In this document: positions 1 to 64,000 of the stretch, in pieces
How positions within the stretch are numbered: position 1 is the stretch's first letter
Layout: each line of letters starts with the position of its first letter
Assembly: GCF_026210795.1 (NCBI RefSeq)
Contig: NC_089430.1
Coordinates: 372,001 to 436,000 of the forward strand
Direction of reading: 5' to 3'
Length of the DNA stretch: 64,000 nt
Origin: Rhizophagus irregularis
Taxonomy: Eukaryota
Translations under genes and position numbers: made by a program
The notes under the pieces: generated by a model
Seen by the model: only the letters and a program-made list of their open reading frames with translations
Databases searched by the model: none
Told to the model about the DNA's origin: nothing

Positions 1-316
1 AAAAAATACCTTTATTAATTGTAGAACTGAAAGAACTAAAATATCTGAAAAAAAATAAAATAAATTAGTGAAAAACGAAATATGAAACAGAAACAAAATA
101 AAAAATAAAAAAATGAGTAAGAAACGAAATGTAAAGTGAAAAACAACTGAACCTTACTGGAAGAACTAAATGACCTAAAAATAATGAAATAGAATTAAAT
201 ATGTAAATTATATAAATTATATAAATTTATTAGTCTAACCTTACCATATTGTAAATATTTATTATCAAAATACTAAGAAGTTTTATCCCCGGCGCAGCGC
301 GACGGGTTACACCTAG
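1..316 (+). mobile_element. 3' end of a Helitron-type element (continues off the left edge)
   Basis: GC-rich hairpin CCCGGCGC-AGC-GCGACGGG at 288-306, followed 6 nt later by CTAG (313-316) and a T; this is the canonical Helitron 3' terminus. Confidence 0.7.
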
Positions 317-1637
317 TAAATCATATAAAGATTTTTCTTGTTACAAGATTTACCAAAATAACTCTTGGTTGTACCCATAACTTCACACATCTTTTGACAG
401 GAAAAGAATAAAACAAATATCACATGGGTATAAAAACTTAAAATTTGTATAAAGAACAACCATCATTTTTTAATTTGATTGTATTACAATAAAGCTGTAA
501 ATACGCCTTTAAAAATTAATAAATTGTATCGTAAATTGTTAAATAGTAACGTTGTACTATTATCTTACAGAAAAAATTACTGCGTATGTACAGTAAAAGT
601 TAAAAGACCATAATAAAATGTTACCATAAATCACTTGACGTATTGCATAAATTAATATTGATAGAAATTAAGGACAAGAAAGAATTTTTGCTTTTTTGTA
701 AGGAATTCTATAAAAGAATTTTGTTTATTTTATTTTTTTTTATTTGAGATGCGGGTTTTTTCTATTAAATTCCGTGAATATGTCACATATATATGAGGAT
801 CAAATTACGGAATACTTTGTTATTTGGAATTACCAGAATGGCGGAATAATTTTCTCTTCTATTAAGAAAATTTTCGTTTTTCCAAATAGTAATGCGGACA
901 TTAACTCATTTTTCGACGCTTGATATCTAGTTTGTTTTATTATAAACAAAGTTCCTATATTGTAAAATATGATATAGCCTTAGTATATCACAAAAATTCT
1001 TTTCTTTATTTATTGATTAAATCCATGTATAATCGTATAATTGCCGAGTCAGTCAATCCGCGGATTTTGAAAAACAATACGATACTACTAAATGAGAAAT
1101 TGACCCCAAAAAAAAAAAAAAAATCCCAAAAGACAAAATCACAAACTTTACTTCTTCACTTCCAAAAAAAAACTTTGTAAAAAGAAAACAATCAAATCAA
1201 TATTTTTATACCGTAATCTTATTTAAAATTACAATAAAAAAAAGTCATGAAAAACTTCAATGAAATAGGCTTAAATTTTTTTTTGATTAGTATTTTTTTT
1301 CCATTAATTTCTATATAGATTGAAATTATGACCAATAACCTTCTTAATATTCTGTCATCAAATTCCTTTAATTTAGGATTTAGGATTTTGCTGAATTTAT
1401 AAACTTTTCATAAATTAGCAGTATTAAATTTGCCCAGTATAAATATCGACAAGGTCTCATCAAAAAAGATCGACTATAATAGTACCGAGAAAATCATTAC
1501 GGTAGTGTTACCTATTACAGTTCACCTGAGTGTTACAAAATTTATGTACAACCGTGTGACATCCAAAATTAGGCTTATAATGACTTATTTACTCCGTAAA
1601 TCCGGAAAAAATTTTCTTTCCTTCCTAAATTTTCAAG

Positions 1638-3173
1638 ATGACTTTACCTTATTTAACAGATGATTGTATCTTTTACATTTTACAACATCTCAAAAATAAT
1701 CATTCAACTTTATTTAATTGTTTATTAGTTAATCGATTTTGGTGTAAATCAACGATTCCTTTACTTTATGCAAACCCTTTTATGAATATAACTAAAAAAA
1801 ATTACTCGATAATCATGACCTTAATTTTTTGCTTTAATAAAGAAGAAATTTTACAATTGAAGAATAAACTAGAACAAAACCATATTAATAATATTAATTT
1901 GGATGAAGAATACAAACCATTATTTGAATATACGAAATATTTGGAAAACTATAATTATTTTACAATAGATAACATAATAAATGGATATTGTTTGGGTTTA
2001 TTGATTCCTTATAATAAAATATATGATATTACTCTAATATTTCATCAATCAATTTTACGTCAAAGTAAAAATATTAAACAATTAGTTATTTCGACATATT
2101 TATTTAATAGAGAATCGGCTAAAAATTTTAATGTTCAAAATTTCATATCAAATTTAACAAAATTAAATTCATTATCATTAAATTTAAATGACACTAGTAA
2201 TAATAAAATTAATCAAGAATTTTTAAACAATATGGCGACGAAGAATTTGCAAGAATTAATGATTGATTTTTCCAATAATTCGGTCAATAATACTACTTTT
2301 GAAAAGCTTCGTACAATTATTCAAGAGCAAAACAAACTTAAAAAATTTAAGATATTGAATTGTCATTCTTTATTAAATAATATTCTTTTGTCTTTAGAAT
2401 TTCAAAAGAATTCTTTAGTTCATATTGAATTTACAAAATCTAACTTTAGTAATGTTAGCTTTAAAAATTTTAATAATTTATATAATTTAAAGTACTTAAG
2501 ATTTATAAATTGTAAAGGTATATTATTAGATCAATGTGAGATTTTAAAATTTGCTCCATTTAAGCTCAAGGAATTATCATTTGCAAGTAATAATTGGGAT
2601 GCTGATGTCACATCATTAATGATCAAATATTTAGGTGCATCATTACAAAGATTATTAATTGGAAATCCGACAATTCTTTCTATTGAAAATATATCAATAT
2701 ATTGTTCAAATCTTATTTTTTTAAAAATATTAATTGATACCCGGTTTAATTGTTCAGTGTTACCATTTTTTAGAAATTTAAGAAGAATATTAAATTTTAG
2801 TATTATTACATCATTAACATATAATACTGAACTTTTTATAAATTTATCAAAAAATATACCTATTAATATTAGTAAAATTTCCATTAGTTATCATAATTCT
2901 AATAAGTATCTCAAATTTAAGGATTTTTTAGAAAATTGTCATAATAAGTTTGAAATAATTAATTTAAATCATACTGTTGAGTTAAACTTTCTTAAAATTG
3001 TTTTAAATTATATTGAAAGAAGTAATAATAGTTTAAAAATTCTTGGTTTGATCAATGTGAATGAAAGATTGAATGATGAAGAATCAATGTTATTGAATAG
3101 TATTAAAGCTAAAGGGATTAAAATAATGGAATTTCATAATTTAAATGGTGTTTGTGAAGGGTTGGAGGCATAA
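1638..3173 (+). CDS. F-box-like / leucine-rich-repeat protein (Glomeromycota expanded family), 511 aa, single exon
   Basis: Uninterrupted ORF. N-terminus LPYLTDDCIFYILQHL..LFNCLLVNRFWCK..IPLLYANPF is F-box-like; LxxLxL repeats follow (LTKLNSLSL, LKKFKI, LKYLRF, LKELSF, LQRLLI). Confidence 0.8.
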   Translation: MTLPYLTDDCIFYILQHLKNNHSTLFNCLLVNRFWCKSTIPLLYANPFMNITKKNYSIIMTLIFCFNKEEILQLKNKLEQNHINNINLDEEYKPLFEYTKYLENYNYFTIDNIINGYCLGLLIPYNKIYDITLIFHQSILRQSKNIKQLVISTYLFNRESAKNFNVQNFISNLTKLNSLSLNLNDTSNNKINQEFLNNMATKNLQELMIDFSNNSVNNTTFEKLRTIIQEQNKLKKFKILNCHSLLNNILLSLEFQKNSLVHIEFTKSNFSNVSFKNFNNLYNLKYLRFINCKGILLDQCEILKFAPFKLKELSFASNNWDADVTSLMIKYLGASLQRLLIGNPTILSIENISIYCSNLIFLKILIDTRFNCSVLPFFRNLRRILNFSIITSLTYNTELFINLSKNIPINISKISISYHNSNKYLKFKDFLENCHNKFEIINLNHTVELNFLKIVLNYIERSNNSLKILGLINVNERLNDEESMLLNSIKAKGIKIMEFHNLNGVCEGLEA

Positions 3174-3544
3174 GTGGAGGCATATAATATTAGTATTATT
3201 ATTTTTATTTTCTTATAAATAAAGTCAAATATTTAAATATCAAAATACGTTCATCCAACCGATAAACATTAGCTAGTTGAAAATTATGAAGTATTACAAC
3301 ATCATACTAACGATGTTTTCTATTGATATAAGTGTAATCACTGATCACAATAGTGCTATGATAATACTATTTAAATAAGGCCTATATTATAAAATTTTAT
3401 AAATGTCATAAATATTGTGAAATCATACTTAACTTTGCATTTACATTATAGGATTTTATACATCTTAAATCATTTTTTATTTTATACTAATAACTAGAAA
3501 TATACATGGACCATCCACCAGCGTGAAGGTAGAAGTAATATAAA

Positions 3545-3822
3545 TGACCCATAACGGGACAAAATGTCCTTAACGAAAAACGCTTAGAGCGTTCGTCGGA
3601 GATGTATATTGTGTAACCTGATCTGGTAATAACAGATAATTAGGTTGGGCGTTATTAGTTAAGTAAGTTATTGTAACGTGGCTGTTTTTGCCTCGCTGAA
3701 GAGGTATTTCTTTTTGGAAAGTTTCGTGAAACGGTACAAAATAAATTTGTAGATCCGGCGCAGATTTTATATGAATTACGTTAATTAGCATATTTTGATG
3801 TCGATTTTGTCCCACAAGGTCA
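3545..3822. mobile_element. Possible degenerate MITE
   Basis: Imperfect terminal inverted repeats TGACC..GGGACAAAAT / ATTTTGTCCC..GGTCA around a GC-richer core; no clear TSD. Confidence 0.3.
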
Positions 3823-4299
3823 CGTTTAAATGTAACGATGACTCACCAATCAATAACATTAAACGTGAATAAGCCACAAAAAAAAATTTTTTTATCGTTC
3901 GATATAAAATTTAACAAGTTTACCTTGGAGGAAGTCACCATTCCACCTTATATTTTAGTTAAGATAAGATTTTTTATACACGAATTTTGCAAATTTTACG
4001 AGATTTTTTTTACACTATTGAAAAATATATATTATTTTCTTTACCAAATTAACAAAATAACAAAAAAAAAATATATTTTTTTATTTTTCTTTTTTAGTTT
4101 TTTTTTTTGGCACACCTTGATCCTACCGGCTTTGGAAAACACACCCAGGTAATGTAATACCTTTTTCTGGCAAATTTTTGAAGTATTTATGTTGTTGTGA
4201 CGTGTTTTTAAGATAGTGCAAACACCACTCCAGAGCAATAGTATTTAATATATAAAAGTCCGTCGAAATTAATTATAGAAATCCATTAATACACATTTT

Positions 4300-5215
4300 G
4301 GTCGAGTATCCCTGTAATATGATGTATGACGGACACCGTAAATTCTAGTGTCATTGTGAGGTATAAATTAACTTATTTGGTAAGTAAAAAAAGGAAGTGT
4401 GACGTGGGTGACTTTTTAAGATCAGATGGGTGGGGAAATAAGATAACCAATATTCATATTGTGTTTGTAAAATTTAATTTAAACTAATTGTTGCTAAAAG
4501 TGGAGAGTTTTAGTAAGGGCACAATGAGAATAGAATTGATATAATAAAACTATTGATTTATAGGAAAAGTCTGTTGTAAATAATATTATTGTGAGTAGAA
4601 CGTGGTAATCTAAGATGTGATTTGAAAAGCTTCTTTAAAGGGAATAGAATTTGTTCGCATTGAGCTAGTGAAAGGATAGTGAGCTGATTCACATATTCTA
4701 ATTTGGGTGAGTTAACTTTGTTGATAATATAAACTAGGTGGTTGTGTGTAATCTTTTTAAATTCAACAGAAATGCAAAGCGTGAAGTAATTTGATGTAGT
4801 TTTTTAAGAGTTGGTGTAAAGGAGTTAAATGTGTCGATGTAAACTCCTAAAATTCTTTTGCTGGCATTTCGAGAGGCGGTTTGAATTGTGATAACCTGAT
4901 TGTTCGAATCTTTAATTCAACTGGGCTGTTACACATTTTAAGATCATTAGTAGGGATCACGTATTTGTTGTAGTTAATAGTAATGTTGGCCATGTCATAA
5001 AAACTATTAGCTATTTGTAAATTTTGTTCAAGTTGGTGTTTTGAAGAAGCAAATCAACTAGTTTCATCTAAGTATCCTACTAGAGCGGTATTGAAAGTGA
5101 TATCGTGGTCTTGTTCATGATTATGGATATTTGTGATTTTGGCCATGTTCAAAGTCAAATGATGGTCGTGTAAAGCGTTAAAATCGTTGAAAGAGAGGGT
5201 CGTAATATATGATCC
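4300..5215 (-). pseudogene. Degenerate non-LTR retrotransposon reverse-transcriptase fragment
   Basis: Minus-strand translation with stops and frameshifts gives LVGYLDETS*FASSK..LEQNLQIANSFYDMANITIN (YxDD-like catalytic motif), KRILGVYI, and KKITHNHLVYIINKV..PKLEY..LKKLFKSHLRLPRST, typical of the LINE RT C-terminal region. Confidence 0.65.
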
Positions 5216-5639
5216 ATAAGATAGGTTAAGATTATTAAATTATTATAAAATTAAATTTAAGCACTTATATTAATTTATCATGTGAAGCATTTTTATTGGT
5301 TGATAAATTTTTCACTCTGGTGACCCGTCCGGGATATGAGATTATGAGAACCAATTTTTTTTGTGTCACCTTATTATTTCTATTTCCAATTATATGGAGC
5401 TATTTAGAAGTTAGAACTTCCCTTTCATGGCTAAAACAAGTTGTTATTTATATAAAACAAGACTACTAGTTGCAGTGCGTATATTTCCTTTATGTAAGGT
5501 TTTTATACTATAAGATAAATAAATTCAAAAATGGTACTTAATTTATTTATTTGAAAATTTCCTTATATATATGTACAACCACGCATAAAAAAAAAATTAA
5601 ATAAAAAAAAATTAAATTTGAAAATTTTTTTTCTGTTGA

Positions 5640-6200
5640 AAGTTGATCATTGCTCAATTAACTTTTCATAATAAGAAAATTTTTTTTTTTATGCAAGAGG
5701 CGTACAGACATGCATATTTATATGTTTTTCAAAATAAAAAAAGCTCAATTAACTTTACATAATAAAAAAATTTTTTTTTCTTTATGCAAGAGGCGAAATT
5801 TTACGTATTGTATAACCATGCATATTTGATTTGTGTTTCAAATAAAAATCTCAATTAACTTTTTCATAATAAAAAAAGATTTTTTTTTTATGCAAGAGGC
5901 GAAATTTACGTACAGATTTATACACGTGTTTCAAGTAAAAAGGCTCAAAAAAAAAAAATTTTTTTTATGCATGAGGCAAAATTTACGTACAGTCATGCAT
6001 ATTTTTATGTATGTGTTTAAATAAAAAGGCTCAACTAACTTTTCATAATAAAAAAAAAAGATTTTTTTTTTATGCAGGAGGCGAAATTTTAGAATATTTG
6101 ACATGTGTTTCAATAAAAAATACTTAATTAGCTTATCACAATAAAAAAAAATTCTTTTTTTATGTACGTACAACCATGCATATTTACACGTGTTTTAATA
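5640..6200. repeat. Tandem repeat of about 90-100 bp units (about 6 copies) immediately upstream of the channel gene
   Basis: Recurring TTTATGCAAGAGGCGAAATTT..CGTACA..CATGCATATTT..AAAAGCTCAATTAACTTTTCATAATAAAAAA. Confidence 0.75.
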
Positions 6201-6289
6201 AAAAAAAAGTATATAATCGCAATTGGACGATATAAAAAAAATAATAATTTCTTTGGTAATAAATTTATAAATTTATAAGCGAATACCAA

Positions 6290-9200
6290 ATGAGTGAAAT
6301 AATCGAAATTAACAATGATGCTGACAAAAACGAAGTTGATGATGTTGATAAAATGGATTTTGATAAAATCGATGTTGATGAAAATGATATTGTTAAAATA
6401 TTTACCTTCGATGATGAACCATATGAACCACATAATGGTAAACCTATTACTAGGATAGAAATATCACTAAATGAAAAATACCTTATTACTTATAGTGAAG
6501 AAGATCGTTCAATTGTCGGTTGGAATGTTGAAGATATAAATAAGATTCAACTTAAGTTTCATCAAACTGTTAAAACTAATGAAGATAATGAAGATAAGAA
6601 ATATGAAATCAAAAGTTTATGCGTTTCTGATTATAAGAAACTTGCTTATATTACTATCCGTCATTATAATGATAGTACTCAATATACTATTACTGGTAAG
6701 TAATAATTATTTGATTATGTAATTATTAAATTATGGTAATTGATATTTATTTTAATATTTTTTTAGTAATCGATATGAATAATAAAGATAAAAAAATTGC
6801 ATTAAGTTTTAATAAATATGGTGCAAATTATTGTACTTTTAATTTAAAAGGTGAATTTATTTTATATAGCTCAGTTTACCCTGGTAATTGTTTTGATATC
6901 CAGGAAATTATTTGGATTTATTCCACACAAACTAAAAATAACAAATGGGAATGTAAGAGATTTTACAGGATACCCAAAGATTATGAATTAATTAGTATAT
7001 CAAAATATGATAAAGTTTACCTGGTTTCAAATGATTACATTTATGAATGGAATATTAATACTGAGAGAAGTGTAAAAATATTTGGTAATAATAAGGATAA
7101 GAATAAGGTAATAAATATTATAAAATTACAAAAAATATCGGAATATTCAGTTATGATGAAAAGTTTATTTCTCTAAAAATCAATGATAAAATCATCGTTT
7201 ATTCAATCGATTTGGGAATTCCTATTGCTTCTTTGGATATAAATGATGGTAACCATTTTTAAAAATTCTATTTATACTTTAATTATTACTCATATTGAAT
7301 CATTATTTTTTTATTTATATATTTACCTTCTTTATTCCTATTATACCCCAGATAAAGAAATCGAATATTGCTGGAATAGTAAATATGAAAATATGTTTAA
7401 TCAAATAAAACTAACTGATGAACCAACTGATGAATCAACTGATGAATCAACTGATGATCAAACAAAGTTTGTGTTTGGAATTCGAAATGGACATGTTTGG
7501 AAATCTAAATTTAACGAAAAGATGTCAAAGACGAACTTTTCATCCGAAATTTCTGTTCATTCATTTAATCTATATATGGATACTGTGTCTACAAATTTTC
7601 TAAAAGTCATAAATCATCGTAGTAGGAGATCTAAATCATTTGAATTAACTGGAAATTTAATTAAATGGAATATATGTATTGAAGATGATAAACTTAAACT
7701 GGAAGTTTTCAAATGGGAATCTATTAGCACAAGAATTACAAGAATTGAAAATCATCCTTATAGATCTAATTATGGTCATTATTTGATTGCGAGCTCATTA
7801 TTTAATAATAATGATATAGTTATATTGACAACATTTGGTATTCTTATTTATACTTTTAGTGAAAAAGACAAATCTATTATTTTAAACTATTTTTATTATA
7901 TCGACCGATATAAATATTGTCAACATTACAAAAAAATATTTTCAAAATCTACTTTGCCGTTACCTAATTATGATAGTTTTAGATTAGATGGGTGGGTTTC
8001 AGATATAATAAATATTAAGTTAAATCTTATGAAATATGGAGGTGAATTATTAAAATTTGCAATTAAAGAACATAAGGTAGAATTAATTGATGATATTTAT
8101 AAAAAATGTATGACTTATTTTAAAGAGGATTTAATGAACAATAAGTCATTTTTAAGCATTATCACTTCCGCAATGCCATTACTAGATAAATATTATCCAG
8201 AATATATTCTAAAATATTCATCAGAAACGAATATGATCATAGATTCTTCTTTTTATAGTATAGAGCATCAAAATAAAAATTTACATCTTTATTCTTTTTT
8301 TCAATCTCCTCAAATAGCTAATTTATCGAAATCTCTTTTATGGACAAAGTACTGTCGTAAAATTGATTACATATATGAAGAATATATTATATTGTATATT
8401 ATATTGTTTATTATACAAGCTTTAATAATACTTTTAACTTTACCCCTTTATTTGGCTACATTTTATATTTTATCAAAATACAATTTTATTAATGATTTAA
8501 CCATTCGTTGTGATTTATTTTCTTTTATTTATTTCTACATTGAACAAAAAATTTTTAAAATTCTTAAAAAATATACAACAATGACACCAACAATTACTTT
8601 TATAATTCCTTATATTAATTTTGTTAATTATTCAAGAGATTATAATTGGTTTTTTGAATTAATTAAACCTCAACCTAGTCCATTTACTGAAACAATAAAT
8701 AGAAATATTTATAAAACATGGAATGGAGAAGCATTAATTAATTTTAAATGGAATGCTTATGGAAAATATTATTATGCAATGATTTGGATTTTATTTATGG
8801 CTTTGCTTGGGTGCTTTACTACTGCTGCAACAATTCCTCAGAAATATATTAATGAAGAAGTTAGACAACAACTTTTTATTGCTTCGATTATACTTGGATT
8901 TATTCATCTAATTTTAGAAATTCGTCAATTTTTTTATAAAATTATTGAGTGGTTCAAGAATTTTTGGAATATTTTTGGTAAATATAAATATTTAATTTAG
9001 TTATTTTACAATATTTTATTAATTATATAATATTTTAATATTGTAGATATAATTGCTTATGTGCTTTCAATTTACACTTCTATTTATTGGCTTCAAACAA
9101 ATGATAAGAATAATAATAAGTATCTAATTCAATTGCTTTCTTTTTCATGCTTATTTTTGGATATAAAATTTTTATTATTTTTTAGAGCATTTGAATATTT

Positions 9201-10255
9201 TGGTGTTTATTTTGCAATTATAATTAGTGTTGGAAAAAAGATTTTTTCTTTTTTATTACTCTTATTCATTATTATAATAAGTTTTGCACATGCATTTTAT
9301 ATTTTATTATCACCAAAATCTGAATTTTCACTTGAACAATATAATACAAATAATAATGATGATCCAAATAATCCTTGGAATTTAGCTCCTAGTTATAGTC
9401 AAATTGATAATAATGGAAATATAAATTCTAATCCACTTATGATTCAAATTCCTGATGGAAATACAAACCTATTTATGGATTTTAAAACTTCCCTTTTTGC
9501 TACATATTTATTTTTAATAGGTATATTTAAATTTTTCATAATTATGTAATTATACACAATATTTTCTAATATTTTTAAACAATTCTACTTATCAATAGGT
9601 GATTCAAGTGCATTATCCAATTGGACATATATCGAAAATCCATCAATTGCAGTATTGATTGTTTTATTTTCCCTTTTAATTGTTATAGATCTTATGAACT
9701 TGTTAATTGGATTACTCAGCAATGCAATTGAAGAAGATAATAATAGAGTCTCATATTTGATGCAAACGGCAGAGGTAAATAATATTATTATTAATCATTC
9801 CATTTCTGTAAATATACTAATATATCTCAACTTTTAGATTTTGGCCGAGATTGAGTTATTTTACCTATTACCAAATCAGAGACGTTGGCAAACATGGTTT
9901 CCTGAAGTAATGTATGTAGTTTTACTTTTAATAAAATAATTTAATGTTATAATTTTATTAATTATTCAAATTTATTTTTTCAAGACATTATTATGCCGAT
10001 GCTGATAAGACTCGAGAAGAAATTCAAAGATTGATTAAAGAGGGTGAATGGGATACAAAGGAATTCACAGAGATGCGGAATGATTTATTAAAAGTACTTA
10101 AAATTAAACATAATCCTATTGATAATGAGGCAATAATGGAGAAATTAAAATCTCATGATGAAAAATTAGAAAAATTAGAAAAATTAGATAAATTAGAGGA
10201 ATTAGAGAAATTAAAGGAATTAGAGAAATTATTGAAAGAAATATGTGCAAAATAA
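6290..10255 (+). CDS. TRP-like cation channel (N-terminal beta-propeller-like region, 6-TM pore, C-terminal coiled coil); multi-exon, possibly degenerate
   Basis: Approximate exons 6290-6695, 6767-7107, ~7164-7248, 7352-8977, 9047-9520, 9599-9774, 9838-9911, 9985-10255. Motifs WNGEALINFKWNAYG, LLFFRAFEYFGVYFAII, LMNLLIGLLSNAI, LAEIELFYLLP; (EKL)n coiled coil at the C-terminus. Acceptors around 7108-7351 are weak. Confidence 0.75.
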
Positions 10256-10670
10256 TTTTTATCTTATGTTAGTTTTATAATTCAGTTTGTAATTTTAAAT
10301 AATATGGGCTTATCCAAATATTAAATATGTATATTCTTTTTTTTTTTTACTTAGAATTATTTAAACAACAAATGTTAGAGTATTGAATATTTTACAAAAT
10401 TCTTAGTTTGTAATTTAAATAAATCTTGATTTTTCTTTAACTTATCTAACTATTAAATATAAATTATCAAAATGATACATATAGTACTATAAAACCCATC
10501 TCCAATTTGCGAAATCAAAATAAATAATGTAAAATTTTTTATATACATCAAGACGAACCGAACTGATCAGAACTCTAGAAATAGATGAACACAAAAATTT
10601 GGCTCATTATATTGGATATTAATCATATGGATCGGTCCCCGGACCGGTCTTTGCTAGAACCGATCCAACT

Positions 10671-10700
10671 CTAGTTTATGTGCGGCGACTTTGTCGCCGC
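10671..10700 (-). mobile_element. Helitron-like 3' terminus
   Basis: Perfect hairpin GCGGCGAC-3nt-GTCGCCGC (10682-10700), then CTAG 7 nt further on the minus strand. The next base is A rather than the usual T. Confidence 0.45.
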
Positions 10701-11730
10701 CAGACTTTTATTAAGTTATTAGGTTTTTTTTATGATTATTGTGTTTATAGTAACAAAGTTTTATAGTTTTTTTTAGTAAAATTAGGCTTGTTTTAAGTAA
10801 AATTGGTAAAATCCACTTAAAACTGAGTAAAAATTCGGATAAAATTGCTATTGGTTAGCAACAATAGTTTATATGTCTGAACTATCATAACGCTTGATCC
10901 ATTACAACTAGTTAAATATCTATCAAGTTTTATTTAGTAAAACAATTCATTAGAAATTAATATTAAATTAGTTAATTCAATAAACAATAATTTCGTTATT
11001 GCTTACCAAATTGTTGCAGTATAACATCTATCTGTTATGAGCTATCCATTTCAACTGAAGATAAATGTTCTGATCCAAAAAGTTCTTATTTAGCTATATA
11101 AATAAATATTTCATTAATAATTAGTAATTAGTTAAATAAATAAATAAAAATTACATCATTTACTAACATAATGCAGTATAAGATTTTTCCCATTCAATCA
11201 GTACATTACATCAAGTCCATAACAGATAAAGAAAAGGAGGGTATTGATTGAATAGCAATATTCAAAATGAAAAAAAATAATAAAAAAGGTTAGCCACCTA
11301 TCGTATTATTCCATTTTGATTGGCACCTTCTATTCTGAAGCTACAAATCTGAACCTAAAATAGCAATGAAGAAAAAAATGGGTCGATTAGTAACTTATGA
11401 AATGAAATAAATAAAAAAATCATTCCATTTTGATCAGTTCCTTACTTAAAATTGATAAGTGGATTGGTTAGTAGTAATTCGAATAAAAAAATGTAATGTA
11501 TATTTTGTCAGCAGCATTACATTATGATCAAATGAATAAAAATAATAATAATAAAGGAACAGACGTTATCATCACATGACGAAAAATTTTGTGTTAGGTC
11601 ACCCGATCAAACTATTTATCCATTTTGGAAAATCATACGATGATTTGCATAATTCTTCTCAATAAAAAAATTCCAAATTCCAAAAATCCGATTTTTATTC
11701 TCCAAACAAACTATATTAATATAAGTGATA

Positions 11731-13436
11731 ATGGAAAACTCAATTAAATATAGATTAAGAAATGCATCAAACAATAAATCTTTAATTCATAAAACACATA
11801 ATATATTAAAGCCAATATTCAAATTATGTAATGAGTGTAATAAAAAAAGAAAACATTGGGATGAAAGTCATCAATGTTGTCATCTATGTTATAAAGCAAA
11901 AACGGTACTTATATCAAGTGGAAATGAAGCTGTTGATGATTTTATAAGGTATACACGAATTAATTGGGATGCAACTGATGCAACCTTTAAAATGGAATTC
12001 GTTCCTTATAATAGATTCAATGATATAGAATTTATTGCTGAAGGAGGTTTTAGTAAAGTTTATAAAGCCACTTGGATTGATGGCCCAATAGCTAGTTGGA
12101 ATTATAAAAAACAAGCGTATCGTCGTAAAGGTAAAATGATGGTCGCTCTCAAGGAACTTAATAATTCTAAAAATATCACTCCAGAAGAATTAAATGAGGT
12201 AAGATATTATTATTAAATTATATTTTTATTTCTCTAATAAGTAATTAATTTAATTTTTATTTTAGCTTAAGATATTTTATGATTTTGCTATAAGACATCA
12301 AAATTCATCAATCATGTATGAATATACAGATAGTTACTATGACTTTAATCATTATCATGATATAAGTAATCATTATGGTATCACTAAAAATCCTATAACT
12401 CAAAATTTTGTGATAGTTACGGATTATTATGAAGGAAATAATCTAACACGTGAAATAGCTAAACATTTTAGCCTTTTATTATGGTATCAAAAGTTACTTA
12501 TTTTAGAAAGCACAATTTATAAACTTGAAATGGTACATAATGTAAATATCATTCATAGAGACTATCATAGTGGAAATATTTTGATTTCAAATGATTTCAG
12601 TTCAACTCTATGTGATTTAGGAATAAGTAAATCTGCAATGGGACATGATGAAGAGATTTATGGCATTATTCCTTATATTGCTCCAGAAATACTTAAGAGA
12701 CAAAATTATACTATAGCTTCAGATATATATGGTTTTGGTATGATTATGTGGGAATTAATGACTGGTAGAAGACCTTTCTGGGATCATGATCATGATACAG
12801 ATCTAATTATTAAGATTTGTGATGGTTTTCGTCCTCCAATTGTCACAAATGCACCTGAAGGTTATGTTGAATTAATGCAAAGGTGTTGGCATTCTGATCC
12901 AAATAAAAGACCTACAGCAACAGAATTACGTAAAAAAATTGTGATTATGAAAAACAATGAACCAGAGTATTATTGTGATGGCATTACTAAAATTGTAAAA
13001 TCACCAGATATTGGACCTGTAAAATCAATTAATCCGGGTGCCATCTATAAAAGTAGATCCTTGAGTGAGATGATAAAATCTGCAGAGTCTACAAGAAGTT
13101 TAGAAAGTATTGATTCAGAAATTAGTAATAACAAATTTGAAGATAATTTAACTATAAATGATAATGGTACAATAAAACTTAGCATTATCTATTTTCTAAT
13201 TATATCATGATTTTTTTTACATACTAATATTTCTTTTATTTGTTAGACTATTTAACAAAAGAAATTGAATTGGATATTGATAACGATACAAGTTTTGGTG
13301 ATTCTAAAGATGATGGTAAGCAAATACCAAATAATTGTTTACACTATTTTTTTTTTGTTTTTTGCCAATTTACTAATTTTAATTATAATATTTTATCACA
13401 GATTATGTTACTGAAGAGATCAATTTTGATATATGA
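11731..13436 (+). CDS. TKL-type Ser/Thr/Tyr protein kinase
   Basis: Exons 11731-12198, 12266-13166, 13247-13315, 13402-13436 (GT-AG, in frame). Motifs AEGGFSKVY, VALKEL, HRDYHSGN, DLG, APE, DIYGFG; N-terminal CxxC..CCxxC motif. Confidence 0.88.
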
Positions 13437-16400
13437 ATTTTTTTTTCTGAAGGTGCTTTAAAAATTCAGATCAAAAATTTTACCATAATGAAATAAAATT
13501 TCAACAAAGTAATGAGTTCCCAAAATTTATTATTATAGCATCAAACATTAATTACTAATAGAAAGATAAATCAGATTAAAATATTATAGGTTTTCATTAA
13601 TACCTCTTCAAACTTTTTAGCCGGTAAAAACACTAGAGTATCTTTGATGCGGGTGGCGTCCTTGTTAATAAAAATTATTTGCATCATGAGTTATTCTTCA
13701 TTAGAAATTAGGCGTTCTTTTTTTGATTATTTCAATCAATACATTATTCTACTAGAAATTTTTTAAAAAATACCTTTTCTCCACGTATTAGGTTTAAGAT
13801 GCTAGTTTCAACTATTTAAAGTTAACTTCTTATGTAAATCATCAATTTGATATGTATTATATAAAAGTATTATTTATTCTTTCCTTTGATTAAAAAAAAT
13901 AAGTTTTAAATTCAGGTTTGGAGACAAATTGTTAATGGCAGATCGAGCACTTGAGCCATTATGTGATGCCTAACTTGGTTAAATTTTCTTTGAACCTTTA
14001 TTTTACCTAATAAAATAAATACGCCTGAATTTTTTCAATTTTAGATAAAGACAAAGTCTCCTTGAAAAAAAAAAAAATCTTTTATTAAAAATAGTTAATT
14101 TTAACATTTTACTTCATTCTAACTTTTAGGTAAAAATTCATATATTGAGCGAGAAAAAATTACAATTGATAAAGTTTATAATTCATTCTCATGAAATATA
14201 AATAAAAAAATGTAATATTATCATGAGCACGTTTTAATTTCTTTACTTGTATTATATCATTACAAAATACTAAGTTTGACTGCTAGTCTACGAAACGCCA
14301 TAATAAATTAATATTAATAAAACTAATTTAAAAAATGGACAATTGTTTTAAATCATTTGTTTCTGAGTAATACTTTTTGCGACTTAACATTTTGCATTTC
14401 ACAAATAAGTCAAACTAAATTCAATATTAATATTATTTTCAAGATGCCGATCTAGTAAGTGAACCTCGAGTTTTAAACCATTCGGGTTTGGTATGACTAT
14501 AAATCGGTTATTAATCTTTTCAAGAAAATTTGTCTGTTCGTGGGTCTATCAAATATCAATGGTTTTCCGAAATTTAAACAGTTAAAAACTTGCCGCTAAC
14601 TTTGACCAAAATATATGGGCGGAAATGGCAAATGGCTCAATGTCGATCATCAAGAGTCAAATCCGCTATAATAATTTCGCCATTGATTCTGGCTGGTGAA
14701 CCAAGTTCCAATTGATCAACATCTGGAGTTTTTTGATTTGTAATCATTTGTAATCATCCGGACCCGTGTCTTCCGCCATTATTACAGCTAATTCTACATC
14801 GGATCAAATAGGAAAATTAATATAACCTACTGACTAAATTTTGTACGTTACACACGGATAAAATTTTACTCGCTATTACCAATTAAGGTTAATGCCAATT
14901 TAAATAGGAAACAATAAAATCTTAAAATGTAACTCATTATATTGTATCCCGGAAATATTTTTGTTTTTCTACCAAAAATTCTTCTCTTAAAATTATTATG
15001 TACATTTTTAATAATAATCTTAAAATATAAACTTAAAGCAATTTTTTCGAATAAGTTGAGACGTAGGATTAATAGATATGGAGTATGTCCTTGTAAAAAT
15101 TGTGATTCTAATTGTCCTGCTTATCTAAATTTTTTATTACTGAAAGTTTTAGACCAATATATTAACGATAACAAACACGGAATAGATCACATCCTGGGTT
15201 TCCACATATAAAGCAAAAAAAAAATTTTTATTTCATAAATATATATAAAAGTAAAAATTTTTTCTGTATTGTTTACAGTATTATTCAATAAAAATATAAT
15301 AAAACTACTATTTAAAACTTAAAAAATTTATTTTATTTCTATTGATTTTATTTACTATAAAGTTACTTAAATATTAAGATTCTTTGAATTTTTCGCGAAT
15401 GTTTTAATGTTTTTATTTTTTTTCAAAGTTAAATGTTATACGAGATCAACCATGGTAAAAGAATGCTCAATTATCTATTAAAATATTGATTATGTGGGTT
15501 GGACAGGCAATTTTGGTAGAATAAGTAATTCATTGCGCTAACTGAAACGTTTACATAATTTACACTTATAGCAATTGAATTTCTCAAATAAATAACATTT
15601 ATTTTGCTTATCTCAAATAATATTATTATTAACCTAAAATATTATAATCAACTAATTTTCTGTAAAAATATGTAAATAATAGGGAGAAAAAACATAGTAA
15701 ATTGTATAAACGTTAAACATTTTTACATATCTAAAATTTAGAATAAAATTAAATAAATACCTGTTCCAATATGAATTTTTTTGAAGGAATATGCTTAAAG
15801 AAGTCAAAATTTCTTAATAAATAAAGGAACTAGAACAAAATTTTATTAATAATTGAGAATATTTCTAAAATAAGTCATATCAGATATTAGTATACAATTT
15901 TGAAAAGATAATTCTAATTCTTTGAATTAAGGTTTATGATAAATGTTGTTATTATTATTACATATAGGTAATTGAATTTTATTTTATATCAATTTCTATA
16001 TAGATTTTGATGATTATTTGTTATAGTAATAGTTGTAAATAAATTCCAAATAAATGAAAAAACTTTATTAACTAAGAAAAACTTTGTTGAATTTTTATAA
16101 AAGCCTTATTTGATAAAATAAAATTATTAAATCAAGTTTAACATTATATTGATAGATAACGCTAGAGATGCGATCCGACGGATAATCCGCCTTCAAGATA
16201 ACGGGTAATTTTCTGGATTCATCAACATTCATATTTACAGTTTAAAAAACCTAAATTAATTTATCTGACTTTGACCTACAGTACATATATAAACTATATA
16301 TTTAATGATGATGCTGCTCCATGATAAGTACTCGCGCAGCACTTTTAATATAAGCTTAGATTATGCTCTAATACGTATATTGATATCAACAAATTAAACG

Positions 16401-17315
16401 TGTTTGTTTAGTAGTATTTCGATCAATACTTTAATAATTTTTTTTTTTATGATAATAGTAAAGAAAATAACTAAAAATGAAATAAATGATTGATATACTG
16501 AATTAATATTTAATAATTTATATTTTCAGCATATTCGACGTTTACAGTATTCAAAATAAAAGGCTATAACATATTGAAATTAATGAAAAAAAAAATAGTA
16601 TATTGACAAAAAAAGACTCGATAATAACTTACCATTCCCAATACTACATTTACACATGTTTCTTCATATATTAAAATCTTGATGATAATATTTTAAGATT
16701 ACTACATTAAATAGTAAATACATTGTTTATATTTAGTTTACATATGCCTGAAAATAAAAGACAAAACTCGCATTTAAATATTTGACCAAAGTTATCAAAA
16801 ATTCTTGAAATTCAATTCTAACCGAAATCATTAATTATGGCCAGAATTATTAGAAATATGAAATATTACAATTCCAAATTCTAAAATTCTAATAAATTGA
16901 TAACATTTGCCTTGATCATGATCCTTAATCACATTATCGGTTACATGTGATCAATTAAAGTGATCTCTAAATCAATACTGTGTTTTGAGTAACCATATTT
17001 ACTATTTTAGCAATGATTGGGCGACGCGTGCTTTGTTATTTATTAACAATTTCACTTCACTTTACATTTCATTTGTCAAGCTTTCCAAATTTTGAAATTC
17101 TACAAATCATAATATGTAATTTGATAATTTATACAATAATTTATTAGTAAAATATAATGTGAAAATAATTATTTAAATTGCAAGCTAAGAATTTTGAAAG
17201 AAATCTCTTCTTTCTACTCTAGACTTAGTGTTTAAATAATTTTATAATAATGATAAGAAATATTATTGATATAATAATAATATTGTTATTATTTAATTGA
17301 AATAATTTATATGTA

Positions 17316-19584
17316 TTAAATATCTAAATATATAATAAAAAAAATCGAGTTAAAAAAAAAAATGCTGAAATTTTATTTTAACTTTTAAATAAGAAAAAAT
17401 GTTTAATTACCATCAGGAAGTTCAAATTCATTTTGTTCTTCCAAATGAAAATTTGGATTATTATAGTATATTTCATCCTCATCTATAAAAACAAAAGAAA
17501 AAACAACTTAAAATTAATTATTGAAATTATATAGTTTAGATAATCTTACATACCATCAACGTTAATATTATTTTTCTTCACTTTTTGTTGCATTGTTTCT
17601 CCTTTATAATCATTTTGAATATCTTAAAAAATTTAAATAAAATTATGTTTTTAATATTAAATAAATTTTAGATCAATATAATAATTATTATTTTACTTGC
17701 CATTCTTTGAATTCCTTTTAAATATTTTGGATAACTTCTTACTATCAACTATATTATATAATTTAGTATAAAATTAATCATTGAATATTTTGATTATCGT
17801 AAAACAAATAATTTTGACGTACTATTCTTCTGAATACCCGATTTATCAAATTCATCAACTAAAAAAAAGTTAAAATAGATAAATATAATGTTTATTTTAC
17901 AGAAATCCAATAATACTTACTATTATCAGGAATAGATAAGTCATATGATTTACTATAAAATGCTAAAATGTCCACGAAACAAACACAATTATTAATTATT
18001 TTAAATAAATACTATAAATAAATTTAAATTTATACCTTCTAGTTCTTCTATTGTTTATATAATAAAGCATCATTGATTAATATTTAGTATCTTAATACTT
18101 TTTCTAAATATTTAACAAAACAATTCATTATAATAAATATAATACCTTCTGTTGCATTTCTGGGTTCAGGAAGATTGTCAAATTGATGAAGTTTACTTGC
18201 AGATAAACTACTACTACTACTTGTATAATTTTCTATACTTTTCCATTCTAAATTATTATTTACTTCTGGTTGAGTTAATGATTCATTTGATTTATTTTGA
18301 TAAAATAAATTGATTTCTTTTATTTTCTTCCAAAGTGCAGCAACATCGGGTCTTTTAAATGGATCAGCATCCCAGCATTGTTTCATTAAATTTTTATATT
18401 CTAAAGGAGTTCCTGGTACAATTTTTGGTCTTATACCATTAACAATATTCATTGCAAGATCATAATTATGTTCATAATTAATAAATGGTGGTTGTCCAGA
18501 TGAAATTTCCCACATAAGCATTGCAACACTATAAATATCAGATTTATGAGTCTGTACTTTTCCAATAATAACCTCAGGTGCCATATAAGGAAGATTTCCA
18601 TATATACTTTTTAATGGTTTATCCGCAGGTCCACAAAACCCAAGATCACTAATATTAAGTCCAAAATTTTTAAGTAATAAATTTCCAGAATGCAAATCTC
18701 TATGAATCGCATTCTCTTCATGAATTCTTATAAGTGAAAAAATTATATTCTCAGCAATTTGAATTCTTTCTTTCCATGTAAGTTTATTATGATTTTGTTG
18801 TAAATATTTTCTTAAATCTATATCCATTTCATACATTACAAGCATATAATTTCCATTTGATGGATCTTGTGTTAAACCAAAACATTGGACGATTTCGGTC
18901 CATTTATTGCTCATATTTAAATGTGATTTTGCCTATAAAAATAAAATATTAATATAACTTATAATATTAATAATTTTTTAAATACTTTAAATTACAAACC
19001 TCATCAAACCAATTTTGATTTGCATTTTCAACATTTACTAGTATTTTAAGCACTACAACATGTTCTCCAAATCTTTTTAATTGTTGTTTTTTAGAATCCC
19101 ATTCTTTATATTTTCCATTAATCCAATCTGCTGTATAGATTTCAGAGCATCCACCTTTTGTTAGATATTTGATATTTTTTAAATTATCATATGGAATCCA
19201 TTCTGGTATCCTATTTGGTGCCAGTGTTTTCATTTGACACTCTTGTAATAAATTATCAATATCAACATTTCCAGATGTCCAATTTGAAAAATTTGCTTTT
19301 AAATAATTTCGAACACAAAGTTCACAAAATAATGTAGCTAAACATTCTTGGTTACAATTTTCACAAATTCTTTTTGTTCCTTCATTAAACGTAATTTTTT
19401 CATCATCATAAGTTTTAGTTAATATTGTTATTGCTTCAGATTTCTCATTTTCTGTAAGTGATTCATCTGCAAGAACTGTTTGTTTTTTAAATTCAAATTG
19501 TTTATGTATATCATTGTAAATGTTATAATCTATTAATGCAAATGCTCCCTCAATTGCAAAATAAATTTTATCATTATAGGACAT
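17316..19584 (-). CDS. TKL-type protein kinase with a micro-exon-encoded acidic tail
   Basis: Exons 19584-19000 and 18932-18146, then short exons including a 12-nt exon (18047-18036) and a GC donor near 17700, ending ..ELPDDI* at 17316. Motifs TKGGCSEIY, HRDLHSGN, DLG, APE; CENC..CELC motif. Confidence 0.85.
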
Positions 19585-21051
19585 AATGAATTATATTGTA
19601 GAAGCTTCAAACTTTTAAAAATTAATTTAGAAAAAGTTTCTCAGAATGGAGTCAAATAAATTTATCAAAGTTAGTTGTGCAACTCAATGATCGTTACAAA
19701 AAAAAAATCGTACTACACGAGTCTGTGGTACGGGTTTGTACATTGTAAAAGGCGTAAAATTTTATACCAAAGACATGTGTCTTGCTTTTGTAGTTTTATT
19801 ATTTTTTTTTTTTTACAAGACAAATTTCCTGCATGTAGGTAAAATATTATAGTATTATGGCAATAAATAATCACAAACTTTTATTTGTGTATATTTTATC
19901 GTTCGTTTTATTTTTAAACTAGTACAATTATATGTGTGGTTAAGAATTCTTTGTTATACATATAAAGTTAATAGCAAATAACTGTATTACAGAATCAGAA
20001 CTAAAGGGATAAATTGATTTAATTGTGTAATGTTGTGTAATGTTGTGCAATGGTCCACTTGAAATTTTTTTTATGCCGATCTTATCATCAGATAGTAAAA
20101 CTTGTAACTTGTAAAAACCGAAAATTACAAGAAAAAACTAAAAGGAATAATATAGAATAAATAATAATATTTTTAGGAGAATTGATTAATATTTCATTAA
20201 ATGTATTCTTTTATGGAAATTTTATAAATAATTTGACGCGATACTCAATAAATAAATTTTACATCTTGTTTTTTAACGTAAAACTTTAACAGAAATTTGG
20301 TTTCTTCACGTGACTGGGTGGGTCCTGTTCTTTAGGAGATTTTTTGGCATTTTGTCTATTAAAATAATTGACTGAAACTTGATACTTATTTGATTCCAAA
20401 CAATATTTTAATGTGATAAATAAATTTATTAATAACAAGAAAAATTATAAAATTCAATGACTAATTATACCTTAATCTTAAATCCTATGTGACATGTGAC
20501 GCACGTCAGTTACAGTATCATCTGAGATCCTGACGCAAAGAGTTATTTATTTTTCACTGTAATTCACATATTAAACATATTAAAGCAACTAGAAAATTAA
20601 TACCGTGAAATTCTTTACATCTACTAAAAAAAGTTGCATCTCAATTAGTTATTGAATAACACAAAAATTACTCCTCATTATCAAATCTATCTAGTTTTAT
20701 AAATTTTTTATTTAATTAATAAACTCAGAAAATATATATAAAATAAACAATATAAATAAACTAAATTATAATATCTTCACAATTCAAAATCCTACTTAAT
20801 GTCATTCTTAATCAATCAATCCTATTGGAATAATTATCGAGGTGTAAATTTGTAAACTATATTTTTTTTAGAACCTCACAAAAAAACTACGATATATGTA
20901 ATTTTAAACTATATTGACGGAAAAATTCAAAGATATAAAATCATTACAGAATTACTTACGATTTAAATAATAAAAATAAACAAACAAATAAACTGACTAT
21001 TCTTAATAAACAGTGCTATAATAAATGTAAGTTTAAAATTTACCATCTTTA

Positions 21052-24000
21052 TTAAATGTTTAGTTGAGAAATATCAATTTGCAAAGATAACGACACTAAT
21101 TAATAAATAAAGTTTTCATTAATAATTTACAACTAATTTAAATACTTTTTATTAACCATTACCTGAAGATTCCATGCTAATTATATCATCGTTCTGATTA
21201 TCATAATAATCGACAGTATTTTTTGGTTCAGGAAGATTATTAAAATTAAGCAATCTACTGGTATAAATATCTTCTGAACGTGATTTATATGATAATCCTA
21301 AGCTGGTTGAAGGTGCACTACTGACCGCCAAATTCTTATTGATATTTTCTGCTTCTCTAATTTGTATTTGTATTTCATGATTTTTCAATTTATTAAATAA
21401 TTCATTAGACCATTGATTTAAAATTTTTTTGATTTCTTCTGCTTCTGGTCGAGTTAACGGATTTGAATCTAAGCATCTTTTAATTAAATGGACAATTAAT
21501 TGTGGTACTTTGATATAAAACCTTGGCCTGAGTCCTTTACAAATTCTTATTGCTAAATTATGATCATGACTTACATCATGATATGGAGGTAATTCAGAAA
21601 TTACTTCATACATAATAATACCAAAACTATAAATATCTGAGGCTTTGGTATAATTTTGTCCTCGTAAAATTTCAGGAGAAATATAAGGTAAAATACCATA
21701 TGTACTCTTTTTTGCATTTTCTGATGGATTGTAATCTGCAGGTTTACATAATCCCATGTCGGTTATACAAGTGAGATCTTTGAACCTTAGTATATTGCCA
21801 ATATGTAAATCTCGATGAATTAATTCGTTTTTATGAATATCTGCAAGCCCTCGTGCAATGCTAAGTAAATAATTAATTTTATCATTAAGATATAATTTGT
21901 TATGATTTTTATTTAAATAATTTCGTAAATCTCCATCCTCTGCAAAATCTAAAACCATAGCATAATTTTCTGTTTCTGGATCTTGAGTTATTCCATAAAG
22001 TTTAACAATACACCTACCCAAATTTACTTTACAGTGTGATGTAATCTAAAATAAATGTATATATATTAGCAAAATTAAATATTTGCAACTTTTCAAATAA
22101 TAAAATTAGTTACCTCATTCATAAACTCTAATGTAACATTTTTTGAATTATTCAAACATTTTAATGCCACCAACATATTTTTATTCCTTCTTCTCCAATT
22201 TTGATTTTTATTATCCCATTTATCTATACATCCATCAATCCAATTTGCTTTATACACTTTACCAAATCCACCTTTTGCAATATAAGTAATATCATGAAAT
22301 TTATTGTAAGGTATCCATTCCAACGCATGGCATGCATTATAACTATGGTCTGATAGCTGAATATCTTGAATAAATCCATCAATATCATTATTACCACTTG
22401 TCCAATTATTGAAATTTTGTTGAAAATGTAATGCATTACACACATGCTTATATTTTTTACATTCTTCACTATAAGCTACTATATAATTTTTTGTCTCCGG
22501 ATCCTTAGTTATCCCATAAACTTCATGAAAACCTATAAACTATAAAAATAAAATATTAACGAAAATAAAAATTTTCAGAATTTCATTAATAATAAAAATA
22601 ATAAATTCATACCTCATTAATAAATTTTAACAAAACGTTTTCTGAACTATTAAAGCTTCTCAAAGTTACAATCATATCTTGATTTTTTCTTTTCCAATTT
22701 TGATTTTTATCATCCCATATATTTATATATCCATCAATCCAATTAGCTCTATATAATTTATCAGAAAAATTTTGAAGTTGCAGATCTGCGCATACTTTTG
22801 TAGTACATTTAATGTTATAAAATTTATCATAAGAAATCCATTCTAATGTTTTTGATATCTGATAGGTATTATGTGACAATAGCTGAGTAGTCTGAATAAA
22901 TTCATCAATATCATTATTACCACTAGTCCAATTTTTGAAACTTCGTTGAAAATGTATTGCATTGCATACTTTTTTACATTTTTCACATATATCTTTCAGA
23001 ACAAGCATATAATTTTGTGTTTCTGGATCTTGGGTTATCCCATAAACTTTATTATCAAATCCTATAATCTGCAACTAAAATAAAATAACACTGAAATATA
23101 TTAGTAAAAATAAAATTTTATAAATTATACTAAATGAAAAATAATTTTAATACCTTATTCATTATAAATTTTGATTCAATAGATTTTGGATCTGTACTTA
23201 AATTTTTTAAAATTACAAACATATTTTGATGCTTTCTTTCCCATTGACCTTTATTATCCCATTGGTTTATATATCCATCAATCCAATTTGCTCTATATAC
23301 TTTATCACTATTCTTTGCAATACATTCAATATTATAAAATTTGTCATAAGGTATCCATTCTAATACTTTTGATAATTGATAGGTTTTATGTAATAGTTGA
23401 GAATTTTGAATAAATTCATCAATAATATTATTACCACTAGTCCAATTTCCAAAATTTAGTTGAAAGTGTATTGCATTACATATATTATTACATTGCTTAC
23501 ATGTTAAAACTACCATGTATTTTTCTGTTTCTGGATCTTGGGTTATTCCATAAACTTTATAGGAACCTATAGTCTACAAATAAAATAGATGTATTGAATA
23601 TAATAACAAAAAATATTTTATTAAATAATAGTATTAATTATACCTTATTTAATTCGCTAACTTTTAAAACATTTAAACTTTTCAAAATCAAATAAATATA
23701 TTTGTCTTTTCTTTTCCAATTTTGATTTTCATCATTCCATTCATTTATATATCCATCAATCCAACTTGCTCTATATATTTTATCTTTTACAATGCATTTA
23801 ATATAAAATTTATCATAGGGTATCCATTCTAATGCTTCTGATAATTGATAGGTTTCATGCGATGATAGTTGAGAATTTTGAATAAATTCATCAATAATAT
23901 TATTACCACTAGTCCAATTTCCAAAATTTAGTTGAAAGTGTATTGCGTTACATATATTATTACATTGCTTACATGTTAAAACTACCATGTATTTTTCTGT

Positions 24001-27000
24001 TTCTGGATCTTGGGTTATTCCATAAACTTTATAGGAACCTATAGTCTACAAATAAAATAGATGTATTGAATATAATAACAAAAAAATATTTTATTAAATA
24101 ATAGTACTAATTATACCTTATTTAATTCGCTAACTTTTAAAACATTTAAACTTTTCAAAATCAAATAAATATATTTGTCTTTTCTTTTCCAATTTTGATT
24201 TTCATCATTCCATTCATTTATATATCCATCAATCCAACTTGCTCTATATATTTTATCTTTTACAATGCATTTAATATAAAATTTATCATAGGGTATCCAT
24301 TCTAATGCTTCTGATAATTGATAGGTTTCATGCGATGATAGTTGAGAATTTTGAATAAATTCATCAATAATATTATTACCACTAGTCCAATTTCCAAAAT
24401 TTAATTGAAAGTATATTGAATTACATACATCATTACATTTTTCGCATGTTAAAACCACCATGTAATTTTCTGTTTCTGAATCTTGGGTTATTCCATAAAC
24501 ATTATCGAATCCTATAATCTGCAACTAAAATAAATAACATTGAATATATTAGTAAACATTAAATTTTATAAATTACATTGGGTGAAAAATAATTTTAGTA
24601 CCTTATTCATTTTTGATTCAATAGATTTTGGATTTGTACTTAAATTTTTTAAAATTACAAGCATATTTTGATGCCTTCTTTCCCAATTTTGACCTTCATT
24701 ATCCCATTGGTTTATATATCCATCAATCCAATTTGCTCTATATACTTTATTTCCGCTTGTTGAAATACATTTCATGTCATAAAATTTGTTATAAGGTATC
24801 CATTCTAATGATTTTGATAATTGATAGGTTTTATGTGATGACAGTTGAGAATCTTGAATAAATTTATCAATAATATTATTACCACTAGTCCAATTTCCAA
24901 AATTTAATTGAAAGTATATTGCATTACATATGTCATTACATTTTTTACATGTTAAAACCACCATGTAATTTTCTGTTTCTGGATCTTGGGTTATTCCATA
25001 AACTTTATAGCAACCCATAGTCTAAAATGAAATGGATATATTAAATATACTAACAATAATCAAAATATTCAAAATATTTTAATAAATGAATGATAATATT
25101 AATTATTACCTTATTTAATTCACTAACTTTTAAAATATGATCTAAACTTTTCAAAATCATAGATATATTTTGGCCTTTTCTTTCCCAATTTTGATTTGCA
25201 TAGTCCCATTTATTTATATATCCATCAATCCAATTTGCTCTATATACTTTATTACCACTTTTTGAAATACATTTAATATCATAAAATTTGTTATAAGGTA
25301 TCCATTCTAATGCTTTTGATAATTGATAAATTTTATGTGATGATAGTTGAGAATTTTGAATAAATTTATCAATAATATTACTACCACTAGTCCAATTTCC
25401 AAAATTTAATTGAAAGTATATTGCATTACATACATCATTACATTTTTCACATGTTAAAACCACCATGTAATTTTCTGTTTCTGAATCTTGGGTTATCCCA
25501 TAAACATTATTAAATCCTATAATCTGCAACTAAAATAAATAACATTGAATATATTAGTAAATATTAAATTTTATAAATTACATTAGGGGAAAAATAATTT
25601 TAGTACCTTATTCATTTTTGATTCAATAGATTTTGGATTTGTACTTAAATTTTTTAAAATTACAAGCATATTTTGATGCCTTCTTTCCCAATTTTGACCT
25701 TCATTATCCCATTGGTTTATATATCCATCAATCCAATTTGCTCTATATACTTTATTTCCGCTTGTTGAAATACATTTCATGTCATAAAATTTGTTATAAG
25801 GTATCCATTCTAATGATTTTGATAATTGATAGGTTTTATGTGATGACAGTTGAGAATCTTGAATAAATTTATCAATAATATTACTACCACTAGTCCAATT
25901 TCCAAAATTTAATTGAAAGTATATTGCATTACATACATCATTACATTTTTCACATGTTAAAACCACCATGTAATTTTCTGTTTCTGAATCTTGGGTTATC
26001 CCATAAACATTATTAAATCCTATAATCTGCAACTAAAATAAATAACATTGAATATATTAGTAAATATTAAATTTTATAAATTACATTAGGGGAAAAATAA
26101 TTTTAGTACCTTATTCATTTTTGATTCAATAGATTTTGGATTTGTACTTAAATTTTTTAAAATTACAAGCATATTTTGATGCCTTCTTTCCCAATTTTGA
26201 CCTTCATTATCCCATTGGTTTATATATCCATCAATCCAATTTGCTCTATATACTTTATTACTACTTTTAGAAATACATTTAATATCATCAAATTTGTTAT
26301 AAGGTATCCATTCTAATGCTTTTGATAATTGATAGGTTTTATGTGATGATAGTTGAGAATCTTGAATAAATTTATCAATAATATTACTACCACTAGTCCA
26401 ATTTCCAAAATTTAATTGAAAGTATATTGCATTACATACATCATTACATTTTTCACATGATGTTAAAACCACCATGTAATTTTCTGTTTCTGAATCTCGG
26501 GTTATTCCATAAACTTTATAGCAACCTATAGTCTAAAATGAAATAGATACGTTTGAATATGTTAATAAAAATTAAAAATCCTATTAAATAATAATATTAA
26601 TTATACCTTATTTGTAAGTGTTAATTCACTAATATTTGAAATATTTAAACTTTTTAAAATTACAACCATATTTTGATGTTTTCTTTTCCAATGTTGATTT
26701 TCAACATTCCATTTATTTATATATCCATCAATCCAACTTGCTCTATATATTTTATCTTTTACAATGCACTTATTAATATAAAATTTATTATAGGGTATCC
26801 ATTCTAACACATTGTATGATACAAAATAATTATGTTCTAATAGTTGAGTATCTTGGATAAATTTATCAACATAATTATTACCGCTTGTCCAATTTTTGAA
26901 ATTTTGTTGAAAATGTATTGCATTACATATATAACCACATTCTTCACATATATCTTTCTGAACTATTATATAATTTTTTGTATCTGGATTTTGAGTTATC

Positions 27001-27972
27001 CCTATTGTTAACTATAAGTATAATAAATTAATAAGAGGTATACTGTTTAAAAAATGATAAAATAACTTGCCTTGTTTACAAATTCTGATATATTATATTT
27101 TGGATCACTTAAATTTTTTAGAATTACAAACATATTTTGATGCCTTCTTTCCCATTGACCTTCATTATCCCATTGGTTTATATATCCATCAATCCAATTT
27201 GCTCTATATACTTTATTACTATTTTTTGCAATACATTTAATATCATAAAATTTGTTATAAGGTATCCATTCTAATGCTTTTGATAATTGATAGTTTTTAT
27301 GTGACAATAGTTGAGAATTTTGAATAAATTCATCAATAATATTATTACCACTAGTCCAATTTCCAAAATTTAGTTGAAAATGTATTGCATTACATATATT
27401 ATTACATTTTTCACATGTTAAAACCACCATGTAATTTTCTGTTTCTAAAATTTGGGTTATTCCATAAACTTTATAGCAGCTGATAATCTACAAATGAAAT
27501 AGATATGTTTGAATATGATATTAACAAAAATAAAAATCTTATTAAATAATAGTATCAATTATACCTTATTTGTAAGTGTTAATTCACTAATATTTGAAAT
27601 ATTTAAACTTTTTAAAATTACAACCATATTTTGATGTTTTCTTTCCCAATTTTGATTTTTATCATCCCATTTATTTATGCACCCATCAATCCAATTTGCT
27701 TTATATACTTTGTTTTTTTCAATGTACTTAATATTATGAAATCTATCATAAGGTATCCATTCTAGTGCTTTTTCTGCATCGCTATGAGCTAATAGTTGAG
27801 TATTTTGGATAAATTTATCAATATCATCATTACCACTAGTCCAGTTTTTAAAATTTTGCTTAGACCGTTTTTCAAAACAAATTTTATAACATTTTATAAA
27901 TATCTTATCTGACTTGTATAGAATAATGATGAGTATGAAGAAGAAGGCACCAATAATTTGAATGAAACCCAT
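21052..27972 (-). CDS. Giant TKL kinase (about 1,980 aa) with an N-terminal hydrophobic anchor and 12 exon-encoded Cys-motif/N-lobe modules
   Basis: Exons 27972-27565, 27487-27071, 27011-26607, 26532-26110, 26026-25607, 25523-25110, 25021-24602, 24518-24117, 24045-23644, 23573-23154, 23068-22613, 22539-22114 (all multiples of 3, phase 0), then 22045-21163 (HRDLHIGN, DMG, SPE) and 21095-21052. Confidence 0.85.
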
Positions 27973-28771
27973 TTAAATAATAATAAACGAATTCAAATTA
28001 ATAAAACAATTTGTTCGGAAGAATTTCAGTAGATAATGAAAAAAAATTCCGGAAAAAAATATTTTAGAGCGAAGATCATATAAATTGGTTAGTTAATCAC
28101 GCCGATCCCAATCTGCAGAATGATGTAATAGTTATTTCACGGGGATGATTTTCATAAACCGTGGAATAACTGGCGGTATCCGTACCATAAAGCTTTTTAA
28201 TATACTTATTTTGACTAATAATTATAGTCTTTTTATTCCAATATTGATAGACCTTTTACCCATCTTTTTAAATAATGAGAATATCAAGAAAAAAAATCAC
28301 AAAAAAAAAATATAAAAATCTAAAATTATTACATGCCTTCTGCAGATCGGCGAATATGTTATGTTACTATTATTTTTTTTTTCTAGTAATTCTCTTTATT
28401 AGTATCGTAAGAAATTTGGTACAAATCTAATTTAATATAATAAAGACGTAAAACACCTAATCAATAAAGTAACCTATCTATTAAAATAACCTATTTAACG
28501 TGCAAAACTATTATTACTATTATTATTATTTTTATAACACATCCGTTAAAGAAAATTTAAGCTCTACCTTTTATTAAAATTCATTAATTATTCTCAAACA
28601 TATTATAAGAATATTTTCCAAAAAATTAAAATGCACTATAAACTTTTCTAGCTTTGAACTGAAATCGTAAAGAAGCCAAAGATATATATTTCAATTTGAT
28701 ATTTTCAGTTAAGTCATCATAAAACGAATTGCTACAATTATGATAATTGCTAAGCAAGAATTAGTGGCAAC

Positions 28772-30295
28772 CCCTATAAGAAATATGTACACGGAAAGGA
28801 TACGTTTTGTATACATTTTATGTACGTTTCTATAGATTACGTATACAAATTCCGTATATTTAATAAGCAATTCATTTTTGAACATTTTTTAAAAAAACTA
28901 ATGTATACGGAAAAAATTAATCATGCGGAATGTATACGGAATTTTTAAACGAAGATAATTTTACAAAAATCCCGTATCGTTACACGAGATCACGTGATTG
29001 TTTATTGATTTTTTATGATACGTTTTTTGTTTTTTATATAAACCTTTACTTTGATGAGTTTGATCTTCCGATCTTCCTTTCTGTCTTTCCTTTCCTTTCT
29101 CTTATCTCTTGTCTTATTTTTGTTATTTTTTCTAAAATTTTCTTCTTTCTTCATCATCCCCCTTTTAAAAAAAAATTTTTTTTTCGTACCTCACTTTAAA
29201 AAGTTTTTTTTTCGTCACTCTCCCTTAAAAAAAAAATTTTTGATTTTATTCTTTTATTCCCACTCTTCTTTTTTTTTTAAAAAATTATTTCTATTTCCTC
29301 TTTATAAAAAATTTTTTATTATTCTAACTTTGACATCCTCCCTTTAAAAAAAAATTTTTTTTAACTTTCCTAACTTCGTTACCCCTCTTTTTAAAAAAAT
29401 ATTTTTTTTTGATTTATTCTTTATTCCCTTTTCTTTTTTTATTTATATTTATCCCTTTTTTTATTTCATAGGCCAGCAGATTTTTTTTTGTGAGAAGATT
29501 CAGTTTTCTTTTTTCTTTTTTGTAGATCAGTTTGGGAGTCCTTTCCTTTTTGTAGGATGGTTCAGGATTTTTTCTTTTTTTAGGTCAGTTCAAATTTTCT
29601 TTTTTTTTTGTAAGTTGGGTTCAGATTCTTTTCTTTTATAGGTTATTACAGTTTTGTTGCTTTGGAGTCTTCTTTTTTTATAGGTCAGTTTTGGATTTAT
29701 TTTGTTGTTTTGGTTTCTTTTTCATCAGACACTTCATAATTCTTTTCTTTTATGTAGGTCAGACATTCTGGAGTTCTCTTTCTTTTTTTGTAGGAATGCT
29801 AACCTTTGGTGACTTGGATGATTGCAGATACTATATGAGGGGGGGGTTTTGTTTCCAATTAAGTTAGACGTTCTTATGTTTCTTTTTTTTTTGTTTTTTT
29901 AGGTTATTTGATTCCAAATGAACCTGAACTTATAGATAATTTTGGTTGCAATAGGTGGTTTTAATAAGGAGGGAATTTTCATAATATATTTGTATTTTGT
30001 TTATTTTTTATTTTTTATTTAATTTAATAAAGTAAAATTAGATTTATGAAAATACAATTATAGTAAACTGTAATACAAATAGTAAATTCAGTGACCAAAT
30101 CGTATAAATTTCGTGATAAAATCAGTGATCAAATCATGTAAATTCCATATGAATCCCGTGCAAATTCCGTATCCAAACCATATTTTTAGTGATACGGAAT
30201 TGTGCATTTTTCCGTATCCTATTATGATACGTTATTTCTAAGGAAAAAAATCGTATGAAAACTTTATAAAAAACGTATCCAATTTTTTTATAGGG
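28772..30295. mobile_element. Non-autonomous CACTA/CMC-like DNA transposon with CCCTA termini
   Basis: Termini CCCTATAAGAAA.. / ..TTTTTTATAGGG, 3-bp TSD AAC (28769-28771 and 30296-30298), and repeated subterminal TACGGAA/TTCCGTA motifs at both ends. Confidence 0.7.
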
Positions 30296-32266
30296 AACTA
30301 TCAACGTAAAAATCAATACAGAATTCTGAATTTTCAAGGTTTGCAACTAGGGATGGAAATATCATGGAATCGGTTAAAAATGAGTCGACTCGAGTCGATT
30401 CTGGAACTGAACTTAAATTTAAAAGATTCTGGATCTCTTGGGCTTAAAACTACTTTTAACCATAAAAACCGTTCTGAGAACCGAGTCATCAGACGATCAC
30501 ACACCATCATTTGAAGGCCAATCAAATTTTTCTTATTGGTCATCATCACATATACGTTGACTTAAATATATTGAAGTTCTGTATATTGAAGTTTTGTATA
30601 TTTCATCTATAAACAAATACAAGCACAAGTATAATATACTGTATATATTACAATTTCAGAATTTACAACTTTATGAACATATACAGACTGTACTATGTAT
30701 GTATATATATCATTATAAAAGGAACGTTTATTAAATTTTCTGTTAAAAAAAAAATAATGAAATCCAGTTAATGAACTAGCTATCGCTATACTGTTTAATC
30801 TAACTCACTCAGAATTAGAATTTTACTTACAAAAAAACTACTCTTTATCTAACCATTTAGTTTCAGAAATTAACCTTTTTGACTAATCTAAAAATATAAT
30901 TTTTTGAACATAATAAATACCTGGTAAACAGTATTTAGTGAAAAAAGAGTTAACTTATTAGTTGCACCAAAGTTTCATGAAATTTCTGTTAAAAAAAATA
31001 AAATAAATAAAAACTCGTATTATTGCAAAATTTATTTCTATACGTGTTAAAATTTTTTTTTTTTAAAAAAAAAGATAACTATTAACTAATTACTCGGGTT
31101 CTGACTCCGAGTCAAAAAAATTCTTAACTCATTTTACTTCATCCATGTATTACATACGTAGTAACTGAAACTGTGTAAATAAGAAAAAAAAATATTTTTA
31201 GCCATATTACTGATTACACAGCAATTTAATGTGTTTTCATTGATACCACGTCGTAACGATCAATTTCTTACAATCAAAATTATAAAAGTATTATCTAAAT
31301 TCTTAATAATTTTTTTGCCAATTTGTATAAAGTTTTTATAATAAAATTCTGGTGTTATATCCTTATGAGAAATCTATTATGTAAATTTTTTAAAGATTCA
31401 CAATAAATTACAATCATAGAATCATTTATATTGAAGAACAAGTTTTCATAATGCAAGTTGCTCTTTAACTTATTTATAAGCGATATGATTATTTCATATT
31501 TCTCTAAAAAATTAATAGATTTATAAGGTAAGTTCTATTGCATAAATAATGAAAAAAAATTTTTTTGCGTTTTTTTAACAAAAAGTAATTTTATAAGATC
31601 GAAGATGCCATTGTTAAATTATGGGTTTATATTTTTTTTTTTTAGATAATCGTCTAATGAATTATTTATTAGCGTTAGATAATGTATGGAAATTATTAGA
31701 AATTAAACAAACTTTTTGGAAAATTATGCTAGGTAATTAACGTTAATTAAGAAATTTTATAGATTTTCATTTGTTTTATTTGAATCTTTTTAACTTAATA
31801 ATATTATAATATAATTTATTTAACGTTATATTTTAAAACTTTATATTTTTTTTCCAATATTTATTATGAAAAATTACAAATAAAAGTTTGATTACATTAA
31901 ATTTTGATTCTTTATTTGACTTGTTTACGCGGATTGTGCATAATTTTTATAAAATTTCAAATTTTACGTTCATGTATCTTTTTCTCTTCAACTGTAATCA
32001 TAACTGCAAGTTCTTGATTTATCATTCTATTAATAAATGTCATCAAACTAGAACTAATTTTTTTTACATTGTATTTTAAGAATATAATCAATAAATTTAG
32101 TATTTACTAGCTGTAGCCTGTTGCGTTGCAACAGGATTAATTTATTTCATTAACGTTAAGTATTTGTAAATATTTTTTTTAGTGCTTTACCGTGTGTCTA
32201 CATTATGGTATTTGATTTGAATTATCTCGTTAACCAGAACGTGTACCAATTTATCAGAGTTGATAG

Positions 32267-32494
32267 CCAGAAATATATATATAAGGGTCAGGTTTGAGTT
32301 TGCGTATTTTGAACTAAAAAAAAAATCATGAAAATCTTTCCTTTTTTAAATAATTTTTGATAATGCCAGTCAGACTTTTATTCCTATTATAGTAACCGGC
32401 TGATATTATCATAATTCCGGCCCTGAAAAAATGCGTACAGCTCAAAAAAAATTTTTTCATCACCTGACCCTATATATATATATTTCTGGGTTCT
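32267..32494. mobile_element. MITE of the AGGACCCCGAAATATA family, nested in the Helitron; left TIR clipped
   Basis: Inverted CCAGAAATATATATATAAGGGTCAGGT / ACCTGACCCTATATATATATATTTCTGG; flanking direct repeat GTTGATAG; homologous to 56842-57054. Confidence 0.65.
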
Positions 32495-32949
32495 GTTGAT
32501 AGTTTGATCGAAGGACATTAAATTCTGTTATATCAGTCATTATACTATTAATATTTTAAAGAAACTTGTTGTTGACTCGCAATTGAGAATTAATAAAGTC
32601 CGATGTGTGGTTTGCGTCATTGATCTGGTTGTTGAAAATATCAATAAAGATGATCAATATCGAGATCATGCATGTTTTACATGTTTTATCTCAGTAAATA
32701 CAATAATAGTTTAATAGTTTAATTGAAACTCAATAATTAATTTATCTATCATTCTATCCATCCATCTTTTTCTTCATAATGACTCATCCAAAGCTTGCCA
32801 TAAAGAAGTAGATTGCAATCACAATACTGGTTATTATTTTTTTTTTTGTATTTGCTTTAAAAAGATATAAATATACCTCAAAAGCTCTCTCAAACTTCAA
32901 ACTTCTTTTTAAAAATATACTTACTTATTTACTTCTTTTCAATATTTAT

Positions 32950-33550
32950 AACACTTCTCTCAAAACTTTTGAAATTTTCGCTAAAAAAAAAGTATCATGG
33001 TATAAAGTATTTTTATTTATTCTATTTACTTGTTTTTAATATTTACGATCACCTCTCTCAAAACTTTTGAAATTTTCGCTAAAAAAAAGTATCATGGTAT
33101 AAAGTATTTTTTATTTATTCTATTTACTTGTTTTTAATATTTACGATCACCTCTCTCAATACTTTTGATATTTTCGCTAAAAAAAAAAAGTATCATGATA
33201 TAAAGTGTCTTTTAGTTTATTATATTTACTTCCTTTTAATATTTACGATCACCTCTCCTAAAATTTTGATATTTTTGCTAAAAAACAAAATTATCATGAT
33301 ATAAAGTGTCTTTTAGTTTATTCTTATTTACTTCTTTTTAATATTTACGATCGGGAAGGGAAAGAGCAAGGAAATACACAAACATACACCACCTACGCAC
33401 AAACCCACACACAAACCTACCGACACACAACAACCCACATACCTAAAGGAAGACGTAAAGAAAAGGGTTTAAGACCTTTACTAAAATTTTTGATATTTTC
33501 GCTAAAAAAAATAAGTATCATGGTATAAAGTGTTTTCTAGTTTATTTTTT
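32950..33550. repeat. About 100-bp tandem repeat (about 5 copies) inside the Helitron, interrupted by a CA-rich insert at ~33353-33480
   Basis: Unit CACCTCTCTCAAAACTTTTGAAATTTTCGCTAAAAAAAAGTATCATGGTATAAAGT..AATATTTACGAT. Confidence 0.85.
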
Positions 33551-35249
33551 ATATATTGATGATAATGTCGGTATATTCTGATAAATGAAATATAATTTTT
33601 TTTGGATATTTTCTGACAGTTTATTTAGACTTTACATTCAGCGTATAACGAATTTAAAAATTGGAAATAAATTTGAACGGATATTGATAATATTGAATTT
33701 CTTCGCTTTGGTGGTAAGTTGAAAACCAGCAACTTACTTTCTATGATAATTGTCGCCTTACTAGGGGTACCACAGATTATCCATAATATGTTGTATTTTT
33801 GTTGTATTTTATTTTTGTTATTTGTAGTTATTTGTATTTTTTTCTTTGCTTTTTTATTTAGTTTAGTATAGGTTATTTGTCATTATTTGTATTTTTTTTT
33901 GTCTTTATTTAGTTTAGTATAGTAATAATGGATAGTAACGGACTAGTGAGGGACATTAAGGAGAAACTGGCTTTCCTTGAGGAGGGTTAGCTTACTTTTC
34001 TCCTATCATAGGAATTATTAGTATGATTTTTAACCATACTAAGACCACTTTTTTTTGCAGCTTCTCTCATGTTTTCCTTGAATTTTCCTAGAAATGGTTC
34101 GGTATTTGACTAAAGTAAGTATACATTACATTCAGCATATAATGAACTGAGGAATTTCTTTTTTTCAAACTTCTTAAACTTAAAATTCTTTTTTCATGTT
34201 AGATATTATCATGTCATTATTGAATTTCATTATCTAAAGAAAAAAAATTAGATTTTACGAATATGTATATAATTTTATGGATCACTGTGAATTATATATG
34301 AAAGAAACTTATTATTTTGCATTTTATTATATAATTCCAGCCACGCAAACAAGGTTCTCATATTGGGCGCTTAATTTCGTAAAAAAATAAAATATTCACG
34401 AAATATAAATTATTTGATTTGCAGATAATCATTTTTTTATTGTCATATTCAATCAACATTGGAAAACTTTATGTAAGTATTGAACATAAATTTCTCCAAA
34501 ATTATTAATTTTAAAGGCAATATCAATTTGCGAAGTTTGCTATTTTTAACATATTTACTATTTTTATATTCACAAACTTGGGCACGAGCAACTTATTATG
34601 TATAAAATCAATTTTTAATTTGGTATACAGTACTTGCTTATACATTGTAGCACAGCGAAGAGGATTTATTTATATGAGATTATAAATGGCTTTAGTTATA
34701 CTTAAGTGCGAGATCAAAAGAAATTTAAACAAAACATCAAAAATTTCTTTGTAAGCAAGGATATTGCAAATAGATAATGTAAACTACTCCATTCACGTAT
34801 TAAAAAAATAAAGTTAAATTATCAAACATACAATATTTATTAATTACACTATACTGTATAACTGAAATTTGAATAATTTTATATTTTACATATCTTTTTT
34901 TTTTACAAAAGTATACAAGTATATAATTATTAACAATGATACATTAGTCTTGATTTAGAAACACTAAAATCATAGAATTTTAAAAAATTTTCATTTAACA
35001 ACAGAAACATTGAAATATTAGGAATTTGTTATAAAAGAATCACTTTCATCCCGCCATATACAGAATAAAGCTGTAAACATTCTGGAATTTCGCTATAAAA
35101 TTTATAAACAAAAGGGATAGGCCAAACCTTATCTAAGGAACCAGACGCCAAAAACGCCTAGAAGAAAAAAAGAACTGACTACGATAATGACCAAAAATAT
35201 AAAGTGAAATGAAGTAAAAAAAGATGTCAACAAAAATAAATAACAAATA

Positions 35250-35621
35250 TGATAGTGTGCTAGCATTAAATATATGTAATGGAATTAGACCTGAAATAAA
35301 TGAACAAGAAGCACCAAAATTTTATATCAATTTAATGACAAATTGCTGGGATTCAGATCCAGATAAGAGACCAAGTGCTATTGAAATAGAAAAATTGTTT
35401 AATGACTCTTTTGTTCTAATAAAGATGAAGAAATTAAGAAGCAGATTAAAAAAGCAGAAGAATATAGAAGAACAAATTTCTTATTTGCTGGAAATAGCCA
35501 ATCAATTCATCCACAAGCTTGTTATACTTCTCGATTACTCAATCAATTTATAAAAGAACTTCCAAAACATGATAATACTTGCAATATTTCAGCAGAAGTT
35601 ATTGATTTTACGGATATGTAA
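35250..35621 (+). pseudogene. 3' fragment of a TKL kinase, paralog of the last exon of the 48.3-55.1 kb gene
   Basis: DSVLALNICNGIRPEINEQEAPKFY..CWDSDPDKRPSAIEI matches 54700-54850; frameshift near 35410; 5' part of the gene absent. Confidence 0.85.
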
Positions 35622-36014
35622 TGTTACGCAATTCTTGCACACATGATTTCTGATGTTATATGATGATCCGATGGAAATTCAGTATGTTTTTTTTTTTTTT
35701 AAATAAAGGAAAAATTTATTATAAAAGAAAAATATACAAAATTGAACTAATCTAGTTTAAATACAAGATCGAATAAAAACTAATAAAAAACTTGGTGACT
35801 TAAGAATATGTGTTCAAAAGAACTATCTACCATCATGCCTGCCCAAATACTTTCACATGCATAAAATATCCTACCGGTATTCGTACATCCTTTGGTGACT
35901 AGCTCAAAGATATTTCTCTATAAAAAAAATAAAACTAAAACATAAAACAATTCTAAAACCTAAAAAAATCTAGTATATCCTAAATTAATTTACGTAAAAC
36001 ATCTAAAATTTCCG

Positions 36015-37492
36015 CTAAGACCTTAGATCATGATGTTTTATGGGACTTATCTTTCTTCTGCTTTTTATGCTTCTCAGATTTTGTTTCTTGTGGTTTCTTT
36101 TTAGAATTCTTAGAATTCTTTTGACTTTTATCAGTCTGTCAACTTCCTGAAGTTCTTTTCTGATCCTTGTTGGTATTATTGCCAAATGACCTTGTTCATT
36201 GCATTGGAGGATCATGTTGATTCCAAGACAGGTGCTGTTGCTCCCAATCATATTGATTATCTAATGCTGTATGCATATCAACCCACTTTTCAAAATAACC
36301 AATAAGCTTACAATCCCCTTTTGCTGTTTGTACAATTTTAAAGCTTTTCAAACCATTAATCACAGTAAGGAATGAATGTGGGTGATGGTCTTTCCATAAG
36401 GTTGCTATTGTCATTGAATCTGGAATTTTTTTGAATTGTAGCTTGAAACTTCTCACGTTGTTTTCTTTCTTTGAGTATTCACCTTGCTGGAAACTACTGA
36501 ACCGGTATCCCCTAAATCCATAGTCCAAACCGGACCATCATTACCTTCGAACTGGGCTAGACGAAAGGAAGTTAATTCTATCTTCAAATGAACTGTCTGG
36601 TATTTCTTTTGTTGTTTCATTTGTAACGAGATAGTCTTTCCCCACAGAGTTAACTGTTACAGAATTTCTTCTGGTGTCAAGGATACTGGAACATCATAAA
36701 CCAATATATCTCTAATCCGTGATGTACCATCATCATCTGGTTTATGACCTGTAATAACTTGTTGAATAATATTTTTATTTGACTTCTTTTTTTATTCGAA
36801 GATTTTGTCAAATTAGATGAATTGTCAACTGGTTGTTTTACAAGCTGCGGCTGAGGCATTACATCCAGTTCAGAAATAGGTTGTACTGTTGAGATTTCCA
36901 TATCAATATGTTGATCAACATGTGATTGTGATCCAGAGGCATCTGCAATCGACTGATTTATAATTACATCTTGATCAACACCTAATTGATCATCATCATC
37001 ATCAGTATTTCTCATTATTCTACTAGTACTTACATCTGTAAGCACATCAGAATCGGAATCTTCAGATTGGTGTTTTTTCTTCTTATTTTTTTTAGTCTTC
37101 TTGCCCTTTTTAGACTTTTCCTCATGCTTTCTCACTAAATGTAACATTTGCTTTCTTCCTTCACTGTGCTCTTTTATTCCAGAGTATACTGTGTTAAAAC
37201 TCTGAGAAGCAGAGTACATAGCAACATGTAAAAAAAAAGAAAAACTTTGAGGTGTCATTTTATAGCGAGTGGCTCTATTCTCCCAACTGAGTATTTCTTC
37301 ATTTGATAGACCAAAATTTGCTTTTAAAATATTATTTTGAACTTCTACTTGAGGTCCAGAAAAAAATGAAGTAAAAAGACTTTCACAATATTGAAAATAA
37401 TGTGTATATGTAAAATGTAAAAATCTATGTTCTTTGCCAGTTCCATAAGTAAACCTATTTTTGGCTATTTGTATATTTCTACTATCTTCCAT
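36015..37492 (-). pseudogene. Frameshifted LINE ORF1-like (RRM-type) protein
   Basis: Starts MEDSRNIQIAKNRF..EHRFLHF; Lys-rich tract; other frames give IRDILVYDVP..LTLWGKTISL and KSFKIVQTAKG..KLIGYFEKW. Stops and frameshifts present; no RT ORF downstream. Confidence 0.6.
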
Positions 37493-37503
37493 ATTAATAA
37501 AAA

Positions 37504-37538
37504 CTAGAAATTGCGTTTTGCGGGGGACTTCGTCCCCC
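37504..37538 (-). mobile_element. Helitron/Helentron-type 3' terminus (element extends rightwards, 5' end uncertain)
   Basis: Perfect hairpin GGGGGAC-3nt-GTCCCCC (37522-37538), then CTAG|TTTT on the minus strand (37504-37507). Confidence 0.6.
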
Positions 37539-37899
37539 ATTGTTTAATTTTGTGTATTGAAATGTCAATATCAAATCAAGTTGCATTTTACTGGCGTTTA
37601 TAAAATGCTCTAACAGAAAAAATTTAATTTTTTTTTTTTTTGATTCAAATTATTTAATGATAAGTGACAACTAACATTATCATATTTATTAAAAGCATTT
37701 ATTAAAAGTATTTACAAAAAAAAAATAATAATTTACTGTATGCTAATAATTAAAATTCCACCTTTACTAAAAATTTACATGTTGTTAATGGTTTGGATAT
37801 TGGTTCCAGTTGGTTCGATTCCAACAGACAACAAATAAAGATAAGAAATTCCATAGAAGCTAAAGTCCTATAAAAATCGTGCATTATTTATAAAAGATC

Positions 37900-40800
37900 T
37901 ACTATTGGGATTCAGGTGCCGATTTCCCTACAAAAAGAAAAAGTAACATTAAAAATAATAAAAATAAAGTTTTTTTTAAAGTTTTGAATCAAAACTTACT
38001 TATGGTATCCAAATCGGAGTCAATTTCCTTAAAAAGAAAATTCTGGAGCATTCTTTGAATCTCACAGATCCAAAGATATCACAGCTGAAACTTACAAAAT
38101 AAAGAAAGAGTCAAATTAAAAAACAATTTTTATTAAGAAGTTTTGAAGTATTTGCTTCAAAACTTACCATTTCAATGCCCAAAGATATCACAGCCGATAC
38201 CTACAAAATAAAAAAATAAATAAAATTATAAATTTTTCTGAAAGTTTGAAAAAAACGAAACTTTGAAACTTACTGACCCAATGTTTAAGGAGATATTGCA
38301 GTCAAAACCTACAGAATAAAAGAAAATTTTAAAAAATAATTTTTATTAAAAAAGTTTTGAAAAGAAAATGAAACTTACCGATCCAAAGCCCAATGAGATG
38401 TCGCAGCCATTACCTATAAAATAAAATAAAATAAAATAAAATAAAAAATCTTTTTTAAAGTTTTAAAAAGAAAGCAAAACTTCAATACTCACCTATCCAA
38501 AGCCCAAGGATATTACAACTGATAACTACAAAATAAAAAAACAAATAAATAAAATTAAAAAAAATTTTTAAAGTTTTGAAAAGAAAACAAAACTTTGAAA
38601 TTTACCTTTAAATCAAACGCATAAGAACTGAAAGCCGAAATCTACAAAAATAGAAGAAAAAAAAATTAAAATAAATTAATTTATCTTAAAAAAGTTTCAG
38701 CTCTTTTGCTCTGAAACTCACCTATATATCAAACACCCAGAAACAAAAAGCCGAAACCTACAAAATAGAAGAAAAAAAAAATTAAATAAATAATTTATTT
38801 TAAAAAAAGTTTTGGTTCTTTCACTCCAAAACTCACCTATATATCAAACGTCCAAGAACTGAAAGCTGAAACCTACAAAATAAAAAAAAAACAAGTAAAT
38901 TAAAAAAAATATTTTTTTAAAAAAGTTTCAAAGTTTTCACTTCAAAACTCACCAATATCAAATACCCAAGAACTGAAAGCCGAAATCTACAAAATAGAAG
39001 AAAAAAAAATCAAAATCAATTTATTTTAATAAAAATTTCAGCTCTTTCACTCCGATACTCACCTATATATCTAAACCAAAAGCTGAAATCTACAAAATAA
39101 AAAAAAGTAAGTAAATTAAAAAACTTTTTTAAAAAAACTTTTGAAGTTTTTGCTTTGAAACTCACTGAAAGCCGAAATCTACAAAATAGAAGAAAAAAAA
39201 ATTAAAATAATTTATTTTAAAAAAAGTTTCAGCTCGTTCGCTTTGAAACTTACTTATATAATAAACTTCCAAGAACCGAAAGCCGAAACCTACAAAATAG
39301 AAGAAAAAAAAAATTAAAATTAATTTATTTTAATAAAAATTTTGGCTCTTTCGCTCCAAAACTCACCTATATATCAAACATCCAAGAACTGAAAGCTGAA
39401 ATCTACAAAATAGAAGAAAAAAAAAATTAAAATAAATTAATTTATTTTAAAAAAAGTTTTGGCTTTTTCGCTTCGAAACTCACCAATAATAAACGTCCAA
39501 GAACCAAAAGTCGAAACCTACAAAATAAAAAAAATAAGTAGATTAAAAAATTTTTTTTTTAAAAAATTTCAAAGGTTTCACTTTGAAACTCACCTATATC
39601 AAACACCCAAAAACTGATAGCTGAAATCTACAAAATAGAAGAAAAAAAATCAAAATAAATAATTTATTTTAAAAAAAGTTTTGGCTCTTTCGTTCTGAAA
39701 CTCACCTATATATTTAACACCAGGAACCAAAAGCTGAAATCTACAAAATAGAAGAAAAAAAAAATTAAAAATTAATTTATTTTAATAAAAATTTTGGCTC
39801 TTTCGCTCCAAAACTCACCTATATATCAAACATCCAAGAACCGAAAGCTGAAATCTACAAAATAGAAGAAAAAAAAATTAAAATAAATTAATTTATTTTA
39901 AAAAAAGTTTTGGCTTTTTCACTTCGAAACTCACTAATAACAAACGTCCAAGAACCAAAAGTCGAAACCTACAAAATAAAAAAAAATAAGTAAATTAAAA
40001 AATTTTTTTTTAAAAAAATTTCAAAGGTTTCGCTTCAAAACTCACCAATATCAAACGCCCAAAAACTGATAGCCAAAATCTACAAAATAGAAGAAAAAAA
40101 AATCAAAATAAATAATTTATTTTTAAAAAGTTTTGAAGGTTTCGCTTCAAAACTCACCCCAAGAACTGATAGCCGAAATCTACAAAATAGAAGAAAAAAA
40201 AAATTAAAATAAATAATTTATTTTAAAATAGTTTTGGCTCTTTCACTCCGAAACTCACCTATATATTCAACACCAGGAACTGAAAGCCGAACCTACAAAA
40301 TAGAAGAAAAAAAAAATCAAAATAAATAATTTATTTTAAAAAAGTTTTGGTTCTTTTGCTTCGAAACTCACCTATATATTCAACACCTAAGAACCAAAAG
40401 CCAAAAATAGAAGAAAAAAATTTGATTTTTTTTTTAAAAAAAAGCTTTGATTCTTTCACTCTGAAACTCATCTATATACTTAACACCCAAGAACCAAAAG
40501 CCAAGATCTACAAAATAGAGAAAATAGAGGGAAAAAAAAATTAAAAAAAAATTTTTTTTTTTAAAAAAAGGTTCAATTCTTTCGTTCTAAAACTCACCTA
40601 TATACTCAAAGTTCAAAAACTAAAAGCTGAACCTACAAAATAAATAAAAAATATAAGTAAATTAAAAAAAATTTTTTTAAGTTCCGAAGTCAAAACTTAC
40701 CCATCTAACGTCCAAGAACTAGAAGCCGAAACCTACAAAGTAAAAGAAAAAAAAATTAAATAATTTTTTAAAAAAATTTCATAGTTATCATCTATATATT

Positions 40801-41170
40801 CAATGCTTAGGAACCGGAAGCCAAAACAATTAAAAATAATTTTTTTTTGAAGCTTTCACCTCAAAACTCACCCATATATCCAACGCGGAGCCAAAATCTA
40901 CAAAATAGAAGAAAAAAAAATTTAAAAAAAAATATTTTTTTTTAAAAGTTTCAAATCGAAACTTACCTATTGGAGATCTGGTATCCAAATCGGAACCAAT
41001 TTCTCTACAAAAATAAAGAAAAACATCATTTTTTTTTAAAAGTTTCAAATTTTGAAACTTATTGAGATTCCAATATCCAGTTGATTTCTTTACAAAAAAA
41101 GAAAAAAACGTTAATGTTTTTATTTTTAAAAAGTTTATATAATTTTTATTAGAGTCAAATACCCTACAAA
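37900..41170 (-). repeat. Tandem array of about 30 units of ~115 bp, each shaped as a micro-exon plus GT-AG intron
   Basis: On the minus strand each unit has a GTGAGT/GTAAGT donor, a ~80-nt T-rich intron ending TTTTGTAG, and a mostly 34-36-nt exon (e.g. 38722-38757, 38837-38872, 38953-38986). Confidence 0.85.
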
Positions 41171-41789
41171 AAAATAAAAAAATTAAAAAATTAATTTTTT
41201 CTAGAAATTTCTCTAATAAAAAATACTAAGTTTCGTAACAAAGTAAACTATTACAAAACTCACCTTTCCACCTATCCAAACTTGTCTGAACATAACAAAA
41301 TAAAAGGAAATATTAATAAAAATGTTTCCTTCCAAGAAAAAATTTTTTTTTTTTTTTAGTAAAACGAAAAAAAAGGGAATTAAATAATGATAAGTATTGT
41401 AATTGGATAATGATAATCAAAAAAAATGATGTTTCTTTCTAAAAAAAGAAAGAAAAATGATTTTTTTTAAAAAAATCCAAGATCTATTTATGACGCAATA
41501 TTTTTTTTATCCAACCAATTTTTTTTTTACTGCAAAAAAAAAGAGATGTAACACAATATTTTGGGGTTTTTTTTTTAGCTTAGAAAAAAAAAATATTCGT
41601 AGCTTTATTTCTTTGAAGATCATCTAAATCAAATTTGATGTGAAATCCTATTATTTGATGACTAAATTAAACATGCAATGAAAGTGGCACAGGAATGCTT
41701 AATTTGTAATTTTATTCTAATGATATCAAAAGAAGCAATTTGGTAAAAGCAATATTTTTTGCTATTTAGCGTCTATAGCTATAGCTATA

Positions 41790-41874
41790 TAGCAATAGCA
41801 ATAGCAATAGCAATAGCAATAGCAATAGCAATAGCAATTGCTATTGCTATATAGCTATAAAACATAGCTATATA
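41790..41874. repeat. (TAGCAA)8 microsatellite with an adjacent perfect 11-bp-stem hairpin
   Basis: TAGCAA x8 at 41790-41837; TATATAGCTAT-AAAAC-ATAGCTATATA at 41848-41874. Confidence 0.85.
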
Positions 41875-42100
41875 AAATTGAACAATTAAAGTTCACGTTG
41901 TGCATTTCCGAAACTATGAAAAAATGTATGAAGATCGCATAACAAATTCCATATTGAGCGAAAAAGTGAATAAATATGGAAGATGATCGTCAGAAATTTA
42001 TCATCCAAAAGCATACTATCGCTAACAAGAGTAAAAAAAAATTTTTATTTTTTACTGCAGAATTATTATGTTTTTAAGAAATTGAGGAAGAAGTTTGGGA

Positions 42101-42502
42101 TATACATGTTGCCGAAATATTTCAGCTATTTCGCCCACGTGACAAACTCTTCAAAGCAAGATCATCTGATTTCATAGATTTGGCTGAAATTAGGCTTCAA
42201 ATAGGTTAATCTGGGTTTGAAGAACTTATGAAAGAACTTTTGAGGAATTTCGACCAACTTACATAATTTTGGCAGGGCTCTGGAATTTCGGACAACATAT
42301 ATTTAATATATGGCCAAAACTTTAAAATCCGATTCAAAATTATTGCAGATTATGCTGAAATTTTCTGAAGTCTGCCAAAAGTTGCTGCAGATCTGGCCCA
42401 AATTATCTGAGGTTTAAAAAATTTTATTGATATATCTACAAGTAGCTATATTTTGGTGCTGAAATGTGGCCGAAATTGAAAAAAGTTTCGGCAACATGTA
42501 TA
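42101..42502. mobile_element. hAT-like MITE
   Basis: 17-bp perfect TIR TATACATGTTGCCGAAA; 8-bp TSD GTTTGGGA (42093-42100 / 42503-42510). Confidence 0.88.
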
Positions 42503-42515
42503 GTTTGGGAATTCA

Positions 42516-42635
42516 CACAGGTCAAAAAGTGAAAAATCAGGCACCAATCGGTCACCAATCAGGTAGCTGATTGGTGCCTGATTGGTGACCGATTGGTGTC
42601 TGATTGATGCCTGATTTTTCACTTTTCAACCTGTA
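42516..42635. mobile_element. 120-bp fold-back MITE with 3-bp TSD
   Basis: About 34-bp TIR CACAGGTCAAAAAGTGAAAAATCAGGCACCAATC, internal CCAATC/GATTGG repeats, TSD TCA (42513-42515 / 42636-42638). Confidence 0.75.
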
Positions 42636-44926
42636 TCAGTATGTTTGTGTACATGTCAATTTCCGATGTTACGAGATGATTTATGCCAATGTATTTGTGT
42701 ATATCAGTTAACTATATTAAAGATATTGATTTTATATGATAAATTTACTTATATATTGATTTTATATTTATTTTAATTTATTCAATTTATTTATCTACTA
42801 TTATTTATTTTCTTTATTTGTATTATTTATATGTATACAATTTTATTAGGATTTATTAGAAGATAATTGTGTGAGAATTAGTTCAATAGTATTAATTGTC
42901 CAAAATTATCATTTGTGTTCTATTTAAAAGTGGCTTACAATAAAAATTATTGCTATTGTAATATTGTGATGAAACATTGACGATTAGACATCTATAGATT
43001 AGATTTTGCCTTTGATTGTTAGAAAAAGAGATGGCAGTAAGATATAAATATGCCTCTACCAACTCCATAATAGAGGGAGATCTATATAGTTGTTCTTGAG
43101 AATTTTCCCTATCACCTTTATTCGTTTTATTGTAAACCGAAAGTGTCCTTTTATTAAATAAAATCATTACGTTTTGGTTATTTTACATTGTTTCTATATA
43201 TTCCACTTAAGATTTATTTTATATATATCGCGTATTGCTATTAATTGTATTTTATAGTTGTTTACCTTGACGATTCTTAACAAACAATACCGGAAATACC
43301 AGGATAGGTAGTATTGAGTAAGAATCTTGTTGGTATTCATGTAGTTATATGATATAAGTCATCCACTATACGTCCCTTAATTACCGCCATTATTCAGTAA
43401 CAGTAACATTTACCTAAATTATTTTCAAAATTTTATTAAATTATAAATCATTTTATAGGTAAGTTATCAAACAAAAATGAAAATAAGTCAATAGGAACAT
43501 TCATCTGCACCAAATAAAAATATAAAAGGTGTAAACACAATTGTGAAAACTCATATTCTAACACTAGACTTCTTATGTTGAATAAATGCAACAAATTTAA
43601 GCCTAATATTAACTATCAATGCAATTTTATAATTAGGATATTATTTTTTTTTGTTGATATCATTGTATTTTGTTCAACACTAATTATAGAGTATATGTAA
43701 TTTTTTTTTACATAAATAAAAATTAGTTTGTAATTGAACAAATTAAATATAAGATTTGAAAATATTATTAACTGTTAATTTTATGGTGATTAAAATTAAG
43801 AAATAAATTAATAATAAATATAAATACACTAGTAATTATCAATTTTTTTATAAACCTATTATTGGAGAATTATTACTAATAATAATAGCTTCAATAGTGG
43901 ATTTATTGCTAACATTTTCATTCAAAATAATAAAATTTTCTTATTATGAGGTATTTTGTATATCAAATTTATTATACACACTTAATTACTTAATAACAGA
44001 TAAACATGGTGTCTCTTTATTAAATATTAGGTTATGAAAATACTTATCAAGATGGAATGCAAAAAATTGATACTGTATGTACAGGCAAAAAAAAAAATAT
44101 GTAGTTTGAGAATTAAGTTATTTAAATTGATATATTAAAATATCAAATAAAAGTAGAAATTTTTTATAAATTCATGACTAATTAGATGAAATTAGGTCAA
44201 AACTCAAAACGAATCTATAACCAAGGTGATTTCTAATGATATAAAAAAACGTTATTATTAATAAGGAGCTAAAAGTATTAAAAATTTCACTATCTTTTAA
44301 AATTTAAATAGTAAAATTCGCCTAACTTTAGGTGATTATAATTTTATTATTGATTTTAAAGTTTTTACTTTTGGAAAATATTTAAAAGTAGGGTTGTGAA
44401 ACGGAACAATTCTTAATCCAATTCCATTTCCATCATAATTTGAACAATTCTATCAGGATTACTTGTTCAATAAAACCATTACAAAGATGTGAATCTGAAT
44501 GAAGAGAAAGACTACATCAGGAAAAACTGATTTGCCACACCCTGAAAATACACATTAATTGCATATTTAATATATGTAATGTATTTTCCATACAATATAT
44601 TGTAAAAAAATTTGTTAATTTTTATAGTACAAAGAATTATACATATAATATTGTTTTATATTGCATAAATTTTGAGAAATTTAACCATTTGTGCAATATT
44701 GAATACCCTGAAAATTTTGTGATGTAAATTGTTTTGAACTTAATAAGATTTCCCATATATCCAAAGATACTATGGTTCCAAAAAAAAGGTTATTAATCAA
44801 AGATTTAGCTTAAATGTCACACTTTTTTTATAGCTATCAATATAATTGGAAAGTTACTTTTTTTAAACAACATATTCCTTTTCTATTTGCTTATCCACAA
44901 TATTTTAACATTAATAACTAAAAGTA

Positions 44927-46215
44927 CAGTCACGTCCGAAAGTGACGCCCGATTTAAAATTAATGCCAAAAATGGCAAAACTTTATTGATTTTCATTAAA
45001 ATTCACATAAAAAATAATTACTAAAAATGGTTAATAATGTGTTGGCCCTCCCCTTGCTTCTAGTACTGCATTTATTCTTTGTGGCATTGAAGCAACAACC
45101 TCTTCAAAAATGGAGCAATCCAAATTTTCCCATTCTTCACTTAGTGCAACTTTAAGTTCATCCACAGTTCTTGGAAAGACTTTACAACTCTGGATATTGT
45201 CCTTTAACTGCTTCCAGATGTTTTCTATTGGATTTAGATCAGGAGAATTTGCCGGCCAATCAATAACCACAATTTTATTCTTCTTCAACCAATCCTTGGT
45301 TATTTTCGCGGTATGTATGGGTGCATTATCCTGTTGAAAAATTGCAGCCCTTCCTGTTAACTCATGAACTGTATGCTGAAATGGATACAGATATGAATTT
45401 AGGATTCTAATGTAAGTATTTGAATTGATTTTTTTATTTCCTTCTTTATTTTCATCACAAAAAATTAATGGCCCTTTTATCCCTCCTGCAAAACAGCCAC
45501 AAACCATGACTGATTTTTGACCACTTTTAAAGATAGGTGTCAAGCATTCAGTGTTAAACCTTTCCCCTGTGTGTCTCCAAACTCTTATTTGTCGTGACTG
45601 CTTGCCAATCTCAACACTTGATTCATCTGAGAAAATAACTTGTGCCCAATCATAAGCTGTTTTTTCTTTATATTTCTCACACCAACTAATACGAGCTAAT
45701 GCATGCTTTTCTGAGATAAAGGGTTTTTTTGCAGCAACATGGGAATAAATTCCAACACTATGTAATGCTCTTTTAGCAGTTGTAAGGCTGCAATTTAAAT
45801 CTAATGTATTAATGACTTCATGTAAAGGTTCGCATCGATCTTGTGTAACTTTGTTTATGAGTGCATTTTTCTCATTATTATTGAGAGCAGGTGGACACCC
45901 CGATCTAGGTAAATTTTCAGTTTTCCCTGTCTTCTTGTATCTGTCAATAATTCTTCTTATTGTGGTGGGGTCACGACCCATTTTTCTTGCTATTTGTGCA
46001 GGGTTAAAATTCTCCATATATGCTAGTATTTTTCCTTTATCTTGAGAAGTTAACTCAGTTCTATGTGACATTATTTTTTTAACTTTGCAACGCGTTTATT
46101 AGGTTATGAAATTGTGAGAAAAACATTTAAAAATAAAAAAAAGGGGGTATAAATAATGTAAATTTTGTGTATCATAACACCGTACAAAATCGGGCGTCAC
46201 TTTCGGACCTGACTG
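44927..46215 (-). mobile_element. Full-length Tc1/mariner transposon (1,289 bp)
   Basis: 29-bp TIR CAGTCA[C/G]GTCCGAAAGTGACGCCCGATTT (1 mismatch), TA target duplication, and an empty paralogous site at ~59500-59520. Confidence 0.95.
45031..46071 (-). CDS. Tc1-family DD34E transposase, 346 aa
   Basis: N-terminal HTH; IFSDES, FQQDNAPIH, WPANSPDLNPIENIW; 34 residues between the second D and the E. Confidence 0.95.
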   Translation of the reverse strand: MSHRTELTSQDKGKILAYMENFNPAQIARKMGRDPTTIRRIIDRYKKTGKTENLPRSGCPPALNNNEKNALINKVTQDRCEPLHEVINTLDLNCSLTTAKRALHSVGIYSHVAAKKPFISEKHALARISWCEKYKEKTAYDWAQVIFSDESSVEIGKQSRQIRVWRHTGERFNTECLTPIFKSGQKSVMVCGCFAGGIKGPLIFCDENKEGNKKINSNTYIRILNSYLYPFQHTVHELTGRAAIFQQDNAPIHTAKITKDWLKKNKIVVIDWPANSPDLNPIENIWKQLKDNIQSCKVFPRTVDELKVALSEEWENLDCSIFEEVVASMPQRINAVLEARGGPTHY

Positions 46216-48020
46216 TACATATAGTTATATGTAAAAAAATATACTATTATTTTATTGCACCTTCTGAATTTTTTATTTCCTAAAAAAAGATAAAAAGTAT
46301 TATGGCAGCGAAAGTTATTAAATTTGTACAAATATTATAGTTAACTATGATTATTTGTTTGTTCATTAAATAGAATACTGACAGGTGAAGTCAAATCTTT
46401 GGATTGATATTAACTGCAAAATCAATTATCAATTTAATCTTATTACCTTTATTTTATAATCATTCTTTACAATTATAAAACTGTGAAGTATAAATCTACT
46501 TTAATCCTGTACATTAGACTACCACTTTAATGACCCTTTGAGATCCGAAATGATCTTCAACTATAGGGCAACTGGTGTAACAGAGGCTATATCACAAGGA
46601 TAATTAATTTAGTTATCAGAATTTACAATTACAAAACTATTATTAGAGAAATGTAGAACTATGTAAAGAAATTTATTTTAGAAATTTCGTTACAATAAAA
46701 TGGGAAATTTTTATTTTATTGGTCCTTTAATATCTTCTTTTTTTTTAACTTTAACCTTTATTAATATTGTATATTTATGCAATATAATTTATACATCCGT
46801 TAAGTAAAGTGTCTGTAAAATATATATATACCTTCCTTGCTAAAAAAAAATGTTAGTATACCACGAAAATCTAGCAGCAAATCTCTTAAGAGAAGATGTT
46901 AAGGGTACACCATAGGGGTATGTCAATAACGAATTTTTTGGCGAAACTAAACTCGACCCTGCTTTATCATCCCGTGACTAATTTCTCTAAATTTGTTTAC
47001 TCTATTCAACAGTTATTTCTTTTAATTTTTCCTAACGTAAACGTTACATTGTTCGAATTTGTTTGCTTATTTGAACGAAATATTTGCTTATTCGTTATCA
47101 GAGTCGTCTCTTCTTCCCTGCATTTTTTGTTTTCGTTCAATTTTTCTACAACCTTATCTTTTCCTTTGTTAATTATTTCTTCTTTGCAGCTGATCTTGGT
47201 AATTCAAGCACTAAATTCATTATTTAATTGGTTAAAATTTCCTACTACTTCCTTGGTTGGCATTGGAGAAACCACTGATATCTTGAGACTCGATAAAGCA
47301 TCTTCAAATGTTCATCCTCTAAAGGAGGCAGTGCATTTCGGTCTATTGTCTTTCAATATCTTGGCTTTTTAAAACTTCCATCTTTGCCAATGATTTCGTC
47401 TTGTTCTTTAATCTGCAAGCCTTTACTCAGGTCTTCATTCATGGCAGATTCGTATGTGGAGTTAAACAAATCTTGTTCATTATTAAAATACATTAACATA
47501 TATTTATTTTGTTAATTTTAATGATTTTAGCGAAATGGCCTCCATGATTTCGTCAGTATAATTTGCAATTCTATTCCATAAATTTGAAAAGCGGACATAA
47601 TAATTTGTGAATATAATAAAGTTTCCTAGTTGTAATAATCAAAAAGTACTGAAAATATATTAGTATGTCACAAATTAAGTGTGAAAAATATATCGTCAAC
47701 TTCTATAAATCAACTTAATTTTTTGCTCTTTTTAAAGATATCTATTAAACTTACAGTAAAATTTTCAATTATTAATTTTTAAGCTTTATTAGTAATATCC
47801 TTTTGATTTATCCTCAATATATTCACAACCTGTTCTAAATGATCATTATATATAGTATAAGTATAAATATTTAAGTTACTATAATAAAATAAAAATGATG
47901 AAAAATATCTAAAAACCTCTTCATTTGGGTAAGTATATTACTATATAATTCTTATTTTTTCTGTTAATAGAATTGTAAAAGTGTAACCTAAAATCTAATA
48001 TTTATAGCTCAAGAAAGCTA

Positions 48021-48090
48021 TGATCGGAATGTCAATTATTTTGGCCAAAATTAACGTTAATGTTGGCCAAAATGATCAACATTCTGATCA
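48021..48090. repeat. 70-bp spacer-less imperfect palindrome upstream of the kinase gene
   Basis: TGATCGGAATGTCAATTATTTTGGCCAAAATTAAC|GTTAATGTTGGCCAAAATGATCAACATTCTGATCA; 30 of 35 positions pair. Confidence 0.8.
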
Positions 48091-48315
48091 TTCAAGTGAG
48101 CCAAACGATTTTATTTTGATCTGCATTGTACAGTATGACAAATTTATTGAGTAAGTGTTATGCTTAAAGAAAAATGGCGTAATTATTATCACATGATTTC
48201 CAATTCGATTTAAATTTTGTGATAATCATCGCATATTTGTGTAATTGTTTTGACACCTTCTTTAATTAACACCGATTATTGTTTGTTTTTAAAAAAACAA
48301 AAAAAATCCTAAATC

Positions 48316-51300
48316 ATGTCATCTCAAAATGATATTATATGTGAAAGTTGTAATAAAATATATACAGATATTGATCATGAATGGTGTAAACCATGTGTAA
48401 TAAATAACTTAAAAAAAAATATCACGAACTGGACTAGTGGAAATGAAAATATTAATAATTTTATTCGAAAAATGCAATTAAAAATTAAAAAATATGATGA
48501 TATAATTGTTGAATGGATACCTTACAACCAATTTAATAATGTTAAACAAACAAACAAAGATGGTCTTGCTACAGCAATATGGAAGGATGGTTTATTAAAA
48601 TATGATGAAAAAGAAAGGAAACGTAAAAGATTATTTAATATAGAAGTTTCTTTAAAATGCTTGAACAATTCACAATCAAATGAGGTATGAAACTTCTATT
48701 TTTTTTGTAGTTTATTCTTAAAGTGCTTTTATTATAACAACCTTTTATATTAATAGGATGAGACATATTCCATTAAAGTAAATGAATATGATGATATTTT
48801 CAAAATATATGGAATATCCCAAAATCCAGATACAAAAAATTATATTATAGTACTTAATAATAGTTATTGCAAAGAATGTGGTGAAATATATACAAATGTA
48901 TGGGGAAAATGGTGTAAACCATGTGGAATAAATAATTTAAAACAAAATTTTACAAACTGGACTAGTGGGAATAAAAAAATTGACGAATTCATCCAAGAAA
49001 TGCAATTGTTAATTGAAAGTTATAATGATATAATTGTTGAATGGATACCTTATAACCAATTCAATAATGTTAAAAAAATAGGTAAAGATGGCTTTGATAT
49101 AGCAATATGGAAGAATGGTTCATTAAAATACAATTATGAAAAACTAAAATATGAAAGAGAACCTAATAAAGAAGTCACTTTAAAATGCTTGAATAATTCT
49201 CAAAATGTTATCAGTAACTTGCTAAATGAGGTATGAAACTTCTAATTTTTGTAATTTAATTCTTAAAAATACTTTATTTTAACAACTTTTATATTTAACA
49301 GGCTAAAGTATATTCCTATTATGAATATAATATTCCCAAAATATATGGAATATCCCAAAATCCAGGTACAAAAAATTATATTATAGTACTTAATAATAGT
49401 TATTGCAAAGAATGTGGTGAAATATATACAAATGTATGTGGAAAATGGTGTAAACCATGTAGAATAAATAATTTAAACCAAAATTTTACAAACTGCTGGA
49501 CTAGTGGGAATGAAAAAATTGATGAATTCATCCAAGAAATGCAATTGAAATTTGAAATATATGATGATATAATTGTTGAATGGATACCTTATAACCAATT
49601 CAATAATGTTAAAAAAATAGGTAAAGATGGCTTTGCTACAGCAATATGGAAGAATGGTTCATTAAAATACAATTATGAAGAAATAAAATATGAAAGAAAA
49701 CCTAATAAAGAAGTCACTTTAAAATGCTTGAATAATTCTCAAAATGTCATTAGTGGCTTGCTAAATGAGGTATAAAACTTCTAATTTTTGTAATTTAATT
49801 CTTAAAAATACTTTATTATAACAACTTTTATATTTAACAGGCTAAAGCATATTCCTAGTGCCTCGACCCGTATCCGGATCAATCCGGATTGATCCGGATT
49901 TTTTTTTTTTTCGGATATCCGGATTTTCACGGTTTTCATCCGGATTATAAACCGGATGAAAAATATCCGGTTTGACCCGGAATCCGGATGAAATTTTTAT
50001 TATTTTTTTTTTATTAATAATAATTTTGCTGATCCATAAAGATCTATATCTAAATGATATTATGGCTAATTATTTTTGCGCCTAATACCAATTTTTTTAT
50101 TAAAATTTATTAAATTTATATTTGTTATATTAAACTTTTTAATACAGTAAGTTTAAGAAGATTTTTCAATTATAATTTATTTATTGAAGTTTGTATCAGA
50201 TTTGTTTATTTAAATTTATACATTAACAAATAACAAATAATTTTAGATTTCACATTCAAACGTTCAAAAGAAAAAAAACTTTATATTATTTTTGTTAAAA
50301 CAAAATAATAATTATTGTTTTAAATGAAAAATTGTTCAATATTATAAATTTATATAATTATAACGACTTTTTTAAAAAATTAAAACTAGTGTTATATAAT
50401 TTGATTCAAATGATTCTTTAATTTTTGAAAGAAGAAACAAATCCTTAAAAAATTGCCTTACTAACCCAACACATCTATTTATAGTAATCTTTAGCTGTAT
50501 ATAAAAATATCTTGTTTAAAATTTCATAATTAGTTAATTTACAAAGAAATGTTAAACAATAGTCTGAGACAATGCTGAAATAATATGAAATTGTTTTAAA
50601 GAAAAGTATTTAATGAAATTGGAATTATGTAAATTTCGTGGTCTTGGATAATTTTGGCCAAATTTGTAATTCTGGCCGAAATTAAAATCACGTGACACCG
50701 GAAAAATAGTTTAGCCACCGGGCAAAAAATTTTTTATCGGCTGGCATGAAAATTTAATGTTACACAATTTGTAATTCTGGCCGGCGTTATGAATTCTGGC
50801 CAGAATTATTGCCGATCATTTGTAAATCCAATCCGGTTTCCGGTTTCTATCCGGATTATCTGATCCGGATTCAAAATCCGGGTCAATCCGGATATAATCC
50901 GGATTTTTTTTTTGTGTAATCCGGATGACGGTTTTCATCCGGGTCGAAGCACTACATATTCCATTAAAGTAAATGAATGTAATATTCCTAAAATATATGG
51001 AATATCCCAAAATCCAGATACAAATGATTATATTATAGTATTTAATAATAATAGTTGTTGCAAAGAATGTGGTGAAACATATACAGATATATGTAGAAAA
51101 TGGTGTAAACCATGTAGAATAAATAATTTAAAACAAAATTTTACAAACTGGACTAGTGGGAATAAAAAAATTGACGAATTCATCCAAGAAATGCAATTGT
51201 TAATTGAAAGTCATAATGATATAATTGTTGAATGGATACCTTATAACCAATTCAATAATGTTAAAAAAATAGGTAAAGATGGCTTTGCTACAGCAATATA

Positions 51301-54300
51301 GAAGAATGGTTCATTAAAATACAATTATGAAAAAATAAAATATGAAAGAGAACCTAATAAAGAAGTCACTTTAAAATGCTTGAATAATTCTCAAAATGTT
51401 ATCAGTAACTTGCTAAATGAGGTATAAAACTTCTAATTTTTGTAATTTAATTCTTAAAAATACTTTATTATAACAACTTTTATATTTAACAGGCTAAAGT
51501 ATATTCCTATTATGAATATAATATTCTTAAAACATATGGAATATCCCAAAATCCAGATACAAATGATTATATTATAGTACTTAATAATAGTTATTGTGAA
51601 GAATGTGGTAAAATATATACAGATATAGAAGCTAAATGGTGTAAACCATGTCAAATAAATAATTTAAAACAAAATTTTACAAACTGGACTAGTGGAAATG
51701 AAAAAATTGATGATTTCATTCAAGAAATGCAATTGAAAATTGAAAGTTATGATGATATAATTGTTGAATGGATACCTTATAACCAATTTAATACTATTAA
51801 AGAAATAAGCTTTTCTAAAGCATATTTAGCAATATGGAAGAATGGTTCATTAGAATATAATAAAGAAATAAATTATGAAAGAGAACCTGATAAAGAAGTC
51901 ACTTTAAAATGCTTGAATAATTCTCAAAATGTCATTAGTGGCTTGCTAAATGAGGTATAAAACTTCTAATTTTTGTAATTTAATCCTTAAAAATACTTTA
52001 TTATAACAACTTTTATATTTAACAGGCTAAAGCATATTCCATTAAAGTAAATGAATGTAATATTCCTAAAATATATGGAATATCCCAAAATCCAGATACA
52101 AAAAATTATATTATAGTACTTAATAATAGTTGTTGCAAAGAATGTGGTGAAATATATACAAATGTATGGGGAAAATGGTGTGAACCATGTGGAATAAATA
52201 ATTTAAAACAAAATTTTACAAACTGGACTAGTGGGAATAAAAAAATTGACGAATTCATCCAAGAAATGCAATTGTTAATTGAAAGTCATAATGATATAAT
52301 TGTTGAATGGATACCTTATAACCAATTCAATAATGTTAAAAAAATAGGTAAAGATGGCTTTGATATAGCAATATGGAAGAATGGTTCATTAAAATACAAT
52401 TATGAAAAACTAAAATATGAAAGAGAACCTAATAAAGAAGTCACTTTAAAATGCTTGAATAATTCTCAAAATGTTATCAGTAACTTGCTAAATGAGGTAT
52501 GAAACTTCTAATTTTTGTAATTTAATTCTTAAAAATACTTTATTTTAACAACTTTTATATTTAACAGGCTAAAGTATATTCCTATTATGAATATAATATT
52601 CCCAAAATATATGGAATATCCCAAAATCCAGATACAAATGATTATATTATAGTATTTAATAATAATAGTTGTTGCAAAGAATGTGGTGAAATATATACAG
52701 ATATATGTAGAAAATGGTGTGAACCATGTAGAATAAATAATTTAAAACAAAATTTTACAAACTGGACTAGTGGGAATAAAAAAATTGACGAATTCATCCA
52801 AGAAATGCAATTGTTAATTGAAAGTCATAATGATATAATTGTTGAATGGATACCTTATAACCAATTCAATAATGTTAAAAAAATAGGTAAAGATGGCTTT
52901 GATATAGCAATATGGAAGAATGGTTCATTAGAATACAATTATGAAAAAATAAAATATGAAAGAGAACCTAATAAAGAAGTCACTTTAAAATGCTTGAATA
53001 ATTCTCAAAATGTTATCAGTAACTTGCTAAATAAGGTATGAAACTTCTAATTTTTGTAATTTAATCCTTTAAAATACTTTATTATAACAACTTTTATATT
53101 TAACAGGCTAAAGCATATTCCATTAAAGTAAATGAATGTAATATTCCGAAAATATATGGAATATCCCAAAATCCAGATACAAATGATTATATTATAGTAT
53201 TTAATAATAATAGTTTTTGCAAAGAATGTGGTGAAATATATACAGATATATGGAGAAAATGGTGTAAACCATGTCAAATAAATAATTTGAAACAAAATTT
53301 TACAAACTGGACTAGTGGAAATAAAATAATTGATGAATTCATTCAAGAAACGCAATTGAAAATTAAAAGTCATAATGATATAATTGTTGAATGGATACCT
53401 TATAACCAATTTAATACTATTAAAGAAATAAGCTTTTCTAAAGCATATTTAGCAATATGGAAGAATGGGAAGAATGGTTCATTAGAATATAATGATTATG
53501 AAAGAGAACCTGATAAGGAAGTCACTTTAAAATGCTTGAATAATTCTCAAAATGTCATTAATGACTTGCTAAATGAGGTATAAAACTTTTAATTTTTGTA
53601 ATTTAATTCTATCTTAAAAATACATTATTATAACAACTTTTATATTTAACAGGCTAAGACATATTCCATTAAAGTAGATGAATGCAATATTCCTAAAATA
53701 TATGGGATATCCCAAAATTCAGATACAAATGATTATATCATAGTACTTAATAATAGTTATTGTAAAGAATGTGGTAAAATATATACAGATATAGGAGCTA
53801 AATGGTGTAAACCATGTCAAATTAATGGTTTAAAACAAAATTTTGTAAATTGGACTAGTGGAAATGAAAAAATTAACAATTTTATTCAAAAAATGCAATT
53901 AAAAATCAACAATTATAATGATATAATTGTTGAATGGATACCATATTACCAGCTTATTAGTATTAAAGAAATAGGTAAAGGTGGATTTGCTACAGTCTAT
54001 TTAGCAGTATGGAAAGATGGTCCATTAAATTATAATAAAAGGGAATACAAAAGGGTAACTAGTAATAAAGAAGTTGCTTTAAAATGCTTACATAATTCAC
54101 AAAATATTACTAATGAATTTTTAAATGAGGTATGAAATTTATTTGTTTAGGCTTCATTAAACACTTCTGAATAATGATTGTTTTTACTTTTTGATAGGTT
54201 AATGCATACTCTATTAGTATTAATAATGGAATTCTCAAAATATTTGGTATATCTCAAAATCCAGATACAAATAACTATATTATTGTACTTGAATATGTAG

Positions 54301-55067
54301 ATGGTGGAAATTTTAATAATTACAATAATTACATCAGTAGGAATTACACTTGGAATGAAAAATTGGTTGTACTAAGTAAAATTGGTAAAGGTCTTAAAAT
54401 AATTCATGAAAATAAAGTAGTTCACCGCGATTTCCATACAGGAAATATATTGGTATCAATTAATAATAATAGTTATTATTATATATCTGAAAATCATTCA
54501 AGTAATATATATATTTCAGATATGGGATTATGTGGAGAAGTCAGTAATATAGACAAAACAAAAATTTATGGAGTCATGCCATTTGTAGCTCCTGAAGTAT
54601 TAAGAGGAAAACCATATAGCCAAGCAGCAGATGTATATAGTTTTGGTATGATTATGTATTATATTGCAACTGGAAGACAACCTTTTGCCAATTGTGCTCA
54701 TGATAGTGTTTTGGTATTAAATATATGTAATGGAATTAGACCTGAAATAAATGAACAAGAAGCACCAAAATTTTATATTGATTTAATGAAAAATTGTTGG
54801 GATGAAGATCAAGATAAGAGACCAAGTGCTATTGAAATAGTAAAATTGGTCAATGATCCTTATTGTTCTGTTATAGATGAAGAAATTAAAAAGCAAATTG
54901 AAAAAGCAGAAGAATATAAAAGAACAAATTTTTTGTCTACTAGAAATAGTCAATCAATTCATCCACAAGCTTGTTATACTTCTCGATTACTCAATCCATT
55001 TACACAAGATCTTTCAAAAGATGATACTAGTTGTACTGAATGTTTAGATTGCGTTATTATTGATTGA
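48316..55067 (+). CDS. TKL kinase with 9 exon-encoded CxxC-x10-CxxC / N-lobe modules; exon 4 disrupted
   Basis: Exons 48316-48684, 48757-49230, 49302-49769, 49841-51421 (hAT insertion plus TAG), 51493-51954, 52026-52496, 52568-53035, 53107-53577, 53653-54129 (GKGGFATVY, VALKCL), 54198-55067 (HRDFHTGN, DMG, APE). All introns phase 0; about 1,509 aa if exon 4 is skipped. Confidence 0.8.
49856..50954. mobile_element. Non-autonomous hAT element inserted in kinase exon 4
   Basis: TIR TAGTGC[C/T]TCGACCCG, 8-bp TSD CATATTCC (49848-49855 / 50955-50962), many subterminal ATCCGG/CCGGAT repeats. Confidence 0.92.
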
Positions 55068-55400
55068 ACTGAAGCTATTATAAATTACTATTATTTACTT
55101 ATTTTTATTGAAAACTTATTAAATTACAAATCATTTTATAGGTAGGTTATCGAACAAATGAAAATAAATCAATTAGAACATGCATCTGCACCAAATAGAA
55201 AATACATTTTATGAAGTTTCATCTAAGAAAAAAGTGATGATTATAAATATAAAAGGTTGTAACACAGTTGTGATAAACTCATTTTCTAACTATAATTTGA
55301 TACTAAATTCCTTATATCAGATAAGATGCAACAAACTTAAGCCTAATATTACTATTAATACAAATTTTATAATTAGGATATTATTTTTTTTTGTTGATAT

Positions 55401-56279
55401 TGTTACGCGAATTTTTGCGCATGTGATTTCCGATATTATATGGTGATCCGATGAAATTCGGTACATTTGTGTACATGTCGATTTCCGATGTTATGAGACG
55501 ATTTACGCCGATATATGATAGTTGCTGATTTGTGTATATCGGTTAACTATATTAAAGATATTGATTTTAATTGATAGATTTACTTATATATCGTTTTTAT
55601 AGTTATTTTATTTTATTTAGATAATTTATTTATATTATTTATTTTCTTTATTTGTATTGTTTATATATAAGATTTTATTAGAAGTTATTGTAGGGAAATT
55701 AGCTCAATAGTAATTAACCGTCTAAAATTATCATTTGTACTTTATTAAAAGTGGCTTATAATCGTATTGTAATTGTATTGATATATTACGAATCAATAAC
55801 CCATCAATAGACATCTATAGATTAGATTTTGCCTTGATGACAGGAAAAAGAGATGACGGTTAGATAAAATAAGATATAAATACACCTTCCGCCAACTCTT
55901 TGATAGAGTAGTTATCTCATAGCTATTTTTCTGTAGTTATTTTGTCATTAAATATCTTTAAGATATATTTCCTATCCCTTTCTGTCACTTTTTATCACTT
56001 TGTTGTAAAGATCCGAATTTACACCTGTTTAATAAAATCGTTATATTTGGTCAATATTACACGTTGTTTCTAACAGTCATATAACAGTTGTTGTTATAAC
56101 CATTGCGTATTATTTTCATTTATCGTATTTATAGTGTTTACCTTGACGATTCTTAACGAACAATACCGGAAGTACCTTGGATAGGTAGTATTGAGTAAGA
56201 ATTTTGTTGGTATTCGTGTAGTTATACGATATAAGTCATCCGCCATTCGTCCCTTAATTACCGTCATTATTCGGTAACA
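55401..56279. mobile_element. Solo LTR (copy B), 879 bp
   Basis: TGTTAC..GTAACA termini, 4-bp TSD ATAT; the empty paralogous site TTGTTGATATCATT is at ~43651-43664. Confidence 0.88.
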
Positions 56280-56841
56280 ATATCATTATATTTTGTTCAA
56301 CACTAATTATAGAGTACTGTATATGTAATATTTTTTTTACATAAATAAAAAAATTAGTTTGTAATTGAACAAATTAAATATAAGTTTTGAAAATATTATT
56401 ACTAACTGTAATTTTATGTGATTAAAATTTAGAAATAAGTTAATAATAAATATAAATGGTAATTATCAATTTTTTTAAACCTATTATTGACGAATTATTA
56501 CTAATAATAGATTCAATAGTGTATTTATTGCTAACATTTTCTTTCAAAATAACAAATTTTCTTATTATGCGGTTATATTTCGTATATCAAAATTATTATA
56601 CACTTAATTATTTAATTACAGATAAACATAGTGTCTCTTTATTAAAGATTTGGTTATGAAAATATTGTGACAATACTTATCAAGACGGAATGCAAAAAAT
56701 TGACACTGTAATTTATAAAAATATGGTATACAATTTAAAATATATAATTTAACCTAGGCTGGGACTTTATCAATACTCTAATCAAAAAGAAAGAATTTGT
56801 TAAACTCTCGCCATACAATAAAATTATTATCTAGATTTTAT

Positions 56842-57054
56842 AGGACCCCGAAATATATATGTAGAGGTCAGGTCCAGAAGTGGTCCAAAATACGCATTCT
56901 TTCAGGGCCGGAATTACGATAATTTCAGCCATTATCTAAATTAGGAAATATTATTTTGGCTGGGATTATCCATAAAAGGAATGATCTACATGATTTTTTT
57001 GACTCATTATACGCAAACTCTGACCTGACCCTTTTATGTATATTTCGGGGTCCT
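56842..57054. mobile_element. MITE of the AGGACCCCGAAATATA family
   Basis: TIR AGGACCCCGAAATATA; direct repeat GATTTTAT on both flanks. Confidence 0.8.
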
Positions 57055-60000
57055 GATTTTATTCTTTTATTGCTAATTAAAGGTAATAAATAAATATTTA
57101 ACAACTATATTAATATGCTTTGAATTATATAATATGTTTAAAAAAAATCATATATATAAAATATATTAATGTTTTTTTCTAATTATCACTGTTTTGCAAG
57201 TTCTCTTTATACGATATTTACTTGAAAAAAATTGGAGAAACTATAGTCCGGAAGCCAATATAACTTTCAACAGTATATATAAGCTTTAATTAAATTTAAT
57301 TAAAGAATAAAAATTTAACAAAATTCTCATTATAAGTATCTTTTTGTAAATGTTTACCATAATAAAAAACTAAAATGATGCCGATTCAGATAATTTGGAA
57401 GCGAATGTACTTTGTACAAGCAAAAAAAAATATGTAGTATGAGAATTAAGTTATTTAAATTGTTAGATAAATTATACAAAATTAATACGTAATTTCATAT
57501 AAAATTGCTTTGATGTGTTTATTAAAATATCAAATAAGAATATAGTGACAGAGAAATTTTTTATAAACTCATGACTAATTAGATGAAATTAAACCGAATC
57601 TATAACTAAGGTGATTTATAATGATATTAAAAAGAGCTATTATAATTAAGTAGCTATCTAAAAGTAATAAAATATTTCACTTTCTTTAAAATTTGAATAG
57701 TAAAATTCGCCTAACTTTAAAATCAATAATAAAATTATAATCACTTAAATTTCTTTAAAATATTATAGGAAAAAAAAGAAATAAATTTAAACCAAAGTTT
57801 TTACTTTTGGAAAATATTTCAAAGTATGGTTGTGAAACGGAACAATTCTTTATTTTTGGCTGAGTCTATAGTATTTTTCGATATAATGCATTTGTAATCC
57901 AATTCCATTTCCATCATAATTTGAACACGAAATCCTGAAACTATACTTATAATCCTGACGGTATAATATCCCGATATTCACCCGTAGTTACTTCTCGAAA
58001 AATCAAAATATCGAAATGTTATAATCCCAACACTTCATAAGTCCGAAATTCAAAATACGGAAAAGAAAAATCTTGAGATCGGTATTATGGTGGTACGGGA
58101 TTACGACATTAATTTCGAGATTATGGCATTTGGATTAAGATTTCGTCGGATTTTGAGTGTCTGGATTTAGGATGACGGGATACAGAGTCCACAAAATTAA
58201 TAGTGATTCTTTCAAAATCAGTTTATATATTTTCTTTTTAAGGTTTAATATTTGGTATACCATTAGAAAGGTAATTGAGAGTTCGTAGAGTAAACTTATA
58301 TTCTTTACGTCACTCTCTTTATAAATGTACTGAATTTCTGTATGGTACATAACAAATAATGATCAAATTATTACAACATTATGCAACAAGCCCAAAAGCA
58401 TTTTCAAGTAATGAATTGTAACATCTTGATTTTTGAATTTTTGAAGATTTTAAAATCATTAAACATATTTTAATTAAAATAATTAATAATTAATCATATT
58501 GATCGCAGATAAAAATTACCCTTTAGTGTAAAAAGGATTAAATGATTTTTTATTACTATTTTTAAATTAATTATTGCAAACGGGAACTTTTAAAATTATA
58601 AGATAGATTCATGATTTATTATTATTATTTTTAAATTCTTCACTAGAAGGATTTTTATGAATCTCAAGATGCGATTTGTAGTTTGACAAAAAGTTGTTTT
58701 TCATATGTGTGCGTATTAACAGATATTTACACACTACTAAGTGTCTTCCGCTACATCATGTATCCTCCACTATGCTTTGTATCTTCCGCTATGCTTTGTA
58801 TTAAAAAATCATGACGTTTAGTAAAGATAATCGATGTAATTATTATAACTGTTAAAATGAATTTGACAAATTTCTTTTAAAATATTTGATTAAAACATTA
58901 TTACGTATGAAAGTTTACAATAACAAAATGATTCGGATTTTTTTATTTCGAAAGAATTGGTATTATGAAATTCTTAAAAGCAATATTTAGGGCGAAACTA
59001 AATTATTTAGTCTACCAATTAGGTAACTATTTACCCAATTCAAACCTCAGCTTTAAGTATATCTAGAAATCATAGATAATAACGTTGTAAGCTTGCTGCC
59101 AATGTTTAACACTATATTAAAAGAAGGCAAAGCCAGTTTTTATTTGTAAATTTTTTGGAAAATTATTCTATTTTTAATAACTTTTGTCTTCCTTGGTGTC
59201 CAGATTTTGCACGGAATTTTTCCAAAGTTCAGAGATTATGTTCACAAAAACATTTCTTATACTTAACATATATAATAAAGTATTTAAAAAAAATAAGATT
59301 CACAACTTGATCCAATAATTATCTAATTAATCATATAAAACAAATTTTGATGTTAAATTATGATTGAAATTTCAAAATTAATAAATATTCAAGTATAATC
59401 AAAGATTTTAGCTTAAATGACATATTTCTTTTTAATATAATTGGAAAATTATTTTTTTTAAGTAACATATTCCTTTTCTATTTGCTTATCCACATCAATA
59501 ACTAAAAGTCAATATAATCATATATATAAGAAAATATACCGTTATTTTATTGCTCCTTCTGAATTTTTTATTTCCCAAAAAAGATAGAAAAGTATTTGTT
59601 TGTTTATTAATTAGAATAATAAACATACTATGATACTAGCCCAGTAAATATGGCTTTGCTTTGTTATTTCATTAACTACATATACTGACAGGTAAAGGTA
59701 AAGTTTTGGAATTATTTTTACAATTATTCTTTACAATTATAAAGTTTGTGAAGTATAAATCTTTAATCCTGTACATTAGGAGTAATTTATCTATTAGGAA
59801 AGGACTAAAATTTATAATGAAAAAAAAATTTTCAGACATGGTTTTTATAAATCACCACGTGGTGATCATCACCGTACCAGCATTAGCAAATATCGGAGGG
59901 CAGAGTTTCATGTCATTTTTAATTCTGCCCAAAATTCTACCCTAATTCCGGTAAGATGACAGTGATATTTAGCTATACTATTTTATAATTCGATTTAGGA

Positions 60001-61197
60001 GAAATGAACAATATATACTACTAAAAGCGTGCCTATAAATATAATTTACAAAATTTAATACTAAAATTTAAGCGGTAATAATCTCATATTGTAATATTGT
60101 AATAGAAATAAATACAAATCAATACTATTCAAGTACATATAAAATAAAAATTTACGTAATGTAATTGTAAATCAGTTTGGTAAGCCTCAACTAAACAAAG
60201 AAATAATATATTCAAAGTAGACCAACAGTTATTATTTTCAGAAAAAGCCCAGTTGCTGAGTAGCCTGAGTAGCCTGATGACCAAAATTTTTTGCACTGCC
60301 GCATTTCGTTAAGAGAACGGTTACAGCTTACCTATAGTCTATAAAAATGTACAAATTTTACAATAATGTAAATAATAAAATTGTTCTATTAGTTTTAATA
60401 AAATAAAGTTAAACCTAAATGTATAAATTCTGAATTTTTCATTGAACTTTATAATCTCTTTTTCCAGCAAGAAGCTCTAACTTCTACTATTAGAAAAAGC
60501 AATAAACAAAATCATGTATCAGGAATTTTAACTATGCTACGCTTATAGATATAACTTTAATCGTCTTTCATGAGATCAAAAAGTTACTAAAGTTATCAAT
60601 GAATTTATTTGAGATATTGTTAACATTTTTTCTCCAAAATAATAAAATTTGAATAAATATTTACCAAAACGATTTTACCAATTAAGTTTAGGAAATATTA
60701 AAAAAATTAATTTTACGTGAATTTATAGAAACGAAGTATACAAAAATTTATTACTTTAAACAAAATATTTATTTCTTTTTCTTTTATGAAAATTAATACT
60801 TCAAGTTTATCAAAATAAAAAAAGAGATTTTTTCGTAAACTCTCACTATACCATCTATGCTTTAACTTACATTATTAGTGAAATTTAACGGACAATAATA
60901 ATATAAATATACTTAAAGAAACGATACAAAGATCAGCAAACTCTTTCACAAGTTTTTTGACTTAAACTTGAGAAAATATATCCAAATACTGAGTAATATA
61001 TGTAATTTGAATTTAATTTTCAGCAACTGTTACTTAAAAAATATATATATATACCGCCTATACTATATAAAAATTAAAATGTGACGTCACCAGATGTTTT
61101 GCTTTTTTTCAAGCAAAAAATACTTTAACCTTTAGAATTAAATCATATATTATAAAGTGCTTTAAGACTTTGCATGTAATAATTATATAATTATATC

Positions 61198-61389
61198 AGG
61201 ACCCAAAATATATATGTAAAGGTCAAGTGATTTCAGTAAATTATGTTTTTCAGGGCCGAAATTATGCTAACCTCAGTCAGTTACTAAAATAGTAATAAAA
61301 TTTTGACCGGCATTATCTAAAGAAATTATCTAAAAAGGAATGATCAACACGATTCAAAATTCTCTCTACCTTATACATTTTGGTGTCCT
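61198..61389. mobile_element. Degenerate copy of the same MITE family
   Basis: AGGACCCAAAATATATATGTAAAGGTCA..TTCAGGGCCG..GTGTCCT, homologous to 56842-57054. Confidence 0.65.
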
Positions 61390-63059
61390 ATTATAATATA
61401 AAACTTCTTTGTATATTAGGCTATCAAATAAGGGTACATTCAAAAGAAACTAGCAATGAAGCTTTTTTCATAATTTGATTGCAGTCGATTATTGTAATAC
61501 TACCAGATGATTCAGATCTAAAACGGGATGTTTTGCAGTTTGCACCAAATATCAAATTATCAATCGGTCTTTATTATGAGATTTTGTATAGATAATGAAA
61601 ATAATATGCAAATTAAATATTTTATTAAGAAATTACTAATGTATACGTAATAGCATAATATATATTATATTTAAGTAATAAATTATTATTATTTAACTGT
61701 TTATGGTTATAACAAATTAAATAACTATTGAATATTTTATATTATAGTTATCTCTAGTATCTCCAATCAGATTAACGTTTGTTGCATTTTCGGTAAAAGC
61801 CCTGTTTCTGCATAGCCCGCCCGAATTTTGCCAAAAAAATTGCGCCACGCGTCACCTTTAGCTCTGCCACATTTTTGCATATATAAACCCCTTGTTTAAT
61901 ATACAATAAAAATCTGACATTCAAATTTATGAAATTATAAGATAAACAGTATTATTGCCATTAAGATAGAATGACAACTGTATTATTTGTATTATTTATA
62001 GCATTAACAACGGTGTCTGAACAATAACACAATTATTGGATGGATGTAAAAAATAATACAGTACTTTGTGCGCACACGCTGCTGTTTAGCGGTTGGTATA
62101 TTTTTTGGCGAGTTTTTTGTATTTTACTGAAGATTATCATTATATTGTAGAAGTAAGTGGCTTAGTTAAGTTTGTAATTAAATTTAGTTTACAAATAATA
62201 AATTAGAAAACTGACTTTAATTGGTAACCGCTTTATTTTTTTTTCACCAATTTTTGGGTTTTTTTTTTGTTTCAAATTTCTGTTTCGTTGCACAAAAAGA
62301 TCAGCCAATCAAAAATGAATACCAGAATGAACAGGACTAATAAAGAATATCGTTTATTAACTTGATAAGTTAGGAACAAAAAAAAGTTCGTACATTAATT
62401 AATTAAATTTTTTTTTTCTTTTTTAGTGATTGTTGAAATATTTTAATTTTAATATATCATATATATATTTTTTTATAAGAATTTTAAGTAAAGGTGACGT
62501 TAAAAAATGTTTTTAAGGTGCATAAGTATAATAAATTCACAAGTTAATAAATCACATTTTTTGACATCATAATTTTTGATATTTTATGTAATATTAATTC
62601 TTTATAATATTTTGTTAAAATATACACCATTAATTTTTTTTATTATGACAATACTTTATTGTCCGAAACCATAACTTCTAAGCATTTTCAAATGCAATGT
62701 CGTTCTATTCCGCATGCTTATCGACCAATTAGATTTTGTATTTAATTTACGTTTGCCCTGTCATAACGTTAACCCCAGTTATGCTTCGGACCTGAACGAT
62801 TTGCGTTCCCTAGTTCATATAGTAGTTCATAATATTAATATCATAGTAAATTGGAAAATTTAAATCATAAAATTGATTTTATTCGTAAAAAGCTATTTGT
62901 TCAATTACAAACTGATTTTATTTATGCGAAGGAAAGTTCACACATACTCTATAATCGGTGTTGAACGAATCAATATAATAGAGCTTTTAAATGTTCTTTA
63001 ACGACAAATGTTTTTAAATATAACTATTTGCATCTTTTTCAATAATAAATAGAGTAATA

Positions 63060-63935
63060 TTATATTTCACATTCTAAACATTCAGAATATTTCGGAAGAT
63101 CATTTGTATAGGAATTAAGTAGTTGTGATGTATAAACAGCTTGTGGATGAGTGGGTGATTGTCTTCTTTCCTCTAAAAGTATGGTATTTGATTCTTTGTA
63201 CTCTTCCGCTTTTTTAAATTGCTTTTCAATATCATAATGTTGTTGGTTTTTTTCTTCGGTTAACAAATGTGAATTTGGTACATATGATTCATGAAATAAA
63301 TGAATCGATTCTGCTATTTCAGTTGCTTTTGGTCTATTATCTGGATTTAAATTCCAACACTTCTTCATTAAGTCTACATAACATTCTGGTACTTCTAGTT
63401 CATTCATTTTAGGTCTAATTCCCTCACAGATATCCAATGCTAGATTTTCATCATGTGCACAATAGGAAAAAGGCTGTCTGCTAGTTGCTATAAAATACAT
63501 AATCATACCAAAACTATATATATCTGCTGCTTGAGTGTAAGGTCGTCCTCTCAACACTTCAGGTGCTACATAAGGCATAACTCCATAAATATTTTCTTCA
63601 TCCGTATTATCAACTCTTTCACATAATCCCATATCTGCTATACACATTGAACTATAATCTTCTAAAAAAGCATACATTGATAATATATTTCCTGTATGAA
63701 AATCACGATGAACCATTTGTCTTTCATGAATTTCTTCAAGACCCTTTATAATACATATTAATATTTCTATATTATGTGACCAGTTAAGATTTTTATAATG
63801 TTTATTTATCCAGTTATATAAACTTCCGCCTTCTGCATAATCAAGAACCATAATATAATTATTTGTATCAGGATTTTGAGATATTCCGTATATTGAAAGA
63901 ATTCTATCAGATTCATTAATAGAATATCCTTTAAT
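63060..63935 (-). CDS. Last exon of a TKL kinase (gene continues off the right edge)
   Basis: Acceptor AG at 63936-63937; IYGISQNPDT, HRDFHTGN, DMG, APE, DIYSFG. Confidence 0.88.
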   Translation of the reverse strand: MKGYSINESDRILSIYGISQNPDTNNYIMVLDYAEGGSLYNWINKHYKNLNWSHNIEILICIIKGLEEIHERQMVHRDFHTGNILSMYAFLEDYSSMCIADMGLCERVDNTDEENIYGVMPYVAPEVLRGRPYTQAADIYSFGMIMYFIATSRQPFSYCAHDENLALDICEGIRPKMNELEVPECYVDLMKKCWNLNPDNRPKATEIAESIHLFHESYVPNSHLLTEEKNQQHYDIEKQFKKAEEYKESNTILLEERRQSPTHPQAVYTSQLLNSYTNDLPKYSECLECEI

Positions 63936-64000
63936 CTATTAAAATACACTAATTAATTATTAATATATTTGAATGATTTAACTTGAATAAAATATTTCAT

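What the first reader, a model, noticed from the sequence alone, without database searches (positions are those of the whole stretch)
21052..27972. Giant kinase built from a tandem array of symmetric exons, each encoding a kinase N-lobe-like module
Seen: twelve 402-456-nt exons, all multiples of 3 with phase-0 introns. Each encodes (YGITQDPETENYMVVL)-CxxCxxxCxxx[HY]F-NWTSGN..ID.FIQ-EWIPY..F..I-VYRANWIDG-VILKxL. Only the last keeps a Gly loop (AKGGFGKVY) and joins a C-lobe. Exon 1 starts with a hydrophobic segment (IIGAFFFILIIILY). Established: these motifs correspond to kinase beta1-beta5/alphaC, and symmetric exons can be duplicated or skipped without frameshift. Inference: a membrane-anchored kinase with about 11 catalytically dead N-lobe modules whose number and order can vary by unequal crossover or alternative splicing. 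It is a candidate variable sensor/decoy system, comparable in logic to tandem-kinase or Dscam-type diversification.
Basis: partly seen in the sequence, partly recalled or inferred. Interest (0 to 1): 0.85.

Follow-up and report, generated by a model that had tools for sequence, protein, structure and literature searches.

The report
Kinase with eleven half-kinase repeats
In a root-symbiotic (arbuscular mycorrhizal) fungus, a spliced gene places eleven copies of the front half of a protein kinase, lacking its ATP-binding loop, ahead of one complete kinase; many related fungal proteins share this unannotated layout, and the repeats likely form a reshuffling binding arm that would control the kinase.

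Summary
Real. The minus-strand gene 27972-21052 has 14 exons and one open 1,987-aa frame; twelve phase-0 exons of 402-462 nt repeat one unit. Named hits place it in Rhizophagus irregularis. RNA contigs from two studies splice the array to the kinase. The unit is a Cys/His cap plus a kinase N-lobe: all 50 listed structural matches of the predicted model are protein kinases. Upstream units keep the fold residues but lose the Gly loop, beta3 Ala and alphaC Glu; the last unit completes an intact kinase. Exons are permuted against domains (the intron sits in alphaC), so symmetry follows from tandem duplication. Exon skipping is not shown: the one apparent skip is ambiguous. The layout is a large family: 271 of 369 fetched proteins carry three or more units (Rhizophagus, Glomus, Acaulospora; also seen in Gigaspora), it arose more than once, and Pfam misses the repeat. 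A hydrophobic N-terminus is rare (9 of 263). Likely a non-catalytic binding or regulatory array diversified by DNA recombination; no ligand known, no diversifying selection detected here. Ten literature searches found no description. The scan had no look-alike note.

The parts
27565..27972 (-). Exon 1 (408 nt): ATG, hydrophobic segment, cap to alphaC of module 1
   Evidence: 100% to P0068 residues 1-136; a 124-nt contig of run X17 lies at 27640-27763
27916..27966 (-). Hydrophobic segment, residues 3-19, followed by Lys residues; predicted signal anchor
   Evidence: KD19 2.55; predicted helix 3-19 at low pLDDT; shortened in the close paralog P0008
27071..27487 (-). Exon 2 (417 nt; GC donor, or 408 nt with GT donor at 27080)
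26607..27011 (-). Exon 3 (405 nt); last 80 nt identical to those of exon 1
26110..26532 (-). Exon 4 (423 nt)
   Evidence: acceptor 26532 seen in RNA joints, donor exon 1 or 3
25607..26032 (-). Exon 5 (426 nt)
   Evidence: joint class (E4/5/7) to (E5/6)
25110..25529 (-). Exon 6 (420 nt)
   Evidence: unique joint E6-E7 in X16, X17, X18
24602..25021 (-). Exon 7 (420 nt)
24117..24524 (-). Exon 8 (408 nt)
   Evidence: unique acceptor seen in X17; donor E4, E5 or E7
23644..24045 (-). Exon 9 (402 nt)
   Evidence: joint class (E8/9) to (E9/10)
23154..23573 (-). Exon 10 (420 nt)
   Evidence: unique joint E10-E11 in three runs
22613..23074 (-). Exon 11 (462 nt), with an insertion at the Gly-loop position
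   Evidence: unique joints on both sides
22114..22539 (-). Exon 12 (426 nt): beta4-beta5 of module 11, then cap, Gly loop (22278-22252), VALK Lys and alphaC Glu of the kinase's own N-lobe
   Evidence: 1,957-nt contig of X18 joins E11-E12-E13
21163..22045 (-). Exon 13 (883 nt): beta4-beta5, hinge and C-lobe with HRDLHIGN (21817-21794), DMG (21760-21752), ISPE, DIYSFG
   Evidence: Pfam PF07714 E 4.9e-37; sequence
21052..21095 (-). Exon 14 (44 nt, phase 1) with stop; SLQIDISQL tail
   Evidence: same C-terminus in the public record P0109; the X18 contig leaves the genome at 21163 and has 327 further nt; the joint itself was not among those listed

Best explanation
The gene encodes a kinase with all catalytic motifs intact, preceded by eleven tandem cap-plus-N-lobe units that lack the Gly loop; these units are predicted to fold as kinase N-lobes and likely form a non-catalytic binding arm that would recruit partners to the kinase and regulate it, with number and order changed by DNA recombination rather than by splicing. 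Shown: gene structure, splicing of the 3' part of the array to the kinase, selective loss of ATP-facing and C-lobe-facing residues, purifying selection on the core, duplication of exon plus intron, family breadth, more than one origin. Predicted: N-lobe fold, a Cys3-His metal site in the cap, a fairly fixed geometry between neighbouring units (pTM 0.66 for three). Inferred: kinase activity; that the exposed former cleft (alphaC, Gly-loop position, hairpin, His loop) is the binding face; that the ligands are proteins that normally engage the cap and N-lobe of this very large kinase family (regulators, substrates, sibling kinases or foreign inhibitors), caught with avidity or as decoys.
For: Fold: AlphaFold2 of P0068 (exons 1-3 of this gene, 96-100% identical) pLDDT 81, pTM 0.66, repeated helix-helix-beta1-beta2-hairpin-beta3-alphaC-beta4-beta5 order; 50 of 50 listed rows are kinases, top Z 8.7, rmsd 2.1 over 70 residues, N-lobe part. 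Selective decay, 409 modules against 69 kinase-attached units: Gly-loop Gly 99% to 42% gap, beta3 Ala 94% to I41/N19/T16, alphaC Glu 96% to E48/K41, His after alphaC 96% to lost; kept are three Cys (88-94%), one His (93%), five Trp (94-99%), YGITQ. Selection: median dN/dS 0.50 over 55 pairs, core regions 0.22-0.33 against 0.68-0.78 in alphaC, beta3, hairpin and His loop, 13 of 13 gap runs in frame. Transcript: unique joints E6-7, E10-11, E11-12, E12-13 in three runs of two studies. Recombination: introns 4 and 5 identical, intron 7 96%, introns 8 and 9 97%, exact repeats of 401, 296, 295 nt; P0046 kinase 96.8% identical over 157 aa but its upstream modules 62-75%. Breadth. Repeated origin: modules as one clade rejected, p-AU 0.00016; Acaulospora modules group with their own kinase, support 98.
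Against: No partner, activity or localisation was measured. No region or clearly aligned site of this array shows dN/dS above 1, whereas fungal NLR repeats show positive selection at binding positions (PMC4986451, passages). dN/dS of 0.5 could reflect only selection against misfolding. The beta3 Lys is kept in 86% of modules, so decay is not complete. Structural Z is modest (5.9-8.7) and rests on a predicted model of three of the twelve units; the cap was barely tested. The second array in the window carries an insertion and a stop in one exon and pN/pS near 1, which fits decay as well as diversification. Family counts are biased to arrays by the search design and rest on automatic gene models.
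Confidence: 0.55

Rival explanations
1. Tolerated by-product: the cap-plus-N-lobe segment is prone to tandem duplication in a repeat-rich genome; the copies have no role, and selection only keeps them in frame and folded so that the terminal kinase is still made.
For: dN/dS only 0.5; unit number varies widely; kinase genes of this fungus are high-copy, often methylated and near transposons (PMC8647823, passages); the second array has a broken exon.
Against: The same residues are lost and kept across 409 modules and again in Acaulospora and Gigaspora; arrays arose more than once; making 1,500 useless residues in many genes would be costly (inference); old modules such as exons 1, 3 and 11 (67-77% nucleotide identity to others) remain open.
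Confidence: 0.2
2. Lobe competition: an upstream dead N-lobe docks on the C-lobe in place of the kinase's own N-lobe and keeps it off until a signal releases it.
For: Modules keep the N-lobe fold and mostly the beta3 Lys; kinase-pseudokinase pairs regulate in cis (PMC8761531, passages).
Against: Residues that face the C-lobe (alphaC Glu, the His after alphaC, Gly loop) are the ones relaxed in modules; one competitor would suffice, yet up to 14 units occur.
Confidence: 0.12
3. Dscam-like system: symmetric exons are skipped or chosen alternatively, so one gene yields many sensor isoforms.
For: All twelve exons are phase 0 and a skip would leave whole chimeric N-lobes; a joint placed from exon 1 to exon 4 is listed in X16 and X17; in the second array the only stop codon lies in the same exon as the insertion, as expected if that exon is skipped (about 1 in 10 by chance).
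Against: The exon 1-4 joint fits exon 3-4 equally; all four uniquely placed joints are between neighbouring exons; symmetry follows from duplication of a one-intron unit; introns are short (59-88 nt), which favours constitutive intron-defined splicing (established knowledge, recalled).
Confidence: 0.1
4. Assembly artefact or pseudogene.
For: Exact repeats up to 401 nt; public models of this locus are fragmentary (P0068, P0109).
Against: No two exons are identical; the frame is open over 1,987 codons; spliced RNA contigs match without a difference; similar arrays are annotated in several species.
Confidence: 0.03

Closest known systems
Expanded tyrosine-kinase-like (PF07714) kinase family of Glomeromycotina
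   Same: The terminal domain is a member: PF07714 E 4.9e-37. The expansion is published (PMC6123716, passages; 2,533 kinome members, 10.1101/2022.10.19.511543, passages). Public records label these proteins kinase-like or hypothetical.
   Different: The passages seen describe gene number, not an N-lobe repeat; the module exons tested reach no Pfam cut-off and match no kinase by sequence in the PDB.
Tandem kinase-pseudokinase proteins of cereals (Rpg1, WTK1) and JAK JH2-JH1
   Same: A dead kinase-derived part precedes an active kinase; decoy and regulator roles are proposed; origin by repeated duplication (PMC8761531, passages).
   Different: Those carry a whole second kinase domain; here only cap plus N-lobe is repeated, up to 14 times, and none of 271 arrays has two HRD-type motifs.
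Fungal NLR repeat domains with high internal conservation (Podospora NWD WD40; ANK; TPR)
   Same: Near-identical repeats, exchange within and between genes, repeat-number differences (PMC4986451, passages).
   Different: No NACHT or NB-ARC domain; the repeat is a 140-aa kinase half-domain; positive selection was not detected in this array.
KIND domain (kinase non-catalytic C-lobe domain; recalled, from no call)
   Same: A single kinase lobe reused as a non-catalytic domain.
   Different: KIND is the C-lobe, in one or two copies in animal proteins (recalled); this is the N-lobe with a Cys/His cap in long arrays.
Dscam1 (recalled) and Tuber melanosporum NACHT-ANK micro-exon splicing (PMC4986451, passages)
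   Same: Duplicated in-frame exons in a candidate recognition protein.
   Different: Those diversify by alternative splicing; here the uniquely placed joints are constitutive and skipping is not shown.

Membership tests
Protein kinase, PF07714 / TKL-like (terminal domain) | Profile match above the curated cut-off | tested here: met
   128.1 bits against cut-off 23.1 for exon 13
Protein kinase, PF07714 / TKL-like (terminal domain) | Gly loop, beta3 Lys, alphaC Glu, HRD Asp and Asn, DFG Asp, APE-type Glu | tested here: met
   AKGGFGKVY, VALK, FMNE, HRDLHIGN, DMG, ISPE read from the sequence; motif names recalled, three of them also in PMC13519141
Protein kinase, PF07714 / TKL-like (terminal domain) | Phosphotransfer activity | not testable with these tools
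   needs an assay
Kinase N-lobe fold (modules) | Five-stranded sheet with alphaC in kinase order, superposable on solved N-lobes | tested here: met
   predicted model; 50 of 50 rows kinases, top Z 8.7, rmsd 2.1, 70 aligned; exon 5 is 57% identical to the kinase-attached exon 12
Pseudokinase / tandem kinase protein | A complete second kinase domain (N- and C-lobe) | tested here: not met
   one C-lobe in the gene; 0 of 271 arrays with two HRD-type motifs
Pseudokinase / tandem kinase protein | Dead part binds an effector or regulates the active kinase | not testable with these tools
   no ligand known
Fungal NLR-type variable repeat receptor | High internal repeat conservation with shuffling | tested here: met
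   exons up to 96% identical, duplicated introns, mosaic tracts; module exchange among paralogs
Fungal NLR-type variable repeat receptor | NACHT or NB-ARC domain | tested here: not met
   the 1,987 aa are fully accounted for by twelve units, one C-lobe and a tail; no such Pfam hit in the five exons scanned
Fungal NLR-type variable repeat receptor | Positive selection at a few sites per repeat | tested here: inconclusive
   no region above 1; 4 of 133 codons with three or more changes, three in poorly aligned alphaC; only 8-10 recombining copies, low power
Fungal NLR-type variable repeat receptor | Repeat-number polymorphism among isolates at one locus | tested here: inconclusive
   P0018 (another isolate label, exon 1 90% identical) continues with three exon-6-like units, but is truncated and may be a paralog
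Dscam-type alternative-exon receptor | Skipped or mutually exclusive exons in transcripts | tested here: inconclusive
   4 unique joints all adjacent; 4 joint classes ambiguous, including exon 1 or 3 to exon 4; contigs drop rare variants
Membrane-anchored kinase | Transmembrane-length hydrophobic segment | tested here: met
   KD19 2.55 at residues 1-19; true of 9 of 263 arrays that start with Met
Membrane-anchored kinase | Membrane localisation | not testable with these tools
   needs a fusion or fractionation test

The most novel reading that the evidence does not exclude
Arbuscular mycorrhizal fungi have repeatedly turned the kinase N-lobe into a new superstructure-forming repeat and built hundreds of receptor kinases on it: a variable non-self or decoy array, reshuffled by unequal crossover and conversion (perhaps also by exon skipping), that plays the part LRR, ANK or WD repeats play elsewhere and explains part of their huge kinome.
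Probability: 0.25. Interest if true: 0.87.

Novelty: new variant of a known kind. Interest (0 to 1): 0.63.

Why it matters
The purpose of the thousands of kinases in arbuscular mycorrhizal fungi is an open question. A sizeable part of them carries a repeat that domain libraries miss and that gene callers break up (the two public models matching this locus are 407 and 491 aa against 1,987). Naming the repeat as a dead kinase N-lobe, with a map of kept and lost residues, gives a concrete, testable unit: what it binds and whether it controls the kinase. For protein evolution it is a case of half an enzyme domain becoming a tandem repeat, more than once in one lineage.

Tried and rejected
No whole genome was held, so no genome-wide count and no allele comparison at DNA level. 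No listed run is on record as RNA; X16, X17, X18 were taken as RNA because they join predicted introns; X9 and X14 read through introns and were set aside as DNA. Among the 9 joints listed at 99% likeness none enters exon 2 or 3, and the three RNA runs give no cover at 27848-28200, which holds the hydrophobic segment: holes in contigs prove nothing either way. Joints with non-splice ends and sides of 20-32 nt were rejected as paralog or repeat matches; 43 joints were not shown. AlphaFold2 of the paralog P0008 (pLDDT 63) is uninformative for residues 400-850, where the alignment had one row; it seated module 3 on the C-lobe (Z up to 26), but 81 of 82 kinase N-lobes had been aligned onto module 3, so this is no evidence for lobe swapping. 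Complex prediction of one module with the kinase unit of P0107: no answer, score 0.00, alignment not used. Foldseek against the PDB never ran. A profile of the exons found no kinase among PDB sequences (best E 0.089). The Atlas gave only unnamed Mucoromycota kinase clusters. The large tree is the quick one on 102 columns, 64 of 126 branches open, and my core pattern missed three of the twelve window units; the AU test used 38 of its 133 rows, picked after seeing the tree. The closeness of RIPK3, PTK7, MLKL and JAK2 JH2 at the top is within ties and was not interpreted. Searches of earlier scan notes: nothing by sequence, one loose parallel by words. Paper supplements were not read.
Full report
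Observation. The region is 23-25% GC. On the minus strand twelve open frames of 135-159 aa, each with an NWTSG motif, precede a kinase C-lobe frame. Splice sites give twelve phase-0 exons of 402-462 nt, an 883-nt exon and a 44-nt exon: 5,964 nt, 1,987 aa, no internal stop, from ATG at 27972 to the stop at 21052.

Organism. Of 120 listed longer relatives of exon 5 (128 found among 203 candidates), 118 are named Rhizophagus irregularis, clarus or diaphanus and two are unnamed JGI proteins. P0068, an R. irregularis record, is 100% identical to exon 1 and 96-97% to exons 2-3; P0109 is a 491-aa patchwork of exons 8-14. The fetched public models of this locus are therefore fragments.

Transcription. 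Contigs of runs X16, X17 (one study) and X18 (another) skip the predicted introns with canonical ends and no other letters in the listed pieces. Checking each joint against identical exon ends: E6-7, E10-11, E11-12 and E12-13 are unique; (E4/5/7)-(E5/6), (E4/5/7)-E8, (E8/9)-(E9/10) and (E1/E3)-E4 are not. The last was placed as a 1,032-nt skip, but exons 1 and 3 share their last 80 nt and the listed sides are 34 and 65 nt, so it is as well the ordinary exon 3-4 joint. Skipping is neither shown nor excluded.

What the unit is. Four array exons were scanned or compared with Pfam: none reaches a cut-off; exon 12 has a weak PF07714 match (E 0.018) and exon 13 a strong one. AlphaFold2 on P0068 with 102 rows gave pLDDT 81 and pTM 0.66, with the same element order in each unit. 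Against 48,161 solved chains, all 50 listed rows are protein kinases, matched over about 62-81 residues of their N-lobes at rmsd 2.1-3.3 A in most rows, top Z 8.7; three chains with two kinase domains matched two units at once, at high rmsd. The matched range 209-293 crosses the exon 2/3 junction: the intron lies in alphaC, as in the single-unit kinases of the window. The duplicated unit thus runs from the Cys cap to the end of beta5 and holds one intron; any in-frame tandem duplication of such a unit makes symmetric exons. In domain register there are eleven upstream N-lobes and a twelfth that belongs to the kinase.

What was kept and lost. In 120 relatives plus the window, 409 upstream units were compared with 69 kinase-attached ones (466 near-complete units from the relatives, partial ones dropped). 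Lost upstream: Gly-loop Gly (99% to 42% gap, 24% Asp), beta3 Ala, alphaC Glu (Lys in ten of the window's eleven), and the His after alphaC. Kept: three cap Cys and a His (a predicted Cys3-His zinc site), the NWTSG helix, EWIPY, YxAxWIDG, two hairpin Trp, beta3 Lys (86%) and YGITQ. The terminal kinase has every catalytic motif. Among window exons dN/dS is 0.50 (median of 55 pairs, one above 1), 0.22-0.33 in core regions and 0.68-0.78 in alphaC, beta3, hairpin and His loop, and 13 of 13 internal gap runs keep the frame. A per-codon count on eight close copies found no clear positively selected site. The modules look like folded domains freed from ATP and from the C-lobe.

How the array changes. 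Introns were copied with exons (introns 4 and 5 identical, 7 at 96%, 8 and 9 at 97%), and exact tracts of 401, 296 and 295 nt join different pairs of units in mosaic fashion: unequal crossover and conversion. The closest kinases have other arrays: P0046 (96.8% over 157 aa) has 4 units with upstream modules at 62-75%, P0008 (87.7%) has 6.

Family. A full profile search gave 2,629 clusters at 50% identity with E up to 0.001, many of the top 150 with several stretches. A second subfamily, represented by another array in this window, gave 630 longer proteins; of 120 listed, 118 Rhizophagus and 2 Glomus cerebriforme. Of 20 representatives looked up, 4 are Acaulospora morrowiae and 16 Rhizophagus; an Acaulospora module found 12 Acaulospora and 7 Gigaspora rosea proteins, with Gly-less upstream units in all six further Acaulospora and 4 of 7 Gigaspora proteins printed. 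Of 369 proteins then in hand, 271 have three or more units, up to 14; none has two HRD-type motifs; 187 have one Gly-loop motif, 80 none, 4 more than one. These searches favour arrays, so the share is no genome estimate. Modules do not form one clade (p-AU 0.00016, 23 against 15 rows, quick tree), and Acaulospora modules group with their own kinase (support 98): the layout arose more than once. A hydrophobic N-terminus occurs in 9 of 263 arrays and is shortened in the paralog P0008, so anchoring is an option of this gene, not of the system.

Mechanism. Best reading (0.55): a non-catalytic arm of N-lobe units that binds proteins which normally engage the cap and N-lobe of these kinases and so recruits to, or gates, the terminal kinase; variation arises in DNA. 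Rivals: tolerated by-product (0.20), lobe competition (0.12), splicing-based diversification (0.10), artefact (0.03). Binding, gating and zinc are inferred or predicted, not shown.

Comparison with print. The kinome expansion is known: PMC6123716 (passages on 'kinase'), PMC8647823 (passages), 10.1101/2022.10.19.511543 (passages). None of the passages seen mentions N-lobe repeats. Ten searches (listings and abstract starts) returned no description of tandem N-lobe arrays; a 2026 pseudokinase review did not mention them in the passages found (PMC13519141). The library lacks most subscription journals, and supplements of the genome papers, which may list domain architectures, were not read. It works most like tandem kinase-pseudokinase proteins (PMC8761531, passages) and evolves like fungal NLR repeats (PMC4986451, passages), but fails membership in both: no second C-lobe, no NOD domain. 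KIND and Dscam comparisons are recalled.

Verdict. A real, spliced, conserved architecture; a new variant of multidomain kinase with an unannotated repeat made of half a kinase. Interest 0.63.

Noticed in passing
window 48315-55067 (+): A second N-lobe array kinase of another subfamily (four-Cys cap): nine array exons, the last with a Gly loop, then a C-lobe exon. Its fourth exon holds a 1,099-nt insertion (49856-50954) with short terminal inverted repeats and an 8-bp target duplication (hAT-like, recalled) and also the only stop codon; the other exons are open. pN/pS among its repeats is 1.03 with 100 of 154 columns invariant and changes clustered in the cap loop. A natural test of exon skipping; no RNA test done.
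   Followed up: partly
window 11725-13207 (+) and 18087-19590 (-): Two single-unit kinases of the same broad family, with the intron at the same alphaC position.
   Followed up: partly
window 63063-63935 (-) and 35218-35550 (+): A kinase C-lobe exon whose upstream part lies beyond the window, and a C-lobe fragment.
   Followed up: no
window 45034-46095 (-): Open 354-aa Tc1/mariner-type transposase (DDE_3, HTH_Tnp_Tc3_2).
   Followed up: partly
window 1629-3170 (+): 514-aa frame with a weak F-box-like match (E 0.14) followed by leucine-rich-looking repeats.
   Followed up: no
window 6263-9546 (+): Multi-exon gene with several hydrophobic segments at its end, resembling an ion-channel-like membrane protein (impression; no significant Pfam hit for the one frame scanned).
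   Followed up: no
window 38604-40524 and 32926-33352: Tandem DNA arrays of about 113-115 bp (4 and 12 copies) and 98 bp (4 copies).
   Followed up: no
window 27012-27070 (-): Intron 2 appears to use a GC donor in a full consensus context at the position where all other units use GT.
   Followed up: partly
proteins P0383-P0385 (Gigaspora rosea): These carry two Gly-loop N-lobes, one of them two HRD motifs: true tandem kinases beside the N-lobe arrays.
   Followed up: no

Follow-up and report, generated by a model that had tools for sequence, protein, structure and literature searches.

[quoted passage not shown] On its minus strand, from 41163 to 38000, lies an array of 31 module positions, each ~113 bp in a parse of the sequence, in which very short exons alternate with short introns. 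The kinase-type genes at 21152–27972 (minus strand) and 48313–55067 (plus strand) are themselves built of tandem ~470–545-bp exon-plus-intron modules with long open exons; they show the same kind of duplication as the array, but are coding. At ~49860–50960, a CCGGAT-rich insertion interrupts the 539-bp kinase-repeat spacing (spacing 1652). Other features of the window include a Tc1/mariner element (44900–46242), whose inverted arms measure 56 nt and whose DDE_3 ORF encodes 354 aa, and a 98-bp tandem repeat of 4.3 copies with 90% matches (32926–33352).

Architecture of the exon–intron array

TRF returns periods of 113–115 bp for the array together with a 452-bp higher-order repeat of four units, and the modules are spaced ~100–116 bp apart, in agreement with the roughly 30 units of ~115 bp described in an earlier note on this DNA. 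The canonical module, found at 24 of the 31 positions, consists of a pyrimidine tract, a TAG acceptor, an exon of 13–38 nt and a GT donor that is nearly always GTRAGT. In the other seven modules the acceptor, the donor or both are lost or variant, and decayed modules are found at both array ends. Both splice sites are lost in the module at 40822 (minus strand), and one intron in the modules at 40507–40405 (minus strand) lacks both donor and acceptor; the exon–intron pattern stays consistent in each case. The exon parse places the 36-nt exon cited earlier at 38872–38837 and confirms that exon length is variable. Exon-internal deletions, which give rise to exons of 13, 22 and 27 nt, spare both splice sites. 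The introns are mostly 68–90 nt long, with two longer gaps that contain decayed exons, and 12 introns of host genes in the window, picked by motif, measure 68–81 nt. GC content is 37% in the exons and 19% in the introns. The youngest part of the array is a core at 39164–40400 (minus strand) made up of the 452-bp four-unit repeat, in which matching units are 92–99% identical.

The splice motifs are strongly biased to one strand. Over 3400 nt, the minus strand contains 27 GTRAGT motifs and the plus strand one, and 500 dinucleotide shuffles give a mean of 1.3 and a maximum of 5. Similarly, 28 acceptor-like sites are observed vs a shuffle mean of 12.9 (maximum 24), bearing out the earlier description of donor and acceptor signals on the minus strand. 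A TTRAY branch-like motif lies 23–45 nt upstream of 23 of 27 acceptors, but in DNA this rich in AT it is not counted as evidence. Based on the parse, TRF and these motif counts, there is virtually no doubt that the module array is a real structure.

Upstream of the array, the 3′ part of a putative first exon extends from the ATG used by most gene models to a donor at 41263 (41264–41293, minus strand), and 52 of 75 models join this exon to an acceptor at 41087, which are predictions. The first intron begins with a 15-bp stem-loop (41227–41262, minus strand; z −4.1, with 1 of 200 shuffles equally stable). Two strong palindromic repeat hairpins composed of 6-bp and 11-bp units also lie upstream, at 41775–41860 and 42517–42634; they match Rfam miRNAs with scores far under the gathering score.

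Transcripts, dispersal and the Helitron-type end

Sequencing runs were compared with positions 36900–37948 only. Run X20 is poly(A) RNA, X23 and X6 are taken to be RNA by guess, and X16 is DNA-like; the raw-read runs X20 and X23 come from different studies. One of four contigs from run X6 (contig 12; 299 nt, depth 50) aligns to 37791–37927, and its 162-nt loose end begins precisely at the acceptor. Thirty letters of this loose end match 38000–38029 with one mismatch, while the next-best site has seven mismatches. The contig joins the last micro-exon to the terminal acceptor, and the 72 nt that it skips are exactly the last intron (37928–37999, minus strand), which runs from GT to AG. In these two parts the contig has 4 differences from the window in 137 letters and 1 in 30, so it belongs to a different copy or strain, and the junction could conceivably derive from a processed retrocopy. 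The last intron is removed in this one likely RNA-derived sequence, from one copy. The claim of a heavily spliced RNA thus holds for the last intron in one contig, and we consider it quite probable that splicing extends to further introns.

The raw reads are consistent with reads stopping at the acceptor. Depth at 37920 is 7 (X20) and 15 (X23), and mean depth in the bin 37915–37948 is 3.4 and 6.4, compared with expectations of 2.7 and 5.7 if reads stop at the acceptor and 7 and 15 if they continue. The DNA-like run X16 is flat over the acceptor (depth 315 to 336). No loose end at 37927 is present among those listed for X20 and X23, and the raw reads may derive from other copies or strains. Expression is low, with a depth of 7–18 in ~1.7 Gb read. 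At the other end of the terminal exon (37670–37927, minus strand), RNA depth stops in the bin 37670–37704, beside two AATAAA motifs that start at 37703 and 37690 (37685–37703, minus strand), and is 0 over 37530–37669 in both raw runs; X20 reads flagged as cut fall at 37614–37652, within this zero-depth zone. AAUAAA is the main poly(A) signal of R. irregularis (PMC10234402), and the end of RNA depth beside these motifs points to a likely poly(A) site within the element. The terminal exon also contains ~65 nt (37772–37839) from a different repeat that is far more abundant; summed contig depth in this fragment reaches ~3000–3300 vs ~315–600 in three upstream bins, and many loose ends occur. On the plus strand, the fragment has a motif resembling a tRNA T-arm; a tRNA or SINE origin was rejected as neither ARAGORN nor Rfam returned a match.

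The element ends in features of a Helitron. A 17-nt GC hairpin with a 7-bp stem (37538–37522) is followed after 14 nt by CTAG (37507–37504), a CTRR end, with a T directly after it (37504–37538 in all, minus strand), in keeping with the Helitron-type 3′ end recognized in the earlier note. In PMC4289320, the Helitron 3′ end is defined as a 16–20-nt hairpin ~12 nt before CTRR. Two X16 contigs share this end and differ upstream of it, and the summed X16 depth is 593 in the bin containing the end, up from 273, a figure that is not a copy number. Helitrons start with TC and insert between A and T; for such a 5′ end, the single copy examined offers 14 ATC candidates in 42100–41300. No long ORF is present in the element, and none of the 21 window ORFs scanned (of 46) matches Rep or helicase. 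As neither a 5′ end nor an empty site was found, the element is termed Helitron-like, and its mobility is probably of the Helitron type. Further hairpin, CTAG and T combinations occur at ~32105–32140 (minus strand), seen by eye and not returned by the scan, and near 10674 (plus strand), found by the scan.

The array is present in multiple copies. Models of it occur at six OCT59 loci (OCT59_001007/8, OCT59_007073/4, OCT59_011549, OCT59_019123, OCT59_024320 and OCT59_024666), which, judged from protein models only, lie on six contigs of one annotation that differ in length; the array is consequently a dispersed repeat. The 73-aa model OCT59_011549 spells the first exons of the array in the window. 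The OCT59 prefix, absent from the main text of PMC10234402, presumably marks the annotation of that paper. As described in PMC10234402, the annotation was made using BRAKER with RNA-seq and long-read refinement, so the model junctions may be partly read-supported; they are taken here as predictions. Relatives in protein searches are from R. irregularis (19 of 19, 28 of 28 and 10 of 11 matches). P0090 (1940 aa) is an unrelated repeat protein and was excluded from the relatives. P0087 (CAB4424652.1) is a diverged sister of the three-frame repeat peptide, suggesting further families of such arrays in R. irregularis. Scans with the array pattern gave 0 matches in viral DNA, and 11 metagenome and 6 GTDB single matches, all without splice context, were judged to be chance. 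The six loci and the Helitron-type 3′ end support the earlier suggestion of a TE-borne sequence, which is multi-copy and probably carried by a transposable element.

The ORF that adjoins the element (36677–37492, minus strand, starting at 37492) is multicopy and frameshifted here, with an A-tract near 35690 after it, and is identical to R. irregularis OCT59_011548 over 210 aa. A downstream ORF does exist as the earlier note proposed, but its designation as a LINE ORF1 reflects layout only: no Pfam, NCBIfam or PDB match that would reveal an RRM, coiled-coil or zinc-knuckle domain was found, and the structure model has a pLDDT of 34. A link between this ORF and the array is not supported: RNA depth is zero between them, and an ORF1-like gene adjoins the array at one of the six array loci seen. 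Conversely, among six ORF1-like OCT59 identifiers seen, which are not an exhaustive set, the one that adjoins an array identifier is the neighbor in the window. The ORF1-like gene is likely an incidental neighbor, a probable insertion site without read-through. A paralog of this gene, ~90–95% alike over 36900–37390, shows good expression in X20 and X23, and its reads show an 85-nt skip at 37099–37185.

Given these results, we lean toward reading the array as the likely passenger of a non-autonomous Helitron-like element, the RNA of which is likely spliced throughout, internally polyadenylated and non-coding.

Selection, intron structure and coding potential

Conservation of the splice signals was probed by counting parsimony changes on a tree that covered every one of the 31 modules, even the decayed ones; base-matched non-CpG columns served as the null. 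Across seven splice columns there are 9 changes vs 23.9 expected (p = 2e-4) and across the three splice Gs 6 vs 11.8 (p = 0.017), while GT and AG alone show 8 vs 13.9 (p = 0.07); these values apply to units that are related, in an alignment anchored near the motifs, with donor positions +4 to +6 overlapping the stem-loop. The excess conservation put forward earlier as a check is consequently real for the extended splice signals and marginal for the dinucleotides. CpG-type columns change more than the others (7.6 vs 3.1 changes), so the array was likely methylated at some time. The observed/expected CpG ratio is 1.01 in the array, compared with 0.38–0.50 in the neighboring ORF, the Tc1 element and a kinase gene.

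These data bear on the possibility that the array is a neutral relic, in which a fragment of a once-spliced gene was captured, tandemly expanded and dispersed, with splicing as a by-product and conservation reflecting older selection and context. Low expression, the decay of modules at both ends, the CpG-type decay, the marginal conservation of GT and AG and the finding that the named relatives are all from R. irregularis would fit such a history. It is less easily reconciled with the outer units, in which the exons are only 63–78% alike and the splice columns are nonetheless conserved, or with the use of a poly(A) signal and a spliced junction in some copy. Overall, a neutral origin is rather unlikely.

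Most introns start with a stem in which positions +3 to +13 are paired to +20 to +30, placing a stem-loop over the donor. Folding at z < −1 is observed for 18 of 31 array donors vs 7 of 35 control GTRAGT sites elsewhere. Folding of the first 40 nt only gives stems of ~6–11 bp, and of 15 bp in intron 1. For the 20 of 31 introns that share a register, pairing is seen in 78.5% of cells and the covariation signal is weak (14 of 500 shuffles). The base pair that varies corresponds to a palindromic CG, which decays to TG or CA, and because this decay explains the pair changes, covariation was rejected as proof of an RNA structure. Rfam returned 14 matches at E ≤ 5 for 36500–43000, all of them outside the array and below the gathering score. 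The introns thus differ from those of snoRNA or miRNA host genes, which contain a known small RNA. Mirtrons, in which a hairpin of pre-miRNA length starts at the donor, form another class of comparison for introns that open with a stem.

The stem-loops raise the alternative that masking of the donor from +3 to +13 hinders U1 pairing, so that ~30 introns stall spliceosomes and siRNA is produced against the element. The excess of folded donors over GTRAGT sites elsewhere is in line with this idea. R. irregularis Helitrons yield small RNA (PMC8647823), and the SCANR mechanism of Cryptococcus offers a precedent (PMC5851062). The array resembles the SCANR case in that transposon-related, intron-bearing transcripts occur in an RNAi-competent fungus; it differs in that SCANR is a host pathway and the array an element. 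Furthermore, the donors fit a strong consensus, the single tested intron is removed and there is little intron coverage. The covariation, explained by CpG decay, adds little, and the CpGs are retained in the array. An RNAi trigger is therefore improbable.

The coding potential of the array is poor. Only 9 of the 24 canonical exons are divisible by 3, as expected by chance, and 15 shift the frame; the joined exons contain 14, 10 and 13 stops in the three frames, with a longest open run of 50 codons. At least 75 R. irregularis protein models of the array are present in the database. Across 75 of these, the three repeat frames occur 74, 123 and 120 times, and 50 of the 75 use two or three of them. 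None of the three array models scanned matches a Pfam family. A leader frame of 67–77 aa is common to many models, and 56 share the 5′ part at 92% identity, which could merely reflect recent copying. In a crude test on the 73-aa model P0046, no hydrophobic N-terminus was found (within the initial 30 aa, hydropathy over 11-aa stretches peaks at −0.35). The array RNA is very probably non-coding. While the earlier observation that frame is not strictly kept stands, its suggestion of a peptide-repeat gene does not survive the frame-shifting exons, the stops and the mixing of frames among models.

The same results speak to a resemblance with the micro-exon genes (MEGs) of Schistosoma, which would have the array encode a variable hydrophobic peptide through exon skipping. 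MEGs share with the array a long run of exons of ~36 nt or less and many predicted isoforms, but they have symmetric exons and their protein products are mostly secreted (PMC4015677). The array exons are of micro-exon size, most often close to 36 nt, one frame stays open in 6 of 8 listed 36-nt exons, and the number of database models and their common 5′ part could be taken in favor of such a gene. In contrast to MEGs, the exons are not symmetric within one open frame, no Pfam family or signal peptide was found in the models examined, and the sequence is a mobile repeat, making this reading very improbable. Least probable is a simple minisatellite in which a palindrome in the DNA would be the conserved part and the splice motifs would be incidental: head-to-tail units with a higher-order repeat are typical of satellites, inverted repeats of the form AGTTT...AAACT are found at the start of most introns and quasi-palindromes can persist without RNA function, but the exact GT–AG removal, the position of the acceptor and pyrimidine tract outside the palindrome and the strict strand asymmetry argue against it.

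Proposed origin and significance

Returning to the favored reading, a spliced, non-coding passenger of a Helitron-like element, the array probably arose from a founding module of a ~35-nt exon and a ~78-nt intron of host size that was duplicated head to tail. As such duplication carries the donor and acceptor along, every added unit brings a spliceable intron. The exons would then have drifted freely in length and frame while the splice signals were retained; the most recent duplication would have involved a four-unit block, and the complete unit would later have been copied to other chromosomes. It is a tentative possibility that the mRNA-like processing, rather than a protein, benefits the element. 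Splicing and an internal poly(A) site could make the transcript resemble that of a host gene and end it before the flanking DNA, leading to less silencing. More doubtful still is a stronger version, in which the array serves as an intron factory with ~30 micro-introns per copy, donor-masking stem-loops and selection on splicing itself, the putative outcome being an RNA disguised as host mRNA that escapes silencing (or titrates the spliceosome) in a fungus that has strong RNAi as well as DNA methylation.

Parts of this arrangement are found in other systems. Tandem repeats within the Drosophila Helitron DINE-TR1 reportedly seed satellites, and the window array is similar in being a head-to-tail array of ~100–150-bp units inside a Helitron-type element; the units here differ in carrying a donor and acceptor under apparent constraint, with one intron seen to be removed. 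Non-coding host genes of repeated exon–intron units, namely the SNORD115/116 host, C19MC and GAS5, likewise have short frameless exons and many introns in tandem exon-plus-intron units, whereas the introns of the array are only ~78 nt long, with stems of 8–11 bp and without an Rfam RNA. The non-autonomous HELPO1 Helitrons of Pleurotus (PMC4289320) are alike in having dispersed copies that end in a 3′ hairpin and CTRR, lack a helicase and carry a transcribed passenger whose origin is unknown. In contrast to HELPO1, the passenger here is a tandem run of ~30 micro-exon-plus-intron modules without a reading frame, and the 5′ end is not located. No account of such an element was found in a literature search that excluded subscription journals and repeat libraries, and the main text of two papers on R. 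irregularis transposable elements does not mention splicing or introns. The array is an unusual variant of a Helitron-type passenger or satellite, for which direct support for splicing is partial.

At the level of annotation, the at least 75 R. irregularis "proteins" in the database are likely artefacts of one repeat. The array additionally illustrates wholesale intron creation by satellite-type duplication in the absence of coding constraint. Intact splice sites, hairpins and CpG state vary among its copies and units, and for R. irregularis methylome data exist alongside data on RNA and small RNA (PMC8647823 and PMC10234402). With its many copies, the array family consequently offers a natural experiment on the effect of splicing on transposon RNA, which may be shielded from silencing or made a target of RNAi.

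Follow-up and report, generated by a model that had tools for sequence, protein, structure and literature searches.

Gene B, one of several spliced kinase genes in the window (the whole 64,000-nucleotide stretch of Rhizophagus irregularis DNA analysed here, with a GC content of 21-31%), encodes a stack of kinase N-lobes ahead of a single C-lobe, and it is a damaged member of an old family of such arrays, not a fresh expansion. The N-lobe-array architecture and its family are almost certainly real, and the design is apparently undescribed and widespread among AM fungi. Of the unexplained traits of AM-fungal genomes, the kinase expansion stands out most, and it is usually tallied by Pfam domain alone; a large part of it hides a regular design, in which dead half-kinases are stacked on a single live kinase and which has been rebuilt in several lineages and shuffled among close relatives. 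Our best explanation as a whole joins this architecture and family to an array shuffled as a sensor or brake and to a gene B copy that is likely dead unless exon 4 is skipped; we give it about an even chance of being right in all its parts.

Results and Discussion

Overall architecture of gene B

The nine introns of gene B are 68-75 nt long, all GT-AG and in phase 0, and cut the coding sequence after ..NE, or ..NK in exon 7 (Table 1). Exons 1-9 each encode a CxxC-x11-CxxC knuckle, a WTSGN..F.QE.QL helix, EWIPY, strands β1-3 and half of helix αC, exon 1 ending with its first half; exons 2-10 open with the remaining part of αC and β4-β5, and the C-lobe is found only in exon 10. N-lobe modules and one C-lobe account for all ten exons. 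In module 1, αC is 6 residues shorter than in the paralogs. This exon content means that the repeat of the protein is a whole kinase N-lobe straddling an intron, and that an exon is a circular permutation of an N-lobe; the introns being in phase 0, one exon gained or lost is one complete lobe gained or lost, with the frame kept. Simple exon shuffling is ruled out, as the unit spans an intron and takes its β4-β5 from the next exon. An assembly artefact is likewise ruled out, since units B2-B8 differ by 12-67 nt and the same design recurs across many assemblies.

The preliminary description had listed nine phase-0 module exons of 462-477 nt, the first of 369 nt, sharing an intron position. The nine modules, the phase-0 introns and their common position stand, and the sizes agree for the eight open module exons, but exon 4 is broken and only eight are open. 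Its Cys motif, CKEC-x10-CKPC, does not have the x11 spacing of most units. It was also correct that the glycine loop is degraded outside the last module: GKGGF is intact in module 9 only, and the other modules read GKDGF, SFSKAY or TNKDGL.

Table 1. Features of gene B and of the other kinase genes, in window coordinates.
Feature	Position	Strand	Remarks
Gene B, whole	48316-55067	+	ten exons: nine N-lobe modules, then one C-lobe exon
Gene B exon 1	48316-48684	+	369 nt; start codon, module 1
Gene B exon 2	48757-49230	+	474 nt; β4-β5 completing N-lobe 1, plus module 2
Gene B exon 3	49302-49769	+	468 nt; module 3
Gene B exon 4	49841-51421	+	474 nt once insertion removed; module 4, broken
Left target-site duplication	49848-49855	+	8 bp, CATATTCC
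hAT-like MITE, non-coding	49856-50954		1,099 bp; 15-bp terminal inverted repeats, one mismatch
Right target-site duplication	50955-50962	+	8 bp, CATATTCC
Premature TAG in exon 4	51299-51301	+	sister units read TGG
Gene B exon 5	51493-51954	+	462 nt; module 5, SFSKAY type
Gene B exon 6	52026-52496	+	471 nt; module 6
Gene B exon 7	52568-53035	+	468 nt; module 7
Gene B exon 8	53107-53577	+	471 nt; module 8, SFSKAY type
Gene B exon 9	53653-54129	+	477 nt; last module, the catalytic N-lobe (GKGGF, VALK, αC Glu)
Gene B exon 10	54198-55067	+	β4-β5, hinge, C-lobe (HRDFHTGN, DMG, APE), stop; PF07714 E=3e-33
Gene A, 12-module array kinase	21152-27972	-	family A (3-Cys knuckle); all exons open
Single-module kinase S1	11725-13210	+	same phase-0 intron, at 12199
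Single-module kinase S2	18084-19590	-	same phase-0 intron, at 18999
C-lobe exon of third kinase	63060-63935	-	family B; upstream part beyond window

The catalytic set is complete in exons 9-10 (GKGGF, VALK, NE, HRDFHTGN, DMG and APE), and exon 10 scores 115.5 bits for PF07714 against a Pfam cut-off of 23.1; the catalytic domain of gene B is thus predicted to be a tyrosine-kinase-like protein kinase. The last exon matches a 183-residue record of Rhizophagus irregularis DAOM 181602 at 100% identity. Across the four exons scanned, the N-lobe module matched no Pfam family above the cut-off, the knuckle giving sub-threshold zinc-ribbon hints only, so standard annotation overlooks the module.

Predicted fold of the modules

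Two paralogs, P0095 and P0460, were modelled, gene B itself being known here from sequence only. P0095, a four-module paralog with a C-lobe 77% identical to that of gene B, gave a pLDDT of 78 and a pTM of 0.59, with the same strand-helix order in every module. Its catalytic part matches HER2, FGFR2, RET and CTR1 (tyrosine and TKL kinases) with Z scores of 25-27, and the Foldseek list for this model is headed by JAK structures. The model of P0460, a two-module relative without C-lobe, has a pLDDT of 83 and a pTM of 0.71. Compared with 48,161 chains, all 50 matches listed for it were kinase-fold proteins, and Foldseek was concordant. The best match was RIPK2 (Z 10.3, rmsd 2.2 over 83 residues), and the MLKL pseudokinase gave a Z of 10.2 with an rmsd of 2.0 over 81 residues; the structural matches are confined to residues 41-166 of the model. 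The upstream modules are predicted from these models to be free-standing N-lobes of kinase fold. The pTM of 0.71 is only a hint that neighbouring modules might pack in a fixed way. When the module profile was run against the sequences of solved structures, no match fell below E=0.08.

A large family of arrays with a single catalytic module

With module 9 of gene B as the query, 825 of 985 candidate proteins (280-2,000 residues) matched at E<=0.001, and the 120 listed, from Rhizophagus irregularis, R. clarus and Glomus cerebriforme, all carry 4-15 modules. With the last module of gene A, 349 of 384 passed, and the 113 that were new among the matches listed all carry 3-13 modules. Every one of the pooled best-scoring array matches (n=233) therefore has 3-15 modules, although these lists are ranked by score, which favours long arrays, and do not tell how frequent arrays are among kinases in general. 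A module profile run against 1.84 billion representatives gave 3,201 matches, of which 150 were listed. Twenty representatives, 18 picked as divergent arrays and two from the earlier match lists, comprised five from Acaulospora morrowiae, one from Ambispora leptoticha, one from Racocetra fulgida and the rest from Rhizophagus. The N-lobe arrays are thus a large Glomeromycotina family, with a pattern common to four AM-fungal families. Rarity, which the preliminary description had named as counting against its reading, was not found, arrays being common across the match lists. Most of 79 metagenome loci were too short for modules to be counted, and few were informative. The matches of an Atlas search were Mucoromycota kinase clusters with generic names or none. 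Annotated array proteins without a C-lobe made up 32 of the 120 and 25 of the 113; these may be pseudogenes or split gene models.

The pattern of motif loss was taken from proteins with at least three modules and one C-lobe (86 of the 120 for family B and 85 of the 113 for family A). The glycine loop is present in 81 of 86 last modules of family B versus 1 of 613 upstream ones, and in 82 of 85 versus 5 of 395 in family A, making 163 of 171 versus 6 of 1,008 for both. Between 470 inner and 79 last modules of family B, the VAIK Ala falls from 96% in the last to 35% in the inner modules and the αC Glu from 97% to 62%. The knuckle Cys, WTSG, F..E.QL, EWIPY, W.DG and GISQ are about equally conserved in both sets, and conservation of the β4-β5 region is high in family B modules.

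Origins of the arrays

The mean amino-acid identity of units is 76% inside gene B, 66% inside gene A and 39% between the two, in agreement with the earlier statement that the units of gene B resemble each other more than those of the gene at 21-28 kb. Intron 2 of gene A has a GC donor. The C-lobe exon of the third kinase finds its best match, at 76%, in a six-module protein. S1 and S2, the kinases at 11.7 and 19.6 kb, had been put forward as the unexpanded state; each does have a single module with the shared phase-0 intron, but at 28-39% identity to either array they are distant relatives.

In a phylogeny of the repeat units, proposed as a check in the preliminary description, genes A and B do not interleave, so that the other result named there as counting against its reading did not appear either. 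In a tree of 1,133 units the two families stand apart, and inside each, most upstream modules of many genes group together. A tree of 62 chosen rows supports both families, B at 99/90 and A at 97/98, the latter including S1 as a long branch. The upstream modules of both as one clade were rejected by the AU test (p=0.00023, 62 rows) and also under a mixture model with 35 rows (p=0.00033). In a wider tree, where family A lacks clade support, Acaulospora and Ambispora modules form groups of their own, and the inner modules of Acaulospora are nested among its own last modules (97/94 within 100/99).

The history of gene B itself is different from the one first suggested. Its nine units as one clade were rejected (p=1e-57, 31 rows), which rules out a gene-specific expansion from one module. 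Unit 1 groups with the first modules of paralogs, four-module ones among them, units 2-8 with their inner modules and unit 9 with their last modules; the units thus group by position, and the array was inherited, not built from one module. We infer that gene B received an array of about four modules and then amplified the inner ones by unequal exchange. Similarity of repeats within a gene is therefore insufficient as an argument for independent expansion, and independence has to be judged for whole families, not for gene B. The proposal of at least two expansions from a one-module ancestor keeps its support from the separate A and B units, but not the one-module start for gene B.

Since A and B units stay apart (AU p=0.0002), two or more origins of the arrays are likely. 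The unit tree alone cannot prove independence: an array regrown by copying of the last exon would consist of the family's own catalytic lobe and still show the old junction. On this argument rests the chief alternative, which we regard as rather unlikely: that the Glomeromycotina ancestor gained a two-module kinase in a single event, and that each family later regrew its array from its last exon, in which the old junction sits beside the catalytic lobe of that family. Re-seeding of this kind and a new origin look the same in a unit tree, and a β5-to-Cys junction of 8-9 residues is indeed common to A, B, Ambispora and Racocetra. A distant soil-fungus family also stacks degenerate lobes and has the identical intron position. 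Moreover, contraction to one module does occur, as the single-module P0123 is nested among arrays, and it could yield the single-module genes, those of A type not being resolved as basal in the tree. However, the junction is 18 residues long in Acaulospora and about 25 in locus L018, and L012 and L013 are fusions of whole kinase to whole kinase, indicating that duplications with new breakpoints recur. A single origin is also at odds with the knuckles of family A: its first modules (n=112) show the derived 3-Cys form in 70 and the 4-Cys form in none, whereas single-module A-type genes retain 4 Cys.

Damage to exon 4 of gene B

Exon 4 carries an insertion and a premature stop (Table 1), both absent from the preliminary description. 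The terminal inverted repeat of the inserted element begins with TAG, ATCCGG repeats lie sub-terminally, and its longest stop-free stretch is 71 codons. The element is multi-copy, its end being followed by different flanks in contigs of three out of four DNA runs (X3, X6 and X4). Short terminal inverted repeats and an 8-bp target duplication, which we take to be the hallmarks of the hAT superfamily, are the basis of the assignment; with these features, its non-coding nature and its copy number, the insertion looks like a hAT-type MITE. Recent expansion of hAT elements in Rhizophagus irregularis has been reported (PMC8647823).

With exon 4 retained, translation ends at codon 443; with exon 4 skipped, a frame of 1,509 codons has no internal stop. 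Units 4, 6 and 7 differ by 16-20 nt, and both lesions postdate the duplication that yielded these units. The two lesions mean that gene B is a pseudogene unless the phase-0 exon 4 is skipped, and we consider it fairly probable that this copy is non-functional in that sense. A joint in run X4 was considered as an empty MITE site, but it is indistinguishable from units 6 and 8, which have the same sequence there. Four sequencing runs (RNA by guess only, with short contigs) contained no exon joint of gene B; they contained paralog-like spliced joints at the ..NE intron.

Recombination and selection

Among the units of gene B, 556 of 1,378 informative-site pairs are incompatible, and the units are strongly mosaic, their repeats being exchanged by recombination; introns 2-7 show few base differences among them. 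A likely counterpart in another strain has a C-lobe 94% identical but five annotated modules, with best matches in gene B at 80-85% identity, and this counterpart spans two neighbouring accessions, whose contigs are equally long.

The inner units of gene A give a pN/pS of 0.59 (p=0.002) by a crude count of segregating sites, which shows purifying selection. For units 2-8 of gene B the ratio of 0.72 is not different from 1 (p=0.17). Five young units have 29 non-synonymous versus 4 synonymous changes (ratio 1.5, p=0.31), and no positive selection was detected in gene B units by either ratio. The arrays have very probably been selected as folded domains. The 'selected architecture' of the preliminary description is supported for the family, through the pN/pS of gene A and the conserved motifs, but not for the gene B copy, which is broken and has a pN/pS of 0.72.

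Neutral tandem amplification offers another account: in a repeat-rich part of the genome a unit of about 540 bp could easily be copied without loss of the frame, and redundant kinase copies would simply put up with the surplus lobes. The broken gene B copy, with pN/pS among its units not below 1, and the many annotated arrays missing a C-lobe would suit it, and kinase genes are high-copy and methylation-enriched (PMC8647823), which fits tolerated drift. It is nevertheless improbable: the 470 inner modules have lost ATP-site features but equal the catalytic ones in the conservation of structural motifs, gene A combines 12 open exons with its pN/pS of 0.59 (p=0.002), and the pattern recurs across four AM-fungal families.

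Proposed role of the array

Folded lobes that have lost ATP-site features and kept their core, that lie in cis to a live kinase and that are quickly shuffled are best fitted by a binding or regulatory role. We propose the following history and mechanism. A segment of about 540 bp, from the Cys knuckle across the αC intron to the end of β5, would have been duplicated; with these limits each unit is a whole N-lobe, and any unequal crossover or exon skip takes out or adds a complete lobe, with the frame kept. Duplication would have been separate in family A, in family B and probably in further lineages, gene B going from about four modules to nine. Adjacent lobes would pack in a fixed orientation, and the lobe adjoining the kinase would hold it back, much as JAKs and plant tandem kinases are restrained by their pseudokinase domains. 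Binding of a protein to the N-lobes, whether a paralogous kinase, an inhibitor or a foreign effector, might then release or tune the kinase. The array would in this way be a shuffled binding or regulatory extension, a sensor or brake, of one live kinase; by analogy we hold this to be a reasonable proposal that falls somewhat short of an even chance.

A further reading is more speculative, and we hold it doubtful: AM fungi may repeatedly have made the kinase N-lobe a repeat-forming sensor, giving hundreds of recombining, strain-variable intracellular receptor kinases that would sense non-self or effectors by stacked half-kinase baits instead of LRR, WD40 or TPR repeats. If the sensor reading is true, the arrays are a candidate non-self recognition system of AM fungi. 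As the gene B copy is damaged, the interest lies in the family rather than in gene B, and the array offers a direct handle on what AM-fungal kinases do.

The lobes could instead form an oligomer or scaffold rod, mimicking N-lobe-mediated kinase dimers and serving as a rigid spacer, or as a platform to which paralogous kinases are recruited, with repeat number setting signal strength and no sensing of a foreign ligand. The closest matches by structure are to RIPK, MLKL, JAK and RAF-type kinases, several of them forming dimers by way of the N-lobe, and both the pTM values of the two- and four-module models (0.71 and 0.59) and the highly conserved β4-β5 region would suit a rod. A constant spacer, however, is not expected to show rapid module shuffling and divergence between close relatives, and we judge a rod to be improbable. 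Least probable is a splice-combinatorial receptor, with symmetric phase-0 exons and near-identical introns skipped in combinations to give many isoforms and rescue exon 4: the frame does stay open over 1,509 codons without exon 4, the MITE and the TAG sit in one exon and introns 2-7 are nearly alike, but two lesions in one exon favour skipping only about 2-3-fold by a rough reckoning, and in none of five pairs of annotated cluster members or isoforms did the two differ by a whole module.

Comparison with known systems

An expansion of tyrosine-kinase-like kinases in AM fungi has been reported (PMC3886924, PMC6123716, PMC8647823), together with its link to transposons and methylation (the same papers and PMC11952901); methylation is enriched on kinase genes of Rhizophagus irregularis (PMC8647823). 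Similar to these expanded PF07714 kinases, the C-lobe exon of gene B matches PF07714, but the passages of these papers on the expansion count kinase domains and carry no mention of repeated N-lobes. In titles and abstract openings, no description of N-lobe arrays was found in the literature, and gene-family tables in supplements could bear on novelty.

In JAK/TYK2, too, a dead kinase-like domain lies ahead of an active kinase. JH2, which binds ATP, is a single bilobal pseudokinase, whereas the modules here are N-lobe only and repeated, and every one has a Cys knuckle. By sequence and model, the upstream modules are predicted not to be JH2-type pseudokinases: their motifs are degraded, but the C-lobe is absent. 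We know of no other protein with an isolated N-lobe as its repeat unit.

In plant tandem kinases (Rpg1, WTK1-4) an active kinase is joined in one chain to a second domain of kinase origin; this second domain, often inactive, has been modelled as decoy and regulator (PMC8761531). Gene B likewise has dead kinase-derived domains in cis to one live kinase; the plant proteins have two whole kinase folds, whereas here up to 14 half-domains occur without a C-lobe. With one C-lobe and upstream modules that are predicted to end at β5, gene B would not be a protein of this type. In fungal NLRs (HET-E/HET-D, with WD40, ANK or TPR repeats), near-identical repeats are shuffled within and between genes (PMC10197012). 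The mosaic units of gene B, exchanged by recombination, are alike in this respect, but gene B has no NOD domain (no Pfam match to NACHT or NB-ARC in the four exons scanned) and its repeat is a kinase lobe of about 155 residues. The nearest working models are the decoy or brake of plant tandem kinases and the recombining repeats of fungal NLRs, and gene B belongs to neither.

Other features of the window

Additional features of the window are collected in the table below. A third family-B kinase is represented by its C-lobe exon, for which the best match is a six-module protein (76%); this kinase is probably a third array, extending past the edge of the window. Intron 2 of gene A, the 12-module array kinase, apparently uses a GC donor. 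The frame of the Tc1/mariner-type transposase sits 2.2 kb upstream of gene B, the nine-module kinase, and the AT-rich stretch is probably a repeat element. In our reading, the multi-exon gene with membrane segments resembles a TRP-type channel; the single exon scanned gave no Pfam support.

Additional genes, frames and repeat sequence, with positions in the window
Feature	Position	Strand	Observation
514-codon frame	1629-3173	+	start weakly F-box-like (E=0.14)
Multi-exon gene with membrane segments	6263-10255	+	sequence reading
Apparent GC donor, gene A intron 2	27070	-	
288-codon frame	36677-37543	-	low-complexity tail, basic and acidic; no Pfam family found
AT-rich stretch, strong skew	38000-42000		FVDFGF-like translations recur
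Tc1/mariner-type transposase, open frame	45031-46095	-	DDE_3 and HTH_Tnp_Tc3_2 above cut-off
C-lobe exon, third family-B kinase	63060-63935	-	

Variant and distant forms of the array

Two loci outside the window, L012 (2-790) and L013 (56 onward), are whole kinase-kinase tandem fusions of family A, in which the C-lobe continues in frame directly into the following N-lobe. Locus L018 (305 onward) carries an A-type array with a 4-Cys knuckle, whose junction, the spacing from beta5 to the Cys motif, is longer and takes in the residues of the hinge, which points to a duplication with its own breakpoint. Five further loci (L042, L044, L050, L051 and L054) belong to a distant soil-fungus kinase family, with 35-37% GC. 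Members of this family carry several N-lobe exons that are degenerate, differ from one another and follow a fixed order, with the same intron position as in the array kinases of the window, and represent an older, non-homogenised form of the stacked N-lobe design.
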